Source of the DNA: Gammaproteobacteria bacterium
Lineage (GTDB): Bacteria > Pseudomonadota > Gammaproteobacteria > Steroidobacterales > Foliamicaceae
DNA length: 64,000 bases
NCBI GenBank assembly: GCA_026708965.1
Contig: JAPOTY010000037.1
Span: forward strand, 89,949-153,948
Direction of reading: 5' to 3'
Shown one piece after another: positions 1 through 64,000 of this stretch. Position numbers and translations under genes: made by a program. The notes under the pieces were generated by a model. The model searched no databases, had not been told where the DNA came from, and was given only the letters and a program-made list of their open reading frames with translations. Numbering within the stretch: the stretch's first letter is position 1; each line of letters opens with the position of its first letter.

Positions 1-211
1 GGGATCAAGGCATCCTTCCTCGGATTCGCCGCCCTGAATATGCCGCCGGCCTTCGTCTATCGATTCCAGCACGCCTAGTCCCCATTTGCGCGGGGTTTGT
101 CCAGATGCCGAAACAAATTTCCCCAAGTAAGAACCTCGGCAAGAAGAACTGCGAACTCGGCGAGGACGCTCAAGCTTTGAGGACAGCGCTGGCGGTGCAA
201 GCCCCTTGAAA

Positions 212-225
212 TTTTATTTGATGGC
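212..225 (+). repeat. 14-nt motif TTTTATTTGATGGC, copy A1 (identical copy at 1996..2009)
   Basis: Read directly. Shares the 10-mer TTTTATTTGA with 300..313 and 1906..1919. Lies in an AT-rich patch of a GC-rich window. Confidence 0.6.
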
Positions 226-274
226 ATTGCGTCAAAACATTATGCCGAAATCAAAAATTTCTCATAACACACTT

Positions 275-298
275 TTTTCATTGAATTTTCAATGAAAA
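275..298. promoter_or_regulatory. Perfect 11-bp inverted repeat TTTTCATTGAA-TT-TTCAATGAAAA; candidate operator upstream of the 413..1915 CDS
   Basis: Arms 275..285 and 288..298 are exact reverse complements. The site sits in the AT-rich leader about 115 nt upstream of the start codon. Confidence 0.35.
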
Positions 299-299
299 T

Positions 300-313
300 T
301 TTTATTTGACAAG
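300..313 (+). repeat. 14-nt motif TTTTATTTGACAAG, copy B1 (identical copy at 1906..1919)
   Basis: Read directly. Contains a TTGACA hexamer at 306..311. Confidence 0.6.
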
Positions 314-412
314 CAAACGCCGAATCACGCTTCAGCAGGTTGGCGGTTGTCATATCGGAAGTCAGGGGCGTATCCTGTGCCGCGCAGCAACCGCGATGCC
401 TGAGCGCCGAGT

Positions 413-1915
413 ATGGCTCCGCCGCCCCCCGCAAAAGACTATGCCGCCCTTGTTCGCGCCCTGGCCCGCCCGGACGGCGAATCCGAGTGGGTCGAATTTA
501 AGCTGGCCTTCGCCAACCCGAAGGACATTGGAAAATACATCTCGGCACTCGCGAACTCCGCGGTGCTTAACGAACAGCCATATGGGTATCTGCTGTGGGG
601 CGTTGAAGACGGCACCGGCAAGCTCATCGGAACCAAATTCGATCCACATTCCGCGAAAAAGGGCAACGAGCCGCTGGAAAACTGGCTGTTGCGTTTGCTA
701 GAGCCCAAAATCAATTTCAGCTTTCACGCGGTCGAGGAGGATGGCGCCAGGATCGTGCTGGCGGAAATCGAGCGGGCCCGGAGCAAACCCGTCCAATTCG
801 ATGGCATGCGCCATATTCGGATCGGCTCGGTAACGCGGCCCCTGCAGCAGTTGCCGGAGCGGGAACGCGCCTTGTGGCGGGCATTCGATCAGACGCCGTT
901 TGAACAACGCGCGATCAACGGCGGTGGCATGGATGCTGGAAAAGCAATCCAGGCGCTGGATTCGCTGGCTTACTTCAAGCTGCTGCAACTCCCCGCGATG
1001 CAGGATCCGCTTTTGACCGCGAAGGCGCTGCTTGCGGACGGAATGCTTGAAAGCACCTTATCCGCCGATTGGAATATCACCAATCAGGGTGCCATCCTGC
1101 TCGCCGATGATTTGCGGTCTTTTCCCAATCTACAACGGAAGGCGGTTCGGGTGATTCAATATGACGGGAAAAGCAAGGTGGTGGCCGCCCGCGAACAAGT
1201 CTTTCATCGCGGATACGCGGTTGGATTCAATTCATTGATCGATTACATCGCCACTTTGATTCCAACACAAGAAGTGTTTGGCAGAGCCCTGCGCGAAGAC
1301 ATCCCGAAATTTCCGATATTGGCCGTTCGCGAACTGGTGGCGAACATGCTGGTGCATCAGGATTTTGCGGTCACCGGCGCCGGACCCATGGTGGAGATAT
1401 TCTCGGACCGCATCGAAATCACCAATCCGGGCGAATCACTGATTGAGCCCGCCCGGTTGATCGATGCGCCGCCCCGAACCCGAAACGAGGCGATGGCGGC
1501 CTTCATGCGCCGCGTCGGCATTTGCGAAGAGCGCGGCACCGGAATCGACAAAGCCATGCTGGCCATCGAGCTGGCCCAACTGCCCGCCCCATTGTTCGAG
1601 ACACCGCCGGGGGCGACGCGGATTACCCTGTTCGCGCGCAGGGAACTCAAGAATATGTCCCGCGCCGACAGAATCCGGGCCGCGTATCAACACGCCTGTC
1701 TTCGTTACGTCATGGGGGAAAAGACCACCAACGCTACTTTGCGTGATCGCTTCGGTGTCTCAAGCGCCAATTCCGCCGTCGTTTCCCGCATTCTCCGCGA
1801 TGCGCTGGAAGTTGGCGTGATTGTCATGAAAGACAAGACCGCAGGGCCGCGGAACCGCGCTTACCTGCCGTACTGGGTGGCTCCGACTGCGAATGGAACC
1901 GAAGATTTTATTTGA
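413..1915 (+). CDS. AlbA_2 (Schlafen-type) DNA-binding domain + HATPase_c_4 (RecG-C-terminal-like) ATPase-like domain protein; putative regulator
   Basis: 500-aa ORF. The N-terminal ESEWVEFK...LWGVEDGTGKLIGT is typical of AlbA_2. The central AVRELVANMLVHQDF...IEITNPG is typical of HATPase_c_4. There is a wHTH-like tail (TNATLRDRFGVS...SRILRD). Confidence 0.85.
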   Translation: MAPPPPAKDYAALVRALARPDGESEWVEFKLAFANPKDIGKYISALANSAVLNEQPYGYLLWGVEDGTGKLIGTKFDPHSAKKGNEPLENWLLRLLEPKINFSFHAVEEDGARIVLAEIERARSKPVQFDGMRHIRIGSVTRPLQQLPERERALWRAFDQTPFEQRAINGGGMDAGKAIQALDSLAYFKLLQLPAMQDPLLTAKALLADGMLESTLSADWNITNQGAILLADDLRSFPNLQRKAVRVIQYDGKSKVVAAREQVFHRGYAVGFNSLIDYIATLIPTQEVFGRALREDIPKFPILAVRELVANMLVHQDFAVTGAGPMVEIFSDRIEITNPGESLIEPARLIDAPPRTRNEAMAAFMRRVGICEERGTGIDKAMLAIELAQLPAPLFETPPGATRITLFARRELKNMSRADRIRAAYQHACLRYVMGEKTTNATLRDRFGVSSANSAVVSRILRDALEVGVIVMKDKTAGPRNRAYLPYWVAPTANGTEDFI

Positions 1916-1919
1916 CAAG
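1906..1919 (+). repeat. 14-nt motif TTTTATTTGACAAG, copy B2
   Basis: Identical to 300..313. Contains the TGA stop (1913..1915) of the preceding CDS. Confidence 0.6.
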
Positions 1920-1995
1920 TTACCGCCGCGAAGCTTGTGCCGCGCCCGTGAAAATGCCTTAATGCACTGATATGAAAGAGTTTTTATCCTCCCAC

Positions 1996-2009
1996 TTTTA
2001 TTTGATGGC
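1996..2009 (+). repeat. 14-nt motif TTTTATTTGATGGC, copy A2
   Basis: Identical to 212..225. Followed by a further ATTTGA at 2011..2016. Confidence 0.6.
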
Positions 2010-2080
2010 TATTTGACGATTCGGGCATAAGCACAGCTCCCCGACGCGTGCTCCAAGGCCTGATCAGCCTTTGCGGCGTA

Positions 2081-2941
2081 TCAGGTGAGGTTGGCGAAGG
2101 TTTCGGCTACCAGTTGCGGGTGCGTGAGCATGCCGGCGCGGGGGATATCGAGCTCGATGAATTGCCATCCGGGGCCGCGGGCCGGGCCCACCATGCGCTC
2201 GCTGGTCATGGAATATTGCTGGCCCACGCAATGGATGTAGGTGCGCGGCAGGCCGTTCCAGCCGCCGTTTTGAAGCTCCAGCTCATCGCTCCAGGCGCGC
2301 ATCGGATGGAGCGTGATCTTTTCCTTCAGAAGCGCCTGTATCTCCGTTTCGCTGTCCGGCACCAGCATCTCCATCGGGTAGGAGTCGAAGAAGCTCATCC
2401 GGTAGCCATCCACGAATTTTTCCATGCGCTTGACGAAGTATTCGGAAAGCTCGCCTTCGGGCGTTCGGGACACGCCGCTCATGCGGTTGCCGGCCGGGAC
2501 CAGCGCATCGAAGAAGACGATGCGGCGGATGCGGTCGCGCCTTGCGTCCGCCACCCCGGTGATGACCATGCCGGCGAAGGAATGTCCCACCAGAATCACG
2601 TTGTCCAGGCTCTCGAAGTCGATGATATTAACGATATCCTCGATATGGGTGCCGAGGCCCACTTCCGGGCTGGTCGTATGGGAGCGGTCGCCGCAGCCGG
2701 TCAACGAAGGCGCGTAAACGTCGTGGCCGGCCCGCTCCAGGATGCGGCGCACGTATTGCCAGCTCCAGCCGCCCAGCCAAGTGCCGTGAACGAGGATGAA
2801 AGTTTTCGGTTCCCCGGCGGCTTTCGCTTGGGTTCCGGCGGCCGAGGCCACCAGCGCGGCTCCCGCCCCAAAGAGCGTTTGCCGGCGGGTCAGCCTGCTG
2901 CGCGCTTTTGGCGCGCTTCCGTTAAGCCGGCTTGGTGGCAT
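2081..2941 (-). CDS. Tat-exported alpha/beta-fold hydrolase (esterase-like)
   Basis: 286 aa. Twin-arginine signal SRLTRRQTLFGAGAALVASAAGTQAKA. FILVHGTWLGGWSW and the nucleophile elbow GHSFAG are present. The start overlaps the upstream methyltransferase stop by 20 nt. Confidence 0.85.
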   Translation of the reverse strand: MPPSRLNGSAPKARSRLTRRQTLFGAGAALVASAAGTQAKAAGEPKTFILVHGTWLGGWSWQYVRRILERAGHDVYAPSLTGCGDRSHTTSPEVGLGTHIEDIVNIIDFESLDNVILVGHSFAGMVITGVADARRDRIRRIVFFDALVPAGNRMSGVSRTPEGELSEYFVKRMEKFVDGYRMSFFDSYPMEMLVPDSETEIQALLKEKITLHPMRAWSDELELQNGGWNGLPRTYIHCVGQQYSMTSERMVGPARGPGWQFIELDIPRAGMLTHPQLVAETFANLT

Positions 2942-4166
2942 TCATCACGCCGAAGCGCGGCAAGGCAACCGGCCCTTCCTCGTTGAGGTCGAAACCGGCG
3001 GAGCGCACCAAGTCCTGCAGCCCGTTGGTGCGGTACTTGATCGTCCATACCTCATTGTTCCAGCGGTGGTCCCACCAGCGGCGGTACTGGCCATAGGCCG
3101 TGCTGGGAAACGGGTTCCTCAAATCGAAGTCGATGGGGTAGAAGATGCCGCCTGGGCGGGTAATTCGGTAAGCTTCGTTGACAATGTCCCGGGTGCCTTG
3201 GGGCGAGACCTCGTGGAGCATGATGTAGCTCGTGACCAGGTCGAAGTGGTTGTCGGGAAAGCGCGTGTCCTCCGCCAGACGCTGGGCGAAATTGATATCC
3301 AGCCCGCGCTCCACGGCGCGCAGGTGGGCGTAACGCACCATGGGGCCGCCCACATCGATGCCCCACACTTCCGCTTCGGGAAAACGCTCCTTGAGCGCCA
3401 TGGCCAGCTGGCCGACGCCGGTGCCGAGGTCCAGAATGCGCTTGATCTTGCCATCCGCCGGAACCGGCAAACCGAAAGCCGCCGTCATGTGCAGCGCATC
3501 CTGCTCGTTGTTGCCGGTGTAGAACCCGTTGGTGCCGTAGTCGTACATATGCCCGGCGAAATCGTTGCCCACGTAGCCGCCCGGCTGGATATGGATTTCG
3601 TGGCGGGTGTAATCGGGCATCTTGAGGCCGGGGTTCAATTCCAGCGTTCCCGGCCCGCGTTGATCGACCGCTTCCATTTCGCTCAAATAGGCATCGGCGT
3701 TGTCTTCGCACTCTTTCTTGAGATTATCCCAAGACAACTGCTGAACCGACATCCAGGCGCGGGTCCGGGCCTGGACCATGGGATCGTTCTCCAGCATCGC
3801 GATGGCTTCCTGCATCGGCATTTCCGTGTCCGGCGCAATGCCTTTGCTCGCGAGAATGGCTGCGGCGCGCCGACCCGCGGCGGGGCTCATGGTTCGATTG
3901 GCGTAGGTCCGCACCGACATCAGGAAATCCATCCGGCTTTCCAGGTCGATTTCCGGGAGACGCTCCATGCGTCCGTTGCGTCCGCGCGGCGCCAGCGTGC
4001 CCGGCACGTTTTCCGGCGCCTTTGGCGGGGCGGGCAGATCCGCCCGCGTTCGCCAAAACCCGCCCGCCGGCGGGGCGGCGGGTTGCGCGGCGCGGCTCGC
4101 GAACGGCGCCGCCGCCAGCGACGCGGCCCCGGCGAATAAGCCCATTACGGATCTTCTGTTGATCAT
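2922..4166 (-). CDS. Atypical class I SAM-dependent methyltransferase with twin-arginine signal peptide (module copy 1)
   Basis: SAM-MTase motifs ILDLGTGVGQ, AEVWGIDV, FDLVTSYIMLHEV and RPGGIF. The start is chosen at MINRRSVMGLFAGAASLAAAPFASRAA (ATG 4166), preceded by GGAGGG. The ORF track allows an upstream start at 4295, but that would overlap the 4180..4524 gene. Confidence 0.85.
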   Translation of the reverse strand: MINRRSVMGLFAGAASLAAAPFASRAAQPAAPPAGGFWRTRADLPAPPKAPENVPGTLAPRGRNGRMERLPEIDLESRMDFLMSVRTYANRTMSPAAGRRAAAILASKGIAPDTEMPMQEAIAMLENDPMVQARTRAWMSVQQLSWDNLKKECEDNADAYLSEMEAVDQRGPGTLELNPGLKMPDYTRHEIHIQPGGYVGNDFAGHMYDYGTNGFYTGNNEQDALHMTAAFGLPVPADGKIKRILDLGTGVGQLAMALKERFPEAEVWGIDVGGPMVRYAHLRAVERGLDINFAQRLAEDTRFPDNHFDLVTSYIMLHEVSPQGTRDIVNEAYRITRPGGIFYPIDFDLRNPFPSTAYGQYRRWWDHRWNNEVWTIKYRTNGLQDLVRSAGFDLNEEGPVALPRFGVMNATKPA

Positions 4167-4179
4167 CGTTCGATCCCTC

Positions 4180-4524
4180 CTAAAACTGGCGTTCTTCGCC
4201 GAACGGGCGGGCGTTGGACGTGTCGCGCGAAAGAACGCTGTAAACCCGTTCGACCATCGCCATGCGCTCGGTTTCCCATGCTTTTTTCTCGGCATCGGTG
4301 GGAACGTAGGCTTCGATCATTTCGGTCGTGGCCTTGCCTTCGGTTTCCAGCAGCCGCTCGACTACCTTCATCCGCTGGCGGTCGGCCCAGATCTCCGCTC
4401 CCAGCGCAATGACCACCGTCATCAGGTTATCGAGATGCGGGTTATCCAGGAAGATGGCGGAACCGGTATCCGCCGGGATGAAGGGCGCGGCCTTGCTGCG
4501 CTCCGCCTCGACTTTATTGCTCAT
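4180..4524 (-). CDS. Small helical protein of unrecognised family, paired with the methyltransferase (module copy 1)
   Basis: 114 aa. Collinear, gap-free similarity to 4729..5007 and 45327..45608 (core LDNLMTVVIALGAEIWADRQRMKVVERLL...YVPTDAE). AGGAG lies upstream. The stop is 13 nt before the MTase start. Confidence 0.7.
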   Translation of the reverse strand: MSNKVEAERSKAAPFIPADTGSAIFLDNPHLDNLMTVVIALGAEIWADRQRMKVVERLLETEGKATTEMIEAYVPTDAEKKAWETERMAMVERVYSVLSRDTSNARPFGEERQF

Positions 4525-4728
4525 GATCTTTAAGTCTCCTGTTCCTAGCCGGTCCTAAGGCGAACCGCAAATGCACAGCTGCGGCCCATGGGGAACCAAC
4601 GTTGATGCCGACGCTTTAACCGCCTCGATAATACCACCACCCGCTCTTTTCCTGTCATGCGCCTTGTTGCGGCGGAGGCGTTAGAATATCCGCCGCAGGC
4701 CCCCTGTCGGCAGCCGCGCGAGAGGCCA

Positions 4729-5007
4729 ATGAGCGATCCGCAGTATTTCGATCATCCGGTGCTGGACCACTTGGTGGAAACCGTGATGCAGCTCGGCAGC
4801 GAACTATGGGCCACGAGGCGCCGGCTCGAGCTGCTGGAGAAGGTGCTGGCGGATGCCGGCGCCTTGCCCGGAAACGCTGTGGAGCTCTATATGCCTTCCG
4901 CTGAAGAAGCCGAACAGGAGGCCGCGAAGCGGGATGCCTTTGTTCGGCGGCTATATGCCGGCTTCGCGCGGGGCGGGGAACAGCAGCAGGCTCCGCCCGA
5001 GCCGTAG
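4729..5007 (+). CDS. Small helical protein of unrecognised family (module copy 2)
   Basis: Start chosen at MSDPQYFDHPVLDHLVETVMQLGSELWATRRRLELLEKVL, with GAGAGG upstream. Paralog of 4180..4524. Followed 23 nt later by its MTase. Confidence 0.7.
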   Translation: MSDPQYFDHPVLDHLVETVMQLGSELWATRRRLELLEKVLADAGALPGNAVELYMPSAEEAEQEAAKRDAFVRRLYAGFARGGEQQQAPPEP

Positions 5008-5030
5008 GCCGAAAAAGCAAGGAGAAATAA

Positions 5031-6080
5031 ATGGATAGAGGACAAATGGGCGGCCTCAGCCGGCTGCCGTCCCTGGATGCCGAACAGCGGCTCGGCTTCG
5101 CCTTGAGTTTGCGCACCATGATCACAGCCGGCGGCGTGAGCGCCAAATCGCGCGCGGCCGGCGCCGAGGCGATCAAGGAAGCGGGCGTGCAGGCGCACGA
5201 TGTGGAGGCGATTTGCCAAGTAATGGACCGCCTCCCGGACACGCAGATCCGCAACCGGATGCTGCGCAGCCTTCAGCAAATGACTTGGGATTCCGCCTTC
5301 GGCGCCATCGCCGAAGACCGCGAGCGGATGGAGCGGGAGCTGCGAGCGGAAACGGACGACTCACTGCTGCAGCTCGACCCGATCCTTGAAATGCCGGATT
5401 ACATCCGGTTCGACTTTCATCTGCAGCCGGGCGGCTATGTGGGCGATGCGCTGGCGGGCGAGGTGTACCACCATGGAACCAACGCGTTTTATATGGGTCT
5501 CAACGCCGCCGATAGGGTCCACAACGGACTGGTGGCCGGCGGGCAGGAGCCGTCAAGCGGCGGCGTGGCGCGGGCGCTCGACTTGGCCACGGGCATTGGC
5601 CAGTGCGCCACCGCGCTCAAGCAGCGCTATCCCGATGCCGAGGTTTGGGGCCTGGATCCGGCCGAGCCGCTGCTGCGCTACGCGCATAAGCGGGCGCAAG
5701 GCATGGGGCGGCCGGTGCGCTTCAAGCAGGCCAAGGGCGAGGACACCGGATTCGGGGACGGTTATTTCGACCTCATCAACAGCTACATCCTGTTTCACGA
5801 AATTCCGTTCAGCGCCACGGAAAAGGTGGTGCATGAGATGCACCGCATCCTGCGCCCCGGCGGCGTGTTCAATATCTACGACTTCCCGGTTGGCGATCCC
5901 CTCTCTCCGGAGTCGCGCTACATGTTCGAGCTGGACCATCGCGACAACGGCGAGCCTTGGTCGATCGAGCTGATGGAGAGCGATTTCGACGGCCTGTTGA
6001 ACGATGCGGGCTTCGAGGTCACGCCCGGCCCGCGCCAGTTTCTGGTGGTGAAGACCTGGCACTGCCGCAAGCCGGAGTAG
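5031..6080 (+). CDS. Atypical class I SAM-dependent methyltransferase (module copy 2, no signal peptide)
   Basis: 349 aa with AAGGAG RBS. Motifs ALDLATGIGQ, AEVWGLD, FDLINSYILFHEI and RPGGVF. Shares the MPDYxRxxxHLQPGGYVG...GTNAFY block with 2922..4166. Confidence 0.85.
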   Translation: MDRGQMGGLSRLPSLDAEQRLGFALSLRTMITAGGVSAKSRAAGAEAIKEAGVQAHDVEAICQVMDRLPDTQIRNRMLRSLQQMTWDSAFGAIAEDRERMERELRAETDDSLLQLDPILEMPDYIRFDFHLQPGGYVGDALAGEVYHHGTNAFYMGLNAADRVHNGLVAGGQEPSSGGVARALDLATGIGQCATALKQRYPDAEVWGLDPAEPLLRYAHKRAQGMGRPVRFKQAKGEDTGFGDGYFDLINSYILFHEIPFSATEKVVHEMHRILRPGGVFNIYDFPVGDPLSPESRYMFELDHRDNGEPWSIELMESDFDGLLNDAGFEVTPGPRQFLVVKTWHCRKPE

Positions 6081-6143
6081 CGGCATGCAGGAAAGGTCCC
6101 TGTCCATGCCGTTGGTGGCGCACACGTAAGGAGTGTTGCGCTG

Positions 6144-8165
6144 GTGAGGCTTGTTCGTTTTCGCGGGTTCCGGTTTTTTCCCGCCGCCTTGGCTGTTCTG
6201 ATCGCCGCCTGCGGCGGATCCGGAGGAGGGTCCGGCGAGGCGCCGCCCCGCATCAGCTTGTCCGCCACCCGCATCAGCGCGGAAGCGGGCGGCGGGGACG
6301 CTTCGCTGGGCGTTTCCAATGGCGGCGGCGGCACGCTGAGCTGGACGGCCGCCATTCCCGCAACGGTCGATTGGGCGCGCATTTCAAGCGGATCCAACGG
6401 CACCAACTCGGGAACCGTGCAGATCGAAATTGATGCCAATTCGGGGGCGGCGCGCGAATTCAATCTCACGGTTACCGGCAACGGCACCACGCCCGCCACC
6501 GTCCAGGTGAGCCAGCCGGAGGCCCCGCCGGCCATTGATCTGAAAGCGGCGCGCACGGAACTCGAAGGCGGCGGCGGCAGCATTAGCCTACAGGTGCGCA
6601 ACTCCGGCCATGGCACCCTGCAATGGACCGCCAGTTTGCCCGGCGACCAAGACTGGGCCTATATCGAGAAGGGCGGCTCGGGCACGGACTCCGGCGAAAT
6701 CGTGGTCCGCTACGCCGTCAACGGCGGCGAGGACCGGGAACTTCAGGTGATGGTAACCGCGGCGGGCGCATCGAACTCGCCGCAATCGCTGGACTTCGCC
6801 CAAAAATGGTTCGCCGCCAGCACTTGCACCTACCCCAAGGCCCGCGAAGAGGTGTTCGACCGACTTGAGGAGGTCTATTACTTCAACGACGAGCGCGAAC
6901 AGCAGGGCATCTACGCCGGCATTTTTCTGGATGATTTCAAAACCCTCGATGCCCTTTTGGACGAAATTCGCTATAAGCCCGAAACGCATGACCGCGGCTT
7001 CACCTACTGGCTGACGCGCGAGGAATCGGACATGCTGTTTGAAGCTGCGGCGTATATCTTCGGTTTCCGCATGAGAGTGATCATTGACGAATCGGAGGAG
7101 CCGCTTTACTTCGAGATATTGGATGTGTACGAAGGATCCCCGGCCGGCGAAGCGGGCCTCGCGCGGGGCGACAAGATCCGGGCTCTGAACGGCAAGGCCG
7201 TGGACGGCCTCACTTTCGAGCAGATCCAGCTTGAGCTGGGGCCGAACGAGGAAGGGTATGCAGTGGAGATTGAGGCGGAAACGCTATCGGGAGCTCGCCG
7301 GACGTACGCCATGGCCAAGCGCTTGGTGGAGATCCCCACGGTTCCGGATGGCCATGTCGCCGTCTTTGATACGGACAAGGGCAAGGCGGGCTATCTTCAT
7401 TTCAGGACCTTTTTCGGCGATGCGAACGAACGCCTGCTTGAGGAATTCGCCGGATTCAAATCCGCGGGCGTGCGCCACCTGATCGTTGACTTGCGCTACA
7501 ACGGCGGCGGCAGCGTGCCTATCGCGCATGGCCTGGCCACGCTGATCGGCGGTCCGGAGCTGTTCGGGAACCCAATGCAAACAGTGCTGGCCACAACGGT
7601 TCACAACCGTTTGCTGGAGCGCCGAGGATGGAACGAAACGACCTATTTTGGATGCGATCCTTACATGGCGCCCGCCCTGATTGCGAAATGCGAGGCCGAG
7701 TCGGCGCTGCGGGATCTGGAGAACGTGGTGTTCATCACCAGCCAGAGCTCGGCCTCTTCCAGCGAACTGGTCATTACGGCGCTTCAGCCGCATGAGAACG
7801 TGGCCCTTGTGGGGGAACGCACCTACGGAAAGCCGGTGGGGCAGTACGGCTTCGATTTCTGCCGGACCGATCCGGGCAATCAATTTTCGGGAGAAGGGAT
7901 TCTGTGGCCGGCCTCCTTCGCCACCGTTAATTCCGAAGGTTTCGAGGAGTACTACGACGGCCTTCCGGTCACCCAAGGCTGCGAGGCGGCGGACGACTTA
8001 AGCCATGAACTCGGCTCTCCGCAAGAGGATCGAATCGCGGCCGCTTTGCGTTTTATCGAGACCGGCAGCTGCGCCGCTCCCCCGTCCTCCCGCGCCGCCT
8101 CGAAAGCGGTCGAAATGCAATCGGTTCCGAGCCGGGGTCCAGCCACGCAGTTCTTCGGCCATTGA
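6144..8165 (+). CDS. Lipoprotein: two Ig/BACON-like repeats + PDZ + S41 (C-terminal processing) peptidase domain, apparently active
   Basis: GTG start and lipobox LIAAC. Repeats GGGTLSWTAAIPATVDWARI and HGTLQWTASLPGDQDWAYI. PDZ segment SPAGEAGLARGDKIRALNG. S41 motifs DLRYNGGGS, SQSSASSSE (Ser nucleophile region) and TYGKPVGQ (Lys). Confidence 0.85.
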   Translation: MRLVRFRGFRFFPAALAVLIAACGGSGGGSGEAPPRISLSATRISAEAGGGDASLGVSNGGGGTLSWTAAIPATVDWARISSGSNGTNSGTVQIEIDANSGAAREFNLTVTGNGTTPATVQVSQPEAPPAIDLKAARTELEGGGGSISLQVRNSGHGTLQWTASLPGDQDWAYIEKGGSGTDSGEIVVRYAVNGGEDRELQVMVTAAGASNSPQSLDFAQKWFAASTCTYPKAREEVFDRLEEVYYFNDEREQQGIYAGIFLDDFKTLDALLDEIRYKPETHDRGFTYWLTREESDMLFEAAAYIFGFRMRVIIDESEEPLYFEILDVYEGSPAGEAGLARGDKIRALNGKAVDGLTFEQIQLELGPNEEGYAVEIEAETLSGARRTYAMAKRLVEIPTVPDGHVAVFDTDKGKAGYLHFRTFFGDANERLLEEFAGFKSAGVRHLIVDLRYNGGGSVPIAHGLATLIGGPELFGNPMQTVLATTVHNRLLERRGWNETTYFGCDPYMAPALIAKCEAESALRDLENVVFITSQSSASSSELVITALQPHENVALVGERTYGKPVGQYGFDFCRTDPGNQFSGEGILWPASFATVNSEGFEEYYDGLPVTQGCEAADDLSHELGSPQEDRIAAALRFIETGSCAAPPSSRAASKAVEMQSVPSRGPATQFFGH

Positions 8166-8183
8166 TCCGGCACTAGCAGGATA

Positions 8184-10274
8184 ATGGCGGAGCTTGCGGG
8201 CCGAACCGGTTGGCGCCTTGCCGTGGGACAGGCGGCCCGCGCCAGTCTCGTTGCCTTGTCCGTTCTGGCATCCGCTTGCGGCGGTTCCGGTTCCGAGGCG
8301 CCGCCTGTTCCCCCAAGCATCAGCTTGTCGGCGGCCAGCATCGAGGCGGCGGCGCAGGGAGAAAATATTTCCGTGGACGTGTCCAACGGGGGCGGCGGCG
8401 CGCTGAGCTGGACGGCCGCCCTTGCCGAAGGCGTGGATTGGGCGCGCATCTCGAGCGGTTCCAGCGGCAGCAACGCCGGAACGATTGAAATCGAAGTGGC
8501 TCCCAACCTGGGCGATATGCGCGAGGTTGAATTGACCGTATCGGCCGCCGGGGCGGCTTCAGGCACCGTGACCGTGCGGCAGGCGGATGGGCGCCCGGCC
8601 ATCGAGTTGGAGGCCCCGAGCGCGGAACTGGACGGAGAGGGCGGCAGCGTCACGCTGGCGGTGCGGAATACCGGCGTTGCGCCGATGCAATGGAGCGCCG
8701 CCCTGCCGGACGGCGTGGACTGGGCTTATATCGCCAGCGGCCGCGAAGGCGTCGATGCGGGCGAAATCATGATTCGCTACCGATTGAACAGCGGCTTTGA
8801 CCGCGAGCTTCCGTTGCGGGTCACGGCCGCCGCCGCCGTCAATTCGCCCCAATCGCTCACGCTGAGCCAGGACTGGTTTGCATCGTCGGCCTGCACTTTC
8901 CCCGAAGCCCGAGGGGGGCTTCTCGAACAAATGAAGAGGTGGTACTACTTCAATGATGAGCCGGAGCAGCAGGCGCGTTACGACGGGCTGGATATCGATG
9001 AATACCTTAGCCTGGACGAGCTGCTGACCGAGCTTCGCGCGATCCCTCGCGACCTGCTTTTCAGCCAATGGATCACCCGCGCGCAAGCCGAGGCGGCGCT
9101 GGACCGGCGGCTCGTTGACTTCGGCTTTTACGGCTGGACTGCGCTCCGTATCGATTTCAACACGGGAAGGCAGGAGCTTCTGCACTATCAGGTGGCCGAT
9201 GTCTATGCGGGCTCTCCGGCGGACACTGCCGGGCTGGAGCGCGGCGACAAAATCCTGGGCCTTAACGGGAAGCGGATCGCGGATATCGCTTTCGCCGAGC
9301 ATGTGATCGACGAATTAGGGCCCAGCGACGAAGGTTTCGAGGTGAGTTTCGATATTGAGAAGCCATCAGGCGCGCGTCGGAGTTTCAGCATGGCCAAGGC
9401 GCAACTCGATGTTCCTGCGGTTCCCGAAGAGCACGCCCGGATATTTGACACGGGTGCAGGGCAGGTTGGCTATTTGCATGTTCGGGGCTTTTGGGGGGAT
9501 GCGCAAGCGCGCCTGCTGGAGGAATTCGCCGAACTCAACGCCGCCGGGATCAAGAATCTGATCGTGGATATACGCTACGCCGCCTTGGGGTTTACGCAGC
9601 CCGCTGAAGGCCTGGCCACTCTGATCGGCGGCCCGGAGCTTTACGCAAACCAGACGCGGACCGTGCTTTCAAGGCGCGTCCATAACGAGCAGCTCAGGCG
9701 GGAAGGGCGGGACAGCACGGTCTGGTTCGGATGCGGCGCCTTTCCAGCCCCGGATATGGCTGCGCGCTGCGAGAACGAGTCGTCGATAAGCGATTTGGAA
9801 AACGTCGTCTTTATCACCAGCTTCTTAACCATCGGCCCCGGCGAACTCGCGATTGCCGCGCTTCAGCCGCACGAGAACGTGGCCCTTGTGGGGACGCGCA
9901 CTTTGGGCAAGCCGGTCGGGCGATATGCGCTGCCCTTCTGCCTGGCCGATCCGAACGACATGGACTCGCGGCAGGCGGAGCTTTTGCCCGTGGCCTTCGC
10001 GAACTTCAATTCCGAGGGTTTTGGCGACTACTACGCCGGCCTCCAGCCGACGCAAGGCTGCGAGGTGCTCGACGAGGGCCTCAGCCTTCAGTTCGGCGAG
10101 GGCCGCGGCAGCCGTCCGTTCGGCGACCCTGATGAGCCCCGGATCGCCGCCGCCTTGCGCTATCTTGAGACCGGCAGCTGCGGCGTTCCCGCGCCTTCGA
10201 GCGCGCCTCCATACGGCATGGCCGTGCAGCTAGGCCCCGGGCGGAGCCTGATCACGCTGCTGCCGGATCAATAG
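8184..10274 (+). CDS. Lipoprotein paralog of 6144..8165 with degenerate S41 catalytic motifs (likely pseudo-protease)
   Basis: Same architecture, with lipobox-like LASAC. NGGGS is replaced by AALGF, and SASSSE by TIGPGE. TLGKPVG is retained. Confidence 0.8.
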   Translation: MAELAGRTGWRLAVGQAARASLVALSVLASACGGSGSEAPPVPPSISLSAASIEAAAQGENISVDVSNGGGGALSWTAALAEGVDWARISSGSSGSNAGTIEIEVAPNLGDMREVELTVSAAGAASGTVTVRQADGRPAIELEAPSAELDGEGGSVTLAVRNTGVAPMQWSAALPDGVDWAYIASGREGVDAGEIMIRYRLNSGFDRELPLRVTAAAAVNSPQSLTLSQDWFASSACTFPEARGGLLEQMKRWYYFNDEPEQQARYDGLDIDEYLSLDELLTELRAIPRDLLFSQWITRAQAEAALDRRLVDFGFYGWTALRIDFNTGRQELLHYQVADVYAGSPADTAGLERGDKILGLNGKRIADIAFAEHVIDELGPSDEGFEVSFDIEKPSGARRSFSMAKAQLDVPAVPEEHARIFDTGAGQVGYLHVRGFWGDAQARLLEEFAELNAAGIKNLIVDIRYAALGFTQPAEGLATLIGGPELYANQTRTVLSRRVHNEQLRREGRDSTVWFGCGAFPAPDMAARCENESSISDLENVVFITSFLTIGPGELAIAALQPHENVALVGTRTLGKPVGRYALPFCLADPNDMDSRQAELLPVAFANFNSEGFGDYYAGLQPTQGCEVLDEGLSLQFGEGRGSRPFGDPDEPRIAAALRYLETGSCGVPAPSSAPPYGMAVQLGPGRSLITLLPDQ

Positions 10275-10280
10275 CGGGGT

Positions 10281-11711
10281 TCAGGCGGCGCGGGCTTTTA
10301 TTTGCGCGGCGGCCTGCTCGCCGATCATGCGGCCGAAGGTCATGGCCGGCATCAGCGACATGCCGCCCACGAAGGCGGCGCCGGACAGGCGCGTGAAGCC
10401 GAGGATCTCGCCGGCGGCATAGAGGCCGTTGATCGGCTTCTCGGATTGATCCACAACCTGCAGGTCGCCGTTCACTTTCACGCCGCCAGGGCTGATGACG
10501 GTCACGCCCACCGCCTCGATGCCGTAGAACGGCGCGCGCTCGACGCGGCGCGGCAGGAACAGGCGATTGAAATCCGGATCCTCGCGGCTGTCCACGGCTT
10601 TGTTGTAGCGCCTGACCGTTTCCGCAAGATTTTCCGGCGGGATATCGAAACGGCCGGCCAGCTCCTCGATGGAATCGGCCTTCTGGAATGCCGGGTGGGT
10701 ATTGAATTCGGGGCGCAGGTCGCGGCCCTGCTTGTCCGGAACGGTCATCGGCGTTGCGTTCTGGCTGATGCCTTCGTCGAATACGATGACCATGCGCATG
10801 CCGGGCTGCTTCAAAAGCGAGGTCTCGCTGTAGTGGATGCTCGGATGGTCCTCGCGCAGGAACCGTTTGCCTTGGCCGTCCACGTAGATTTCCCAAGGCG
10901 CCCGGTAGGCCGGCGCCAACTGGAAGAACCAAGCGCTCAAGGGATCGTTTGGATCCTGCAAAAAGCCCGCGAAGGTGGCCAGGAATTGGTCTGTGCGGTC
11001 GATTTTGGCGCCGATCTCGCGGGCCGCAATGATCCCTTCGCCGCGCGAAAACGGGTTGCAATGCGAATGCAAGGGGTAGGGGGTGACCTCGTTCCATAAC
11101 TCGGGATTGGCCGCGTAGCCGCCGGTGGTCAGCGCCACGCTCGGGGCCCGGAACTCGAGCTTCTGGCCGTTGCATTCGGCTTTCACGCCCGCCACGGCCC
11201 CCGAAGCGGAAGTGAGCAGCCCGGTCATGCGCGTTTGCAGCCGCAGCTCGATCGCTCCCGAAGCCGCCAGCGCCCGATGCACGGGCTCGATCGCCTTGAG
11301 GATCGAAAGGCCCTGCTCATGGCCCCAGACGTAGCGGCGCGTGGCATAGGGCTCGTGCACCATTCCGGCCATGGGCGTTCCCGGCGCCAGTTCAAGCCCG
11401 ATATCCATGAGCCAGTGCAGGGTGTCCGCTGCGCCGCCTGTGGCCAGTCGGCCCAGCACCGGATCGATGCCGCCGTAGGCGATGCGCTGCGCGTCCTGGT
11501 AGTGCTCCTCGGCGCTATCCTCTATGCCCAGCGCGGCCTGCTGGCGGGTTCCTGCGGCGCTGATCTGGCCGGAAGACCAGTGCAAGGTGCCGCCCACGCG
11601 GCTGTCGGCTTCGATCTGCAGGACCCGGGCGCCGCCTTGGGCGGCGAATATCGCCGCTGGCAGGCCCGCCGATCCGGCGCCTACAACGATCAGGTCGTAG
11701 CCGCTGCCCAT
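10281..11711 (-). CDS. FAD-binding oxidoreductase (FAD_binding_2; fumarate-reductase / 3-ketosteroid-dehydrogenase-like flavoprotein)
   Basis: 476 aa. N-terminal dinucleotide fold YDLIVVGAGSAGLPAAIFAAQGGARVLQIE...GGT. The start shares one base with the stomatin stop (TAATG). Confidence 0.85.
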   Translation of the reverse strand: MGSGYDLIVVGAGSAGLPAAIFAAQGGARVLQIEADSRVGGTLHWSSGQISAAGTRQQAALGIEDSAEEHYQDAQRIAYGGIDPVLGRLATGGAADTLHWLMDIGLELAPGTPMAGMVHEPYATRRYVWGHEQGLSILKAIEPVHRALAASGAIELRLQTRMTGLLTSASGAVAGVKAECNGQKLEFRAPSVALTTGGYAANPELWNEVTPYPLHSHCNPFSRGEGIIAAREIGAKIDRTDQFLATFAGFLQDPNDPLSAWFFQLAPAYRAPWEIYVDGQGKRFLREDHPSIHYSETSLLKQPGMRMVIVFDEGISQNATPMTVPDKQGRDLRPEFNTHPAFQKADSIEELAGRFDIPPENLAETVRRYNKAVDSREDPDFNRLFLPRRVERAPFYGIEAVGVTVISPGGVKVNGDLQVVDQSEKPINGLYAAGEILGFTRLSGAAFVGGMSLMPAMTFGRMIGEQAAAQIKARAA

Positions 11712-12460
11712 TACGGCTTATCGGACATATTCATAAGGGGCTTCAGCAGATCGATCGGCAGCGGAAACACGATGGTGTTGCTGCCTTCGCTGGACACTTC
11801 GGTGAGCGTTTGCAGGTAGCGAAGTTGCAAGGCCTGCCCCTGCTCGGAGAGCGTGGCCGCGGCTTCGGCCAGTTGCGAAGCCGCCTGGGCCTCGCCTTCC
11901 GCGTGAATCACCTTGGCCCGCCGCGCCCGCTCGGCTTCGGCTTGGGCGGCAATGGCCCGGATCATGCTCTCGTCCAGATCGACATGCTTGATTTCCACGT
12001 TGGACACCTTGATACCCCAGGCATCGGTGTGCTGGTCGAGGATCGCTTGGATATCGCCGTTGAGCTTGTCGCGCTCCGACAGCATCTCGTCGAGTTCGTG
12101 CTGGCCGAGCACCGAGCGCAGCGTGGTTTGCGCCAGTTGGCTGGTGGCCTCGAACACGTTGGCCACTTGGATGATCGCCCGCTCCGGATCGACAATGCGG
12201 AAATAGACCACGGCGTTGACCTTCACCGACACGTTGTCGCGGGAGATCACGTCCTGCGTGGGAACATCCATCACGATCACGCGCAGATCCACCCGCACCA
12301 TTTTCTGGATGAAGGGGATCACGATGATCAGGCCGGGGCCTTTCACTTTCCAGAACCGGCCCAGCAGGAAAATCACGCCGCGCTCGTACTCGGCGAGTAT
12401 TCGCACGGATGCGACAATGAGCGCTAGAAGGATGATAGCTGCTATAAGAATTGCGAACAT
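11711..12460 (-). CDS. SPFH/band-7 stomatin-like protein
   Basis: 249 aa. N-terminal TM segment followed by [16 protein letters not shown]...[28 protein letters not shown], a classic stomatin/slipin sequence. GGAG RBS. Confidence 0.95.
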
Positions 12461-12470
12461 TATGAACTCC

Positions 12471-14042
12471 TTATCCTGTTTTTCTCAACAAAGTGAACAA
12501 ATTTCTCCGGGGATGCCGAACCGGCGGAGAGTGGCCGATGACCAGCTTCAGGCGATCCATGTCCGCGGAGTGAACGTAGAGTTCCTGACCGCTGGTGACC
12601 GCTGACGAGGCGCTGGCCTGCCAGCGCTCGCCCTGCACCAGCACCGGACCGGTGTCCTCGAAATCCTCAAGCGCCACCGCTCTTCGGCCCACCAGGCTCT
12701 CGCGGCCGCTGACCACCGGCCGCCGCTGGCTGCGGGCAAGCACCGCCACAAGGCCCAGCATCAGTAACCCGGCCGCCAGGCCCACGCCAGCGATTAGCGC
12801 CACAGGCGCCTCGAAACCGGGAATCCCGGTATCAAAAAGAATAATTGAACCCACAACAAAGGCCGCTACTCCTCCCAGGCCCAGCACCCCGAAACTGGGG
12901 GTGAGCGATTCCGCGATGATAAGGCCCACCCCTAGGACCATCAGCGCCAGCCCCGCGTAGTTCACGGGCAGCACGCTCAATGCGTAAGCAGCCAGCAGCA
13001 GGCAGATCACGCCCACGATGCCCGGCACCAGCGAACCGGGATTGTAGCCTTCCAGCAGCAGCCCGTAGAGGCCGACGATGACCAGCAAGTAAGCGACGCT
13101 CGGATTGGTCAGGATCGAAAGCAGGCGGGTGCGCCAACCGGGCTCCAGCCGCTCGATCTCCGCTTCGGCGGTGTTCAGCTTGATGGTCGCGCCGTCGAGA
13201 TCCACTTCGCGTCCGTCGGCCTTCTCCAGCAGATCCTTGACGCCATCGGCGATGAAGTCCGCCACATTCATTTCCACGGCCTCGATGGCTTCCAGCGTGG
13301 CGCCTTCACGCACCGCCTCTTCGGCCCAGTCGGCATTGCGTCCGCGCTGCCGGGCCAGCGAGCGGATATAGGAAACCGAGTCATTGATCATTTTGCGCTG
13401 CGCGGCCTCGGCGTTCGGATCCTGGGCGCTCTCGGCATCCTCCCCGCCTTCATCTTCTCCGCCGTCATCAGCGGCGGATTCCTGATCGGCATCGGGCGAG
13501 GACTCGGCATCCGCGTTGCCGGGTTCGCTCTCGCCGTTGGATTCCGCCGCGCGCAACAGGACCGGAGCGCCCGGCCTAAGGCCCGCCATGCCGGCATGGC
13601 CCATGCTCACCGGGGTCGCGGCGCCCAGCGTTGTGGCTTTCGACATCGCCGCCACGTGGCTGGCGTAGAGAATATAGGTTCCCGCGCTGGCGGCGCGCGC
13701 TCCGTTGGGCGTCACATACACCGCGACCGGCACATCGGATGCCAGGATTTCCTTGATCATGTCGCGCATCGGCTCTAGCAATCCGCCCGGGGTGTCCAGC
13801 TCCAGCACCAGGATGCTCGCCTCGCGCTCCTGCGCGGTTTTCAGGCTGCTGATAAAAAATTCGGCGGTGGCCACGCCGATCGCATCGTCGATTGAAATCA
13901 CCAGCGCCACGCCGGGAGCGTCGTCGGCGCCTGCCTCCTCCGCGATGTCTTCCGCCCCTGCCGCGCCCCACAGTAACGCGCCCGCGAGGGCCAGCAGGGC
14001 GGACCGGAAAACGGGCTTCGGCAGGTTTGGCAGCGGGCGCAT
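12471..14042 (-). CDS. nfeD: Long-form NfeD membrane-bound ClpP-class serine protease
   Basis: 523 aa. ClpP-like N-domain ([21 protein letters not shown]), several TM helices and a C-terminal OB-like tail. Lies immediately upstream of the stomatin gene, the conserved nfeD-stomatin pairing. Confidence 0.9.
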
Positions 14043-14126
14043 AGGGGTCTGGAATCATAGCATGCACGCCTGTTCGCCGTTAAAATCCGCAATGCTTTCC
14101 ACTAATGGCTGAGGAGGGCGGCATCA

Positions 14127-14210
14127 ATGACGTGGATTCTGAAATTTCTGGTTATTCCAGCCCTGATCGGGGCCTTGGCCAGTTGGCTCAGACATGGACG
14201 CCGCAGCTAA
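14127..14210 (+). CDS. Possible 27-aa hydrophobic upstream ORF (MTWILKFLVIPALIGALASWLRHGRRS)
   Basis: Too short to appear in the ORF track; read by hand. A strong GAGGAGGG lies 8 nt upstream of the ATG. The ORF overlaps the DAHP synthase start (14194) by 17 nt, and that start has no Shine-Dalgarno sequence of its own. Confidence 0.4.
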   Translation: MTWILKFLVIPALIGALASWLRHGRRS

Positions 14211-15564
14211 CCCGAGCCAAGCCAGCGCAAGGGCCGGCTGGCGCCCGGACAGCTGGCGGGCTTGCGAAACGGCGCAGCAGCCGGAGTACGGCGATTCCGA
14301 AGCGCTGGAGGCGGCGCTGAGCGAGCTGGCCGCGCTGCCGCCTATCGTGACCAGTTGGGAAGTGGAGTCGCTGCGCCAGTCGATCGCGGCCGCGCAACGC
14401 GGCGAAGCCTTTGTGCTGCAGGGCGGCGATTGCGCGGAAACATTCCCTGAATGCACTTCCGACATCATCGTGGCGCGGCTGAAGGTGCTGCTGCAAATGA
14501 GCTTGGTTCTAAGCTACGGGCTGCGCAAGCCGATCGTGCGCGTGGGGCGCATGGCCGGCCAGTACGCGAAGCCGCGCTCGGCGCCGCTGGAATCGCGCGA
14601 GGCCGTGTCGCTGCCGAGTTTCCGCGGCGATCTCGTCAACCATGAATCGTTCACCTCCGGCGCCCGCGCGCCCGATCCCAAATTGCTGCTGCGCGGCTAC
14701 GAAAGGGCCGCATTGACGCTTAATTTCGTGCGCTCGCTGGTCGATGGCGGTTTCGCCGACCTGCACCATCCGGAGAACTGGAATCTGGACTGGGTTGGCC
14801 ATTCGCCGCAGGCCGAAGCCTACGAGGCCATCGTTGACCGGATCACGCGCTCGCTGGACTTTATCGAGCATTCCACCGGCCGCGACCTGAGCCGCTTGCG
14901 CCGCACGAATTTCTATACTTCCCACGAAGGCCTGTTGCTCCACTATGAGCAGGCCCAGACGCGGCTGCTCCCGCACCGCGGCGTCTGGTACAACCTCACC
15001 ACGCACTTCCCCTGGATCGGCATGCGCACCGCCCAGCTTGGGGGCGGGCATGTGGAGTTCTTCCGCGGTGTGGCCAATCCCATGGGCATCAAGATCGGCC
15101 CGGCCATGACCTCCGAATGGCTGGTTGAATTGCTCGGCGTGCTGAACCCGGACAATCAGGAAGGCCGGATCACGCTGATTCACCGGATGGGCGCCGGACG
15201 GGTGGGCGAAGCGCTGCCGCCCCTGATCGAGGCCGTTCAGCGCCAAGGCGCGAAGGTATTGTGGATGTGCGACCCGATGCACGGCAATACCGAAACGGCC
15301 GCCAACGGGCGCAAGACAAGGCGGCTTGAGCGGATCGAGGAGGAGCTCGACCGGGCGTTCGCCGCGCATGCCAAAGCCGGCACTTGGCTGGGCGGCGTGC
15401 ATTTGGAGCTGACAGGCGAGAACGTGACCGAGTGCGTGGGCGGGGCGCGGGGGCTGAAGGAATCCGACTTGGACAAGAGCTACCGGACCCAGGTGGATCC
15501 GCGCCTGAACTATGAGCAGGCCATCGAGCTGGCCATGCTGATTTCGCAAAAGGCGGTCGGCTAG
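14194..15564 (+). CDS. Class II (plant-like) 3-deoxy-7-phosphoheptulonate (DAHP) synthase
   Basis: 456 aa. WRPDSWR...QQPEY...LPPIVTSWEV...AFVLQGGDCAETF is the hallmark N-terminus of class II DAHPS. Confidence 0.95.
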   Translation: MDAAANPSQASARAGWRPDSWRACETAQQPEYGDSEALEAALSELAALPPIVTSWEVESLRQSIAAAQRGEAFVLQGGDCAETFPECTSDIIVARLKVLLQMSLVLSYGLRKPIVRVGRMAGQYAKPRSAPLESREAVSLPSFRGDLVNHESFTSGARAPDPKLLLRGYERAALTLNFVRSLVDGGFADLHHPENWNLDWVGHSPQAEAYEAIVDRITRSLDFIEHSTGRDLSRLRRTNFYTSHEGLLLHYEQAQTRLLPHRGVWYNLTTHFPWIGMRTAQLGGGHVEFFRGVANPMGIKIGPAMTSEWLVELLGVLNPDNQEGRITLIHRMGAGRVGEALPPLIEAVQRQGAKVLWMCDPMHGNTETAANGRKTRRLERIEEELDRAFAAHAKAGTWLGGVHLELTGENVTECVGGARGLKESDLDKSYRTQVDPRLNYEQAIELAMLISQKAVG

Positions 15565-15588
15565 CGTGCTGGGCGCACCGGCAGCGCG

Positions 15589-17415
15589 ATGAGCGCCGGC
15601 GACGAGACCCCGTTCGATCCCAAGCCGTTTCTCCAAAGCCTCACGCAGGGCTGCGGCGTTTACCGGATGCTGGACCCGAAAGGCGATATCCTTTACGTGG
15701 GCAAGGCCAAGAACCTGAGGCGCCGGGTGGCGTCGTACTTCGGCGCGCGCAGCCATCAGCCCCGGATCCATAAGCTGATGAGCCGCACCCGGCGGGTGGA
15801 AGTGACCGTGACCGCAACGGAACAGGAAGCGCTGCTTTTGGAATGCAACCTGATCAAGCGCCATAAGCCGCGCTTCAACGTGTATCTGCGCGACGACAAA
15901 AGCTATCCCTATGTGTATGCGACCACCCGCGATCCTTTTCCCCGCTTTGCCTTCCATCGCGGCGCGCGGCGCGGCAAGGGCCGCTATTTGGGGCCCTATT
16001 CCAATGCCGCGGCGGTGCGCGGCGCGCTGAGCCAGGCGCAGAAGCTGTTCCGGATACGGCTGTGCGAAGATTCCTATTTCCGCTACCGCAAGCGGCCTTG
16101 CCTGCAATACCAGCTGAACCGCTGCACGGCCCCCTGCGTGGGCCTGGTCAGCGAGGACGAATATGCTGCCGACGCAAGCCAGGCGCTATTGTTCCTGGAG
16201 GGGAAAAACGAAGCGGTGCTGGAGGACCTGCTAGGGCGCATGGAGCAGGCGGCGAAGAATTTGGATTACGAACGCGCGGCGCTGCTGCGCGACCGGGTGG
16301 CCGCGCTTCAGCGGGTGCAGGCCAGCCAGTCGGTGGCGGGCGGCGCGGCGCGCGACCTCGATGTGGTGGCCGTGTCCGAGAGCGGCGGGGTGTATTGCGT
16401 GGCCGTGCTGTGGATCCGGCGGGGCGCGCTGATGGGCAGCCGCCTGTTCTTTCCGCGCGTGATGCCGGGCGTGGAGTCGCGCGAAGTGACGGGCGCTTTC
16501 ATCGCGCAGCACTATTTCGAGCGCGGCGCGCCCCGCGAAGTGATCAGCGGCGGCCCCATTGGGCGCCGGGAATTGCTGGAAAGCGCGTTGGCGTTGAAGA
16601 GCGGCCATCCGGTCGCAGTGCGCTGGCAGGTTAGGGGATGGCGCCGGCGCTGGGTGGAACTGGCGCGCAGGAATGCCGAAGCGGGCGCTTTGCAGCAGGC
16701 TGCGGGTTCCCGCGGCCTCGCTTCGCAGCTGAAGGCGCTGGCTAGGGAGCTGCGCTTGATGCGCCCGCCGGAGCGCATCGAATGCTTCGATATCAGCCAT
16801 ACCGGCGGAGAATCCCCGGTCGCGTCCTGCGTGGTGTTTTCGCCGGAAGGCGCCAGCCGCTCCGACTACCGGCGGTTCAATATCCGCGATGCCGAAAGCG
16901 GCGACGACTACGGCGCCATCGCCGAGGCCGTGCGCCGCCGCTATGGTCGGCTGGTCCGTGAAGAAGCGGCGCTGCCGGAGCTATTGCTGATCGACGGCGG
17001 CCGCGGCCAGCTGAACGTGGCGCGCGCCGAACTGGAGGCGCTGGGCCTGTCGAGCATGCCGGTCGCCGCCGTAGCCAAGGGTTTCGGTCGCCGCGAGGGC
17101 CGCGAGCGCATCTACATGCCGGATCTCGCCCGGTCGCTGGTTCCCGGCCCCGGCTCCGCAGCGCTGAAACTGATCGCGCGCATCCGCGACGAGGCCCACC
17201 GCTTCGCGCTCGAAGGCCACCGCCGCCGGAGGCGCGCCGCGCGCAAGTCCTCGGTGCTGGATGAAGTGCCGGGGCTCGGCCCTAAGCGCCGCCGCCAGCT
17301 TTTGCGGCATTTCGGCGGATTGCGCGGCGTCGAGGCTGCTCCCGTGGAGGATTTGCGCAAGCTCCCTGGCATCGGCCCCGAACTCGCCCAACGCATCCAC
17401 GCCGCCCTCCACTGA
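15589..17415 (+). CDS. uvrC: Excinuclease ABC subunit C
   Basis: 608 aa. GIY-YIG motif (GVYRMLDPKGDILYVGKAKNLRRRV), UVR domain, and C-terminal HhH (VPGLGPKRRRQLLRHFG). Confidence 0.97.
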   Translation: MSAGDETPFDPKPFLQSLTQGCGVYRMLDPKGDILYVGKAKNLRRRVASYFGARSHQPRIHKLMSRTRRVEVTVTATEQEALLLECNLIKRHKPRFNVYLRDDKSYPYVYATTRDPFPRFAFHRGARRGKGRYLGPYSNAAAVRGALSQAQKLFRIRLCEDSYFRYRKRPCLQYQLNRCTAPCVGLVSEDEYAADASQALLFLEGKNEAVLEDLLGRMEQAAKNLDYERAALLRDRVAALQRVQASQSVAGGAARDLDVVAVSESGGVYCVAVLWIRRGALMGSRLFFPRVMPGVESREVTGAFIAQHYFERGAPREVISGGPIGRRELLESALALKSGHPVAVRWQVRGWRRRWVELARRNAEAGALQQAAGSRGLASQLKALARELRLMRPPERIECFDISHTGGESPVASCVVFSPEGASRSDYRRFNIRDAESGDDYGAIAEAVRRRYGRLVREEAALPELLLIDGGRGQLNVARAELEALGLSSMPVAAVAKGFGRREGRERIYMPDLARSLVPGPGSAALKLIARIRDEAHRFALEGHRRRRRAARKSSVLDEVPGLGPKRRRQLLRHFGGLRGVEAAPVEDLRKLPGIGPELAQRIHAALH

Positions 17416-17488
17416 GAAGGTTTTGGCCGCTGCGGCTCAATTTGAACGATTGGGCTTGCCTCCGCGCTCAATTCGCTATAGTGGCGGC

Positions 17489-18049
17489 ATGAACCTTGCG
17501 ATTATCCTGACGTGGTTTCGGGTTGCCGCCATGCCCAGCGTCGTGGCTCTGTTCTATCTTCCGCATCCTTGGGCGCATCCGGTCGCCGGCCTGGTGTTCG
17601 GCGCGGCCGCGCTCACCGATTGGGCGGACGGCTGGGTGGCGAGGCGCTTCAACCAGGGGTCGCGTTTCGGGGCTTTCCTGGATCCCGTGGCGGACAAGCT
17701 GCTGGTGATCGCGGCGCTGCTGCTTTTGGTTCAGGCCAATCCGGGCATGATGCTGGCGCTGGTGGCGATCGTGATCATCGGTCGGGAGGTGGCCGTTTCG
17801 GCGCTGCGCGAATGGATGGCGGCGCTCGGCCAGCGGGGGCGGGTCAATGTGATCCGGCTGGCCAAATACAAATCCATCGGACAGATGGTGGCCTTGGCGT
17901 GCATGCTGTACAAGCAGCCGCTGTGGTTTCTGCCGCTCTACGAAATCGGCTACGCCCTGCTGCTGCTGTCGGCGGGACTGACCTTGCTCACGGGCGCCCT
18001 CTACATGCTGCGGGCCAGGGCCGCCATGCGCGGCGCATCCGCACCATGA
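17489..18049 (+). CDS. pgsA: CDP-diacylglycerol--glycerol-3-phosphate 3-phosphatidyltransferase
   Basis: Start at MNLAIILTWFRV. CDP-alcohol phosphotransferase motif DWADGWVARRF...GAFLDPVADK. Lies directly after uvrC, as in enterobacteria. Confidence 0.95.
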   Translation: MNLAIILTWFRVAAMPSVVALFYLPHPWAHPVAGLVFGAAALTDWADGWVARRFNQGSRFGAFLDPVADKLLVIAALLLLVQANPGMMLALVAIVIIGREVAVSALREWMAALGQRGRVNVIRLAKYKSIGQMVALACMLYKQPLWFLPLYEIGYALLLLSAGLTLLTGALYMLRARAAMRGASAP

Positions 18050-19455
18050 ATGCGCGGGCCCGCCTGATTGCCGCCTTCGCGCCGGCGCTGCTGGCGGTCG
18101 GGGCCTGCCAGCCCGCGCTCCAAGATGCTCAATCCGGCATTGCGATCAGCAACGTGACCGTGATTGATGCCGTGTCCGGCGAACGTACGGATCAGACGGT
18201 GCTCATCGACGGCGACCGGATTGCCGCCGTTGGCGATTCGGATTCAATGTATTTGAGCGGCTCTTTTGAAATGATCGACGGCACGGGCAAGTTTCTGATT
18301 CCAGGCCTCTGGGATATGCACGTGCATCTCACCTACGACGAGCGGCTGGTCGATTTCATGCCCGGGTTATTCATTCGCTACGGGATCACCAGCGTTCGAG
18401 ACACCGGCGGGCTTATGCCTAAGCTCCGGCCCGTGGTCGAGCGCATGCGCGCTGCGGACGCCATTGCTCCCCGGGTGTTTTTCAGCGGCCCGCTGCTCGA
18501 TGGCGAGCCGGTGGTTTATGACGGCGTGAATGCGGTCGAAGTGGGCATTGCCAGCCTCACTCCGGCCCAAGCCGAGGCGAACGTGGCTGATCTGAAGGCG
18601 CAGGGGGTCGATTTCATCAAGATTTACGAGATGGTGACCCCCGAGGTGTTCGATGCGCTGATCGAGGCCGGCCGGAGTTACGGCTTGCCGATCGCCGCCC
18701 ATGTGCCGCTGTCCATGCGCGCGTCCGCCGCTGCGCCTCGCGTGGATTCCATGGAGCACCTGCGCAATATCGTCCTCGACTGCGTGGACGATGCCCAGGA
18801 GCTTCTTGAAACGCGGCGGGAATACCTCGATGCCGGCAGGGAGCGTTCGGGGATCGATTTGCGAGCGGCCCTGCATCGCATGCAAAGGCTGGATGCGATC
18901 GACGCGCTGGACTGGGAGGTGTGCGGCGCGGTGCTGGGCACCATGCGCAACACCATCCAGGTGCCTACCGCCCGGCTCAGCGCCTTGAAGCTGTTCCCCG
19001 TGCATGAGCGCGGCGATTGGCCCGCGGCGCTGGCCCGAATGCCTCCTGCCCTGGTTGAGGAATGGAGCGCGCCGCCCGCTTGGATGGCCGCCGACCCCGC
19101 TTTCCAAGACCACCGTTTTGGCCAATATATGCTCGATATGATCGGCCGCATGCGCCAAGCCGGGGTGCCGATCGGGGCCGGCACCGACACGCCGCTGGCG
19201 CACGCGATTCCCGGCTACAGCCTGCACAACGAACTGGAAATCCTGGTGGCTGCCGGTTTGACGCCGCTGGAGGCGCTGGGCGCCGCGACCGTCCAGCCGG
19301 CGGCCTTCTTTTCCTTGCAGGACCAAATGGGCGCGGTCGCTCCCGGCATGCGGGCCGATCTGGTGCTGCTGCGCGCTAATCCGTTATCGGATATCCGCAA
19401 TACCCGATTTATCGACCGGGTCATCGCCCGCGGCCGGCTGATGCCAACCGAGTGA
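18046..19455 (+). CDS. Amidohydrolase-superfamily lipoprotein (metal-dependent hydrolase)
   Basis: Start at MNARARLIAAFAPALLAVGAC (lipobox). ATGA overlap with the pgsA stop. VIDAVSG...LIDGDRIAAVG...LIPGLWDMHVHL is the typical amidohydrolase N-terminus. Confidence 0.85.
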   Translation: MNARARLIAAFAPALLAVGACQPALQDAQSGIAISNVTVIDAVSGERTDQTVLIDGDRIAAVGDSDSMYLSGSFEMIDGTGKFLIPGLWDMHVHLTYDERLVDFMPGLFIRYGITSVRDTGGLMPKLRPVVERMRAADAIAPRVFFSGPLLDGEPVVYDGVNAVEVGIASLTPAQAEANVADLKAQGVDFIKIYEMVTPEVFDALIEAGRSYGLPIAAHVPLSMRASAAAPRVDSMEHLRNIVLDCVDDAQELLETRREYLDAGRERSGIDLRAALHRMQRLDAIDALDWEVCGAVLGTMRNTIQVPTARLSALKLFPVHERGDWPAALARMPPALVEEWSAPPAWMAADPAFQDHRFGQYMLDMIGRMRQAGVPIGAGTDTPLAHAIPGYSLHNELEILVAAGLTPLEALGAATVQPAAFFSLQDQMGAVAPGMRADLVLLRANPLSDIRNTRFIDRVIARGRLMPTE

Positions 19456-19496
19456 TGCCTGCATGGCCTGACCGCAACACGATAAGAGGGGAAATA

Positions 19497-20126
19497 ATGA
19501 AAAAGACTGTTTTGCTGATCCTAGGAATCCTCGCCTTTGCCGGAGCGCGCGCCGAACCGATGCAATGGGATCCCTCGCGCTACTCGCAGGAAGTCACGCG
19601 CTGCGACCGCCTCGCCTCGCATGGCGACGATCCCTGGGCCGTGGCGCCCGGCGTTTCGCAGGCCGATATGGATTTTGAGGCCGCCGCTGCCGCTTGCGAA
19701 CAGGCGGTGGCCGCGGATCCTGAAAATCCGCGGCTGCGCTACCAGCTTGCGCGGGTTTACGGCTATAGCGGCCAGGGCGGGAAGGCCTATCCCCACCGCG
19801 AGGCGGCGATCGCCGCGGATTATCCACAAGCCCTTTTCGTGAATGGCTACCTGCATTTTCTCGGCATCAACAAGGCGAAGAAAGATATATGCAGAGCGGG
19901 CAGCCTGTTTCGACGTTCCGCTCAATACGGCCGGCTTGCCGGACAAGTCGGATTCACGCGCTACGCGCTGGACGGCGCTTTCGCGGGCTGCGACGTGATC
20001 ATCGACCCGGAGGAACTCATGATGTTCCTTGAGGCAGCGGAGGAATCGAACAGCGATTTCTACGAGAGCATGCTGATCGCGATGCTCAAGAAAGAGGTCG
20101 CTGCGCTTAAGGAAGAGAACAAATGA
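19497..20126 (+). CDS. Secreted Sel1/TPR-like repeat protein
   Basis: Start at MKKTVLLILGILAFAGARA, with AAGAGGGG upstream. Paralogous to the first ~200 aa of the next gene. ATGA overlap with the next start. Confidence 0.7.
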   Translation: MKKTVLLILGILAFAGARAEPMQWDPSRYSQEVTRCDRLASHGDDPWAVAPGVSQADMDFEAAAAACEQAVAADPENPRLRYQLARVYGYSGQGGKAYPHREAAIAADYPQALFVNGYLHFLGINKAKKDICRAGSLFRRSAQYGRLAGQVGFTRYALDGAFAGCDVIIDPEELMMFLEAAEESNSDFYESMLIAMLKKEVAALKEENK

Positions 20127-22999
20127 AGAAACTGATTGCCGTTTGCGGACTGCTGGCCTTTGGCGGGATTTCCGCCGAAACGCTTGAATGGGACGCATCG
20201 CCGTATTCGCAGGACGCCACGCCGTGCGATCTGGCGGCTGCGCATCCGCTGGATCCCAACAAGGCGGCGCCGGGGGTGTCGCGGGCGGAAATGAGCTTTC
20301 CCGCCGCGATAGCGGCCTGCGAGGCGGCGGTGGCCGAGGACCCGGGCAACCCTAGGCTGCGTTATCAGCTCGCCCGCGTTTACACCTACAGCGGGCAGAC
20401 TGGAAAGGGATGGCCGCACATGGAGGCCGCCGTGGCTGCGGAGTATCCCCAGGCGCTGTTCGTGAGCGGCTACATGCAATATCTCGGCTACGCTAACACC
20501 GGGGAGGATGTCTGCGGGGCCGGGCGCTTGATTCGGCGCTCGGCGGAGTATGGGCGCCTTGCCGCCCAAGTCGGGTTTGTCCGCTATGCATTGGACGGCG
20601 GTTTCGACCGGTGCGAAGGCTTGGTGGAACCGGCGGAAATGCTGGATTTTCTTGCCGCCGCGGCCGACTCAACGAACGACTACTATCCAACCATGCTGAT
20701 CGGAATGCTGCGGAAGGAAATCGATTCCCGGGCAAGAGGGCGCCCCGCCCTCCGGGAAGACGGGATATCTTCCGCGCCTGCCCTTTTTGCAGCGGGGCGC
20801 GCATCCGCATCCGAAACGCTCGTCACGAACCAGGAGGAATACCGTGCCGCGGTCGAGCGCGCCAGTCCGGGGGACACCATCGTGCTCTCCAACGGAATCT
20901 GGCGCGATTTCGAGATTCTCCTTGCAGGCAACGGGGAGCCGGAACGGCCGATTACCCTGACGGCGGAAACAAAGGGACGGGTCGTTATCAGCGGCCAGTC
21001 CAACCTGCGGCTTGCCGGCAGCCACCTGGTCGTGTCCGGGTTGGTGTTCAGGGACGGCTACTCGCCGACCAACACTGTGATTTCCTTTCGGCGCGCGAAG
21101 GGTGAGCCCGCCAATTACTCAAGGGTGACGGAAACGGTGATCGACCGGTTCAACAACCCGGAGCGGCATGAGATTGACTTCTGGGTGCTGATGTTCGGGC
21201 GCCATAACCGCTTTGATCACAACCACCTTGAGGGCAAAGGCAATCTCGGAGTCACCATGGCCGTGCGGCTGGACGGCGAGGAAAACCAGCGAAACCGGCA
21301 CCGCATCGACCACAACTACTTCGGCCCGCGGCCGATACTGGGAGCCAATGGCGGCGAGACGCTGCGAATCGGCACCAGCCATTACTCGCTCGCCGATTCG
21401 CTGACCGTTGTCGAGAACAACGTGTTCGATCGATGCGACGGCGAGCTGGAGATCATTTCCAACAAGTCGGGCGGCAATATCTTTCGCGGCAACCTGTTCC
21501 TGGAGTCGCGCGGCACGCTCACGATGCGCCACGGCAACAACGCCGTGGTGGAGGACAACGTATTTTTCGGCAACGGCGTTCCGAATACCGGCGGCATACG
21601 GATCATCAACAAGGGGCATGTGGTCCGCAACAACTATCTTTATGGGCTTGCCGGCTACCGTTTCGGGGCCGCCCTCACGGTTATGAACGGGGTCCCGGAT
21701 TCTCCGCTCAACCGGTATCATCAAGTCGAGGATGTCGTGATGGAGAACAACTCAATCATTCAATGCGACTACATTGAACTCGCCGGGGGAAGCGACGAAG
21801 AGCGTTCGGCGCCGCCGATCGGCAGCATATTCCGTTCCAACCTGGTGTTCAGCCGCGCCGGGGAAAATATCTTCCGCGCGCATGATGACATCAGCGGGAT
21901 AGCCTTTGCAGGCAACGTGGCGAACGCGGTCGCGGACCTGCCCGTAAAGAGTGGTTTTTCGACCGCCCCCATCGAGATGCAACAAGCCGCCAACGGGCTC
22001 TGGTATCCGGTTGGAGATGAACTCGCTTCAATCGGGGTGCGGGCGGACCTGCAGGTGCTGGACATGGACGACACAGGCGTTGCTTGGTACCCGAAACCCG
22101 AAGGGAAGGGGATGCCGCCCTCCGGGGATGCCGGGGCGCCGCGAAGGCAGACGCCTCGCTCCCAGGCTTCAGCGACCATTCCCGTCGCCCCTGGCGAGAA
22201 CGCCCTGTTCGAAGCCGCCGGCCGGGCTGAAGCAGGCTCCATCCTAGAGCTGGCCCCGGGCGCATATCGGGTCAGGAAGACAATCGTGGTTGATCGGCCC
22301 CTGGGCGTAAGGGCGGTCGAGGGCCGGGGGACGGTCAGGCTGGAGTTCGAGCGCTCGGCGCTTTTCGAGCTTGAGGAAGGCGGGCGCCTGGAGCTGTCGG
22401 GCTTGGAGATTTCCGGCGCAGCCTCTCCCGACATGTCGGGCAATGCGGTGGTTCGCACTAGCCGCTATTCAATGACGGGCAACTACGGCCTGGTGGTCGA
22501 GGACTGCTCGGTAAGCGACTTGGATGTCAATGACTCGTTTAATTTCCTTTCGGTGTCCAAGGGCACCTTCGCGGACGAGATTCGCATTGCGCGCTCCGAA
22601 TTCAGCGATATTACCGGCAGCGTGATTGCGTTGAGCAGGGAAACCGACGACTTGGGCCGCTACAACGGCGAGGTCATTTCAGTCGTCGAAAGCCGGTTCA
22701 GCAACATTGGCGGCGCCGTAGCCGATATTTACCGCGGCGGAACGGACGAGAGCACCTTCGGCCCGCGGCTTGAGGTACGCTCCAGCGTGCTGGATTCGGT
22801 GGGCCGCAACGCGCGCAACAAGACGGCCGCGTCGATACGGCTGCTGGGCGTGCAGGTGGCCGACATTCACGGGAATGAGTTTATCGACAGCCGGCCGATC
22901 CGCGTAACGCACACGGTCGGCGATCCGATCACGCGCATCAGAGGCAATCGCTTTGCCGGCACGCCGGAACCGATCATCAGCAAGGTCGGCAGGCCGTGA
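20123..22999 (+). CDS. PL6-family polysaccharide (alginate / poly-beta-D-mannuronate) lyase with N-terminal Sel1-like module and two beta-helix domains
   Basis: 958 aa with a signal peptide. The chondroitinase-B/PL6 core reads GDTIVLSNGIW...NHLEGK...GGETLRIGTS...DGELEIISNKSGGNIFRGN...TMRHGN. Confidence 0.85.
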   Translation: MKKLIAVCGLLAFGGISAETLEWDASPYSQDATPCDLAAAHPLDPNKAAPGVSRAEMSFPAAIAACEAAVAEDPGNPRLRYQLARVYTYSGQTGKGWPHMEAAVAAEYPQALFVSGYMQYLGYANTGEDVCGAGRLIRRSAEYGRLAAQVGFVRYALDGGFDRCEGLVEPAEMLDFLAAAADSTNDYYPTMLIGMLRKEIDSRARGRPALREDGISSAPALFAAGRASASETLVTNQEEYRAAVERASPGDTIVLSNGIWRDFEILLAGNGEPERPITLTAETKGRVVISGQSNLRLAGSHLVVSGLVFRDGYSPTNTVISFRRAKGEPANYSRVTETVIDRFNNPERHEIDFWVLMFGRHNRFDHNHLEGKGNLGVTMAVRLDGEENQRNRHRIDHNYFGPRPILGANGGETLRIGTSHYSLADSLTVVENNVFDRCDGELEIISNKSGGNIFRGNLFLESRGTLTMRHGNNAVVEDNVFFGNGVPNTGGIRIINKGHVVRNNYLYGLAGYRFGAALTVMNGVPDSPLNRYHQVEDVVMENNSIIQCDYIELAGGSDEERSAPPIGSIFRSNLVFSRAGENIFRAHDDISGIAFAGNVANAVADLPVKSGFSTAPIEMQQAANGLWYPVGDELASIGVRADLQVLDMDDTGVAWYPKPEGKGMPPSGDAGAPRRQTPRSQASATIPVAPGENALFEAAGRAEAGSILELAPGAYRVRKTIVVDRPLGVRAVEGRGTVRLEFERSALFELEEGGRLELSGLEISGAASPDMSGNAVVRTSRYSMTGNYGLVVEDCSVSDLDVNDSFNFLSVSKGTFADEIRIARSEFSDITGSVIALSRETDDLGRYNGEVISVVESRFSNIGGAVADIYRGGTDESTFGPRLEVRSSVLDSVGRNARNKTAASIRLLGVQVADIHGNEFIDSRPIRVTHTVGDPITRIRGNRFAGTPEPIISKVGRP

Positions 23000-25203
23000 T
23001 GCGACGGCTCTTTATTGTTCCGATTCTTACAGCCTTGGCGGTCGGCGGTTGGCCGCAGGACGGTCGGGCATCCCATCCCCGCCTGCTGCTAACCGCCGGA
23101 GATGTCGCCAATATCACCGCCACGATGCACGAATCACCGGGCTTCATGCGCTCGCTGGCCCGGACCCGGACTCGCGTTGACCGCTACTTCGCATCCGATC
23201 CCGATGTGCCTGCTCCGATGGATGCCGGCGGCGGCTACTCGCACGAGCAGCACAAGCGCAACGGCATCGCGATCCGCGAAGCCGGCATCGTCTATCAACT
23301 CACCGGCGACCGGCGCTACGCCGGTCATGCCAGATCGTTGTTGCTCGCGTACGCGGAACTGTATCCGGGCCTGGGCGAGCATCCGATGAAGAAGGAGCAG
23401 GCGCCGGGGCGGCTGTTTTGGCAGAGCCTTAATGAATCCGTCTGGCTGGTTAACGCGATCCAAGGCTACGATGCGATTGTCGGCACCCTTTCCGACAACG
23501 AGAAAAGCGCTATCGAAGAAGGTCTCCTGCGGCCCATGGCCGATTTTCTTTCGGTGGAATCGCCGCAGACATTCGACCGGATTCATAACCATGGAACCTG
23601 GGCGGCGGCCGCTGTCGGGATGACCGGATACACGCTCGACGACTCGGCGTACGTGGAGATGGCGCTCTACGGGCTCAATGGCGACGGCAAGGCCGGGTTC
23701 ATCCGGCAGATCGACCTGCTGCTTTCACCGGACGGCTACTACGCCGAGGGCCCGTACTATCAGCGTTACGCGTTGATGCCGCTGGTGGTTTTTGCCCGCA
23801 GCATCCATAACAACGATCCGGAACGGAAGATATTCGAGTATCGCGGCGGCCTGTTGCTAAAGGCGATTTATGCGTGCATCGAACTTTCCTATGGAGGCTT
23901 GTTCTTTCCGATCAACGATGCGGTCAGGGGAAAGGGGCTGGATACTGTCGAGTTGCGCCACGGCGTGGCTATCGCCTACGCGATGACTGGCGATCCTAAG
24001 CTGCTGTCGGTGGCGCGGATGCAGAAATCCTTCGTGCTTACCAGTGACGGATTCAAGGCGGCGATGGCGGCGGACCACGGCAAGGCGGAGCCCTACGAGC
24101 ATCGGTCCATGCTGCTCAGGGACGGCCCCTCCGGCGAGCAGGGCGGTTTGGCGATTCTTCGCAACGGCGCGGGACCGGGCCATCAGGCGCTGGTGTTCAA
24201 GGCCACGGCCCAAGGCATGGGACATGGCCATTTCGATAAGCTGCACTGGATATTCTACGACAACGGAAACGAGATCGTGGCCGATTACGGCGCCGCGCGT
24301 TTTCTCAATATCGAGCGCAAGAATGGCGGGCGTTATTTGCCGGAGAACGAGTCCTGGGCCAAGCAGACGGTTGCCCATAACACCCTGGTCGTGGACGGCG
24401 AGAGTCATTTCGGCGCCCGGCTGGCGGTTGGCGAGCGTTTCCACCCCGATGTGCTGTACTTCGGCAGCGACAAGGGTGTTCATGTTGCAGCGGCATCCAT
24501 GGACGGCGCCTACGAGGATGTTTCCTTCAGCCGCACTCTGGTTTTGGCGGACGGCGTGTTGGCCGATGGCCTCGTTGTGGTGGACGTGCTTGATGTGACC
24601 GGTTCGGGAGCGCGCCAATACGACTTGCCGGTTCATTTCAAGGGCCAAGTTATCGCTACCACCCCGCCGCTTCGCGCAAAAACCGAAGAACTGCTGCCGC
24701 TCGGCAGTGCCAATGGCTACCAGCATCTCTGGCTGCGGGCGGAAACCGAAGTGGCTGCCGACGCGCTGTTCTCGATGACCTGGCTGGCGGAAAATCGCTT
24801 CTATACGTATTCGATCCAGGTCGAAGAACCGCTGCAGGTGCTCTTTGCGGAACTCGGCGCCAACGATCCGCAGATCAATCTCAGGCGCGAGCAGGCCGTG
24901 ATCCTGCGAATGCGGAGCACGGGCGACAGCACCTTCGTTTCCACGCTGGAAGTTCACGGCGAGTACGATGCTGCGGAAGAATCCACGATCGGCAGCGAAG
25001 GGTCGATTACCGCGATCGAGCATTTCAGCGGAGGCGATGGCGCGCTGGTGAAGATTGCCAACAGACGGAGCGGCGAGCGCTACTTGGCGCTCTCGAATCA
25101 GTCCGGCCACGACCTTGAGCATGCGATCACGATTGCCGGGCGGGAGTTCGAGTGGAGCGGCTTTTACGGCCTGTTCGATCGAAACGGGCCGATCCGTAAA
25201 TGA
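22996..25203 (+). CDS. PL17-type oligoalginate lyase (alginate-lyase + heparinase II/III-like domains)
   Basis: 735 aa. HPRLLLTAGD...GGGYSHEQHKRNG...LFWQSLNESVWL...HNHGTW. Starts at GTG 22996 or ATG 22999, overlapping the PL6 stop. Confidence 0.85.
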   Translation: MMRRLFIVPILTALAVGGWPQDGRASHPRLLLTAGDVANITATMHESPGFMRSLARTRTRVDRYFASDPDVPAPMDAGGGYSHEQHKRNGIAIREAGIVYQLTGDRRYAGHARSLLLAYAELYPGLGEHPMKKEQAPGRLFWQSLNESVWLVNAIQGYDAIVGTLSDNEKSAIEEGLLRPMADFLSVESPQTFDRIHNHGTWAAAAVGMTGYTLDDSAYVEMALYGLNGDGKAGFIRQIDLLLSPDGYYAEGPYYQRYALMPLVVFARSIHNNDPERKIFEYRGGLLLKAIYACIELSYGGLFFPINDAVRGKGLDTVELRHGVAIAYAMTGDPKLLSVARMQKSFVLTSDGFKAAMAADHGKAEPYEHRSMLLRDGPSGEQGGLAILRNGAGPGHQALVFKATAQGMGHGHFDKLHWIFYDNGNEIVADYGAARFLNIERKNGGRYLPENESWAKQTVAHNTLVVDGESHFGARLAVGERFHPDVLYFGSDKGVHVAAASMDGAYEDVSFSRTLVLADGVLADGLVVVDVLDVTGSGARQYDLPVHFKGQVIATTPPLRAKTEELLPLGSANGYQHLWLRAETEVAADALFSMTWLAENRFYTYSIQVEEPLQVLFAELGANDPQINLRREQAVILRMRSTGDSTFVSTLEVHGEYDAAEESTIGSEGSITAIEHFSGGDGALVKIANRRSGERYLALSNQSGHDLEHAITIAGREFEWSGFYGLFDRNGPIRK

Positions 25204-25379
25204 CCGAACAGGTTGGATTGACGGCATGGCGATAAAAAAAATCCCCGCTCGATCATCGTGACACTCGTGGCGATTTCGACATCCAGCAGATCGCACTGTT
25301 TGCCTGGGCGCCATACGTGGACGCCGCGACCGGCCCGCTGGCTTCGAAGAACTCAAATTAGTCGTTAGAGGAAGCAAAT

Positions 25380-26126
25380 ATGGAAGACAAGGTAGCAATC
25401 GTCGCCGGCGGATCCAGGGACATTGGCAGAGCCGTGTCGCTGGCTTTGGCTGAGGCCGGCGCCAGCGTGGCCGTCAACTATTTCAATGATGCTGCCGCCG
25501 GAAAGGGGACCGTTGAGAGCATTCGGCGGAGGGGGGGGGCTGCGATCGCCGTTGCCGGCGATATGACGCGGCGCGGGGATGTCGAGAAGCTGGTGGGCGA
25601 GACTTGTCGGGAATTCGGCGGCTCGATTGATGTCTTGGTTAATGTGGTGGGCGGCCTGATCGCGCGCAAGACGCTTGCGGAGATGGACGAGGAGTTCCTC
25701 GAGCATGTCCTGCGTCTGAACGTGACCAGCACTTTTCTGACTACGCAATGCGTCCTTGCCCATATGGCGGAACAAGGTTCCATCATCAATCTCGCCTCGC
25801 AGGCAGGTCGGGACGGCGGCGGTCCGGGCGCGGCTGCCTACGCGGCATCCAAGGGCGCGGTGATGTCGCTTACCCGAGCGATGGCCAAGGAATTAGGACC
25901 GGTTGGAATCCGGGTGAATTGCGTGTGCCCGGGAATGATCGACACGGCCTTCCACGACACGTTCACCAAGGATGCCGTGCGCGCCAACGTTGCCGCCGCC
26001 ACGCCGCTGCGTCGCGAAGGAGAAGCCGAGGAAGTCGCGGGCCTTGTCGCCTACCTTGCTTCATCGCGGGCAAGTTTCATCACCGGGGCAAGTTTCGATA
26101 TCAACGGAGGCGCCTTCTTCTCCTGA
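25380..26126 (+). CDS. Short-chain dehydrogenase/reductase; by context a candidate 4-deoxy-L-erythro-5-hexoseulose-uronate (DEH) / KduD-type reductase
   Basis: 248 aa. The cofactor motif is AGGSRDIG, and the catalytic motif is YAASKGAV. The substrate is inferred only from the neighbours. Confidence 0.85.
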   Translation: MEDKVAIVAGGSRDIGRAVSLALAEAGASVAVNYFNDAAAGKGTVESIRRRGGAAIAVAGDMTRRGDVEKLVGETCREFGGSIDVLVNVVGGLIARKTLAEMDEEFLEHVLRLNVTSTFLTTQCVLAHMAEQGSIINLASQAGRDGGGPGAAAYAASKGAVMSLTRAMAKELGPVGIRVNCVCPGMIDTAFHDTFTKDAVRANVAAATPLRREGEAEEVAGLVAYLASSRASFITGASFDINGGAFFS

Positions 26127-26284
26127 TTCCTTGGGCGTGAAGCGCTCCGGCTTTCGCGGGGTTCGGGGCGACCTCCCGCCCGAGGGTGCGTCTATTGTCC
26201 GGGCTCGGACGCATGTGGGATTGGAGCTGGCCCGATCGAGTCGTTGTTTCCGCCTGGTTGCGGCGCGGTTTGAGGCCGCTGCCT

Positions 26285-27127
26285 CTACTTGAGCTGGCCG
26301 ACATCGAGCACGTTCATGTCCGTGTAATCGAGATTCTCGCCTCCCATCGCCCAAATGAACGAATAGTTGGAGGTGCCGCTGCCCGCATGGATCGACCAGG
26401 GCGGAGAAATAACCGCCTCTGAATCGCGCACGACGATATGGCGCATCGAATCGGGCTGGCCCATGAAGTGGAACACTCTCTGGCTGGCACCCAGCTCGAA
26501 GTAGAAATAGAATTCGGAGCGCCGGTCGTGCAGGTGCGGCGGCATCGTGTTCCAGACACTGCCCGGATTGAGAATCGTCAACCCCAGCAGCAACTGCGCC
26601 GAGCGGCAAGTTTCGGGCACGATGTATTTGTAGATCGTGCGGTCATTGGATGTTTCGAGCGAACCCATTTGAACGGGAACAGCCTCGTCGATGGAAATCT
26701 TGACCAGATCGAATCGCGCGTGCGCAGGCGTTGAGGCGAGATAGTAGCGCGCAGGATTGTCTTTACTGCCGCACTCGAAAAAGACCTCTTTCGAGCCCAT
26801 GGGAATATACAAGCCATCGCGGGGTTTCATCTCGAACGTCTTGCCATCGACGGATATTTTCCCGCTTCCGCCGCCCACATTGACCGTGCCCATCTCGCGC
26901 CGGTGAAGAAAGGGCGTCCCCGCCGCGGGCTCGGTTTGATCCGGCAATGCCACCGGGCCTGACACCGGCGCCGCGCCGCCAATGACCATGCGTTCGTTAT
27001 GCGCATAGCTCAGGTTGATCTGGTCGGCCACGAACAGGCCGGTCACGAGATAAAGATCGCGCAGGGCTTGGTTGCTCGCTCCATCCATCATGTCGGGGTG
27101 CGTTGCCTGGTGGATTTTTGAATACAT
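26285..27127 (-). CDS. kduI: 5-dehydro-4-deoxy-D-glucuronate isomerase
   Basis: 280 aa. Collinear with E. coli KduI from memory (NLWNTMP.H.H.RR.E.YFYF...GQP...RHIV...AVISP.WSIH.G.GT..Y.FIW.M.GEN). Confidence 0.9.
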
Positions 27128-27150
27128 GGCTGTGACTCCTTGTTGTTGCT

Positions 27151-28251
27151 TTAAGTTGCTTGCGGACTGCTGAGTTCCCGGGTTGATTCCCGGACAATCA
27201 GTTCAGGAATGGTTTGGTTCGGCCCCGGCGGAACTTCCTCGTCGCCGAATGCAAGAAGGCTTTGAGCTGCGAGCAGGCCGATCTTGCGTGCCGGAGTGCG
27301 GACTGTCGTGAGGCGGGGCCATACTCGAGTGGCCGTCTCGAAATCGTCGAAACCGACAATCGAAAGGTCTTCCGGCGCCTTCAGGCCGGCAACATGCAGC
27401 GCCTGCAGCACGCCGGCGGCCATTTCATCGTTGGCCGCGAAAACCGCTGTTGGCGGCGGATCAAGATCGAGCAGGTCGGCGCCTCTGGCCAAGCCCGACT
27501 CGAACGTGTAGTCGCCCTGCAACAGATAGCGCTTTGGCGGGCGGAAGCCGAACTCCGCCAATCCGTCATCGAAGCCGGACTGGCGCTCATGCGCGGAGCG
27601 AAAACTCCTGCGGCCTGCGATCATGGCGATCCGGGAATGCCCTAGGCCCGCCAGGTGCCGGGCCGCTTCGCGGCTGCCCGCCCGATCGTTCGTCACAATC
27701 ATTCGCCGCTGCATATCCAGCTCGACAGAGGCCACGCGAACGTAGGCGCAACCAATTTCGCGCAATGTTTCCGCGAGGCGCTCGTCCTCGGATACGGACG
27801 GAGTCAGCACGACGCCGTAGAGCTTCTGCATTTCGATGAACTTTCGCGCGTCTTCGATAAAGGTGTCGCTGTTGCGGTTGCAAGGATGAACCACCAGCTC
27901 GAAATCGGTGCCCTTCAGGCCGTCAAGAATGCCCAGTTGCACGTTAACGACGTATTGCGGCGTGGGGTTGTCGTAGATCATGCCGACAAGGTACGAGCGC
28001 CGAAAAGCGAAACCACGCGCTTGCGGGTCCGGCTTGTAGCCGATGTCGCTGATCAGCGCCTTGATTCCCGCGCGCGTCGCATCGTTGACTTGCGGTGAAT
28101 CATTGATGACCCGGGAAACTGTTTTCTTGGAAACGCCGGCAAGCCGGGCCACATCGCCCATTGTCGGCTTCCGGTCGCCGGGATTGCTCTCGAACCAACT
28201 TCGGGCGGCAGCCTTGAAATCGGTGTCGGCTTTGCGGCTTCTTCTTCTCAA
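27151..28251 (-). CDS. LacI-family transcriptional regulator
   Basis: N-terminal [25 protein letters not shown] followed by a periplasmic-binding-protein-like sugar-binding fold. An alternative start at 28161 would truncate the HTH lead-in. Confidence 0.9.
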
Positions 28252-28276
28252 GGAGTCCTCCGAACAGGGCTTTGCG

Positions 28277-29131
28277 TCAGTTCGGCATGCTGCCGCTCTG
28301 GCGTTTGGGCTTGAACTTTACATCGAACCAGCCAAACGAGCCGAAATCAACACGCGCTGCGGAGGATACCGACACGCCATGAATGCCGGTGACCGCACCG
28401 GTCGAAATCAACGTTCCTTCGGGAAGCTCGATATCCCGGCGCGCGGCAAGGCCCAAGAGAAACCGCAACGCCGCCAGCGGGCCGCCCGGCACGGCATTGG
28501 CCGCCGCAGCGCCCGCAACGGCGCCGTCGATCATCACTTTCGCCGTCAGAGAGTCCAAATTCCCGGAACGCCAATTGGCGACTGCGGGCCCTAAGAGCAA
28601 TCCGGCGTTGTTGCCGAAGTCGGAAATCACGCCGGCCGGCCCCAGCTCGTTGATTGCGGCCATGGGGCTGCTGGCGATCTCCGCTCCCACGAATAGCGAA
28701 GACACCAAGGCGGCCAGGTCCGCATTGGAGTATTCCTTTGCCGACGGCTGGACGGCGCAGCCAAGCTCCAGAATGAATTCCGCTTCCACCGCCGCGAATC
28801 CGCCGGCGTAAATCGGCATGGTCCTAGTGCCGCCGGACTCTATGCCGACAATGGAGGATTTGAAGATCGGGCCGGCCAAGCGTTCATCATCCGCTCGCAG
28901 CTGATCATCAGCCGGGATCATCCCGATCTTCCAGCCGCCGACCGCATCTCCCCAACGCGCTATGGATGCCGTTTGGATCGCGTACGCCCCGTCCAATGAA
29001 TCGGGCAGGGCGCCCGGAAAGCCCGGCAATGCCTCGGCGGCCACTCGCGCAGCCACCAAGCGCCTAGAGATCGCGTCAAGCTCTGGCGGTAGTGCGTCGG
29101 GTTCCGCCTTAGTGCCCAACGGGGTACTCAT
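28277..29131 (-). CDS. 2-keto-4-pentenoate hydratase / FAH-family hydratase-decarboxylase-like protein
   Basis: 284 aa. AYAIQ...GGWKIG...EAEF pattern of the MhpD/COG3971 family. The assignment is to family only. Confidence 0.65.
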   Translation of the reverse strand: MSTPLGTKAEPDALPPELDAISRRLVAARVAAEALPGFPGALPDSLDGAYAIQTASIARWGDAVGGWKIGMIPADDQLRADDERLAGPIFKSSIVGIESGGTRTMPIYAGGFAAVEAEFILELGCAVQPSAKEYSNADLAALVSSLFVGAEIASSPMAAINELGPAGVISDFGNNAGLLLGPAVANWRSGNLDSLTAKVMIDGAVAGAAAANAVPGGPLAALRFLLGLAARRDIELPEGTLISTGAVTGIHGVSVSSAARVDFGSFGWFDVKFKPKRQSGSMPN

Positions 29132-29162
29132 GGCAGGCCCCGGGGCATTTCCGGGACCTGCC
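29132..29162 (-). other. GC-rich hairpin (GGCAGG-n-CCCGG / CCGGG-n-CCTGCC) abutting the hydratase start codon, downstream of the TonB-receptor gene
   Basis: Arms read directly: 29132..29137 with 29157..29162, and 29139..29143 with 29151..29155. No U-tract follows, so it is not a canonical intrinsic terminator. Confidence 0.3.
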
Positions 29163-29195
29163 TGCGAAATGGGAAGCCGTCATCGATGCCCTCTT

Positions 29196-32099
29196 TCAGA
29201 AGCGGTAGATTCCGCCGATAACGATGCGCCTGTCGGGGAGGCCAACGAAGCAAAGCGGCCCAGTTGTGCTGACGCAATGCTGATCAATCCGCTCTTCGGT
29301 CAGGTTGACCACTTCAAGGCCCACATCCAGATGATCGTTCACCGAGTAGTTGACGCTGGCATTCAGCTGGCCTCTGTCGAGCGTATGGACCGGGAAGCTG
29401 AACGTGCTGCTGCCGCTGGTATTGGCGCCGCCTCCGAAGTCCTGGGTGCGGAAAGACTCGCGCCACGTGTAGCGCGCTCTTGCCGACAGGCCGTGCTTCT
29501 CGTAGTAGAGCGTGATGTTGTACGCATCCTCGGAAAAGTCGAGCAGCCCCCGAGGAATGCAGATATCGGGGCCGAGAACCTGCGCGCCGCGCCCCGACGT
29601 GCAATCCACGATCGAGCCGCCGCTGAAATCCTGGTGGGTGTAGTTGAAAATGACGCCGAAGCCGGATGCCCAGCCCAAACGCTCCTCGAACCTCGAGAGG
29701 TCGTACTGGAAGGCAAACTCGAAACCGGACTGGGTGGTGGTTGACGGGTCGTTGGTCCAGGTTTGGTAGTCAACGCATAATCCCAAGGTGTTGGGGTCGC
29801 CCAATATGTTGGGTATGACCGTTGGGTTCCAGATGCCGCCGCCCGGGCAATTGGGATCGGTTTCGCGCGCAAGGCCGCCGGTGGCAGTTGGATCGTCAAC
29901 CAGCAAGGCGCCCTCGAAGACCTGCCCGATGATGTCTGTGCGATCCTTCGTGAAGTAACCTAGGCTCACCAGCGCCGACTCGGCAAAGTACCACTCGACC
30001 GCCAAATCCAACGAATCCACCTCCTCGGGCTTGAGGTTGGGGTTGCCTTGGTCGATGGCGGAGTTCTCCTGATTGTCAGCCGCGAAAGCGGTGCTTATCC
30101 TGTTGAAGCCAGGGCGCCGTATATCCGCGCCGTAGCCGAATCGAACGATCGCGTTTTCGCTGACCTCGGCTGCCACATTCAATCGCGGCAGCAGGAAGTC
30201 GTACTGGCCTTTGGTGGATTCCAGCGATCGGTTGCCCGCGGCGTCCTCGAAGCCGTACGCCACCGAATCGACCTCGGTCTCAACGTAGCGCACGCCTGCG
30301 TTGCCGCGAAAAATACCGGCCTCGAAGTTCACTTGCGCATACAAAGCCGTGGTTTCTTCGCTCACGTCATAGAACTGGTTCTGATCGGACATGAGGTTGG
30401 CAGTGTCCGGGCTGGCCGGATCATGCGCCACGACCGCCGCCTCCAGAATGGCCAGCGTGCCGTCCGGGTCGGAAAAGGCGCGGTCCGGATCCACCAGCAG
30501 GAAATCGCGAATGAACAATGTTCTGCCGTCGCCCTTGTCGAAGTTGTTAGGCCCCGGCACCAGCAATTCCGAGAACAAGGCGCCGTTCGGGCTGTCCACC
30601 ATCCGGCTGAAGCCGCCAATCCGGTCCTGGATGCGGTTGAACTGGCTTGAGGACTCGCCATAGCGGATACCGAAGTCGAGCGTGGTGATGCCGTATGAGT
30701 CCGCATTCCAGGCGAAGTCCATGCGGAATGCGTTTTCTTCGTTCTCGGTTGTGTTGCGGCCAATGATGACTTGGTCCAGAACCACATTGGCGGAATCCAA
30801 AAGATCGGCCTGCGCCGGCGCGAAGGGCGAATCGAAATTGATGCCCCACGCCAGCGTGCCGCCGGACAAGTCATAGATAAACGGCACGCAGTTGTCGTTG
30901 CTGCTGCCATCGAGAGGGCAGTTCGGGTTGATGAAGTTCAACGTCGTGCTCAGGTTGGGGTTGGACGTGTCCGACATGCTCATTGCGTACTCGGCGCTTG
31001 CGGACCATCTTCCGCCTTCCCAGTCGCCGCCGAGCGCAATGATTTGGCTATCGGTGACGCGGGAGCCCGTATCGCTTGAGAAACGCAGGTTGGGATCGTC
31101 GTCATCGTTGTCCAGGTCCGGCTCAAGCGTGCCCCGAAGCGCCGCCGGGAACCTGCCGGGACCGATGCCGAAATCAACCGTTTCGTAGGCCGTGGGGACG
31201 CTGAGGTTTCTCAGCGTGCTGACGCCGGATGCTTGAAGCCGGTAGCTGTCCTGGCTCCGCTCCTGATCGTTGATCACGATATCGACATGGAAATTCAGAC
31301 TGTCGCTGGGCGCCCACTCGAAGGTTGATGCCAAGTTGACGGTCTCGTAGTCGTAGTTTTCCTGCTCCTGGACTAGGAACTGGATGCCGAGGAATTCAGC
31401 TGGATCGACGGCGGCTGGCGGCGAAACGCGGTTGTCGCGGTCGGTTCGAGGACGGAACGACACCGATTCCTGCTCGGTGTAGCTGCCGCTGATCACAAAA
31501 CCCACTTCGCCCGCGCCCGTTGACCATTTGTCGCCAAATGCGCCAGAGAATCTTGGCGTCATGCTTTCGGAGCTGAGGCTGCTGTCCTCGTATTGGACCC
31601 TCAGCGCCCCCAATGTGGCCGGCAGGTCAAGCGGGCGTATCGTCTTGAGATTGATGGTGCCGCCAACAGAGCCTTCGATGGTTTGGGCATCGGGCGACTT
31701 GGTGACTTCCACCGCCGAAATAATCGCCGGATTGACATCCTCAAAATTGATGCCGCTGCGACCGGAACCCGAATTGACGGTGGAGACCCCATTGAATTCG
31801 ATCCGGTTTGAATTGGTGCCGCGGATCTGAACGCCGGTGCCGACGCCGGCGGTGCGGGTGATCTGGATGCCGGTGATGTTTTCCAGCACTTCCGCAAGGT
31901 TTTGATCGGGCAGTTTGCCGATATCCTCCGCAATAATCACTTCGACCAGTTGGTCCGAGTCCCGCTTTTGGTCCACGGCGGCAGCCAAGGATCCGCGGAT
32001 GCCTGTGACGACAATCTCCTCCAAAGCCCCGTCGTCCTGCGCAACGGCCGCAGGGGAAAAGATCAGCGCCAGCGCAGCGATGCCGGATTGATATTTCAT
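29196..32099 (-). CDS. TonB-dependent outer-membrane receptor
   Basis: 967 aa with a signal peptide. Plug region EEIVVTGIR...DIGKLPDQNLAEVLENITGIQITR. Terminal aromatic residue (...GGIYRF). Confidence 0.95.
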   Translation of the reverse strand: MKYQSGIAALALIFSPAAVAQDDGALEEIVVTGIRGSLAAAVDQKRDSDQLVEVIIAEDIGKLPDQNLAEVLENITGIQITRTAGVGTGVQIRGTNSNRIEFNGVSTVNSGSGRSGINFEDVNPAIISAVEVTKSPDAQTIEGSVGGTINLKTIRPLDLPATLGALRVQYEDSSLSSESMTPRFSGAFGDKWSTGAGEVGFVISGSYTEQESVSFRPRTDRDNRVSPPAAVDPAEFLGIQFLVQEQENYDYETVNLASTFEWAPSDSLNFHVDIVINDQERSQDSYRLQASGVSTLRNLSVPTAYETVDFGIGPGRFPAALRGTLEPDLDNDDDDPNLRFSSDTGSRVTDSQIIALGGDWEGGRWSASAEYAMSMSDTSNPNLSTTLNFINPNCPLDGSSNDNCVPFIYDLSGGTLAWGINFDSPFAPAQADLLDSANVVLDQVIIGRNTTENEENAFRMDFAWNADSYGITTLDFGIRYGESSSQFNRIQDRIGGFSRMVDSPNGALFSELLVPGPNNFDKGDGRTLFIRDFLLVDPDRAFSDPDGTLAILEAAVVAHDPASPDTANLMSDQNQFYDVSEETTALYAQVNFEAGIFRGNAGVRYVETEVDSVAYGFEDAAGNRSLESTKGQYDFLLPRLNVAAEVSENAIVRFGYGADIRRPGFNRISTAFAADNQENSAIDQGNPNLKPEEVDSLDLAVEWYFAESALVSLGYFTKDRTDIIGQVFEGALLVDDPTATGGLARETDPNCPGGGIWNPTVIPNILGDPNTLGLCVDYQTWTNDPSTTTQSGFEFAFQYDLSRFEERLGWASGFGVIFNYTHQDFSGGSIVDCTSGRGAQVLGPDICIPRGLLDFSEDAYNITLYYEKHGLSARARYTWRESFRTQDFGGGANTSGSSTFSFPVHTLDRGQLNASVNYSVNDHLDVGLEVVNLTEERIDQHCVSTTGPLCFVGLPDRRIVIGGIYRF

Positions 32100-32173
32100 A
32101 GGATGCCTCCCCGGTGGGTTTTATCACCTAGCAATGGATGGCCTCATTCGGCCCCTACCCAAGATACTTAATA

Positions 32174-32187
32174 TTACACCGGTGTCA
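32174..32187. promoter_or_regulatory. Candidate LacI-type operator TTACACCGGTGTCA (10-bp perfect core ACACCGGTGT)
   Basis: Palindrome read directly, in the AT-rich divergent region between the TonB-receptor gene and the beta-helix gene. No second copy was found in the window. Confidence 0.3.
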
Positions 32188-32313
32188 ATAGTGCCTATAT
32201 TAACGACAAAAGAGAGGCCAGCGAAGCAAGTTTGCCATGCCGATTTTGCCTTGCTAATATGGGGCGCGGAACAGCCATTACCAAGACTGCCTTGATTCAG
32301 AGGTGTCAAATAA

Positions 32314-34011
32314 ATGATATATAAGCGCTTATTACCGCCGTTTGGCGTGGTGCTCCTGATTCTCAGCCTGTCGGCCTTGGTCGCGGACCAGTCACGGAAC
32401 GAACTCCCCGCTTTATTGTCCATAGAGACAATAAAGCGGGAGAACTACCTGCCGGATTTTTCTTTTGCGGGATACGGGAATGGCTTGGCCGCCATGCCGG
32501 ACGCATCCGGAACCGTGATCGAGGTTGACGATTTCGGCGCCTCCGCCAACGACCAGGTGGACGATACGCAGGCGGTTCTGGCTGCGATAGCGCATGCAAA
32601 TGGCGTGGACGGTCCCGTGATCGTGCGGTTTTCGACCGGGCGATATATCGTCTCGGGAGTAATGAAAATAGAACGCTCGGATTTTGTCCTGCAGGGCGCA
32701 GGCTCCGGCGCAGGCGGCACCGTTCTTTACTTTCCCCGGCCCTTAAAGCAAGTTGATAGAAGCGCTTCTCTGGATGAACTCAGAAAGTACTTGGTGGAGC
32801 TCGACAAGCGCGAGTTTGACCCGGACAGGAATCTCAACGACTATTTCTCCGAATATTCATGGAGCGGCGGATTCATCTGGATACAGAAGCCGGGAATGCG
32901 GGCGGCGCCGTACTTGGTTGAATACGACCCGGAGATCGAAAAACTGGCGGATATCGAGGCCGGCGCCAGAGGTGCCCGGACCATCACGCTGGCCTCGGTG
33001 GCCGATATCGACCCGGGCGACATCATTCAACTGCAATGGATCAACCGCGCGGGGCCCGATGCCGGAATCATCAAATCGCTCTACGGAGCGGAATACCGAA
33101 GCGCGGGCTCCCATCATTGGTCTTTTCCGGAGCGGCCGCTTGTCCGCCAGACATCCCGGGTGCTGCGGGTCGATGGCCGCAATGTGCAGCTGGCTGACCC
33201 GCTGCTGCATGATGCGAATGACGCGATACCGGCGCAGGTGGCCGCGTGGGACGGCTTGCGGCGCGTCGGGATCGAAGATATCAGGCTCGAGTTTCCCGAC
33301 TCGCCGTTCTTCGGCCACCATTTGGAGCGCGGCTACAACGGAATCTATTTCACCAGCTCGTTCGATTCCTGGGTGCGGAATATCCGCATCACCAACGCCG
33401 ACAGCGGCATCCTGAGCTACAACAGCGCTAGCTTGACCTACAAGGATGTCATAACCGATGGCGCCCGGCGCGCCCACTACGCCGTGCATATGGGCAACGT
33501 GCATAATGTGCTAGCGGAGAACATTACCATTATGAACCCGGTTCTGCATTCGTTGTCGTTCAATACCCAATCAACCAAATGCGTGTTCAAGAACGCCGAG
33601 GTTTTCGTTAGCCCCGCGCTCGACCAGCATGCCGGCGCCAATCATCAAAACCTATTCGACAACGTCACCTTGCATATGCGGGCAGTCCGAAGCGACGACG
33701 GGCCGGTTGTTGCGGTGTTTGACGGAAGCGGCGCCGGCTACTGGCAGCCCGGCCATGGCGGATTCAACACCACTTGGAATTTGCGCGTGCTGATTACAGG
33801 CGGGGCGTACGCGAATGAAGCCGTTACGGTGCAGGGCCTGGACGAAGGGCCGATGGCCCGCATTGTCGGGCTGCACGGCAACCGGGAATTCAAACTGGAT
33901 TACCGGCCCGCGCCGTATGTCGAAAGGCTCAACCAGCCGCTTGAATCGGTTCCTTCCCTCTACGAGTATCAAAGGCGTGAACGCCTCGTGGTGAACCCGC
34001 ACATCTATTGA
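32314..34011 (+). CDS. Secreted right-handed beta-helix protein (pectate-lyase-3 / GH28-GH55-related superfamily), function unknown
   Basis: 565 aa with a signal peptide. VIEVDDFGASANDQVDDTQAVLAAIAHA...RFSTGRYIV is the typical N-terminal cap of this superfamily. Confidence 0.75.
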   Translation: MIYKRLLPPFGVVLLILSLSALVADQSRNELPALLSIETIKRENYLPDFSFAGYGNGLAAMPDASGTVIEVDDFGASANDQVDDTQAVLAAIAHANGVDGPVIVRFSTGRYIVSGVMKIERSDFVLQGAGSGAGGTVLYFPRPLKQVDRSASLDELRKYLVELDKREFDPDRNLNDYFSEYSWSGGFIWIQKPGMRAAPYLVEYDPEIEKLADIEAGARGARTITLASVADIDPGDIIQLQWINRAGPDAGIIKSLYGAEYRSAGSHHWSFPERPLVRQTSRVLRVDGRNVQLADPLLHDANDAIPAQVAAWDGLRRVGIEDIRLEFPDSPFFGHHLERGYNGIYFTSSFDSWVRNIRITNADSGILSYNSASLTYKDVITDGARRAHYAVHMGNVHNVLAENITIMNPVLHSLSFNTQSTKCVFKNAEVFVSPALDQHAGANHQNLFDNVTLHMRAVRSDDGPVVAVFDGSGAGYWQPGHGGFNTTWNLRVLITGGAYANEAVTVQGLDEGPMARIVGLHGNREFKLDYRPAPYVERLNQPLESVPSLYEYQRRERLVVNPHIY

Positions 34012-34051
34012 ATCGAGTGATGCCTTGCTGCTAGACTCGGTGCCGCTTGAG

Positions 34052-34126
34052 GCGGGAATAGCTCAGTGGTAGAGCACAACCTTGCCAAGGTTGGGGTCGC
34101 GGGTTCAAGTCCCGTTTCCCGCTCCA
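34052..34126 (+). tRNA. tRNA-Gly (anticodon GCC), CCA encoded
   Basis: GCGGGAATAGCTCAGTGGTAGAGCACAACCTTGCCAAGGTTGGGGTCGCGGGTTCAAGTCCCGTTTCCCGCTCCA. Acceptor, D, anticodon and T arms all pair. Near-identical to E. coli tRNA-Gly(GCC) from memory. Confidence 0.95.
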
Positions 34127-34170
34127 TTTTTCCGGCGGATTTCAGCGCGGCGCGTTCTGCCGAATAGCCG

Positions 34171-34244
34171 GGCCAGGTGGCAGAGTGGCGATGCAGCGGA
34201 CTGCAAATCCGTGTACGCCGGTTCAATTCCGGCCCTGGCCTCCA
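34171..34244 (+). tRNA. tRNA-Cys (anticodon GCA), CCA encoded
   Basis: Acceptor GGCCAGG/CCTGGCC, anticodon loop CTGCAAA, T-loop GGTTCAATTCC, discriminator U. Confidence 0.95.
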
Positions 34245-34248
34245 GAAA

Positions 34249-35319
34249 TCAGTAGTTGATCGAGGGATTATCGCCGGGGTAGATCACGCCGGCCACCAGC
34301 ATGCTTTCGTCGCTGGTGCATTCCAGCGAATGGCGCTGCTTGCGGGGCAGGAAAATCACGTCGCCCGCCGCAACCGGCGTCTTCGCGTTGTCTGTCCAGA
34401 GGCAGCCTTCGCCGGAAACCACGATAAGCGTTTCCTCATAGAGATGGCGGTGGGCCGCGGCTTTCGACCGTGGAATTTCGCCGATGAACTGGGCGCCGTT
34501 CTCGAATCCCTGATGCTTATCGATCAGTACCTGGAAGAAACGGTCGGCCATCGGGGTGGCCTTGCCCCGGTCCATTGCGATGGTGCGGCCGGGATAGGCG
34601 GCATCGAAATAGCCGCCAACGCCGCGCCGCCACAAAGGGCCCCAGGAATACGGGAAAATGCTGGCATAAGCGGTGAGCGGCCGATCGGGCGGGGCGGTGA
34701 GCGCAAATATTTCCCCAGGGCGGACAAAAGCGCCGGTGCGGGAACCGAGCGCGAATATGCGGGGTCCGATGGCGAGTTCGCCCGAGCCGCTGGCGACGAA
34801 CAGGAGCACCTGCCGCCGCGGGAACTCCATGGCTTGCGAGTAGCCGGGCGGGATCGCGAGATGAAACTGCGACTGGTGCCGGGCGCCGTCCTCCGGGCCG
34901 ATGAGCTTGCGGACCTCAACGGTGCCTGCGCCTTCGTCAGGCAGTTGGTCGATCCGGCGGACCTGGCAGCTTCCGTCCAGCGCCACGCATCCCGGCGAAG
35001 CCTCTTCGGCGAGCGGGATGGCTTGGTTTTCCGGACTCATGGGATCGTCGGTCTCGTATTTTTCGCGGAGGTTGTTATGGCTGCCGTCGCAAAAGGGAGC
35101 GCTGGACGTGTGCTTGCAGCCGCAGAAGAGCACTTCCTCGCCGTTGGCTTTTGCCTGGTAGGGCAGGGGAACGATGCCGGTGCCCTTGTGCGAGCCGTCG
35201 CAGTACGGCTGGTTTTTCGACTGGCCGCAGGCGCACCAGAAATAGCGCTTGCCTTTCTCAAGCTCGGCGTAGCACGGCTTGTATTTGGCGATAACAGGTT
35301 GCTGGGTTGCGTCGCTCAT
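34249..35319 (-). CDS. Fusion protein: two CDGSH iron-sulfur (mitoNEET-type) motifs + bicupin
   Basis: CACGQSKNQPYCDGSH and CGCKHTSSAPFCDGSH are followed by two cupin barrels (...HRHLYEETLIVVSGEG...). Start chosen at MSDATQQ; an alternative ATG is at 35367. Confidence 0.8.
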   Translation of the reverse strand: MSDATQQPVIAKYKPCYAELEKGKRYFWCACGQSKNQPYCDGSHKGTGIVPLPYQAKANGEEVLFCGCKHTSSAPFCDGSHNNLREKYETDDPMSPENQAIPLAEEASPGCVALDGSCQVRRIDQLPDEGAGTVEVRKLIGPEDGARHQSQFHLAIPPGYSQAMEFPRRQVLLFVASGSGELAIGPRIFALGSRTGAFVRPGEIFALTAPPDRPLTAYASIFPYSWGPLWRRGVGGYFDAAYPGRTIAMDRGKATPMADRFFQVLIDKHQGFENGAQFIGEIPRSKAAAHRHLYEETLIVVSGEGCLWTDNAKTPVAAGDVIFLPRKQRHSLECTSDESMLVAGVIYPGDNPSINY

Positions 35320-35439
35320 CTGGCTTCTTGGCGCTGCCTGTTTTCCGGCGCTGGATTGCCTCTTCATTCTAGCTTCCCCGGCATCAGCTCCCTTGGCAAG
35401 GCAAAATTGGCGCTGCGAATCAAGAAAAGGGACCCGCTT

Positions 35440-36612
35440 ATGAAATGGCCCGCAGACCGCATTGCGCAGAGTTCGGAGAAGAGTTTCGGCATGTACGAGC
35501 AAGCCTTGCCGCTAATGGCGCAAGGCGTGGACGTGATCCATCTGGAGGTGGGCAGGCCCAGTTTCGACACGCCGGCGCATATCAAGGAGGCCTGCAAGGC
35601 CGCCTTGGATGCCGGAATGGTGCATTACGGCGATTTTTTGGGCAACGAGCCGTTTCGTCGGGCGCTGGCCCGGAAACTGGCGGCGCGAAACGGCATCCGG
35701 GCGGCGGCGGATGAGGTGCTCGTGACCAGCGGCTTGACGCATGGGGCCTACATCACCTGCATGGCGGCCCTGGATCCAGGCGATGAAGTTGTGCTGCTTT
35801 CTCCGTATTACCCGCAGCATATCAACAAGATCGAACTGGCTGGCGGGATGGTGGTGACGGCGCCGCTGGACCGCTCGCGCAATTTTGCGCTGGATGGCGC
35901 CGCGCTGCGCGAACGGCTGAGTCCGCGCACCCGGATGATCGTGCTGGTTAATCCGGCCAATCCAACAGGACGCGTCTATACCCGGGAAGAGCTGCGGGAA
36001 TTGGCGGATATCGCCATTGAGCGCGATCTGCTCGTGATGTCCGACGAGGTCTATGAACAGATCGTGTTCGATAATGCCCGCCATGTCAGCATCGCTTCGC
36101 TGCCCGGCATGCGGGAACGCACGATCACGCACTTCGCCTTCACCAAGGCCTATGCGATGGACGGTTGGCGCATGGGCTACGCGACGGCCCCCAAGCGGTT
36201 CATCGATGCCATGCTGAAGGTCTCGAAGAACGATATCGCCCACGTTAACGTGTTCATACAGGAAGGGGGGCGCGCGGCGGTGTCCGGCTCCCAGGAAGCC
36301 GTCGAGGATATGGTGCGCGAAGATTGCCGCCGCCGCGATTTGGTGGTGGAACGCATGAACGCGATGCCGGGCGTGCGCTGCCCGATGCCGGAAGGCAGCA
36401 TTTACGCTTTTCCGGATATTTCCGGGACCGGCTGGGACGACGCAGGCCTGGCGCGGGCGCTGCTCAAGGAAACCAGCGTTTGCGTGGAGGCGGGATCGTT
36501 CTACGGACAGGCAGGGGCGGGGCATCTGCGCGTCTGTTTCGGGGCCGAGCCCTACGAGCGGCTGGAAGTCGCGATGGACCGCATGCAGGCCTTCCTCGCT
36601 TCCCGCAGCTAA
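35440..36612 (+). CDS. Class I/II pyridoxal-phosphate-dependent aminotransferase
   Basis: Start at MKWPADR, inside the 811-aa track ORF. VIHLEVGRPSFDTP, NPANPTG and the FTKAYAMDGWRMGY (PLP-lysine region) are typical. Confidence 0.9.
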   Translation: MKWPADRIAQSSEKSFGMYEQALPLMAQGVDVIHLEVGRPSFDTPAHIKEACKAALDAGMVHYGDFLGNEPFRRALARKLAARNGIRAAADEVLVTSGLTHGAYITCMAALDPGDEVVLLSPYYPQHINKIELAGGMVVTAPLDRSRNFALDGAALRERLSPRTRMIVLVNPANPTGRVYTREELRELADIAIERDLLVMSDEVYEQIVFDNARHVSIASLPGMRERTITHFAFTKAYAMDGWRMGYATAPKRFIDAMLKVSKNDIAHVNVFIQEGGRAAVSGSQEAVEDMVREDCRRRDLVVERMNAMPGVRCPMPEGSIYAFPDISGTGWDDAGLARALLKETSVCVEAGSFYGQAGAGHLRVCFGAEPYERLEVAMDRMQAFLASRS

Positions 36613-36643
36613 TGCCTGCGGATTTTCGCCAAGTTTTGCGCGC

Positions 36644-37990
36644 ATGAAAACGGAAACCTGGTCGTCCACGCGCGGCTTTATCCTGGCCGCGGTGGGCGGC
36701 GCCGTCGGCCTCGGCAACCTCTGGCGGTTTCCGTACATCGCCGGCAGCAACGGCGGCAGCGCATTCGTGCTGGCGTATATCGGCTGGGTGCTGCTGCTGG
36801 GCTTGCCGCTGGTGATCGGCGAACTGGCGCTGGGGCGGCGCGGCGGAAGAAACGCGGTCCACACCATGCGCGAGGTGGCCGCGCGCGAAGGGCGCAGCGG
36901 CGCCTGGATCCTGATCGGCTGGTTGTCGATACTCGTTCCGCTGGTGGGCGTGACCTACTACAGCATCGTGGCCGGCTGGTCTCTTAATTACACGCTGCTG
37001 GCGGCGCGGGGCGCGTTCGAGGGGATCAGCGCCGACGGCTCCCGGGTGCTGTTCGGGGAGTTGTTGAGCGACCCCTTGCGCCTCATGTTCTGGCACGGGC
37101 TGTTTATCGCCATCGTGGCGGCAGTGATCGCGGGCGGGATCCGCAAGGGCCTGGAGCGGGCCAGCAAGCTGATGATGCCGGGCCTTTTCGCCCTGTTGCT
37201 GTTGCTGGCGGGCTGGGCCGCGGTCGCCGGCGATTTCAGCCGGGGAATGGCGTTTTTATTCAGCGCCGATTTTTCCGCGCTCACGTTCGACGGCGTTTTA
37301 ATGGCGCTGGGGCAGGCGCTCTTTTCGCTGGCTATCGGCGTGGGCATGCTCATCACCTATGGAGCCTACGTGCCGCGGCGCGTATCGCTGCCGCAGGCCG
37401 GCGCGCTTATCGCCGGCGCCGATTCGATGGTGGCCCTGCTCGCGGGAATGGCGATCTTTCCCATCGTTTTCGCCGTGGGCCTGGAAGCCAACAGCGGCCC
37501 CGGGCTTATCTTCGAGACCCTGCCGGTGGCGTTCGCGGGCATGCCGGGCGGCGTGCTGCTGGCAACCCTGTTCTTCGTGATGCTAAGCCTGGCCGCGATC
37601 ACAACGGGATTCGGCATGATCGAGCCGGCGGTGGCGTGGCTGTCGCGCGATACTTTCCTTTCGCGCCCGCTGGCAACGCTGCTGATGGGCTTTTTGGCCT
37701 GGGCCGCCGGCCTCGTGTTCGTGCTCTCGTTCAACGTATGGGCCGGAGTGAAGCCATTGGGCGGCGTGTTCAGCGGGATGAACTTGTTCGAGGTGATCGA
37801 TTTCGTCGTGGCCAATCTGCTGCTCCCGTCCAACGCCCTGCTCCTGGCCGTTTTCCTGGGCTATGTCTGGCCGCTCGGTTCCGCGCGCGGCGAAACCGCC
37901 TTGAGCGGCCCTTTGCTTAAGATTTGGCGCGCGTTGCTGTGGCTCGCGCCGTTCCTGATCCTAGCCGTGCTCTGGAGCCTGCTGCGCTGA
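36644..37990 (+). CDS. Sodium-dependent transporter, neurotransmitter:sodium symporter (SNF/NSS) family
   Basis: 448 aa. WSSTRGFILAAVGGAVGLGNLWRFPY is the NSS signature. Multiple TM helices. Confidence 0.9.
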   Translation: MKTETWSSTRGFILAAVGGAVGLGNLWRFPYIAGSNGGSAFVLAYIGWVLLLGLPLVIGELALGRRGGRNAVHTMREVAAREGRSGAWILIGWLSILVPLVGVTYYSIVAGWSLNYTLLAARGAFEGISADGSRVLFGELLSDPLRLMFWHGLFIAIVAAVIAGGIRKGLERASKLMMPGLFALLLLLAGWAAVAGDFSRGMAFLFSADFSALTFDGVLMALGQALFSLAIGVGMLITYGAYVPRRVSLPQAGALIAGADSMVALLAGMAIFPIVFAVGLEANSGPGLIFETLPVAFAGMPGGVLLATLFFVMLSLAAITTGFGMIEPAVAWLSRDTFLSRPLATLLMGFLAWAAGLVFVLSFNVWAGVKPLGGVFSGMNLFEVIDFVVANLLLPSNALLLAVFLGYVWPLGSARGETALSGPLLKIWRALLWLAPFLILAVLWSLLR

Positions 37991-38016
37991 CCGGAGAGCG
38001 GGCGGATGCCCTCCGG
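37991..38016 (+). terminator. Possible intrinsic terminator after the NSS transporter gene
   Basis: CCGGAG..GGGC-GGAT-GCCC-TCCGG stem followed by CTTTG. The stem is bulged and the T-tract is weak. Confidence 0.3.
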
Positions 38017-38039
38017 CTTTGCTAAACTGCTCTCCCTGT

Positions 38040-38355
38040 GCCCGGGTGGCGAAATAGGTATACGCAGGGGACTTGAGATTGAGCGCCGGTCGGGAAACCG
38101 CCCGATGCAACAGGAGTCAAATTCGGGGAAACCTCAGCGCGGCTAGGTGGTGGCAATCCCGAGCTAAGCCCCGGTTTGACGGGGAAAGTGTAGAGACTTG
38201 ACGGCTCCGGCCTACGTCGCTTGCAAGCGATAGGGCAGAGGGAAAGTCCAGACCCCAAAGGGAGCGCGCGGCGCCTCCCGCGGCGAAAGCCGTAGCGGGT
38301 AAGAAAATCCCCCGGGGGAAACCCCGTGCCGGTTCGAGTCCGGCCCCGGGCACCA
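38040..38355 (+). tRNA. tRNA-Leu (anticodon UAA) interrupted by a group I intron. Exons 38040..38074 and 38304..38355; the spliced product is 87 nt including CCA
   Basis: 5' exon GCCCGGGTGGCGAAATAGGTATACGCAGGGGACTT. 3' exon AAAATCCCCCGGGGGAAACCCCGTGCCGGTTCGAGTCCGGCCCCGGGCACCA. Joined, they give acceptor GCCCGGG/CCCGGGC, anticodon stem GGGGA/TCCCC, loop CUUAAAA, a long variable arm and T-arm GCCGG-TTCGAGT-CCGGC. The result is collinear with E. coli leuZ from memory. Confidence 0.9.
38075..38303 (+). ncRNA. Group I intron (IC3-like, tRNA-type), 229 nt, no internal ORF
   Basis: Inserted between U34 and A35, the classic tRNA-Leu(UAA) site. The 5' exon ends in U and the intron ends in G. The core strings GTCAAATTCGGGGAAACC (38116..38133) and GTGTAGAGACTTGACGG (38188..38204) closely match the Azoarcus/cyanobacterial tRNA intron core as I remember it. 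Confidence 0.8.
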
Positions 38356-38498
38356 GATCTTATTGCTGTAAGAAACCACTGCTAGAATCAAGCAAACCAA
38401 GATGAGGTGCCGACGCATACACGGATAATGCAACAGCGGGTTTGCTATAGTTGCATCCAAGATCGTTCGGGCCAAAAAGAAAGATTATTGCCCTAGGC

Positions 38499-41400
38499 AT
38501 GGTTTCAGCAAGAATCTCCGCTTTTGCCGCCCTGCTGGGGTTGGTTTTGGCGCTCTCCTATTTTTGGATGCATCGAAATGCAGTTGAAGAGACTGCGCCC
38601 GCAGCGGATACTCCAAGCCCCGAGATCTTGCTTCAGCAGGTGGCGCAAAGAACCCTGCGCGAGAGCGAGGCGGGCACCGACTTGGCCATCCCGCAAGCTC
38701 CTCCGCAGGCCGCGTCGTCCAACTTCGAGGCGGAGCCCGCCGCAAGCGGTTTGACGCTGCCGTCCGGCTACGAGCTCGCCACGCATAGGGGGGCGATGCA
38801 AAGCGCTCCATTGGAAGAAAAAGCGGACGCGCCCATCCCTCCCAATCCCGATTGGCTGGAACCGGCTATTGGCGTGGAATCCATCACGAGGCATCCGCGG
38901 GCTCTAGCGGGCGAGCCGGTGTTCGCCGCGCTGCGCGTTGCGCCGGGCGCATCCTTCACCGATTTGCGCATGCGAATCAAGCGGCTTGGCGCGCGGGTCG
39001 AAGGCGTTTCCGGCGACCACCTGCGCATCCTCGTGCCGCCGAGCGCTCAAATCGAGGCCATTGCCAGTATTCCCGGCATCCTCGGCATCGGCGTTTTGCC
39101 GTCCGCATTGAAATTCGACCGGCAGTTCGCCGAAAGCATGATATCGGCATCCGCAAGCGATGCCACTCCGGTGTTCATCACTCTGATGGGCGAAGACGGC
39201 GATGGCCGCTTGAAGCAAGCCTTGACCGGCCTTGGCGTTGTTGTGGGCGACTACGATGCCGATCTGCGCAGCTACACAGCCAATCTCCCTGCGGGCGCCG
39301 TCCGCCAGGTCGCTGCCCAGGACTACGTGATGCGCATCGAGCCGGTGCCGATTGTCACGACCTACCTAGGTTCGGGAGTGCCTGTCGTGGGCGGCGATGC
39401 GTTGCGGCGCTACAACTACGCATTGGAGGGTTTTCAAGGTTTAACCGGCCGCGGCATTGCCGTTGGCATGGTTGACACGGGTTTGAACGTTCGTCACGAG
39501 GACATGGGCTTTGGACGGACGAGCATTTGCGGCGCCAACTTTGTGCCGAGCGAGCATTGGGATCTTTGGTCGGATCGCGGTCACCACGGCACTCATGTCT
39601 TCGCCGTCATCGCCGGTGCCGGCCGCGGCGATCCGATCCGCGCGGGCATGGCGCCCAATCTCAGTCATCTGCGCTTCGCCAAGGTGCTGAGCGCCTCCGG
39701 AGGCGGAAACTTTGATGATGTCCGGCGCGGCATGACCTACTTGTCGCAAAGCACCCGTTGCGGTACCCAAAGCGGGGCCGGCCCGGCAATCAAGCCGATG
39801 GTTGTGAATGCGAGCCTCGGGTATGGCTCAATCACCGAAAAAGGCCGCGGAGTCGCGGAACGAAAAGTCGATTCCCTTGTTTACGACGGGCAACTTTATG
39901 TGGTCGCGCAAGGGAATTCGGGGGCTTTAGCTTTCTCGAACTTGAGCACGGCCAAAAACGCGCTCGCCGTTGGCGCAGTATTCGATGACGGCGCCATCGC
40001 GCCGTTCAGCAGCTACGGGCCCGCCGGCGATGGCCGCCTGATTCCCAAAGTCATGGCCCCGGGCGTGGGCATCCATGCGGCACGCGGCGGCGGAGCGCGC
40101 GATGGCTATATCGAGTTCAGCGGCACCAGCCAGGCATCGCCCGCAGTTGCCGGTCTCGCCGCGCTCTTGCTTGAGAGCGAACCCAATCTCCGCGACCGGC
40201 CGGCTTTGGTGCGGGCGCGCCTCATGGCGAGCGCCATCAAGCCCGATCCTTATCTCGAATCAGCCGAAGCGTTTCCGAGAGATAACAGCAAGGGTCCCGG
40301 CGCCATGCAGCACCAATACGGCATGGGGCCTGTCTCGGCGCTCGCGAGCATCGCATCCCTTAAGCAAGCCGATGGCTGGCATGCCGGAAGCGCGCTTGCC
40401 GCGCCGGTCGATGGCAGCTACAACCATATTTCCATTGACGTGCCCGAAGGCGCCAGCCGTCTCGACCTGGTCATGACATGGGATGAGGCGCCCGCCGACA
40501 CCCTGACCAGTTCGGTATTCAACGACCTTGATCTCTATCTCGATCTGGGCGCGGATTGCAGCGCCGGCGTTTGCGGCCAGCACGCCTCCCGGTCCAGAGT
40601 TGATAACGTCGAGTGGATCATCATCAACGATCCTGCTCCCGGCACCCACTCCGTCCGGATTGTGCCGGAGCGCCTTTATGGCGAGGCCGTCAACGCCGCT
40701 CTCGCATGGAACATCATTCGCGGCGACTCGACGCCAAAGCTTTCCTTGAAAGCGGAGGAGATTCCCCATGCAGGCGCCAACGAGCCCGTCACGTTCAGGT
40801 TCAGTGTCCATACAAGCGGCTATCTTGCCTACGGCGCAACGCTGCATTTCGGTTGCACCGATACGGTCGGGCAGGATTGCGAGGCCTTGGCGGAAGCGCT
40901 GGAGGGAGCGACCGCGCATGTCGTCCGCAAGGATCATCTCACGAGACCAGTGCCGATCCGGCTGGCCGCGCCGGACAGATCCTCAAATTCTTCCCGGTCT
41001 GTCGGGCCGGCCATCAGCCTGGGCGAGATTGCGCCGGACGATCCGAGATATCTCGAAGTGCGATTGGACAAGAATAAACTGCCCACCGGCACCGGACTTC
41101 ATGTCACAGCCAGCGCATGGAACGCCGTTTCCGCGAGCCGCACACTGTTTGCTGACAACTCCGCGCCGGTGCCCGAAAACGATGCTTTTGAGCAGCGTTT
41201 GCCCGTCATCCCTGACGAAGCGGGCGAGGTGCAGGTTGCGCTCTCGGCCGCATCCCGCGAGCCGGGCGAACCGGACGCGCGAGGCCATACGCGCAGCCTC
41301 TGGTACGAATGGCAAGTGGCGCAAAACGGCATCCACAGAATCAACCTTGCCGAAACGGATACCAACCGCCCGTCAGAGGTGTTATTCGATATCTACACCG

Positions 41401-44369
41401 GCGGGAAGATTGCGGCGCTTACCCATATCGATTCCAAAGAAGGCAGCGAAATCACATTCGCGGCGCGCAGGGGCACGAATTACCAGGTGCGCTTATCGAC
41501 CGATTCGGGAATCAATCCGGTGTTGACCATGCGCTGGGCGCCGGCCGGCACTCCGCCCGCCAATGACCATTTGGCCAATGCGGTGGTTTTGTCCGGAAGC
41601 GAAGGCGCCGTCGCTGGCGATAACAGGGACGCCACGCTTGAACAAGGCGAGTTTTGGGGCGGGCTGGCATCGAGCATATGGTATTCGTGGACCGCGCCCG
41701 CGGATGGCGAATGGGTTTTCGAGGTGCCGCCGCTGGACCCCGATCTTCCGCCGGATACCGGGCTCCCGCCGGGCTTCGAGCTTCCGCCTGATACTCAGTT
41801 GCCGGCGGGTTTGGGAAACGCTTCAGCGGGCGTGGCGGTCATGGTGTTCGCCGGCCGGTCATTGGATGACTTGCGCTTGCTCTCAAAACCCGAACCCGAC
41901 AGCGCGAGCAGGTTTCGTGCTGTGCAAGGCGAGCGCTACCATATCGCCGTTGTGTCAGAGGATGCGGGCGCCTCCACCCGTGAGTTCCAGCTGCGCTGGA
42001 GCCAGGTTGCCGCGACAGAGGACGACACTTTCGCCATTCCGCAAGATTATTTTGACCAGGCTGTGCTGCTTGAAGGCGCGGAGGGTTCGGAGTCCGCTGT
42101 TTATCTGCCCAACTTGACCAAGCAAACGCGCGAGCCAATCGAGACCGGCATCGGCACGCTCTGGTGGCGCTGGACCGCGCCCTCAAGCGGACGATTCACC
42201 TTCCTGCTTAAGGATAGCGGCCTGCAGATCAGCATATTCGAGGGCGAGGCCTTGGATACGCTCACGCTCGTTGCTCTGCGCGCAGGAAGGGCGCCGCTCG
42301 TTCTCGATGCCGAGGGCGGCCGGACCTATCGGATTGCCATCGGGCGTCCGGCCGACGGGATTAATACCCCTTACGACACTTTATTCGGGTTTCGGGTGCC
42401 TTTCGAGTTTCAGTGGGGTGCCACGCCGGGCAACGACGACCGCGCCGGCGCCAGCCGGGTGGCAGGCAGCAACGGCCAGGTTCAATTCTCCATCACGCTC
42501 GCCACCGTGGAGAACGACGAGCCGCTTGCGTTTGATACGGTTGCGCGCGAATCGCTTTGGTGGCGATGGAGCGCGCCGGCCTCGGGATGGCAGGCGTTTT
42601 CCGTCGTCGGTAATCCAGCCTGGGCCATTATTTCCGTGTATCGGGCAAACGACGACTGGACGGTCAGCCCGGAGCCAGTGGCCACCAGCGAATACACCTA
42701 CCTGGGCAACGCTCAGGTGGAAGCCGCGTTCAGGGCCCGCGCTTCAGAGCAGTATCTCGTGCGCGTCGCCAAGCGTCCCGGAGGTTTCGATGAATCGCCG
42801 CTCGATGCCCGGACACTGGCTTGGCGGGAGATTCCCGCGCCAGCCTATCTCGCCTACCGAGGCACGAACGATGACGCGCCGCAGGCCAGCAATCCGATTC
42901 GGGCGCCGGGCAGCCTTGCCATCAACGATGAAGGCGATCTCTTGTTCGCCACAGCGGCATCCGGCTTGCTTGTGTTTCACCGCAACGCCGAAAGCGGAGC
43001 GCTCCGGTTGGCGACGCTTATCGATCGTGAATCAGAAACCGATAGGCTCGACCTAAGCGCTGTCGATGAATCGACACTTTGGTGGAGCAAGCGCCACGGG
43101 CGATTATTCGCGCTCCACTCCATGCAAAGCAATGCTTTTGCCCCGCCGGTCGGGACCGCATCGAAGTGGATTCGACACGAAATCAGCGTTGAGAACGACC
43201 CGTCTCCGAGTTTTCTCGGCCGCAATGCGTTCGCCGCCACGTCGGACGACCGCTTTTTCTACGTGTCGCAAAATTCAGGCAATCAGGAGGCCAAAATCGG
43301 CGTGTATAGCGTTGAATCGGCATCGACCATCCGGCGCATGCAAAGTCTTGTCGCAACCACCCCCGAAAACGACACGGAAGTGCTTGTTGATGCGCTCGGA
43401 ATCGTGCAGCAGCTGGTCGTCTCGCCGGATGACTCGCACCTTTTTGCGGCAACCGAGTCCGCGTTATTGGTGTTTTCCATCGATCCGCAAAACGGGCAGC
43501 TTGAACGAGTGCATCATGTTTTGGTCGAGCCTGCCCCGGACACGCCTTTTGAGGAATTTTTCCGGCTATCGGGAGTTTCGCTGAACAGCGCGGCGGATCG
43601 ATTATTCGTGGCTGGCGATTTTGCTCCGCAGGTTGCGGTGTTTGATGTCTCCGAAGGTTTTTCGATTCCCCGCCATCTCGATACCTTGACAGCGTTTGGC
43701 GACGACAAAAGCTTCGCTGTGTTGTCGCATCTGGCTGGTCCGAGAGGTATAAACTTCGTGCCATGCTGGCGGATGTTCACGCAACACGGCATCGATGCCG
43801 TGGATGTGCTGTGCGAGGGCGGTCAATTTGTCGCCCTATGGGACAAAGAGGAGCAGAAGCTGCGCGTTGAGGACTGGGGCATGAGCGGTCGTCCAAACCG
43901 CTTCGACCAGATATTGCCGTTCGCGTTCCTTGGATTGACATTGCGAGGCCAGCAAGCGGCAACTAGCCCGGGCGGCGAGCATCTCTACGTAGCCGCCAGC
44001 TCGCGCGTCTGCGAGACCGACTGCATTCATATCTTTGAGCGCTCACGCACCGCAAAGGCCGATATATCGGCCAATCAGGCGCCGATCATCAACAAGCGGC
44101 TCAGAAACCAGGTCGCCATAGTCGGGCGGCCGTTCTCTTATTGGATTCCCCGCGGCGCCTTCACCGACCCCGATCGCGATATGCTCGCTTATTCAGCCTC
44201 CGGACTGCCCGCCTGGCTGAGCTTCGATACCCGTTCACTGCTATTCAGCGGTACGCCCGAAGGGCGCCACGTCACGATCGCCCCGCTGGTCATTGAAGTC
44301 GCTGCAAGCGATCAAGAGGGAGAGAGCGCAACGTTGCGTTTTGCCCTGCGGGTATTGCCCAACGGGTGA
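38499..44369 (+). CDS. Giant secreted multidomain protein: signal anchor, propeptide-like repeats, subtilisin (S8) protease, P/PPC-like domain, four PPC-like repeats, beta-propeller, C-terminal cadherin/dystroglycan-type Ig domain
   Basis: Catalytic triad motifs VGMVDTG (Asp codon 39474..39476), HHGTH (about 39585) and GTSQASP (Ser codon 40128..40130). Repeats ND..A..L....SLWY.W.AP..G run over about 41178..42785. Propeller blades cover about 42850..44045. The motif SASGLPAWLSFD...FSGTP lies at about 44075..44360. The ATG at 38499 gives MVSARISAFAALLGLVLAL; the track ORF begins at TTG 38451. Confidence 0.85.
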   Translation: MVSARISAFAALLGLVLALSYFWMHRNAVEETAPAADTPSPEILLQQVAQRTLRESEAGTDLAIPQAPPQAASSNFEAEPAASGLTLPSGYELATHRGAMQSAPLEEKADAPIPPNPDWLEPAIGVESITRHPRALAGEPVFAALRVAPGASFTDLRMRIKRLGARVEGVSGDHLRILVPPSAQIEAIASIPGILGIGVLPSALKFDRQFAESMISASASDATPVFITLMGEDGDGRLKQALTGLGVVVGDYDADLRSYTANLPAGAVRQVAAQDYVMRIEPVPIVTTYLGSGVPVVGGDALRRYNYALEGFQGLTGRGIAVGMVDTGLNVRHEDMGFGRTSICGANFVPSEHWDLWSDRGHHGTHVFAVIAGAGRGDPIRAGMAPNLSHLRFAKVLSASGGGNFDDVRRGMTYLSQSTRCGTQSGAGPAIKPMVVNASLGYGSITEKGRGVAERKVDSLVYDGQLYVVAQGNSGALAFSNLSTAKNALAVGAVFDDGAIAPFSSYGPAGDGRLIPKVMAPGVGIHAARGGGARDGYIEFSGTSQASPAVAGLAALLLESEPNLRDRPALVRARLMASAIKPDPYLESAEAFPRDNSKGPGAMQHQYGMGPVSALASIASLKQADGWHAGSALAAPVDGSYNHISIDVPEGASRLDLVMTWDEAPADTLTSSVFNDLDLYLDLGADCSAGVCGQHASRSRVDNVEWIIINDPAPGTHSVRIVPERLYGEAVNAALAWNIIRGDSTPKLSLKAEEIPHAGANEPVTFRFSVHTSGYLAYGATLHFGCTDTVGQDCEALAEALEGATAHVVRKDHLTRPVPIRLAAPDRSSNSSRSVGPAISLGEIAPDDPRYLEVRLDKNKLPTGTGLHVTASAWNAVSASRTLFADNSAPVPENDAFEQRLPVIPDEAGEVQVALSAASREPGEPDARGHTRSLWYEWQVAQNGIHRINLAETDTNRPSEVLFDIYTGGKIAALTHIDSKEGSEITFAARRGTNYQVRLSTDSGINPVLTMRWAPAGTPPANDHLANAVVLSGSEGAVAGDNRDATLEQGEFWGGLASSIWYSWTAPADGEWVFEVPPLDPDLPPDTGLPPGFELPPDTQLPAGLGNASAGVAVMVFAGRSLDDLRLLSKPEPDSASRFRAVQGERYHIAVVSEDAGASTREFQLRWSQVAATEDDTFAIPQDYFDQAVLLEGAEGSESAVYLPNLTKQTREPIETGIGTLWWRWTAPSSGRFTFLLKDSGLQISIFEGEALDTLTLVALRAGRAPLVLDAEGGRTYRIAIGRPADGINTPYDTLFGFRVPFEFQWGATPGNDDRAGASRVAGSNGQVQFSITLATVENDEPLAFDTVARESLWWRWSAPASGWQAFSVVGNPAWAIISVYRANDDWTVSPEPVATSEYTYLGNAQVEAAFRARASEQYLVRVAKRPGGFDESPLDARTLAWREIPAPAYLAYRGTNDDAPQASNPIRAPGSLAINDEGDLLFATAASGLLVFHRNAESGALRLATLIDRESETDRLDLSAVDESTLWWSKRHGRLFALHSMQSNAFAPPVGTASKWIRHEISVENDPSPSFLGRNAFAATSDDRFFYVSQNSGNQEAKIGVYSVESASTIRRMQSLVATTPENDTEVLVDALGIVQQLVVSPDDSHLFAATESALLVFSIDPQNGQLERVHHVLVEPAPDTPFEEFFRLSGVSLNSAADRLFVAGDFAPQVAVFDVSEGFSIPRHLDTLTAFGDDKSFAVLSHLAGPRGINFVPCWRMFTQHGIDAVDVLCEGGQFVALWDKEEQKLRVEDWGMSGRPNRFDQILPFAFLGLTLRGQQAATSPGGEHLYVAASSRVCETDCIHIFERSRTAKADISANQAPIINKRLRNQVAIVGRPFSYWIPRGAFTDPDRDMLAYSASGLPAWLSFDTRSLLFSGTPEGRHVTIAPLVIEVAASDQEGESATLRFALRVLPNG

Positions 44370-44392
44370 AAACGCGAAGGGCGCGGGCCGCT

Positions 44393-45271
44393 TCAGGCGA
44401 GCGCGGTCCCGAACAGGGCGAGCAGGCGGCTCCAGGCCCGTTCGGCCTGCGCCTCGTTATAGACGGCGGAATCGGGCGGGCACCAGCCATGCAGCGCCCC
44501 CTCATAGACCTCGATCTCAGCGGGAAGCCCTGCGGCCGCGAAGGTCTCGCGCAGCACGTTCTTCGCCTCGGGATCGCTGTCGTCGTCGTTTTCGGCGATG
44601 GCGAAGAGGTAGTGCGCATTCATTTCCTCAACGAGCAGATGAGGGCTGTCCGGCCCGTCGGTCACGAGCCCGCCGCCGTGGAATGAGGCGCCGGCGCCGA
44701 TGCGGTCGGAGCGCGCCCAAGCGGTGCGCATCGTCATTGGGCCGCCCATGCAGTAACCGATGGTGCCCATTCCGCGGCCGGGATCAACAGCCGCCTGGGT
44801 ATCGAGGAAATCGACAAAAGCCCGCGCGTCGGTCACGTGGGTTTCCGCGTTGAGTTGGCGATAGAGCGGAAACACCGTGTTCCTGACGGACTCGTCCTGG
44901 AAGGTTGCGCCTTCAGGCACCACCGGCGCGCGCGCCGCGCGGTAGAACGGATTGACCACCAGCACCGAGTAGCCCGACTCGGCCAGCCGCCGGCCCATCC
45001 GCCTGAAGGCCGGTCGCAGCCCCAGAATATCCGGCCATACGATCACGCCGGGATGGCTTCCGGAAGCGGGATGCGCGAAGTGGCAGTCCGCAACGCCATC
45101 GGGCGTGGCGATCTCGACGGTCCGCTCGGTGACCTCCTGCGCATCCGCTCCCCGGGGCAGCAGCATGGCAAGCCCGGCTCCTGCCGAAAGCGCGGTGAAG
45201 CGGCGCCGGCTCAACTCGTTTTGGCTGCTCAGATGCTCGCGGTTTTCCCTTAGTGTTCGATCATCGCACAT
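44393..45271 (-). CDS. Tat-exported dienelactone-hydrolase-family protein
   Basis: 292 aa. Twin-arginine signal SRRRFTALSAGAGLAMLLPRGADA. Cys nucleophile elbow GYCMGG. C-terminal HGW. Confidence 0.85.
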   Translation of the reverse strand: MCDDRTLRENREHLSSQNELSRRRFTALSAGAGLAMLLPRGADAQEVTERTVEIATPDGVADCHFAHPASGSHPGVIVWPDILGLRPAFRRMGRRLAESGYSVLVVNPFYRAARAPVVPEGATFQDESVRNTVFPLYRQLNAETHVTDARAFVDFLDTQAAVDPGRGMGTIGYCMGGPMTMRTAWARSDRIGAGASFHGGGLVTDGPDSPHLLVEEMNAHYLFAIAENDDDSDPEAKNVLRETFAAAGLPAEIEVYEGALHGWCPPDSAVYNEAQAERAWSRLLALFGTALA

Positions 45272-45326
45272 GATTTGATCCCTATTGCCGTGACGGCGGT
45301 TATCCCGGGCCGAATCTGCAGGCTGC

Positions 45327-45608
45327 TCAGCTCAGGTCGTTGATAATGCTTTCGATCAGTTCGGCGCGGGCCTTCAGACGGCCCGCGGCCTCTTCTTTCG
45401 TGGGCCTGTGGTTTTCAATCGCTTGGCGCGAAAGAGCGCCTTTCCCGCCCAGCAGTTCTTCGTGGGTGCTGATGCGGTCGCGCAGCACGCAGATTTCCAT
45501 GGCCAGCCGCCAGATCACCGCAACCAGTTGATCGGAGCTCAAATCCTCGATCTGGCGCGGGCGCGGCAGCTTGTAGGGCCGGGCCGGATCGGCGCCGATA
45601 GCGGCCAT
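45327..45608 (-). CDS. Small helical protein of unrecognised family (module copy 3)
   Basis: 93 aa. Aligns without gaps to 4180..4524 and 4729..5007 (LSSDQLVAVIWRLAMEICVLRDRISTHEELL...HRPTKEE). ATGA overlap with the stop of the upstream MTase. Confidence 0.7.
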   Translation of the reverse strand: MAAIGADPARPYKLPRPRQIEDLSSDQLVAVIWRLAMEICVLRDRISTHEELLGGKGALSRQAIENHRPTKEEAAGRLKARAELIESIINDLS

Positions 45609-46732
45609 CAGGTTTTCACGCCGCCGAATATATGGTATTCGCCCGAACCTAGGGGGTCGTATTCGGCGAAAACATGCTCGGCGTCAAAGCCGCCGTCGAT
45701 CAGCGCCTGACGCATGTCGGTGTCGGCATAGCCGGTCCAGAAGGGCTCGCCGTTGTTGACGACCTGCCAGTGATTGGTGACCTGCTTGGTGATGGAGAGG
45801 CGGTTGGGCTGGTAGGGCGTGTCCCCGTTCAGAAAGATCCCGCCAGGCGCCAACAGGCGATGGGCTTCGGCCATGATGCCGGGCAGGATGTCATGCCAGG
45901 TTTCATGGAACATGATGTGCGACACGATCAAGTCGAACTGGCCGTCGGCGAAGCCTGTTTCGTTCGCGTTGGCCTGCCGGTAGTTGATGGCCAGCCCTTT
46001 GTCCTCCGCCCATACATGGGCAAATTGCAAGAAGGGCCCGGATAGATCCACGCCCCATACCTCGGCCTTCGGAAACGCCTGCTTGTAGGCAATGGTATGC
46101 ACGCCCACGCCGCAGCCCATGTCGAGCAGGCTGGCGGGATCAGGTTTCGCGAACCGGCGGCGCAGAGCGCCTAGAAGGTAGTTTCCCATGCCTGGGTCGC
46201 CCACCTCGTCGCCCTCCGAGAGCCCCTTGGCGGCGCGGTACAGCTCGCCGGTGCCCATGTAATCCATGCCCCGCCTGAGGCTTGCATCGCCCGGCTGGCC
46301 GAAATAGCCGCCCGGCTGGCGATGAATTTCAACCTGCCGGATGGGATCGGGCGGAACGAAATCTTCTTTCAGCTCCAAGCGTCCTAGCGGCTCTCTCCTT
46401 GCCAGGGCCTCGCGGCGCGCTTCAAATTCCGGCAACAGCCGGTCGCAGGTTTCGCCTACGGTTTCCCACATCAGATCCTGGGAGGTGAATACGGAGCTTC
46501 CCCACAACTGGAAGAGGTGGTCTCCGCGAAAGGCCTCGGTTCCCTCCAGGCGATCCTTGGGCGCGCGTCCATGCGCCTTCGCATAGCCGGGCTTGACGGC
46601 ATCCTCGTAGCGCTTCGCAAGCCGCGCCTCCAGCGGGCCGTTCAAGTAGCCTTTCAGCGCGCCCACGAATGCCTGTCTCGATGCCTCGTCGTGGCGGGGG
46701 CGGTAAATTTCCTTCAATGTCTTTTCCGTCAT
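45608..46732 (-). CDS. Atypical class I SAM-dependent methyltransferase (module copy 3)
   Basis: 374 aa. LLDMGCGVGV, AEVWGVD, FDLIVSHIMFHET and APGGIF. Shares the EIHRQPGGYFG block and helical N-domain with 2922..4166 and 5031..6080. Confidence 0.85.
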   Translation of the reverse strand: MTEKTLKEIYRPRHDEASRQAFVGALKGYLNGPLEARLAKRYEDAVKPGYAKAHGRAPKDRLEGTEAFRGDHLFQLWGSSVFTSQDLMWETVGETCDRLLPEFEARREALARREPLGRLELKEDFVPPDPIRQVEIHRQPGGYFGQPGDASLRRGMDYMGTGELYRAAKGLSEGDEVGDPGMGNYLLGALRRRFAKPDPASLLDMGCGVGVHTIAYKQAFPKAEVWGVDLSGPFLQFAHVWAEDKGLAINYRQANANETGFADGQFDLIVSHIMFHETWHDILPGIMAEAHRLLAPGGIFLNGDTPYQPNRLSITKQVTNHWQVVNNGEPFWTGYADTDMRQALIDGGFDAEHVFAEYDPLGSGEYHIFGGVKT

Positions 46733-46946
46733 TGGGTTATCCTCGCGCGGAACGTCTCAATGTGCGGGGCATCTTATATCCGCGAGCACGGTAGCGAAAC
46801 TAGCCATTGCGTTATTGAGGCTCAAGTGGGCATTCGCTCTCTTGGGCGATGAACGCACAGACATTGCGATGGAATTCATTGCTCGGCTTAGGGCGCGGCG
46901 GGCAGGGGCATCCGCCTCTGGCGCTTGCCGCCAGCGGCGAGCAGGA

Positions 46947-47375
46947 TCAGAGCGTTTTCAGGTAGGCAATGAGCGCGGCGCGATTCCGCGCCTGCGGAAG
47001 GCCCGCGAAGTTCATGCTGGTGTCGGGAACCAGGTCGAACGGGCGCTGCAGCCACAGATCGAGTTTTTCTTCGTTCCAAACGAAATCCTGCGCTTTCAAG
47101 GCATCGGAATAGATTGAATCCTCCAGAACCGCCACTTGCCGGTTGAAGATTCCCGCGAGATTCGGGCCAATCTTGCTGCCGGAAACAATTTCCGTGGCAT
47201 GGCAGGCTTGGCAGAAGACATAAAGCCGCTTGCCCCGCGCAACCAACCTGGAAGCGGTGCTGTCGGATTGGGCGGCATCCTGCGCGACCAGCGTCGGAGG
47301 CAGAGCAACCGCCCCGCCAAGCAGAATTGCGAACAACGCGCCAGCGGCCATTGCCCTCCCGGTTTTTGAGATCAT
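46947..47375 (-). CDS. Periplasmic class I c-type cytochrome
   Basis: 142 aa with a signal peptide. Single heme motif CQACH and a distal Met region (DTSMNFAGL). Confidence 0.85.
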   Translation of the reverse strand: MISKTGRAMAAGALFAILLGGAVALPPTLVAQDAAQSDSTASRLVARGKRLYVFCQACHATEIVSGSKIGPNLAGIFNRQVAVLEDSIYSDALKAQDFVWNEEKLDLWLQRPFDLVPDTSMNFAGLPQARNRAALIAYLKTL

Positions 47376-47621
47376 AGTGTGCGCTCCAGTATTTCGACAG
47401 CCGCCCGCTCACCAATGCCGATTCCATTCCGCACAGCAACAGTTTAAGAGACATCACGCCAGCGAATAAGCCCGCTGGTTGGTGCTTGCATGCACCGCCG
47501 GAGCCGCGCGCCGCGATCAGCGCTCTTCTGCCGCTATAGAAGCGAGCCGGCTTGCGCGCGGTCGCTCGGCTTATTCAGTATGCGAGAATGCTGCTTCTGC
47601 AGTGAATGCGGAGGACAAGCA

Positions 47622-48629
47622 ATGCGGCATGTGCAGCTTTCGGCAGCCGGGCTTAAGCATCTGGCGCTGGTATCGGGCGGCACGCCCGATCCGGGGCCGG
47701 GGGAAGTGCGGGTGCGGATGCACTCGGCGGCGGTGAATTACCGCGATTACATGATTTGCGCGGGATTCTACGGGGGCGAGAAGGAATATCCGCTGATCCC
47801 GCTGTCGGATGGCGCCGGCGTGGTTGAGTCCATAGGTTCCGAAGTCACGCAATACCGCCCGGGCGACCGGGTAATGACCGTGTTTTGGCAGGATTGGGAA
47901 GCGCGGCCGGTGCGGTCCGGCGTGCGGACCCGTTCGACCGGCTGCGAGGCGCCCGGCGCCCTCGCCGAAATAGGCGTGTTCCCCGAGAGCGCGCTGCTGC
48001 CAGTGCCTGATGGCATGGCCATGGAGACCGCCGCCGCGCTGGGCTGCGCCGGTGTTGCGGCTTGGACGGCGCTGCGCTGCGGCGGTCCTGTGGGGCCAGA
48101 TTCGAAGGTGCTGCTGCTGGGCACCGGCGGCGTGTCCATCTTCGCGCTGCAAATCGCCAAGTCCATGGGGGCAACCACGGTGATTACTTCTTCGAGCGAC
48201 GAAAAGCTGGAGCGGGCAAGGGCGTTGGGCGCGGATGAAACCATCAACTACGCCAACACGCCCGAATGGGGGCTGGAGGTCTTCGAATTGGCTGGCGGCG
48301 GCGTGGATGTGGTGGTGGAGACCGGCGGCATGGGCACGCTTGGGCAATCGCTGCAGGCGCTGGGCCTCAATGGGTCCATTGGCATGCTCGTCGCGCTTGG
48401 CGGAATCACTGCGGAAATAAACCCGATGGCGCTGATCGGAAAGTGCGCAAGCATCCACGGAATTACCGTTGGCGCCCGCGAAGACCACGCCGCATTGAGC
48501 AAGCATCTGGCCCAGCATGGCATGGCGGCGGTGATTGACCGCGTGTTTCCGCTCGATCAGGGGCCGGAGGCAATCCGGGCGATCGCCCGCGGCGACCATT
48601 TCGGCAAGCTTCTGGTGAGCATTGCCTGA
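47622..48629 (+). CDS. Zinc-type / MDR-superfamily NAD(P)-dependent oxidoreductase (quinone-oxidoreductase-like)
   Basis: Start at MRHVQLSAAG, with GGAGG upstream. GEVRVRMHSAAVNYRD and the Rossmann motif LLLGTGGVS are present. Confidence 0.85.
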   Translation: MRHVQLSAAGLKHLALVSGGTPDPGPGEVRVRMHSAAVNYRDYMICAGFYGGEKEYPLIPLSDGAGVVESIGSEVTQYRPGDRVMTVFWQDWEARPVRSGVRTRSTGCEAPGALAEIGVFPESALLPVPDGMAMETAAALGCAGVAAWTALRCGGPVGPDSKVLLLGTGGVSIFALQIAKSMGATTVITSSSDEKLERARALGADETINYANTPEWGLEVFELAGGGVDVVVETGGMGTLGQSLQALGLNGSIGMLVALGGITAEINPMALIGKCASIHGITVGAREDHAALSKHLAQHGMAAVIDRVFPLDQGPEAIRAIARGDHFGKLLVSIA

Positions 48630-48669
48630 TATCGCCTGAGCTGAGCGCCGGACAACGCTGGTTTCCGCG

Positions 48670-49290
48670 ATGCTTGAAGCGCGAGGGCTGACGATCTGGA
48701 GAGGCGAGCGGCGCCTTTGCCACGATTTGTCCTTCAGTTTGGCGTCCGGCTCGCTGCTGTTGCTGCAAGGGCGAAACGGCTCCGGCAAAACATCGCTTTT
48801 GCGGTGTCTGGCCGGCCTGCTGCCGCTTGAATCAGGAACAGTCGAACTGAATGGCGTTGCCTATGGACGCGATCCGGCGCGCTATCTCCGTTGCCTGGGA
48901 TGGCTGGGGCACAAGGACGGGCTCAAGGCCGAACTGAGCGTTCGCCGCAATCTTGCCTTCAGGCTGCGGCTCGCGGGGCTTGCGGGTCAGGCGGGCAAGG
49001 AAGATGAACTGCTTGAAAGGGCCGGATTGAAGGGGCTTGAGAACCGGGTTGCAGCGCAACTGTCGTACGGGCAACGCCGGCGGCTGGCGCTGGCCGGCTT
49101 GATCGGGGTCGCCCCTCCGCTCTGGCTGCTGGACGAGCCTGATGCCAACCTGGATGCGCAGGGCAGGGAATGGCTGCAGCGGGAACTCGATTCGCACTTG
49201 GATGCGGGCGGCTGCGCCGTGCTAGCGGGCCATCGGATGGAATGGCGGTCCCGCGGCCCGGCGCCGCAGCTGATTCTTGGAATCGCCTAA
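48670..49290 (+). CDS. ccmA: Heme exporter ATP-binding protein CcmA
   Basis: 206 aa. Walker A GRNGSGKTS, signature LSYGQRRR, Walker B LWLLDEP. First gene of the ccm cluster. Confidence 0.9.
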   Translation: MLEARGLTIWRGERRLCHDLSFSLASGSLLLLQGRNGSGKTSLLRCLAGLLPLESGTVELNGVAYGRDPARYLRCLGWLGHKDGLKAELSVRRNLAFRLRLAGLAGQAGKEDELLERAGLKGLENRVAAQLSYGQRRRLALAGLIGVAPPLWLLDEPDANLDAQGREWLQRELDSHLDAGGCAVLAGHRMEWRSRGPAPQLILGIA

Positions 49291-49955
49291 TGAGAATAGG
49301 GCTGGCAGTGCTGAGGAATGAGTTTTTAATCTACTTTAAGAAGTGGGTACATATAATTATTAATATAGCATTTTTTATTTTCTCAACGTCTCTTTTTTCT
49401 CTCGTGGCAGGATTGGAGCAGGGATTGCTGGCGGAGTGGGGAGCCGGGGTGATCTGGGTGGTTGCCTTGCTATCGATGCTGCTTGCCATGCCGCTGCTGT
49501 TTCAACCGGACCGCGAGGATGGGACACTGGATCTTATGCTTTTAAGCGCAATGGATCCGGCTTGGCTGGCGCTGGCCAAGGCGGGCGCCAACTGGTGCGT
49601 TTTCGGGCTGCCATTGGTGCTTCTGTCGCCGTTGTTGGGAGCCAGCTACGGCTTGGAAGGAATTGCGCTGGTGGTTCTTCCCGCCACTCTGGCGCTCGGA
49701 ACGCCGGCGCTGATTCTGCTGGCCACCGTGGCCGCCGCCCTAACCGCTGGACTGCGCCGCGGCGTGGGATTGCTGGCGCTGCTGGTGCTGCCGCTGGCCT
49801 TGCCGATATTGCTGTTCGGCGTGCGGGCAACGGAACTGGCCGCGGACGGCTTTCCGACCGCCGCCCCGCTCATGATGCTGGGGGCGTTTCTGCTGCTGGC
49901 TCTGGGACTGCTGCCCTGGGCCGCAGGCGCTGCGCTGCGCGCCACGGCAAACTGA
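49290..49955 (+). CDS. ccmB: Heme exporter permease CcmB
   Basis: Start at MRIGLAVLRNEF, with the ATG sharing one base (49290) with the ccmA TAA stop. Collinear with E. coli CcmB from memory (...GVIWVVALLS...DGTLDLM...). Confidence 0.9.
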   Translation: MRIGLAVLRNEFLIYFKKWVHIIINIAFFIFSTSLFSLVAGLEQGLLAEWGAGVIWVVALLSMLLAMPLLFQPDREDGTLDLMLLSAMDPAWLALAKAGANWCVFGLPLVLLSPLLGASYGLEGIALVVLPATLALGTPALILLATVAAALTAGLRRGVGLLALLVLPLALPILLFGVRATELAADGFPTAAPLMMLGAFLLLALGLLPWAAGAALRATAN

Positions 49956-50034
49956 CCATGCCCCCGCGCGCCTTCCCCAAGCTAAAATAAGGCCTGCGGC
50001 TACGCCTTAGCCACAACCTGTCAGAGCACTCGAA

Positions 50035-50784
50035 ATGCGACTTCCCAATTGGCTGCACAAGCTTGCGTCTCCTCCGCATTTCTACCGGATTGCGGCGCGC
50101 ATCGAGCCTTGGATGCTCTGGTCGGGCCTTGCCGCCATCGCAGTCGGCGCTTTCGGCGGCTTGCTGCTGGCGCCGCCGGACTATCAGCAGGGCGATGCCT
50201 ACCGCATTATTTACTTCCATGTTCCCGCCGCCTATCTGGCGATGCAGCTCTACGCGCTGATGGCTATCGGCTCGGCGATCGGGCTGATATGGCGGATCAA
50301 GCTGGCCTATGCCATCGCCGCTGCCGCAGCGCCGGTGGGGCTGGCGTTCACCGGGCTGGCGCTGGCCACCGGCATGCTTTGGGGCAAGCCCATGTGGGGC
50401 GCCTACTGGAGCTGGGGCGATGCGCGGCTGACTTCGGTGCTGGTGATGTTCTTTCTCTATTTGGGCTATATGCTGCTGCATGCCTCGCTGGAAGAGCGTT
50501 CGACGGCGGACCGCGCGGCCGGCATTCTGGCAGTGGTGGGCGTGGTGAACCTGCCGATCATCAAGTTCTCGGTGGAATGGTGGAGCAGCCTGCACCAGGG
50601 GCCAACCATTTCCCGCTTGGCCGCGCCCGCAATCACCTGGGATATGCTTTGGCCTCTGCTGGTGATGGTGGCCGGGGCGGTGCTGTTTTCCATGGCGGTC
50701 ACGCTGACCCGGGCACGGGCCGAAGTGCTGTTGCGCGAGCGCGGCGCCCGCTGGGTGCAAGACGCGGTGGCGGCGGACGCATGA
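50035..50784 (+). CDS. ccmC: Heme exporter / heme lyase subunit CcmC
   Basis: 249 aa. WWD-type motif WGKPMWGAYWSWGDARLTS. Confidence 0.95.
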   Translation: MRLPNWLHKLASPPHFYRIAARIEPWMLWSGLAAIAVGAFGGLLLAPPDYQQGDAYRIIYFHVPAAYLAMQLYALMAIGSAIGLIWRIKLAYAIAAAAAPVGLAFTGLALATGMLWGKPMWGAYWSWGDARLTSVLVMFFLYLGYMLLHASLEERSTADRAAGILAVVGVVNLPIIKFSVEWWSSLHQGPTISRLAAPAITWDMLWPLLVMVAGAVLFSMAVTLTRARAEVLLRERGARWVQDAVAADA

Positions 50785-50960
50785 GGGAATTCCTAGCCAT
50801 GGGCGGCTATGCTGCGTTCGTCTGGTCCTGCGCGGGACTGTCGTTCGCGGTTTTGGCGGGGTTGATGCTCACTGCGCGGCGGCGCCTGCGGGGCGTGCGC
50901 GGACGTATACGGCAACGGAACGCGGCGCCGGACGAGGGCTCCTGGGAGCTGCGCGCATGA
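50781..50960 (+). CDS. ccmD: Heme exporter protein CcmD
   Basis: 59 aa (MREFLAMGGYAAFVWSCAGLSFAVLAGLML...). ATGA overlaps with both ccmC and ccmE. Correct position and size. Confidence 0.75.
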   Translation: MREFLAMGGYAAFVWSCAGLSFAVLAGLMLTARRRLRGVRGRIRQRNAAPDEGSWELRA

Positions 50961-51403
50961 CGCCGCGACGGCGCCGAATGGTGGCAATGGCCAGCGGCCT
51001 CGTCTGCTTGGCGGCAGCCACGGCGCTGGTGCTGACCGCTTTCGAGCAGAATATGCTTTATTTCTATACGCCCACGCAGATCGCCTCAGGCGAGGCGCCG
51101 GAAAGGCGGCGCCTGCGCGTTGGCGGGCTGGTCGAACGGGGCAGCGTGAGGCGCTTGTCCGGGGCGTTGGAAGTGCGCTTCGACGTGACCGATCTGGACC
51201 GCAGCGTCACTGTTGCCTATGCGGGCGTGCTGCCCGATCTTTTCCGTGAAGGGCAGGGCGTGGTTGCCCATGGCCGGCTGGGCGCGGACGGGCTGTTTGA
51301 GGCCGATGAAGTCCTGGCCCGTCACGACGAGAACTATATGCCGCCGGAAGTCGCGGAAATGCTGGAGGAAAAGGGCCATCCCCCGGATGCCTCCCTTCGT
51401 TGA
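50957..51403 (+). CDS. ccmE: Cytochrome c maturation heme chaperone CcmE
   Basis: 148 aa with an N-terminal anchor. RVGGLVERGSV...GVLPDLFREGQGVVAHG...VLARHDENYMPPEV (heme-binding His). Confidence 0.95.
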   Translation: MTPRRRRMVAMASGLVCLAAATALVLTAFEQNMLYFYTPTQIASGEAPERRRLRVGGLVERGSVRRLSGALEVRFDVTDLDRSVTVAYAGVLPDLFREGQGVVAHGRLGADGLFEADEVLARHDENYMPPEVAEMLEEKGHPPDASLR

Positions 51404-51484
51404 CACTCCTTCCGGGAACCAAGGAATCTCGTCTTCCAAGCCGTTGATGGCGCTTCGATCCCGCCCCTCGCTGCCGGTATAAGC

Positions 51485-53416
51485 ATGATTCCTGAAATCG
51501 GCCAGATCAGCCTGGCGCTCGCCTTATGCTTGGCGGTGGCCTTGGCCGTATTCCCGCTGGCGGGAGCGCATACGGGCAATGTCCGGTGGATGGAAGCAGG
51601 CCGGCCTTGCGCGCTGGGGATGCTGGCGTTTGTCGCGCTGGCGTTCGCCATGCTGGCGGTCAGCTTCTTCCGCCATGACTTCAGCGTCCAGTACGTGGCC
51701 CTGCATTCGAACCTCAAGCTGCCGGCCATGTACCGCTTCGCAGCGATCTGGGGCGCGCACGAGGGCTCGCTGGTTCTCTGGCAGCTCATCCTGAGCGGCT
51801 GGACCGCCGCCGTGGCGCTGGCCAGCCGCACGCTGCCGCAAACGCTCAGGGCGCGGGTTCTCGGCGTGCTGGGCCTGATCAGCATCGGCTTTCTGCTGTT
51901 CATCCTGCTCACGTCCAACCCCTTCCTGAGGCTGTTTCCTGCCGCCGCCGATGGCGCCGATCTGAACCCGCTGCTCCAGGATCCCGCCTTGGCGATGCAC
52001 CCTCCGTTGCTGTACATGGGCTATGTGGGGCTGGCCGTGCCTTTCGCCTTCGCGATCGCGGCCCTGCTGAGCGGCAAGCTCGACCGCCGCTGGGCGCGCT
52101 GGACCCGTCCATGGACCACCGCCGCCTGGATGTTTCTCACGGTGGGGATCGCCTTGGGAAGCTGGTGGGCCTACTACGAGCTGGGCTGGGGCGGATGGTG
52201 GTTCTGGGATCCAGTGGAGAACGCCTCGTTCATGCCTTGGCTGGCCGGCACCGCGCTGATCCATACCTTGGCCGTTACCGAGCGCCGCGGGCTGTTCGGC
52301 AACACCACGCTGCTTTTGGCGATCGCGGCCTTTGGCTTGAGCCTGCTCGGCACCTTCCTGGTTCGCTCCGGCGTGCTGGTTTCGGTGCATGCCTTCGCTA
52401 GCGATCCGGCCCGCGGCTTGTTCATCCTGGTGTTCCTGGCGGTCGTGATGGGCGGCGCGCTGCTGCTGTACGCATTCAGGAACGTCGCCGCCAATCCGCA
52501 GACCGGCTTTAAGCTGGTCTCGCGGGAATCGGCGCTGCTGGTCAACACGGTGCTGCTCAGCGCCGCCACGGTTCTGGTGTTGTTCGGCACGCTTTATCCG
52601 CTGGCGCTGGATGCCTTGGATATGGGAAAGATCTCCGTGGGGCCGCCTTATTTCAACTTGGTTTTCATCCTCCCCATGCTGCCGCTGCTGCTGGTTGTGG
52701 GCGCCGGCATGCATGCTTCCTGGAAGGCGACAGATACCGCTGCCTGGGCACGGAAGCTCAGGATTCCAGCCGCGGCCGCCGTTCTCGGGATGATCGCGCT
52801 GACCGCCGCGGCCTACGGATTTGCGGGCGTATTGACGGGCATCGGGATATTGGCCGGGTTATGGGTGATTGCGGCGGCGCTGCGCGATCCTGCGGTCTGG
52901 CTGCTTCGGCGCGGCCCGCGGCCGGCGCGTTCAGCCTGGGGCATGCAGGTGGCGCATTGCGGGCTGGGCGTGACCACGCTGGGCATCGTCGTTGTTTCCG
53001 CTTGGGGCGTGGAAACCGATCGCCGCCTAGCGCTGGGCGGAAGCCTTGAAGTGTCCGGATACGAATTCCAGCTTGAGCGCATCGAACAGGTCGAAGGACC
53101 GAATTACCAAGCCGCCCAAGGCGTGGTCCGGGTTTCCCGCGACGGCCGGCCGGTCACCACGCTGTATCCGCAAAAGCGCGTCTATGAGGTGCAGCAAAGC
53201 CCGATGACCGAGGCCGGCATCGATGCCGGATGGCGGCACGACCTGTTCGTCGCGCTCGGCGAGCCGCTGGGCGAGGAGGCTTGGAGCGTGCGCGTGCAAG
53301 TGAAGCCGCTGGTGCGATTTATCTGGCTGGGCGCGCTGATCATGGGACTGGGGGGTCTGCTGGCGATTTCGGATCGGCGTTACCGGGTGGCCTCGCCTAA
53401 GGAGGATGGGTCGTGA
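51485..53416 (+). CDS. ccmF: Cytochrome c heme lyase subunit CcmF
   Basis: 643 aa, polytopic. WGAHEGS and WWFWDPVENASFMPW motifs. Confidence 0.95.
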   Translation: MIPEIGQISLALALCLAVALAVFPLAGAHTGNVRWMEAGRPCALGMLAFVALAFAMLAVSFFRHDFSVQYVALHSNLKLPAMYRFAAIWGAHEGSLVLWQLILSGWTAAVALASRTLPQTLRARVLGVLGLISIGFLLFILLTSNPFLRLFPAAADGADLNPLLQDPALAMHPPLLYMGYVGLAVPFAFAIAALLSGKLDRRWARWTRPWTTAAWMFLTVGIALGSWWAYYELGWGGWWFWDPVENASFMPWLAGTALIHTLAVTERRGLFGNTTLLLAIAAFGLSLLGTFLVRSGVLVSVHAFASDPARGLFILVFLAVVMGGALLLYAFRNVAANPQTGFKLVSRESALLVNTVLLSAATVLVLFGTLYPLALDALDMGKISVGPPYFNLVFILPMLPLLLVVGAGMHASWKATDTAAWARKLRIPAAAAVLGMIALTAAAYGFAGVLTGIGILAGLWVIAAALRDPAVWLLRRGPRPARSAWGMQVAHCGLGVTTLGIVVVSAWGVETDRRLALGGSLEVSGYEFQLERIEQVEGPNYQAAQGVVRVSRDGRPVTTLYPQKRVYEVQQSPMTEAGIDAGWRHDLFVALGEPLGEEAWSVRVQVKPLVRFIWLGALIMGLGGLLAISDRRYRVASPKEDGS

Positions 53417-53958
53417 GCGGCGGCCGCCGGCGCGTGCGCTGGGTTCTGCTGCTGCCGTGCGCGGCGCTGGCTGTGATGGTGTATTTCTTCGCCGTCAGCC
53501 TGGGGCGCGACCCCAGCCTGGTGCCTTCGCCGCTCATCGGTCGCGCGGCGCCGGAATTCTCGCTGCCGGAGCTGCTGGACCCGGGTTCCGTTTTCTCCTT
53601 GCAGGATATCGAGGAAGGCCCTTGGATGCTGAATGTTTGGGCAAGCTGGTGCTCGGGCTGCATCGTCGAGCACGACTTCCTTATGGCGCTGGGCCGGGTT
53701 GACGCGCCGCTGTACGGGCTTAACTGGAAAGACGCGCCGGCGGACGCGCTGGAATGGTTGCAACTCAGAGGCAATCCCTACCGGGTCATTGCCGTCGATG
53801 CCGACGGGCGCGCCGGCATCGACTGGGGTGTTTACGGCGCGCCGGAAACCTTCCTGATCGATGCCAAAGGCATTGTGCGGCATCGGCATGTGGGACCTCT
53901 CGACGAAGCGGTATTCTCGCAAGTGTTCCTGCCCGTGCTCGAAGGCAGCATGCAATGA
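53413..53958 (+). CDS. ccmG: Thiol:disulfide interchange protein DsbE/CcmG
   Basis: 181 aa. Thioredoxin motif WASWCSGC, and GVYGAPETFLID. Confidence 0.95.
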   Translation: MSGGRRRVRWVLLLPCAALAVMVYFFAVSLGRDPSLVPSPLIGRAAPEFSLPELLDPGSVFSLQDIEEGPWMLNVWASWCSGCIVEHDFLMALGRVDAPLYGLNWKDAPADALEWLQLRGNPYRVIAVDADGRAGIDWGVYGAPETFLIDAKGIVRHRHVGPLDEAVFSQVFLPVLEGSMQ

Positions 53959-54374
53959 AAGGCTTTAAGGCGGCCACGGCGGCGGTTTCGCTGATGCTGG
54001 CGGCGGCAAGCGCCAGCGCCGTGGATACCGAGGCGCCGCTTCGGAGCGCCGAGCAGCAGAGCCTCTACCGCAAGCTGCTTGAGGAAGTGCGTTGCATGGT
54101 CTGCCAGAACCAGAACTTGGCCGATTCCGATGCGCCGCTGGCGAAAGACATGCGCCGCGAATTGCGCCGCATGGTGGCAGAGGGGGCAAGCGAGGGCGAT
54201 GTCAAGCAGTTTCTGCTGGACCGTTATGGCGACTTCGCCCTCTACCGTCCCCGGCTGGCGCCCAATACGCTCTTGCTTTGGATTGGCCCCGGCGTGATCG
54301 TGGCCCTTGCGCTGGGCGCGCTCGCGCTCGTCATCCGGCGCCGCATGAAGATGCCGATACCCGAGGAGGATTAG
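53955..54374 (+). CDS. ccmH: Cytochrome c-type biogenesis protein CcmH
   Basis: Start at MKGFKAATAAV (ATGA overlap with ccmG). RCMVCQNQNLADSDAP motif and a C-terminal TM segment. Confidence 0.9.
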   Translation: MKGFKAATAAVSLMLAAASASAVDTEAPLRSAEQQSLYRKLLEEVRCMVCQNQNLADSDAPLAKDMRRELRRMVAEGASEGDVKQFLLDRYGDFALYRPRLAPNTLLLWIGPGVIVALALGALALVIRRRMKMPIPEED

Positions 54375-54384
54375 CGCGCGGACC

Positions 54385-55446
54385 ATGGCAGCCGGTTTCG
54401 TCGCAATCTGCGTGTTTCTGGTCGCAGCGGCGCTGGCCTGCGTCGCGCCGCCGCTATGGCGCGACCGCGGCAAGCCCGCAAGCACTGCGGCGCTGACCGC
54501 ATCCTGCCTGCTGATCCCGGTGCTGGCCGCGCTGACCTACCTGCAATCCAGCAACCACGAATGGGCCCATGCCGGCATCGGGGCGGGGGAAGGCGGTTCG
54601 CCTCCAGCAGTGGAGGAATTGATCGAGCCCTTGCGCGCAAGGCTGGAAGCGTCGCCGGACGATCCCAGGGGCTGGATGCTGCTGGGGGCCTCCTACATCC
54701 AGGTGGAGCGTTACTCCGAGGCGGCACAGGCCTTCGACCGGGTGCTGGGCCTGACCGGCGGGCGCGATATGGACGCGCTCATGGGCAAGGCCGAGGCGCT
54801 GATTCTCGACAATCCCGAGCGCCTCCTGCAGGATGCGGGCGAAATGGTCGAGCAGGTGCTGCAGACGGACCCCGCCAATCCCAAAGGCCTTTGGTACGGC
54901 GGCTTGCGAGCCAGCGCAACGGGCGAGAGCGTGATCGCCGTGCAGCGCTGGCGGGCGATGCTGGAAGGCCCGGTCACGCCCGAGGTGAGGGCCATCGTTG
55001 AGGGCGAACTCAATCGGCTGGGCGCGAGCGCTGGCGCAAGCGTTGGCGCAAGCGTTGGCGCAAGCGTTGGCACGAGCGGGCCGGCCAGCGCAGAAGAGGG
55101 AGCCGCTCTCGCGCTCGGCAACGTGGAGCTTCGATTAAGCCTCGGCCCGCCTGCATCCCCGCCGCCCGGCGCTGTTCTTTTCGTCGTGGCGCGCATTCCC
55201 GGCCAGGTCGGGCCGCCGCTGGCCGCAAAACGCGTGGACGGCGCACGTTTTCCGCTGCAAATCCGATTGAGCGATGCCGATGCCATGCTCCCCGGCGCCA
55301 AGATCTCAGATCAGCCCGAACTGGCCATCACCGCCCGCCTCTCCGCCAGCGGCCAGACCGCCCGCAACGCCGGCGACTACGAAGCGCAAGGCACTTGGCA
55401 AACAGGGCAGGGCGCACTGGAGCTAGAACTGATCCATCAGCCTTAA
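54385..55446 (+). CDS. ccmI: c-type cytochrome biogenesis protein CcmI (TPR)
   Basis: 353 aa. N-terminal TM segments followed by TPR-like repeats. Last gene of the cluster. Confidence 0.8.
   Translation: MAAGFVAICVFLVAAALACVAPPLWRDRGKPASTAALTASCLLIPVLAALTYLQSSNHEWAHAGIGAGEGGSPPAVEELIEPLRARLEASPDDPRGWMLLGASYIQVERYSEAAQAFDRVLGLTGGRDMDALMGKAEALILDNPERLLQDAGEMVEQVLQTDPANPKGLWYGGLRASATGESVIAVQRWRAMLEGPVTPEVRAIVEGELNRLGASAGASVGASVGASVGTSGPASAEEGAALALGNVELRLSLGPPASPPPGAVLFVVARIPGQVGPPLAAKRVDGARFPLQIRLSDADAMLPGAKISDQPELAITARLSASGQTARNAGDYEAQGTWQTGQGALELELIHQP
55021..55080 (+). repeat. In-frame 12-bp tandem repeat within ccmI: three perfect GGCGCAAGCGTT units flanked by two degenerate units
   Basis: Read directly. 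Encodes GASA-GASV-GASV-GASV-GTSG. Confidence 0.9.
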
Positions 55447-55537
55447 GTTAGCGAATTATATCCAAAAATCACAATTCCCTTGATTCCATCTGGTTGAGCG
55501 CAATCCAATATGGACATGAGCCTGAAGGGATGGGTAG

Positions 55538-55906
55538 TGTCTGAGCGGCGAGCGCACCAGGCCGGGCGCAATGATCTACACTGACGATGCGAGGGCTTAC
55601 AAGGGATTGCCGAACCACGAGGCGGTCAAGCATTCCGTATCCGAGTATGTCCGGGATCAAGTCCACACGAACGGCATCGAGAGCTTCTGGTCATTGCTGA
55701 AACGGGGGTATCAGGGCATCTACCACAAAATGTCGCCCAAGCACCTTGACCGCTATGTCCGTGAATACTCCCACCGGCACAACGTGCGTGAATGCGACAC
55801 CATCGACCAGATGAACTCGCTGGTCGAAGGGATGAGGCTCAAGCGGCTGAAATACAAGGACCTGATTGCGGACAACGGCTTGGATTCGGGCGCAAGGGCG
55901 GCTTGA
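55538..55906 (+). pseudogene. 5'-truncated IS1595-family (ISXO2-like DDE) transposase remnant
   Basis: PGAMIYTDDARAYKGL...VKHSVSEYVRDQVHTNGIESFWSLLKRGYQGIYHKMSPKHLDRYVREYSHRHN is the C-terminal third of IS1595 transposases. An in-frame stop at 55535..55537 leaves no N-terminal part. Confidence 0.75.
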
Positions 55907-56124
55907 TGGGGAAGCCGGCCGCCGGAAGGGGAAAGCGTCGGCCCGGAATCCGGGAAATGCCGGTTCCGCCCACCGATTACCAGCCCTCACGGGATGAGCT
56001 GGAAGAGGAAACGGATATGCCGAAGCTGTCCCGCAGAGCCGCCCGGAAGGCGTTTTTCCGTCCATTCCGATTCATCAAGAAGCAATCCGTTTGACATTCC
56101 CGCCGATCCGGGCCGATAATCTGG

Positions 56125-56255
56125 ATTGCTAACACTCTCTGGGCGTCCGCTTTGTCGGGCTACCGGTTGAATACAACAGTCGATCAGGGCAAGGGGTCGC
56201 TCCCCAAGCCCGGCAAATAAGCCGGAACTTGTCTGTTCCCAGAGATGTTAGCAAT
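56125..56255. repeat. 131-bp element bounded by 18/19-bp inverted repeats (ATTGCTAACACTCTCTGGG ... CCCAGAGATGTTAGCAAT); MITE-like or a structured RNA
   Basis: Arms at 56125..56143 and 56238..56255 are reverse complements apart from one single-base indel. A partial third copy TTGCTAACA starts at about 56279. Confidence 0.5.
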
Positions 56256-56304
56256 GGCCCGGCACCTATGCCGGAATTTTGCTAACAAAAAAGGGAATGG
56301 GAAT

Positions 56305-56487
56305 ATGGCAACCGCAACTTATTACGCCAAAATCAGGATAGACGGGAAAGGCGTCGGGGAATTGGGTCGGCTGGTTGAATCCTTGAAGCGGTCCAGTGAA
56401 TCTTTGGAGCGATATATCCGCCGTCCGTGGTGGAGGAAATTGCTCGGTCTAGAAGTTATAGGAGGCAACCAGAATGCCGCTATTTGA
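56305..56487 (+). CDS. Hypothetical small protein (60 aa), overlapping the start of the next gene by 14 nt
   Basis: ATG at 56305, preceded by AAGGGAATGGGAAT. Lower-GC accessory DNA. No recognisable motif. Confidence 0.3.
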   Translation: MATATYYAKIRIDGKGVGELGRLVESLKRSSESLERYIRRPWWRKLLGLEVIGGNQNAAI

Positions 56488-57541
56488 AATCACCAATAAT
56501 TCAATCCAGAAGATAGCAACTACTACTTTCTCTCAAGCTAAGATGTTGGAACGCCAAGACCTCCAGAGCCGCTTAAGGTCGGATATTGACGTGATTTCCC
56601 CCGATCCAGATAAACTGCTGGTGGTTGCTGAGGAGTTCAGCGAATGGGAAGACAGCAGGCGAAGCATTGATTTGCTTGGCGTAGATAAGGAAGCCAATCT
56701 GGTTGTCATTGAACTGAAGCGCACTGAGGACGGTGGTCATATGGAGTTGCAGGCCATCCGCTATGCCGCCATGATCGCCACGCTAACATTCGAAAAGCTA
56801 GTCGCCATTTACGGCGATTTCCTTAAAAAGTACGATAATGACAAAGACCCCACTCATGAATTGCTGGATTTCCTTGGCTGGGATGAGCCAGAAGAGGATA
56901 AATTTGGACAGCAGGTAAAGATCGTTCTAGCATCCGGGGGCTTTTCAAAAGAGTTGACTACTTCGGTACTGTGGTTGAATGAATTCGATCTGGATATTCG
57001 TTGCGTGCGGATGCAGCCGTATGACCATGATGGGCAGATTCTGCTGGATGTTCAGACCATCATTCCCATGCCTGAGACCGAGGATTATCAGGTCCAAATC
57101 CAAGAGAAGAGGCGCAAAGAGAAAGAATCTCGGAAAAGGGATACTACTAAGTATGATATCGTCATTGATGGTGATCTTCACCGCGCTTTGAACAACCGGA
57201 AAATGATATTTCATCTCGTGTCAAGCATCCTTGAAAAAGGCGATGCCACACCACAGAGAATTATCGAAGTCGTTCCTGGACGGGGCGGGAGTCTCTTTAA
57301 GGAATTAGATGGAGAGCTAAACGCGGAGCAATTTCAAGAGATCATGAAGTCGGATAATGGCGGTACTGCACCCTCTCCATCCCGTTACTTCTATAAAGAA
57401 GATCACGAATTATTCCATTTCGCCCCAAAGACATACGCGCTGTCCAATCAATGGGACGCCCAGCAAGCCGTGTCTGCTGCAGAATCACTTCGCAAGGCCT
57501 TCCCGAAACTCAGAATAGAGTTCAGGCCAACCGGAACATAG
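56474..57541 (+). CDS. PD-(D/E)XK nuclease-like (NucS/DUF91-type core) protein, accessory
   Basis: 355 aa. ...RRSIDLLGVDKEANLVVIELKR...ELQAIRYAAM has the D...(D/E)xK-style pattern of NucS-like endonuclease cores. GC content is clearly lower than in the flanks. Confidence 0.65.
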   Translation: MPLFEITNNSIQKIATTTFSQAKMLERQDLQSRLRSDIDVISPDPDKLLVVAEEFSEWEDSRRSIDLLGVDKEANLVVIELKRTEDGGHMELQAIRYAAMIATLTFEKLVAIYGDFLKKYDNDKDPTHELLDFLGWDEPEEDKFGQQVKIVLASGGFSKELTTSVLWLNEFDLDIRCVRMQPYDHDGQILLDVQTIIPMPETEDYQVQIQEKRRKEKESRKRDTTKYDIVIDGDLHRALNNRKMIFHLVSSILEKGDATPQRIIEVVPGRGGSLFKELDGELNAEQFQEIMKSDNGGTAPSPSRYFYKEDHELFHFAPKTYALSNQWDAQQAVSAAESLRKAFPKLRIEFRPTGT

Positions 57542-57909
57542 GCACTACGTTGAAATGGAACGATCCGCCGCTGTCCTCTGCCGCAGATTGCGTCGGTGCT
57601 CTCAGGCCTCCAATAGGCTTTCCAGATCAGGCAGCGCCAGCCTGTAACGTGTATGCCGTGCGCTTGCACGGCGATTTGGGCAAACCAACCTATCCATTCG
57701 GTTATGTCCAAGGACTGGCTCGCCCGGTTCAGAGCGGCGTAATATCCTTTCCTCTCCCGGCAGATTTCCGCCGACAAAGGCAATAGCGTCGGCCGTCCGA
57801 GCGTGCGCGCCAAAGCTTTCTCGGCGAGCGCGCGGCCAATTCGGCCGTTGCCATCCTCAAACGGGTGGATGGACTCGAAATACAAATGCGCCGCTGCGAT
57901 CGTCTCCAA
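57448..57909 (-). pseudogene. Fic/DOC-family (AMPylase-type) gene remnant
   Basis: The Fic motif HPFEDGNGRIGR lies only about 15 aa from the ORF start, so the usual ~150-200-aa N-terminal region is missing. The ORF tail runs 94 nt into the convergent gene. A different frame reads ...RHTRYRLALPDLESLLEA-stop, which looks like the true wHTH end, implying a frameshift or internal deletion. Confidence 0.7.
57581..57632 (+). repeat. 52-bp direct repeat, left copy (partner 63368..63419; 6 mismatches)
   Basis: CCGCAGATTGCGTCGGTGCTCTCAGGCCTCCAATAGGCTTTCCAGATCAGGC versus CCGCAGGTTATGTCGGCGCTCTCAGGGCTCCAATAGGCTTTCCAGATCAAGC, aligned by eye. Confidence 0.7.
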
Positions 57910-58024
57910 AGCCGTTGCAGGGTTGGCGGCTTCCGTATCAGCTTTGGCGTATTAAGCCCCTTAGTTTCCCCACGTTCGGCGGCCGATGCGAAAGCCGGCT
58001 GGCGCTGGACATTCGAGTGCTTGC

Positions 58025-59065
58025 TCATGCTGTCCGCCAAACCGTCACGCCGCCCCGGGCATCGAGCGCAGCCAGCGCGCGTCCGTCCGGACGCCAGCGC
58101 AAGCCGGCCACCACGTCCGCCACAACCGCGGCTCCGATCGGAGCCCCTTCTCCGTCCCTCTGCATCGACCACACCACAACGGCGCCGTCGCGGCCGCCCG
58201 AGGCCAAGCGCATCGCCCGGCCAGCGAAGGCCAGCGTCGTGACGGACCGGGCATGGAACTCCAGAACGCCGGGCCGCGTGCCCTCGGGGCCGCCTCCCTG
58301 GAAGCTCCAGACCGTCACCGCGCTGCCGCCGCCGGTCGCTAGGAGAGTGCCGGTGGCATCGAAAGCCAAAGCGGACGGTTTGCCGGGATAGCCGGACATC
58401 ATCGAATCCTCCTCCATGGAGCGGCGCCAGAAATGCACCGAATTATCCTGGCTGCCGCAGGCCACGATATCGCCGTCCGGGCTCAGCGCCATCGAGACCA
58501 GGGAGCCCTTCCACTCCAGTTTCTGGCGAAGCGCTCCCGCGGACCCGTCGAAGAACGCCACCCGGCCGTAGCAGGCCGTCGCCAGCTCCCCTGCGGCGGA
58601 CCAAGCGATCGCGCTGACGGTGCTGGGATGGTCATCGGAGCGCCAGGCTTCCGCGCCGTCCGCGCCGTACACGTGAACCTGCCGCGAGCAGGAAGCCGCG
58701 AGCCATCGGCCGTCCGGCGACCAGGCCACGTTCTCCACCCAATCGCCGGCGAGTTCGATGGCATGGCTGGGGCGGCCTTCGGCAACGCTCCAGATAAGAA
58801 CCCGTCCGTCCTGCCCAGCCGTGGCGAACGCGGCGCCATCCGGGCGGATGGCCATTGCCAGCAAGCCGCCGTCGTGGGCCTTCTGCCGCGCCCAGGCGCT
58901 TGCCCCGGACCTGCCATCGAATGCATGGACGCCACCTGCGCTATCGCCGACAACGAGCGCATCGCCGCCCCGTGTCCAGCCTCCGGCGATGGCGTAGTCA
59001 CCGACTGCCGCGGACCAGCCCCTGCGGAGGACTCCCTGCGACTTGCCGGCGTTCAAATCAGGCAT
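58025..59065 (-). CDS. Cytoplasmic WD40-repeat beta-propeller protein, last gene of the Zur-box operon
   Basis: 346 aa with no signal peptide. Repeated ...SPDG..LA(S/T)...D..V.(I/V)W... blades. The start overlaps the COG0523 stop by 13 nt. Confidence 0.85.
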   Translation of the reverse strand: MPDLNAGKSQGVLRRGWSAAVGDYAIAGGWTRGGDALVVGDSAGGVHAFDGRSGASAWARQKAHDGGLLAMAIRPDGAAFATAGQDGRVLIWSVAEGRPSHAIELAGDWVENVAWSPDGRWLAASCSRQVHVYGADGAEAWRSDDHPSTVSAIAWSAAGELATACYGRVAFFDGSAGALRQKLEWKGSLVSMALSPDGDIVACGSQDNSVHFWRRSMEEDSMMSGYPGKPSALAFDATGTLLATGGGSAVTVWSFQGGGPEGTRPGVLEFHARSVTTLAFAGRAMRLASGGRDGAVVVWSMQRDGEGAPIGAAVVADVVAGLRWRPDGRALAALDARGGVTVWRTA

Positions 59066-60399
59066 GCATCGAATCCCCGCCGCATGCCCGCCTCATCAAG
59101 GTTGCGGCCGATAAAGATCAGCTGGTTGCGCCGCGGCATGTCTCCCCATGGACGATCCGGCTGGCCGTCGAACAGCATGTGAACCCCTTGGAACACGAAG
59201 CGCCGAGGCTCGCCCGCAACGCTGATGAAGCCCTTCATCCGGAAGATATCCACGCCGCGCTCGCGGAGCAGCTCGCTGAGCCAGGCGTTGAGCTTTTCGG
59301 GATCGACATCGCCATCCCTCTCGATGGCGATCGATCCCACCTCGTCGTCATGCTCGTGCTGGGCGACCCAAGTGCGCTCGGCCTCCGGACTGATCGCCGC
59401 TCCCTCGGCGCTGCTAAGTTGAAGATCGAACTCTTCCGCGGTGTGCTGGGCGTAGAGGCCGACGCGCGCCGGCGTGTCTGTCTCCAAGAAGAACGATTTG
59501 CGTCCCCGGGAGTCGAGCTGGAGGTTCAGATGCTTGCCGATGATGATCTTCTCCCCCGGACGAACGGGCTCTGCCGGTTCGGCGTAGCGCCGCACGCACC
59601 ACTCCGCGCCCTCGCGTAGGGCGGCATCATCCACGCCTTGGCCGGACACGGCGACGAGCGACATCGACGGATCAGGCCCTTCCGCGAGACTGAGCTCGTA
59701 GCGACCCGGGCCGAGCGCATAAACGCCGGTCCACTCGAACGGATACTCCGGCTCCAGGAAGGTGGGGCGACGCTCAAGCGCCTGGTCCAAATCGAAAGCG
59801 CTGAGGTTCAGCACCTTGCCCACAGGGAGGTTCGCCCGCTCGCTACGCACGACTTGCGCCATTCGGTTCATGTCACGGAGCCGAATCTCAAGCCCGTCGA
59901 GCGCTTCGTCATCGACCAGGTCCGTTTTGTTGAGGACCAGGATATCCGCGAACGCGATTTGCTCGGTGCTTTCATCGCTGCGGCCGAGCTGCTGCTCGAT
60001 ATGGGCCGCATCGACGAGCGTGACGATTCCGTCAAGGGAGAACTCCTCGCGAATCTCGTCGTCCATGAAGAAGGTCTGGGCGACCGGCCCGGGATCGGCG
60101 AGCCCGGTGGTCTCGACCAGCACGTAATCGAATTTGTCGCGGCGCTTCATCAGGTTACCGAGCACGCGGATCAGATCTCCGCGCACCGTGCAGCAAATGC
60201 AGCCGTTCGACATCTCGAAGATCTCTTCGTCGGCATCGATGACGAGCGCTTGGTCGATGCCGACCTCCCCGTACTCGTTTTCGATCACGGCAATGCGCTT
60301 GCCGTGCTCCTCGCTCAAGATCCGATTGAGCAGAGTGGTTTTGCCGGATCCGAGGAAACCGGTGAGGATCGTTACGGGAATTTTTTGGAAGGTGTTCAT
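59053..60399 (-). CDS. COG0523 / CobW-family G3E GTPase (ZigA/YeiR-like putative zinc metallochaperone)
   Basis: 448 aa. P-loop GFLGSGKTT, metal motif GCICCT, ETTGLADP, an acidic/His stretch QHEHDDE, and a CobW_C tail (IFRMKGFISV...VFQGV). Confidence 0.9.
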   Translation of the reverse strand: MNTFQKIPVTILTGFLGSGKTTLLNRILSEEHGKRIAVIENEYGEVGIDQALVIDADEEIFEMSNGCICCTVRGDLIRVLGNLMKRRDKFDYVLVETTGLADPGPVAQTFFMDDEIREEFSLDGIVTLVDAAHIEQQLGRSDESTEQIAFADILVLNKTDLVDDEALDGLEIRLRDMNRMAQVVRSERANLPVGKVLNLSAFDLDQALERRPTFLEPEYPFEWTGVYALGPGRYELSLAEGPDPSMSLVAVSGQGVDDAALREGAEWCVRRYAEPAEPVRPGEKIIIGKHLNLQLDSRGRKSFFLETDTPARVGLYAQHTAEEFDLQLSSAEGAAISPEAERTWVAQHEHDDEVGSIAIERDGDVDPEKLNAWLSELLRERGVDIFRMKGFISVAGEPRRFVFQGVHMLFDGQPDRPWGDMPRRNQLIFIGRNLDEAGMRRGFDACLI

Positions 60400-60461
60400 C
60401 TAAATCTCCTTGGTGAATGGCGCGGAGGCGGCGGTTTGCGCCTCGAATCCCCGCGCTTTGC

Positions 60462-61361
60462 TCAGCGCGCGGCCGGACGATCGAGCGCGTCGAGCAACGC
60501 GCCGAGATTGTGCCGGAACATCTCCAGGTAGCTGGTGGCCGGCCCTCCGCGCTCGGACAAGGCATCGGAGAACAAGCGCCCGCCGATCGCGATGCCGGTC
60601 TCGTCCGATATCTGCTGGATAAGCGCGGGATTGGAGATATTCTCGACGAATAAAGCGGCTGCGCCCTCGGCCTGCAACTGTTCGATTAGAAGCGCAAGGT
60701 CGCGGGCCGAAGGCTCTCCTTCGGTATCGATGCCTTGAGGCGCGAGAAAAGTGAGGCCGTAGGCGTCCGCCAGATACCCGAACGCGTCATGGGCGGTGAC
60801 GACGGTGCGGCGGCCAGCCGGGAGCGCCGCCAGCTTGGCGCGGGTCTCGGCATCCAGAGCCTTGAGTTCGGCGATATAGGACTCGGCCTTCGCGGTGATC
60901 GCGCTAGCGTGCCCGGGCATGGCTTCGCCCAGCGACTTGGCGATATTGCGGATGTAAGTCACGCCGTTCGTGAGCGAGTTCCAAGCGTGGGGATCGGTCG
61001 CGCCATCAATCTCGATCGGGGCGATGCCGTGCGTCGCCACATGGACGGCGGCTTGGCTCCCCGATTCCGCGATCAATGTTTCCGCCCATGTCTCGAAGCC
61101 CAGCCCGTTGACGAAGATCACGTCCGCCTCGGCCACGGCCCGCGCATCGGCCACCGAGGGCTGATAGATGTGGGCATCGGCATCGGGGCCGACGATTGTG
61201 CTGACGCTGGCGAGATCGCCAGCCACCTGCTCGACCATGTCGCCCAGAATTGAAAAGCTGGCGACGATCCGGATATCCTGCCTCTGAGCCGGCGCGGGCA
61301 AGGCGGTGAGCGCCAGCGATGCGGAAACCAAGACAATGCGAAGGGTTTTCAAAAGATTCAT
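60462..61361 (-). CDS. znuA: Metal ABC transporter substrate-binding protein, zinc-type ligand set (ZnuA/AztC-like)
   Basis: Start at MNLLKTLRIVLVSASLALTALPAPA, with GGGAGG upstream. ADAHIY, DPHAW and AHDAFGY provide His ligands; the third ligand is His rather than Glu, which favours Zn over Mn. There is no His-rich loop. Confidence 0.8.
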   Translation of the reverse strand: MNLLKTLRIVLVSASLALTALPAPAQRQDIRIVASFSILGDMVEQVAGDLASVSTIVGPDADAHIYQPSVADARAVAEADVIFVNGLGFETWAETLIAESGSQAAVHVATHGIAPIEIDGATDPHAWNSLTNGVTYIRNIAKSLGEAMPGHASAITAKAESYIAELKALDAETRAKLAALPAGRRTVVTAHDAFGYLADAYGLTFLAPQGIDTEGEPSARDLALLIEQLQAEGAAALFVENISNPALIQQISDETGIAIGGRLFSDALSERGGPATSYLEMFRHNLGALLDALDRPAAR

Positions 61362-62260
61362 GGCGTCCTCCCTTGCGGAGGGATGCGCGGGACAGGCCTT
61401 GCTTCGGCGTCGGACGGGCTTTGAAATGATCCTCCGAAGCCGAGCGGGCCGAACAGGGCCGAGACCAGGAATAAGCAGCCGGCCACCAGAACAATCGCCG
61501 GGCCGGACGGGGTTTCGGGAAGCAAATAGGACAGGGTCAGGCCGATCCAGCAGCTCGATAGGGCGCACACGAATCCGGCGGCCAGTTGCCCGGTGATGGT
61601 GCTCGCCCAGTAGCGCGCGGCGGTCGCGGGGAGGATCATCAGCCCGACGGCCATGAGCGTGCCGAGGGTCTTGAAAGCCGCCAAGAGATTCAGCACCACA
61701 AGGAGCATGAATATCTGTTCGGCCACCCAGGGCCTTCGCGTCTGCGACTCGAAGAACACGGGATCGCAGGTGCTGACGATGAGGGGCCGCAACAGCACCG
61801 CGAACGAGACCAAGGTCACGGTCGCAACACCGCCTAGGAGGAGCATCGAAGGGTCATCGATCCCGAGGATCGAACCGAAGAGGAAACTCTGGAGGGGCAC
61901 CGCCGAGCCTGCCGCCGAGAGGATGAAAATGCCCGCCGCCAGCGCGATGAGGTAGAGCGAGGCGAGGCTTGCGTCGCTGCGCAGGATCGTCCTTCGCGCC
62001 AGCAGCGCCGCCAGGCTGGCGACGCCGATCCCGGCGATAAGCCCGCCCACGAGCAGCGATGCCGCCGACATGCCCGCCGCGACAAATCCGATCACGATGC
62101 CCGGAGTGATGGCGTGGGCCATGGCTTCGCCGGCCAGCGACAGCCGACGAAGAACGAGGAAGGCGCCGACCGGCGCGATCGAAATCGACAGGACGGTCGT
62201 CGCCACGAAGGCGCGCCGCATGAAGGCGAAGCCCCACATCTCGGCGAAGAACTCAAGCAC
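61358..62260 (-). CDS. znuB: Metal ABC transporter permease (ABC-3 family, ZnuB-like)
   Basis: 300 aa, polytopic. ATGA overlap with the SBP start and an 8-nt overlap with the ATPase stop. Confidence 0.9.
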   Translation of the reverse strand: MLEFFAEMWGFAFMRRAFVATTVLSISIAPVGAFLVLRRLSLAGEAMAHAITPGIVIGFVAAGMSAASLLVGGLIAGIGVASLAALLARRTILRSDASLASLYLIALAAGIFILSAAGSAVPLQSFLFGSILGIDDPSMLLLGGVATVTLVSFAVLLRPLIVSTCDPVFFESQTRRPWVAEQIFMLLVVLNLLAAFKTLGTLMAVGLMILPATAARYWASTITGQLAAGFVCALSSCWIGLTLSYLLPETPSGPAIVLVAGCLFLVSALFGPLGFGGSFQSPSDAEARPVPRIPPQGRTP

Positions 62261-63011
62261 AGCGGCTTGCCGGGCTCGCTGCGGGATCGCGGAGCATCCA
62301 TGCCGCCTGGCTCTCCGAGAGGTAGCCTTGCGCGACGAGGCGCTCAGGCGTCAGCACGCTCTCGACCGCGCCGTGCGTCGCGATCCCGCCACCGAGGAGC
62401 AGGGCTTGGCCGCAGTGGTCCAGCACCGATGAGAGGTCGTGGACGACCAGTCCGACCGCGCGGCCCTCGCGGCGCCAGCGCGCCATGATCGACAGCAGAT
62501 GCTCCTCGGTGCTCTGATCGACAGCGGCGAAGGGCTCGTCCAGCAGGATCAGCGGGGCATCCTGCAGCATCACGCGGGCGAACAGCGCGCGCTGAAGCTG
62601 CCCGCCCGACAGCGTGTGCAGCGACCGGTCGGCAAGGGGCAGGACGCCAGCCTCGTCGAGCGCCGCCGCCACCCGGTTGCGGCCGGCGCGGTCGAGTCCG
62701 GACCACAGGCCTAAGCCCCGCCACGCCCCCATGGAGGCCAGATCCCGCACGCGAATGGGGAAGCGGCGGTCGAAATCGCTCATCTGCGCGAGATAGCCGA
62801 TCTCATGCGGACGGCCTTTGGGCCAAGCCAGCTGCCCTGACAACGGCGGGATCAGGCCGAGCAGCGCCTTGACGAAGGTGCTCTTGCCCGAGCCGTTCGC
62901 GCCCAGCACGGCGAGCATCGTTCCGGCTTCAATATCGATGGACAGTTGACGGAACAGCGTCAGGCCGGGATAGCCGAGGGCGAGATTGCGGATCTGGAGA
63001 ATGGCCGGCAT
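62253..63011 (-). CDS. znuC: Metal ABC transporter ATP-binding protein (ZnuC-like)
   Basis: Start at MPAILQIRNLALGY. Walker A GANGSGKST, signature LSGGQLQR, Walker B LILLDEP. The upstream extension to 63101 shows no homology-like features. Confidence 0.9.
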   Translation of the reverse strand: MPAILQIRNLALGYPGLTLFRQLSIDIEAGTMLAVLGANGSGKSTFVKALLGLIPPLSGQLAWPKGRPHEIGYLAQMSDFDRRFPIRVRDLASMGAWRGLGLWSGLDRAGRNRVAAALDEAGVLPLADRSLHTLSGGQLQRALFARVMLQDAPLILLDEPFAAVDQSTEEHLLSIMARWRREGRAVGLVVHDLSSVLDHCGQALLLGGGIATHGAVESVLTPERLVAQGYLSESQAAWMLRDPAASPASRCA

Positions 63012-63163
63012 CAGATCACCGCGAGGATCGCGAGCCAAAGGAGCGCCGAGAAACCGATCGCGCCCGCGACCAGAAAGCTCGCGCTCACCTCGGTGAGGCA
63101 AGAAGCTCTAGCCTGCGGCCCGCATGCCTCGGCAACTTCCCGCTGCCTGCGCCGCCGCTTCAT
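63011..63163 (-). CDS. Possible 50-aa leader membrane peptide (MKRRRRQREVAEACGPQARASCLTEVSASFLVAGAIGFSALLWLAILAVI)
   Basis: GAGGG lies upstream of the ATG at 63163. The stop overlaps the znuC-like ATG (ATGA). It fills most of the otherwise long gap between the Zur box and znuC. It could still be a GC-driven chance ORF. Confidence 0.4.
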   Translation of the reverse strand: MKRRRRQREVAEACGPQARASCLTEVSASFLVAGAIGFSALLWLAILAVI

Positions 63164-63297
63164 CGTTCGCCCTCGAATGGCGGCACACGCCCCCGTATGC
63201 TTGCGCGAAGGCGCTTCGGACGCACGGGAGGCGCCACGGGAGGTCGGTGATCTTGTCTTGATTCCCAAAGTGTTGGATGCGTCTGGCAAAAACCAAG

Positions 63298-63314
63298 ACG
63301 TTATAATATAACGT
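63298..63314. promoter_or_regulatory. Zur box: perfect 8-1-8 palindrome ACGTTATAATATAACGT
   Basis: Matches the core of the gammaproteobacterial Zur consensus (GAAATGTTATAnTATAACATTTC, from memory). Contains TATAAT. Lies upstream of the minus-strand zinc-uptake/COG0523 operon. Confidence 0.75.
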
Positions 63315-63367
63315 TTAAGCCGCAAATCGCGATAGGCCAACGCCATAAAGCGCTTGGCCCTGCGCCG

Positions 63368-63419
63368 CCGCAGGTTATGTCGGCGCTCTCAGGGCTCCAA
63401 TAGGCTTTCCAGATCAAGC
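63368..63419 (+). repeat. 52-bp direct repeat, right copy (partner 57581..57632)
   Basis: See the left copy. On the minus strand both copies read ...DLESLLE(A/P)-stop, followed by about 23 conserved non-coding nucleotides. Confidence 0.7.
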
Positions 63420-63422
63420 CAT

Positions 63423-63668
63423 TCAGGAGGCTGCCAGTTCCGCTGCTTCTTTTGTCCACGCCCAAGAGACGGGCGATTCGCTCCTGCTAACGGGGATGCT
63501 GAACAACTCAAGATAACGAGCGACGAATTCTTCGCCGATGTCTCCGCGGTTGGTGTTGGCTACTTGGCGAAAGGGCTCCAACGGGGATCCGGTCCATTGT
63601 GATTGCGGCGTATGTTCCCTGATTACCCGAAGCATTAGGTTGACGGGGTTCACGGCGGCGGAGCCCAT
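63423..63668 (-). pseudogene. Short ORF (81 aa), probably the N-terminal remnant of an unidentified accessory gene
   Basis: ...WTGSPLEPFRQVANTNRGDIGEEFVARYLE... looks like the start of a larger protein. The ORF ends just before the 52-bp repeat, whose conserved tail is in another frame. Confidence 0.3.
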
Positions 63669-63766
63669 ATTGAGCCGGTTTTGCGCCGGGAATTGATCTT
63701 TGGCAGCGGGCCGAGGCGGGTGTGCGGGTTGCGGAGGATTGCGGCTCAGCTATGCAGCGCAAGGAA

Positions 63767-64000
63767 TCAGGCGCGGGCGGGGGCCGGGTTGCGGGCGGGC
63801 AGGCGCAGGTCGCGCACTAGGCGGAGCTGCTTCATCATCAGCAGGCCCAGCCAAGTGATATCGAGCTGCCACCAGCGCAGGCCGTGGCGCGCCGAATAGG
63901 CCCAGCGGTGGTGGTTATTGTGCCAGCCTTCGCCAAGGGTCAGCAGGGCCACCAGGACATTGTTGCGGCTGCTGTCGCCGGCGGGGTTGGGGCGCGTGCC
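63767..64000 (-). CDS. Acyl-CoA/acyl-lipid (delta-9-type) fatty-acid desaturase, C-terminal part; the 5' end lies beyond the window
   Basis: [12 protein letters not shown]...[10 protein letters not shown] is the third His box and tail of membrane desaturases. The frame stays open to the window edge. Confidence 0.85.

Follow-up and report, generated by a model that had tools for sequence, protein, structure and literature searches.

Comparative evidence for a compact group I intron in the leuZ-type tRNA-Leu(UAA) gene of a gammaproteobacterium near Ca. Foliamicus

Leu.3Ug is one of the four classical classes of bacterial tRNA introns in an account of 5292 split tRNA genes (Williams, 2020, bioRxiv 10.1101/2020.01.27.920355), and the group I intron database, as it is cited there, rates all four classes as IC3. 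The classical Leu.3Ug members are the trnL(UAA) introns of cyanobacteria and plastids (Xu et al., 1990; Kuhsel et al., 1990, as referred to in PMC3984707). The intron of the Azoarcus pre-tRNA-Ile, only 205 nt long, also lies in the anticodon loop of its tRNA and splices itself efficiently at 37 C (PMC13168695). Here we analysed a 64-kb stretch of DNA, termed the window, in which a reading made from the sequence alone (the sequence-only reading) had pointed out a comparable arrangement. We consider it very probable that the locus is a leuZ-type tRNA-Leu(UAA) gene of a gammaproteobacterium near Ca. Foliamicus, interrupted between U34 and A35 by an IC3-type intron that would be removed by group I splicing. 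The insertion point is indeed that of the classic trnL(UAA) intron, as had been claimed, and corresponds to the Leu.3Ug class of Williams (2020). Our literature search found no paper under the name 'Foliamicus'.

The boundaries of the gene and its intron are fixed to the base. Both exons were placed by direct reading, by ARAGORN with introns allowed and by a gapless alignment with E. coli leuZ, and the tRNA genes of the window are as follows.

34052..34126, plus strand: tRNA-Gly(GCC), called by ARAGORN, upstream partner in the ancestral Gly-Cys-Leu cluster
34171..34244, plus strand: tRNA-Cys(GCA), called by ARAGORN, upstream partner in the same ancestral cluster
38040..38074, plus strand: 5' exon of tRNA-Leu(UAA), 35 nt
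38304..38355, plus strand: 3' exon of tRNA-Leu(UAA), 52 nt

The 5' exon (GCCCGGGTGGCGAAATAGGTATACGCAGGGGACTT, its 3' end reading ...GGGGACTT) holds the acceptor strand, the D arm and the 5' side of the anticodon stem, and its last bases are C32, U33 and U34. The 3' exon begins with AAAATCCCC, runs from A35 and A36 onward through the variable arm, the T arm, the acceptor strand and the discriminator A, and closes with GGGCACCA, CCA being encoded. Inserted between U34 and A35 are the 229 nt of the intron (38075..38303), which begin with GAGATTGAG and end with TAAG. With introns allowed, ARAGORN reported [38040,38355] as tRNA-Leu(taa) and placed an intron of 229 nt at position 36; its default mode missed this gene and called only tRNA-Gly(GCC) at 34052 and tRNA-Cys(GCA) at 34171. 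The predicted spliced junction reads ...GGGGACUU/AAAAUCCCC... (also written GGUAUACGCAGGGGACUU/AAAAUCCCCCGGGGG). From the joined halves ARAGORN drew a canonical class II cloverleaf of 87 nt that has a long variable arm and the anticodon loop CUUAAAA; the spliced sequence is identical to E. coli leuZ at 66 of 87 positions without gaps and at equal length. The halves of 35 and 52 nt, the 229-nt insert after U34 ending in G and the class II tRNA-Leu formed on joining had all been proposed in the sequence-only reading, and they proved exact to the base. The motifs quoted there also lie where it had put them (GTCAAATTCGGGGAAACC at 38116..38133, GTGTAGAGACTTGACGG at 38189..38205 and GAG at 38081..38083). 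Its remark that standard gene callers place spurious ORFs here is not borne out by the calls on file: those of three assemblies contain no CDS over the tRNA or the intron, and the only overlap with the gene is a mechanical ORF (38212..38475, minus strand). The NCBI MAG contig JAPORG010000011.1 (GCA_026710305.1) and two ENA assemblies of metagenomes from different samples carry the whole gene without a single base difference, and two Logan contigs match it exactly over the first 200 nt; this recurrence thus rules out an assembly artefact.

One genome per bacterial species was scanned with a core pattern of the intron (GTCAAATTCNNNGAAACC, 40-70 nt, AGAGACTNGACGG), which gave at least 120 matches. 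Among the matches listed, 112 of 120 sit in split tRNA genes according to ARAGORN, and 44 are tRNA-Leu(UAA) genes interrupted at the same site, with the junctions CUU/...G/AAAAUC. These 44 of the matches listed come from 37 Gammaproteobacteria, 5 Acidobacteriota, 1 alphaproteobacterium and 1 betaproteobacterium, and the gammaproteobacterial carriers listed include Pseudomonadales, Chromatiales, Methylobacter, Ca. Foliamicales, Rariloculaceae, Azotimanducaceae and others. Five ARAGORN 'Leu(taa)' calls in CPR-type genomes (L047, L063, L073, L085 and L088) did not fit CUU/...G/AAAAUC and were dropped. Introns of this kind had been described to us as sporadic and rare in proteobacteria. At least 39 proteobacterial species genomes carry the intron at the exact site, however, and Williams (2020), with 5292 split tRNA genes, counts Leu.3Ug among the classical classes, which also counters the premise of rarity. 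Because this premise fails, the high interest assigned to the finding is unsupported.

In three of the relatives (L041, L049 and L060), tRNA-Gly(GCC), tRNA-Cys(GCA) and the split tRNA-Leu(UAA) stand side by side, in the same order as E. coli glyW-cysT-leuZ. In the window, about 3.8 kb lie between tRNA-Cys and tRNA-Leu, with a cupin/CDGSH gene (minus strand), an aminotransferase gene and a symporter gene. The window gene is the leuZ counterpart of the glyW-cysT-leuZ cluster, split by a 3.8-kb insertion, and the adjacent trio of the three relatives agrees with the earlier description of a disrupted tRNA cluster. The SNF-family symporter gene directly upstream of tRNA-Leu has the same position in seven of nine close relatives, at 78-89% amino-acid identity. 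A promoter and terminator scan of 37700..38700 found no sigma-70-like promoter between the symporter gene and the tRNA, and terminator-like sites occurred at chance level only. The large S8-peptidase gene downstream is not beside the tRNA in any relative's locus examined. It bears no mark of a tRNA-integrated genomic island, since the tRNA 3' end has no att-like repeat within the window and the G+C profile is flat across it.

Rfam run at curated thresholds over the window gave no intron match at the tRNA-Leu locus. A narrowed search with RF00028 (Intron_gpI) gave a local match of 28.9 bits (E 2e-5) at 38116..38205; on the model it spans positions 53-154, from P3 through P6 to the 5' strand of P7. 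The RF00028 check proposed with the sequence-only reading was suggestive for the core, but the gathering cut-off of 50 bits was missed. Close relatives likewise remain under the cut-off at 32-34 bits (L041, 33.8; L062, 32.2). Full-length matches above it were given by the tRNA-Leu(UAA) intron of a Pyrinomonadaceae genome in our alignment (L006, 56.3 bits), a Vibrio tRNA-Arg intron (L010, 61.9 bits), a Rhodocyclaceae tRNA(CAU) intron (L046, 54.8 bits) and a Leptolyngbya tRNA-Arg intron (L104, 52.7 bits). The low RF00028 score is a trait of the window's clade and not a sign of a different type of element. Williams (2020, bioRxiv 10.1101/2020.01.27.920355) used a threshold of 18-20 bits and remarks that bacterial sequences are missing from the Rfam seed.

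We also used a covariance model, R1, made from 35 distant tRNA-Leu(UAA) introns that are 60-78% identical to the window intron; the training set leaves out the window and its nine close relatives. On the 64-kb window R1 gave a single match (38067..38311, 206.9 bits, E 1.1e-69) spanning model positions 1-247 of 247, and its own training members score 195-263 bits. Because R1 was built without the window sequence, a score of 206.9 bits lies far beyond chance, and the insert is a member of this intron family. A chance resemblance or an assembly chimera has, in our view, a vanishingly small probability: we found nothing in its favour, and it is already excluded by the full-length model match (E 1e-69) and by the identical sequence in three assemblies from two samples.

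Alignment A1, made with MAFFT, comprises the window intron and the 44 tRNA-Leu(UAA) introns with the same site (45 sequences). The relatives were collected by a pattern from the window intron's own core, so those 27 positions are invariant by design of the search; the pairing partners of these positions and all peripheral helices were left unconstrained. RNAalifold on A1 found the anticodon stem, P1, P3, P4, P5, P6/P6a, P8, P9, P9a and P9b, and the base of P2 and the P7 pseudoknot were added by hand. In the MAFFT alignment 97.3% of the cells are paired, as opposed to 31-45% with the partners slid by 1-3 columns. Compensatory changes occur there in 30 of 55 pairs, with the P7 pseudoknot included, and none of 500 shuffles matched the observed values. 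A model-fitted alignment, which leans to R1's structure whereas the MAFFT alignment does not, has 96.0% of its cells paired and compensatory changes in 40 of 61 pairs. Within the P3-P7 pseudoknot around P4-P5-P6, P3 is 100% paired with three compensatory pairs, P4 99.6%, P6/P6a 99/94% and P7 100% with one compensatory pair; P8 is 93-96% paired, and over both alignments the slid controls reach 31-46%. The splice-site U.G, the terminal G and the J4/5 AAA are invariant in 45 of 45 sequences, and each position of the L9 GAAA is invariant or nearly so. The fold is therefore one that selection has conserved. Group I identity, as asserted by the sequence-only reading, is upheld by the full-length R1 match and by covariation in every helix including the P3/P7 pseudoknot, and folding from P1 to P9 yielded a consistent P3-P7 core. 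Single-sequence thermodynamic folding was discarded as a test, being uninformative for a G+C-rich RNA (MFE -89 kcal/mol, z = -0.39 against shuffles, MFE fold not native); for the nested pairs of the comparative structure the computed energy is -73.8 kcal/mol. As judged from sequence comparison, the 229-nt insert is a genuine group I intron, compact and like that of Azoarcus; its assignment to IC3 is putative, based on resemblance and on what Williams (2020) states about the database rating.

The elements of the intron, in window coordinates, are as follows.

38075..38303, plus strand: group I intron, IC3/Azoarcus-like (R1 206.9 bits; RF00028 local 28.9 bits; covariation)
38072..38083, plus strand: P1, exon CUU (38072..38074) with GAG (38081..38083); C-G, U-A and U.G invariant in 45/45
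38079..38080, plus strand: UU that could pair with the two A opening the 3' exon (inferred P10)
38084..38109, plus strand: P2 hairpin with GAAA tetraloop at 38094..38097; 8/8 model pairs with compensatory changes
38113..38118, plus strand: P3 5' strand GGAGUC, 100% paired with 38203..38208; three compensatory pairs
38123..38128 with 38157..38162, plus strand: P4, from the comparative structure
38129..38131, plus strand: J4/5 AAA, invariant in 45/45
38132..38153, plus strand: P5/P5a, followed by J5/4 CAA (region 38123..38162)
38163..38189, plus strand: P6/P6a hairpin; all distal pairs covary
38193..38199, plus strand: P7 5' strand GAGACUU with A38194 bulged; six pairs with 38244..38249, 100% paired
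38203..38208, plus strand: P3 3' strand GGCUCC (covariation)
38211..38234, plus strand: P8 hairpin, CCUA..UAGG plus UCGCU/AGCGA (covariation)
38244..38249, plus strand: P7 3' strand AAGUCC, making the pseudoknot with P3
38252..38255 with 38297..38300, plus strand: P9 closing helix (P9 domain 38252..38300)
38260..38279, plus strand: P9a hairpin; 6/6 pairs covary
38281..38292, plus strand: P9b hairpin with GAAA loop at 38285..38288; 4/4 pairs covary
38303, plus strand: terminal G (omega G) directly 5' of the 3' splice site; column (G237 of the first row) invariant in 45/45

At the 5' splice site U34 (38074) forms the U.G wobble with G38081, and the P1 between exon CUU and GAG that had been suggested earlier thus recurs in every aligned sequence. 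P7, presumably the guanosine-binding helix, shows one U-A/A-U exchange, found in four sequences, and P8 is presumed to be the receptor for the P2 tetraloop. The build is compact, with 229 nt, no ORF, no P2.1 or P5abc extensions and GAAA loops on P2 and P9. No homing endonuclease gene is present in the intron, whose 229 nt are all taken up by ribozyme helices. The longest stop-free stretch, 76 codons in one frame of this G+C-rich sequence, covers the entire 229 nt; it lies on the minus strand. The earlier statement that the intron lacks an ORF stands, and an endonuclease gene would not fit into it.

In the window, P2 has two non-standard pairs (C.A and U.C). Together with the Rfam score under threshold (28.9 against 50 bits), these mismatches could speak for a decayed relic, namely an intron that no longer splices within a tRNA pseudogene, with an intact tRNA-Leu(UAA) elsewhere in the genome. 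We hold such decay to be very improbable: all core helices are intact in the window, the U.G wobble, the terminal G, J4/5 and the P7 pairs are present, and the low Rfam score is common to the whole clade. Moreover, the intron is retained in nine sister species, 88-91% identical and with changes that are compensatory rather than disruptive, and the gene occupies the leuZ position of the conserved Gly-Cys-Leu cluster.

For an intact intron, helices P1 to P9, including the P3/P7 pseudoknot, would form in the precursor. P7 would bind a free guanosine, which would attack the bond 3' of U34, at the U.G wobble of the 3-bp P1. The terminal G38303 would next occupy the same guanosine site, and the freed 3'-OH of U34 would attack the bond 3' of G38303 and so ligate the exons. 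The expected product would be the 87-nt tRNA-Leu(UAA) with the loop CUUAAAA and an encoded CCA. This splicing chemistry is carried over from the family (PMC3984707) and from the Azoarcus pre-tRNA-Ile (PMC13168695). By the same analogy, the GAAA loops would dock as in the Azoarcus intron, P2 to P8 and P9b to P5, and splicing would probably be autonomous and protein-free. Alternatively, a true group I intron could depend on a host protein, a chaperone or the tRNA body to reach useful rates in the cell. RNAalifold closes the intron with the anticodon stem, and the Anabaena tRNA-Leu intron is said to need exon pairing in the anticodon stem, which would count for such a dependence. Nevertheless, the Azoarcus intron, the closest studied relative, splices efficiently alone, and both stabilising GAAA loops are conserved in the window's intron; we therefore regard the dependent form as unlikely, though it keeps a minor share of our expectation, and favour autonomous splicing. 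The neighbouring genes use UUA for 15 of 412 Leu codons, so a tRNA with the UAA anticodon is needed, and the gene described here may encode the cell's only UUA-reading tRNA.

The closest introns among the matches listed are 88-91% identical at the same site and belong to nine species genomes, of which four bear the label Ca. Foliamicus and five are other Gammaproteobacteria. In a core-region alignment of the listed introns, the top 14 relatives of the window intron are all tRNA-Leu(UAA) introns (76-92% identity), whereas the best intron in another tRNA reaches 70% and the best tRNA(CAU) intron 64%. Of the 113 introns in this alignment, 87 have their nearest neighbour in a tRNA of the same type, which points to long residence rather than frequent hopping. 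A metagenome scan for the uninterrupted allele (GGTANACGCAGGGGACTTAAAATCCCCCGG) gave at least 120 matches; among the matches listed, no complete tRNA comes closer to the spliced tRNA of the window than 7 differences in 87 positions. The same scan found uninterrupted tRNA-Leu(UAA) genes with the same anticodon arm to be common in other lineages.

Introns of this family interrupt tRNA genes on viral contigs and in one cultured phage, and the distribution across bacteria is patchy, with E. coli leuZ lacking the intron and many uninterrupted tRNA-Leu(UAA) genes sharing the anticodon arm. A recent horizontal arrival as a mobile element, perhaps carried by phage, would be compatible with these observations, but we judge it very improbable. 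There is no endonuclease gene, intron and exons diverge together, and a neighbour gene is shared in seven related species; the nearest relatives are all tRNA-Leu(UAA) introns (top 14, 76-92%) as opposed to a best value of 70% in other tRNAs, and the G+C is uniform with no att-like repeat of the tRNA 3' end. Within the Ca. Foliamicus-like clade the intron rather looks vertically inherited. More broadly, and only as a tentative suggestion that we ourselves find doubtful, the leuZ intron could be an old, mostly vertical resident of several gammaproteobacterial orders and of Acidobacteriota, not a sporadic cyanobacterial spill-over, with a patchy spread to other lineages and tRNAs via phage-borne tRNA genes.

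Independently of the window gene, the core pattern matched 37 IMG/VR viral contigs. Many of these matches lie inside tRNA genes of dense tRNA arrays, some contigs carry two or three such introns, and at four of five viral-contig loci checked the genes nearby match phage protein families. A blastn search of GenBank phages found a match in the cultured Gordonia phage Daredevil, where nothing is annotated. ARAGORN identified the place as a tRNA-Lys(UUU) gene (NC_048021.1, about 42172..42483, minus strand) split after U34 by a 238-nt intron, to which R1 gives 136.7 bits; it lies 566 nt from an integrase gene. A 2014 review placed all phage group I introns then known in protein-coding genes. Related introns in phage-encoded tRNA genes may thus merit a separate look.

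The window intron is a previously unannotated example of a well-known type that is common in related bacteria. It adds one further lineage to a very well-studied ribozyme class and leaves current understanding unchallenged. The clade has minor traits of its own, namely the additional hairpin P9a, a P1 with a short loop and low Rfam scores. Default ARAGORN and the Rfam curated threshold both miss the gene; because default tRNA finders and Rfam miss it, such genomes seem to be without a UUA-reading tRNA, and the missed tRNA can distort tRNA-complement and completeness statistics for the clade. The intron of the Ca. Foliamicus-like group, which has the additional P9a and the short loop of P1, could also serve as a convenient small natural ribozyme.

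Compared with the known systems, the window gene shares its tRNA and its insertion point with the Leu.3Ug class (CUU/intron...g/AAAA), and both have U at -1, a G at the intron end, small size and no ORF. The cyanobacterial and plastid trnL introns are likened here by site and description, not by sequence: the core pattern of the window gave proteobacterial and acidobacterial tRNA-Leu introns among the matches listed, and the sole cyanobacterial entry among them is the Leptolyngbya tRNA-Arg(CCU) intron. At the two core motifs, plastid and cyanobacterial trnL copies read CCAAAUUCAGAGAAACC and GCAGAGACUCAAUGG.

The Azoarcus tRNA-Ile intron resembles the window intron in its compactness, its place in a tRNA anticodon loop, its 3-bp P1 and its GAAA loops on P2 and P9; we take the core motifs GUCAAAUUCGGNGAAACC and GUAGAGACUNGACGG to be shared by the two. 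They differ in the tRNA, in the position within the loop and in length (205 nt against 229 nt in the window), and the window intron, unlike that of Azoarcus, has an extra P9a hairpin (38260..38279) and a short P5a. The internal loop of its P8 presumably differs from the canonical 11-nt receptor. A Rhodocyclaceae tRNA(CAU) intron fits the core pattern of the window and matches RF00028 over its full length at 54.8 bits, yet in the core alignment the best tRNA(CAU) intron is only about 64% identical to the window.

A tRNA-Leu(UAA) intron was reportedly described in 2002 from a subsurface gammaproteobacterium. The other gammaproteobacterial tRNA-Leu(UAA) introns, found in at least 37 species genomes, have the same site and fold as the window intron at 66-91% intron identity, and three of these genomes keep the Gly-Cys-Leu tRNA cluster intact. 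The window's clade stands apart from them by a G instead of A at the first anticodon-stem position shown, by a very short P1 loop and by an Rfam match that is local only. Finally, the proteobacterial Leu.3Cg introns (Williams, 2020) share tRNA, site and phylum with the window intron, but they have C at -1 and a C-G pair in P1, whereas the window and all 44 relatives keep the canonical U.G.

The tRNA-Leu(UAA) gene split by the intron is the last member of a tRNA cluster (window 34052..38355) whose order, tRNA-Gly(GCC), tRNA-Cys(GCA) and tRNA-Leu(UAA), is that of glyW-cysT-leuZ in E. coli. The three genes lie side by side in the relatives L041, L049 and L060, and in the window the cluster is separated by about 3.8 kb containing a cupin/CDGSH gene on the minus strand, an aminotransferase gene and a gene for an SNF-family symporter. 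The symporter gene also lies immediately 5' of tRNA-Leu in seven other close relatives. Two reading frames of this region are:

34177..36612, plus strand: mechanical ORF of 811 aa, overlapping tRNA-Cys
38451..44369, plus strand: very large subtilase (Peptidase_S8) gene with a C-terminal He_PIG Ig-like domain

Within the first frame, the recorded gene calls place an aminotransferase of 390 aa starting far inside the mechanical ORF, with the cupin/CDGSH gene (356-372 aa) on the opposite strand. The start of the subtilase varies among the gene calls of the assemblies, so that the product is 1909 or 1956 aa long; its mechanical ORF measures 1972 aa. At none of the relatives' loci was the subtilase gene found next to the tRNA, and as marks of an island we found neither an att-like repeat nor a shift in G+C.

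Neither default ARAGORN nor Rfam at curated cut-offs detected the tRNA gene and its intron at 38040..38355. The Rfam group I intron model RF00028 (cut-off 50 bits) gave only local matches of 29-34 bits in the Ca. Foliamicus-like clade (the window, L041 and L062), whereas related introns exceed 50 bits. Because these tools miss the gene, automated annotation will list tRNA-Leu(UAA) as missing from Ca. Foliamicus-like genomes. In its intron-permissive mode, ARAGORN made a further call at 46578..47931, a 'tRNA-Gln(ttg)' whose supposed intron of 1277 nt lies at position 29. R1, the covariance model built from 35 distant tRNA-Leu(UAA) introns without the window and its nine close relatives, had no match there, and the permissive setting therefore most likely produced a spurious call.

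An uninterrupted 30-nt junction between the D and anticodon arms of this tRNA-Leu(UAA) was found in at least 120 metagenome contigs (soil, gut, marine and other environments), representing at least 72 distinct tRNA sequences. Among the matches listed, all of these tRNAs diverge from the window's outside the junction, by at least 7 of the 87 positions, so the empty target site is widespread in other lineages.

Introns of the same family were also present in 37 IMG/VR viral contigs (R1 106-210 bits), many inside tRNA genes for Leu(UAA), Met/Ile(CAU), Arg, Pro, Gln and Tyr that sit in densely packed tRNA arrays, a single contig carrying as many as three introns. Example loci, and that of the cultured temperate actinophage Gordonia phage Daredevil, are:

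L259 3553..5024; L275; L253; L254; L270; L271; L283: viral-contig loci
L284 1454..1765 (NC_048021.1, about 42172..42483, minus strand): split tRNA-Lys(UUU) of Daredevil, R1 136.7 bits, E 6e-47

Genes nearby match phage protein families in L254, L270, L271 and L283; those in L259 had no such match. In the unannotated Daredevil gene a group I intron of 238 nt follows U34, and the gene lies 566 nt from the integrase gene gp54. According to a 2014 review, a group I intron in a phage tRNA gene was not known at that time.

In species genomes, ARAGORN placed the same intron core in many other tRNA genes among the matches listed, namely Met/Ile2(CAU), Arg(UCU, CCU, ACG), Ile(UAU), Leu(CAA), Phe, Ser, Thr, Pro, Gly and Val, although ARAGORN may have misassigned some of the anticodons. 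The hosts listed include CPR lineages (Kaiserbacteria, Peregrinibacteria, Saccharibacteria), Chloroflexota and Rhodothermales. This spread over many tRNA genes agrees with the survey of Williams (2020; bioRxiv 10.1101/2020.01.27.920355), which reported 21 classes.

Follow-up and report, generated by a model that had tools for sequence, protein, structure and literature searches.

A methyltransferase and a small all-helical protein encoded by a co-duplicated gene pair of Proteobacteria, with locally variable hydrolase neighbours

A class I SAM-dependent methyltransferase (M) and a small protein (s) encoded beside it form a widespread and previously undescribed gene pair, and the window analysed here, a stretch of 64,000 nucleotides from a Gammaproteobacteria bacterium (contig JAPOTY010000037.1, positions 89,949 to 153,948), carries this pair three times. 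M3-s3 is a genuine third copy, paralogous to the two pairs at 2.9-6.1 kb far beyond chance. The dienelactone hydrolase family protein (DLH) encoded downstream of it is a local, recent neighbour of M3-s3 and not a conserved partner or obligate third component. The features concerned are listed below, with coordinates counted within the window.

2081..2941, minus strand: Tat-signal alpha/beta-fold protein of the SABP2/PNAE/HNL family (Pfam Abhydrolase_6/1), overlapping the end of M1 by 20 nt
2922..4166, minus strand: M1, paralogous methyltransferase with a twin-arginine signal (MINRRSVMGLFAGAASLAAAPFASRAAQ), found by alignment, start confirmed by homolog N-termini
4180..4524, minus strand: s1, small partner of 114 aa, 13 nt upstream of M1, found with the s3-ortholog profile
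4729..5007, plus strand: s2, small partner of M2, in an ORF open from 4657, found with the s3-ortholog profile
5031..6080, plus strand: M2, paralogous methyltransferase of the Tat clade that has lost the signal peptide, supported by alignment and by orthologs in loci L085 and L091
6144..8165, plus strand: S41 peptidase lipoprotein with BACON and PDZ domains (Pfam), downstream of M2
44393..45271, minus strand: DLH, Tat-signal dienelactone hydrolase family protein of 292 aa (PF01738), 55 nt downstream of s3
45327..45608, minus strand: s3, all-helical protein of 93 aa, its start overlapping the M3 stop by 1 nt
45608..46732, minus strand: M3, class I SAM-dependent methyltransferase of 374 aa (Pfam match and AF2 model)
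46947..47375, minus strand: small c-type cytochrome (PF00034), 214 nt upstream of M3

The paralogy of the three pairs was established with profiles. Searched against the window's 497 ORFs, a profile made from s3 orthologs alone hits s1 (E = 4e-10) and s2 (E = 1e-8) and no other ORF; with the corresponding M3-ortholog profile, M1 (E = 2.5e-47) and M2 (E = 2e-39) are recovered. The third module proposed in the initial annotation, i.e. the gene at 45608..46732 with its 93-aa companion, is therefore upheld. A combined M profile, which includes the three window copies, covers M1 and M2 almost end to end, N-domain included. As had been claimed, the three methyltransferases have the N-domain, the EIHRQPGGY block and the SAM motifs in common: the block (E/D)(I/F)HxQPGGY and the N-domain residues D15, R19, F22, Q85 and W89 are invariant in M1, M2 and M3, and the SAM motifs LLDMGCGVG and VWGVDLS are kept intact in the alignment of all M clades. 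Within the window, M1 and M2 are 38% identical to each other and 26% identical to M3; s1 and s2 share 31% identity, with 25% to s3, so that the topology ((1,2),3) is common to both families. The gapless alignment reported for the small proteins holds over a core of ~68 residues, from D26 to the C-terminus, and breaks down in the N-terminal tails, which differ. The s1-M1 arrangement recurs in the related loci L085-L088, L091 and L092, and in L085 and L091 the M2 orthologs agree with M2 in N-terminus or length.

M3 is assigned to the class I (Rossmann-fold) SAM-dependent methyltransferases by a Pfam score above the gathering score, a motif I of the form (D/E)xGxGxG and an acidic residue ending beta-2. 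Methyltransf_25 scores 75.5 bits against a cut-off of 27, and Methyltransf_11, with 69.9 bits, also lies above its gathering score. These matches span residues ~200-300, and residues 1-190 are without any Pfam match. In the AF2 model (pLDDT 91.7, pTM 0.91), helices 14-54 and 72-111 form a hairpin (~14-111) that precedes the Rossmann core; this hairpin of two ~40-residue helices and the EIHRQPGGY loop are family-specific. M3 has no signal peptide. A Foldseek search with the model gave matches confined to the core, the best being CouO and NovO, and the best structural and sequence relatives overall are the small-molecule methyltransferases CouO, NovO, Rv2258c, DsyB and PMT. The best PDB sequence match is LahSB, a ribosomal-peptide methyltransferase; this match is again restricted to the Rossmann core. 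The invariant H276-E277 of M aligns with the 'FHR' of NovO, which holds its catalytic His-Arg, as FHE against FHR, the Arg being replaced by an invariant Glu. The best NCBIfam model is TIGR02072 (BioC), yet its 56.4 bits against a cut-off of 184.95 are far too few to assign M3 to BioC, the malonyl-ACP O-methyltransferase. More than 460 M homologs are annotated solely as 'class I SAM-dependent methyltransferase', and the relatives listed are ~260-420 aa long.

The start of s3 is tightly coupled to the end of M3. The junction reads ...ACC TGATGG CC..., an overlap of 1 nt (TGATG) in place of the ATGA overlap given in the initial annotation; several orthologous M-s junctions overlap by 4 nt, and others have gaps of a few nt. 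AF2 predicts helices at residues 25-55, 61-66 and 71-92 of s3 (pLDDT 75). The s family comprises 1411 cluster representatives at 50% identity. In the alignment of small proteins, s is conserved along its entire length, with D26, E38, R43 and R45 invariant as charged residues within a conserved helix. The relatives listed are all stand-alone proteins of 57-200 aa, and the matches listed contain no natural fusion of M with s. The family has no detectable relative: s1, s2 and s3 have no Pfam or NCBIfam match, 46 family members gave nothing but coiled-coil noise in Pfam even at E = 5, and neither a PDB sequence search with the small-protein profile nor Foldseek with the s3 AF2 model returned a relative. 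A Trm112-like activator was rejected at the sequence level, given the missing Pfam match in 46 members and the three predicted helices, and so was a detached piece of the M N-domain, for which profile-profile comparison was negative (probability 0.3%). A RiPP precursor with its tailoring methyltransferase would show a conserved leader and a variable core, alongside cluster genes for further maturation, a protease or export; s is conserved throughout, and its loci are variable and without RiPP maturation genes. A toxin-antitoxin reading was dropped because the pair lies in metabolic contexts and shows vertical conservation across orders, at 57-100% identity. Annotated plasmids (Novosphingobium, Sphingomonas pJE1) label the pair 'class I SAM-dependent methyltransferase' and 'hypothetical protein', and a literature search on pJE1 found nothing relevant.

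The pairing was surveyed with 101 methyltransferases from 84 non-redundant sources (80 loci and the window). On the same strand, s adjoins M in 75-77 of the 101 cases (~75%), and even the distant s representative P0330 has a methyltransferase as its neighbour, in a locus that contains a second pair. For about one quarter of the methyltransferases no s lies within 8 kb, and these keep the same conserved residues, suggesting that s is supplied in trans or is not always needed. When conserved positions of M with and without an adjacent s were compared for interface residues, no clear difference emerged. The distance matrices of M and s correlate with r = 0.80 over 77 pairs, against a maximum of 0.11 in 500 permutations; together with the congruent topologies in the window, this supports the co-duplication of M and s at issue in the initial annotation. 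The swapped gene order it described is also real, and is a fixed property of each paralog clade: M precedes s in 36 of 38 loci of the M3 clade, whereas in the M1/M2 clade s lies upstream in 5/6 and downstream in 0/6. Some methyltransferases are flanked by two small proteins (s-M-s, M-s-s), and arrays with unequal numbers of M and s exist, which a strict 1:1 complex does not predict. A promoter scan of 44200..47600 found no promoter-like sites, with terminator-like sites at the shuffled expectation. The pair is common among abundant, uncultured Proteobacteria of marine, freshwater and soil habitats (Woeseiaceae, Steroidobacteraceae, Sphingomonadales, Rhodospirillaceae), and is frequently multiplied inside catabolic and transport islands. 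Cultured carriers also occur: Sphingobium sp. Leaf26, Novosphingobium mangrovi B2637, Altererythrobacter sp. GH1-8 and Sphingomonas sp. JE1 (pJE1).

We lean towards the view that M3-s3 is a translationally coupled unit of a small-molecule-type cytoplasmic methyltransferase and a dedicated helical partner, s3. M3 would act in the cytoplasm as a class I SAM-dependent enzyme on a small-molecule acceptor. The polar residues conserved in M, i.e. H137, Q139, Y143, H239, H276-E277, R292, N327 and E329, probably form the acceptor site, with H276 probably serving as the general base. For the small protein s3, the likeliest role is that of a non-catalytic subunit or activator bound to M3, perhaps on the helical hairpin, and it may be an obligate partner of the enzyme; the overlap of the two genes would fix their expression ratio. 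More generally, the M-s pair would be the functional unit; in Proteobacteria it has repeatedly been duplicated as a whole, and the copies lie in variable surroundings, mostly catabolic or transport-related.

The initial annotation had proposed a functional link between the modules and exported hydrolases. Its genes are all present: each of the three window modules adjoins a gene for a predicted exported hydrolase-type protein, and DLH follows s3 after the 55 nt claimed, with both the SRRRF and the GYCMGG motif. DLH matches PF01738 with E = 4e-36 and 125 bits against a cut-off of 21, its GYCMGG corresponds to the Cys nucleophile elbow (GxCxG), and its PDB relatives are dienelactone hydrolases or carboxymethylenebutenolidases, so membership of the dienelactone hydrolase family is well indicated by sequence. 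At its N-terminus, SRRRF is followed by a hydrophobic stretch and ADA before QE, and the resulting Tat signal (SRRRFTALSAGAGLAMLLPRGADA, then QE) is conserved in orthologs. At the family level, however, the link is not supported. Only the window's own strain and the five nearest orthologous loci (L005-L009, 81-83% identity) have DLH after M-s, and the adjacency is lost below ~80% identity; at 74% identity an MFS transporter takes the position after M-s, and at 64% a flavin monooxygenase does. DLH accounts for 4 of 89 downstream neighbours, all in the window and close orthologs, and no other hydrolase family is prominent there, the top families being aldehyde dehydrogenase (8) and flavin/NAD oxidoreductases. 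The top families among the upstream neighbours (n = 80) are YebC, MFS transporters, flavin monooxygenases and solute-binding proteins. The adjacency of the S41 peptidase to M2 is likewise lineage-limited, being conserved only in the close relatives L085 and L091. Within the window's lineage, DLH is probably co-transcribed with M3-s3. On the other side of M3, the cytochrome has homologs only in L001-L004 and none in L005-L009; it is strain-specific and lies outside the M-s module.

The same neighbours bear on a methyl-ester cycle, an alternative that we consider rather unlikely. Here M would be a carboxyl O-methyltransferase, and the neighbouring hydrolases would remove or process a methyl (or lactone-like) ester, by analogy with BioC/BioH. 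The functional link of the initial annotation is thereby put in explicit form. Besides the hydrolase-type genes beside every window module, this reading draws on the protein at 2081..2941 after M1, whose PDB relatives belong to the plant methyl esterase family (PNAE, SABP2, pheophorbidase) and which has bioH among its weak NCBIfam matches. In L092, an ortholog with 55% identity, also with a Tat signal, likewise follows s and a Tat-type M, and this SABP2/PNAE-like subfamily lies beside M in five independent loci if those where it is merely nearby (L045, L053) are counted with the window, L092 and L172. The synteny of M3, s3 and DLH is kept in five related MAGs, and BioC is the best NCBIfam model for M3, though far below its cut-off. 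Against these points, the DLH adjacency ends at ~80% identity, hydrolases are not enriched among the 89 downstream and 80 upstream neighbours, and in the reverse test just 1-3 of 32 long loci of the SABP2/PNAE-like hydrolase family carry M or s. As an iterated alpha/beta-hydrolase search drifted into isochorismatase-like proteins, only adjacent-gene counts and single-pass phmmer were used. M3 is cytoplasmic whereas DLH has a Tat signal, which would place the two in different compartments, and S41 peptidases act on peptide bonds, not esters. The protein at 2081..2941, called a Ser esterase in the initial annotation, retains GHSFAG; it and the L092 ortholog have Arg where the L045 and L053 relatives have the His of a GHDAM motif, a residue we take to be catalytic by analogy with SABP2.

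The sister clade that includes M1 raises the matter of compartment in another form. Defined by an (S/T)RRxFL-like motif, 12-20 uncharged residues and an AxA-type cleavage site, canonical twin-arginine signals occur in 115 of 120 homologs, while the small proteins of this clade have no signal. These sequence features imply a putatively exported protein with a SAM-methyltransferase fold, and an s without a signal is more in keeping with a partner that is co-exported or escorts M than with a substrate. We know of no SAM-binding methyltransferase-fold Tat substrate, nor, to our knowledge, is SAM known to be available in the periplasm; a literature search for a periplasmic or Tat-exported SAM methyltransferase found none. 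It is conceivable, though we judge it improbable, that M-s is a two-protein methyltransferase-fold family whose Tat clade is exported folded, with SAM and the signal-less partner, and acts in the periplasm, sometimes with a co-exported SABP2-like protein, copy 3 being the cytoplasmic version. Bound SAM would then be a non-consumed cofactor, or would be regenerated there from an environmental methyl donor.

We also regard it as doubtful that s is the dedicated methyl-acceptor protein of M, modified at D26, E38, R43 or R45. Co-evolution and co-duplication would be equally expected of an enzyme and its private substrate, the candidate acceptors are invariant charged residues in the conserved s helix, the variable number of s per M (s-M-s, M-s-s) suits several substrates, and LahSB acts on a ribosomal peptide. 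However, small-molecule methyltransferases predominate among the structural relatives of M3, and LahSB aligns with the Rossmann core alone; other peptide-maturation genes are absent nearby, the Tat-clade enzyme appears to be exported while its s has no signal, and the s C-termini differ between paralogs, which leaves no conserved terminal acceptor. Least probable is a NapD/TorD-like chaperone that would guard the N-terminal region of M until SAM loading (in the Tat clade, until export) and stay outside the working enzyme: s is a small, family-specific protein of the cytoplasm, and in the Tat clade it is always encoded directly upstream of the signal-bearing M, as napD is before napA, yet the M3 clade and the largest clade lack a signal peptide and still keep a tightly coupled s, which is moreover all-helical and unrelated in sequence to NapD or TorD.

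The small protein s is a clear candidate for a new class of bacterial methyltransferase partner, a large family without annotation, structure or detectable relative that is nearly always tied to one methyltransferase kind. As the pair is often multiplied in catabolic and transport islands, it may mark a methylation step in the turnover of organic matter that has so far gone unrecognised. With the Tat-signal clade comes the question of what role a SAM-binding fold has in the periplasm. For genome annotation, a 'hypothetical protein' beside such a class I methyltransferase becomes recognisable as part of a unit, to which the neighbouring hydrolases do not belong.

Among known systems, BioC/BioH likewise combines a class I methyltransferase gene with a nearby alpha/beta-fold esterase, the methyl ester being formed and then removed by the esterase. 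M3 differs in scoring far under the curated cut-offs (56 vs 185 bits) and in having an esterase neighbour that is not conserved in the family. The Tat pathway carries folded, cofactor-loaded cargo, e.g. glucose-fructose oxidoreductase with NADP, or the hydrogenase small and large subunits together. By its predicted twin-arginine signal and adjacent signal-less partner gene, the M1 clade resembles such substrates, whereas M3 has no signal.

For the M core, NovO and CouO (PDB 5mgz, 5m58) rank first among structural relatives and close to first among sequence relatives, with His276 aligned to the 'FHR' His, although identity is ~22% and covers the core alone. They are compact enzymes of ~230 aa with a His-Arg pair after beta-4, and have no helical hairpin, HxQPGGY loop or partner protein; M has Glu in place of the Arg after the His and an extra N-terminal region of 190 aa. 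Our working model for s is a partner in the manner of the Trm112-type activator subunit of Trm9, Trm11, Mtq2 and Bud23, which is likewise a small protein dedicated to a class I methyltransferase. Trm112 itself, with its zinc knuckle and beta strands, extends the sheet of the methyltransferase, whereas s is all-helical, belongs to no Pfam family, adjoins one specific methyltransferase and is co-duplicated with it. The mycobacterial MtrP-ML1347 has been predicted to be a Trm112-type pair (bioRxiv 10.64898/2026.07.15.738315). As with Trm112-type subunits, s may be needed for the stability or activity of its methyltransferase.

The initial annotation had read three closely spaced genes, all on the minus strand, as a third copy of a methyltransferase/small-protein module whose other two copies lie at 3–6 kb of the window, again followed by an exported hydrolase. 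The locus comprises the following genes:

45608..46732, minus strand: M3, class I SAM-dependent methyltransferase, 374 aa, matched by SAM-methyltransferase models
45327..45608, minus strand: s3, small protein, 93 aa, no model match
44393..45271, minus strand: DLH, Tat-signal (twin-arginine export) dienelactone hydrolase, 292 aa, PF01738 (E = 4e-36)
38451..44369, plus strand: exported S8 (subtilase) protein, 1972 aa, with He_PIG/cadherin-like repeats

Pfam models Methyltransf_25 (75.5 bits) and Methyltransf_11 (69.9 bits) cover only residues ~200–300 of M3; its first 190 residues gave no match in Pfam or NCBIfam, and s3 matched zero models of either collection. DLH begins with the twin-arginine signal SRRRFTALSAGAGLAMLLPRGADA, followed by QE, and carries the nucleophile elbow GYCMGG. 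Its distance from s3 is 55 nt, as claimed, but the M3 stop codon shares a single base with the s3 start codon (TGATG) rather than the ATGA originally described. The S8 peptidase gene is convergent with DLH, the two stops lying 23 nt apart, and is also present in the copies of the window from its own strain (L001–L004). A small cytochrome c gene, 214 nt upstream of M3, is restricted to that strain. Beyond the Zn-dehydrogenase gene adjoining the module lies a complete cytochrome c maturation (Ccm) operon (48670..55446, plus strand), likewise in L001–L004.

Profile searches recovered both other pairs, whose methyltransferases are:

2922..4166, minus strand: M1, Tat-signal methyltransferase, window copy 1
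5031..6080, plus strand: M2, member of the Tat-signal clade without a signal peptide, window copy 2

A profile built from s3 orthologs only detected s1 (4180..4524, E = 4e-10) and s2 (4657/4729..5007, E = 1e-8), with no other match among the window's 497 ORFs, and an M3-ortholog profile detected M1 (E = 2.5e-47) and M2 (E = 2e-39). The combined profile of the methyltransferase family (M), built with all three window copies in it, matches M1 and M2 over nearly the whole length of the profile, N-domain included. The three share the (E/D)(I/F)HxQPGGY block, the SAM motifs and the N-domain residues D15, R19, F22, Q85 and W89. The gapless alignment reported for the small proteins holds for the core from D26 onward, and the claim is narrowed to that core; D26, E38, R43 and R45 are invariant in 46 members of the small-protein family (s). 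With these small corrections, the third module copy is confirmed.

A one-genome-per-species scan yielded 340 relatives of M, and 80 loci were retrieved. Their sources are Woeseiaceae, Steroidobacteraceae, Sphingomonadales, Rhodospirillaceae, Caulobacterales and others; cultured carriers include Sphingobium sp. Leaf26, Novosphingobium mangrovi and Altererythrobacter sp. GH1-8. Among the 101 methyltransferases of these loci and the window, an s gene adjoins M on the same strand in 75–77 (downstream in 59–63, upstream in 11–14, on both sides in 5); it is one gene away in 2 more, and ~24 have no s within 8 kb. The s profile found 1411 relatives among 1.84 billion cluster representatives, and all of the best 150 of these are 57–200 aa long. 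The one distant representative examined (P0330) adjoins a methyltransferase, with a second pair at the same locus. The M–s module is real, and the family is undescribed.

Some loci hold arrays of up to six methyltransferases: a lake Alphaproteobacteria MAG (L056) has six methyltransferase and three small-protein genes in 12 kb, and L073 has four methyltransferases. In the largest clade an operon recurs with the order family III CoA-transferase, isochorismatase-like protein, unannotated 297-aa protein, (s), M, s (L042, L044, L046, L050, L054, L057, L061, L064, L068 and L076); hydantoinase A/B and an HMG-CoA-lyase-like gene are divergent to it, and TonB-ExbBD genes follow. Methylaspartate ammonia-lyase follows M–s at three Sphingomonadales loci (L033–L035). 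This operon and the ammonia-lyase neighbours hint that branched dicarboxylic acids are metabolized. Large sphingomonad plasmids and chromids carry the pair as well, e.g. Sphingomonas sp. JE1 plasmid pJE1 (L089, 33478–35066) and Novosphingobium megaplasmids; Novosphingobium resinovorum pSA1 has it at five places. There it sits amid dehydrogenases, flavin oxidoreductases and hydantoinases, with no RefSeq label beyond 'class I SAM-dependent methyltransferase' and 'hypothetical protein'.

The two families have evolved together. Pairwise distances in M and s correlate with r = 0.80 over 77 pairs, whereas the highest value from 500 permuted pairings was 0.11. M1 and M2 are 38% identical to each other and 26% to M3; s1 and s2 are 31% identical to each other and 25% to s3, so that both families branch as ((1,2),3). 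As judged by this distance-matrix test rather than by reconciled trees, the families are congruent and their co-duplication is real. Clustering of M gives clades of fixed gene order. In the M3 clade (38 members) M precedes s in 36, with overlaps or few-base gaps, and in the M1/M2 clade (6 members in this set) s is upstream in 5, downstream in 0 and not nearby in 1. The order of M3–s3 does reverse that of the other copies, yet it is therefore a character of the clade rather than the outcome of a local rearrangement.

The proposed functional tie to exported hydrolases did not extend to the family. DLH follows M–s only at the five closest orthologous loci (L005–L009, 81–83% identity); its position is taken by an MFS transporter at 74% identity and by a flavin monooxygenase at 64%, and in the rest of the M3 clade M–s is an isolated pair, flanked on one side by a divergently oriented YebC gene and on the other by aldehyde dehydrogenase or MotAB in convergent orientation. 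Among 89 immediate downstream neighbours DLH accounts for 4, every one from the window's lineage, the commonest families being aldehyde dehydrogenases (8) and flavin/NAD oxidoreductases; upstream (n = 80) they are YebC (6), MFS transporters (5), flavin monooxygenases (5) and solute-binding proteins (4). Adjacent S41 peptidases are confined to the window and two close relatives, L085 and L091. There is thus no family-level enrichment beside exported hydrolases: the tie is not a family property, and DLH beside M3–s3 is a shallow, lineage-specific adjacency. The S41 genes after M2 (6144..8165 and 8184..10274, plus strand) encode tandem paralogous lipoproteins with an N-terminal BACON and a PDZ domain, and one such gene is kept beside the M2 ortholog in L085 and L091.

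The hydrolase-like neighbour of M1 recurs more widely:

2081..2941, minus strand: Tat-signal alpha/beta-fold protein after M1, SABP2/polyneuridine-aldehyde-esterase/hydroxynitrile-lyase family

Its nearest solved structure is an unnamed alpha/beta hydrolase (6tj2), followed by polyneuridine aldehyde esterase, hydroxynitrile lyases, SABP2 and pheophorbidase; several of these solved relatives are methyl esterases. An ortholog in L092 (7225–8133; 55% identical, also with a Tat signal) holds the same position after s and an M 66% identical to M1, and relatives directly follow M–s in L172 and are found no more than 4 kb from M in L045 and L053. This recurrence exceeds chance for a single-copy gene and suggests methyl-ester chemistry. 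In the reverse direction, among 32 long metagenomic loci of the SABP2-like family, just 1 to 3 carry M or s. GHSFAG is kept in the window protein, and both it and the L092 protein carry Arg at a position occupied, in the L045 and L053 relatives, by the His of a GHDAM motif; by analogy with SABP2 we take this His to be catalytic. The window protein may function in binding or work by another mechanism. Given the rarity of M or s at such loci and this Arg, the esterase link is treated here as a lead rather than as a rule.

What surprises most about the module family, namely the Tat signals of the M1 clade, lies outside 44393–46732. The true start of M1 is MINRRSVMGLFAGAASLAAAPFASRAAQ, and 115 of its 120 best homologs (P0349–P0468; 49–93% identity) bear a canonical twin-arginine signal whose c-region is basic; the other five look like truncated gene models. 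This clade has kept its SAM motifs intact. At six further loci (L085–L088, L091 and L092) a signal-less s gene of 106–121 aa lies within ~20 nt of M on the upstream side, or overlaps the M start. The M2 orthologs in L085 and L091 also lack a signal peptide, so M2 seems to have returned to the cytoplasm secondarily. Our literature search turned up no account of a SAM methyltransferase exported by Tat, and an exported SAM-methyltransferase fold, as predicted from the signal peptide, appears unreported.

What s does may be approached from its form. The s3 model (pLDDT 75) has helices at 25–55, 61–66 and 71–92 and no structural match in Foldseek, and a comparison of s with every part of M found no relation. 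We favour s as a putative non-catalytic partner subunit of M, because of the tight translational coupling, the co-evolution with M, the stand-alone size and the lack of a signal peptide even where M bears one. That s is instead a private substrate of M seems unlikely, and a chaperone for M slightly more so.

For the methyltransferase itself, the AF2 model of M3 (pLDDT 91.7, pTM 0.91) shows two 40-residue helices (14–54 and 72–111), then the HxQPGGY loop and a standard Rossmann core. Across 99 members of M, Q85, H137, P140, H239, H276, E277 and E289 are invariant, and W89, Y143, R292, N327 and E329 nearly so. Against the PDB, Foldseek matched the core alone, with the coumarin C-methyltransferases CouO and NovO at the top and Rv2258c, DsyB and phosphoethanolamine methyltransferases next; these relatives are mainly small-molecule enzymes, and the sequence search agrees. 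The invariant H276–E277 of M aligns with the 'FHR' of NovO, which we take to be the catalytic pair of that enzyme, and by this analogy we infer that M would use a His general base on a small acceptor.
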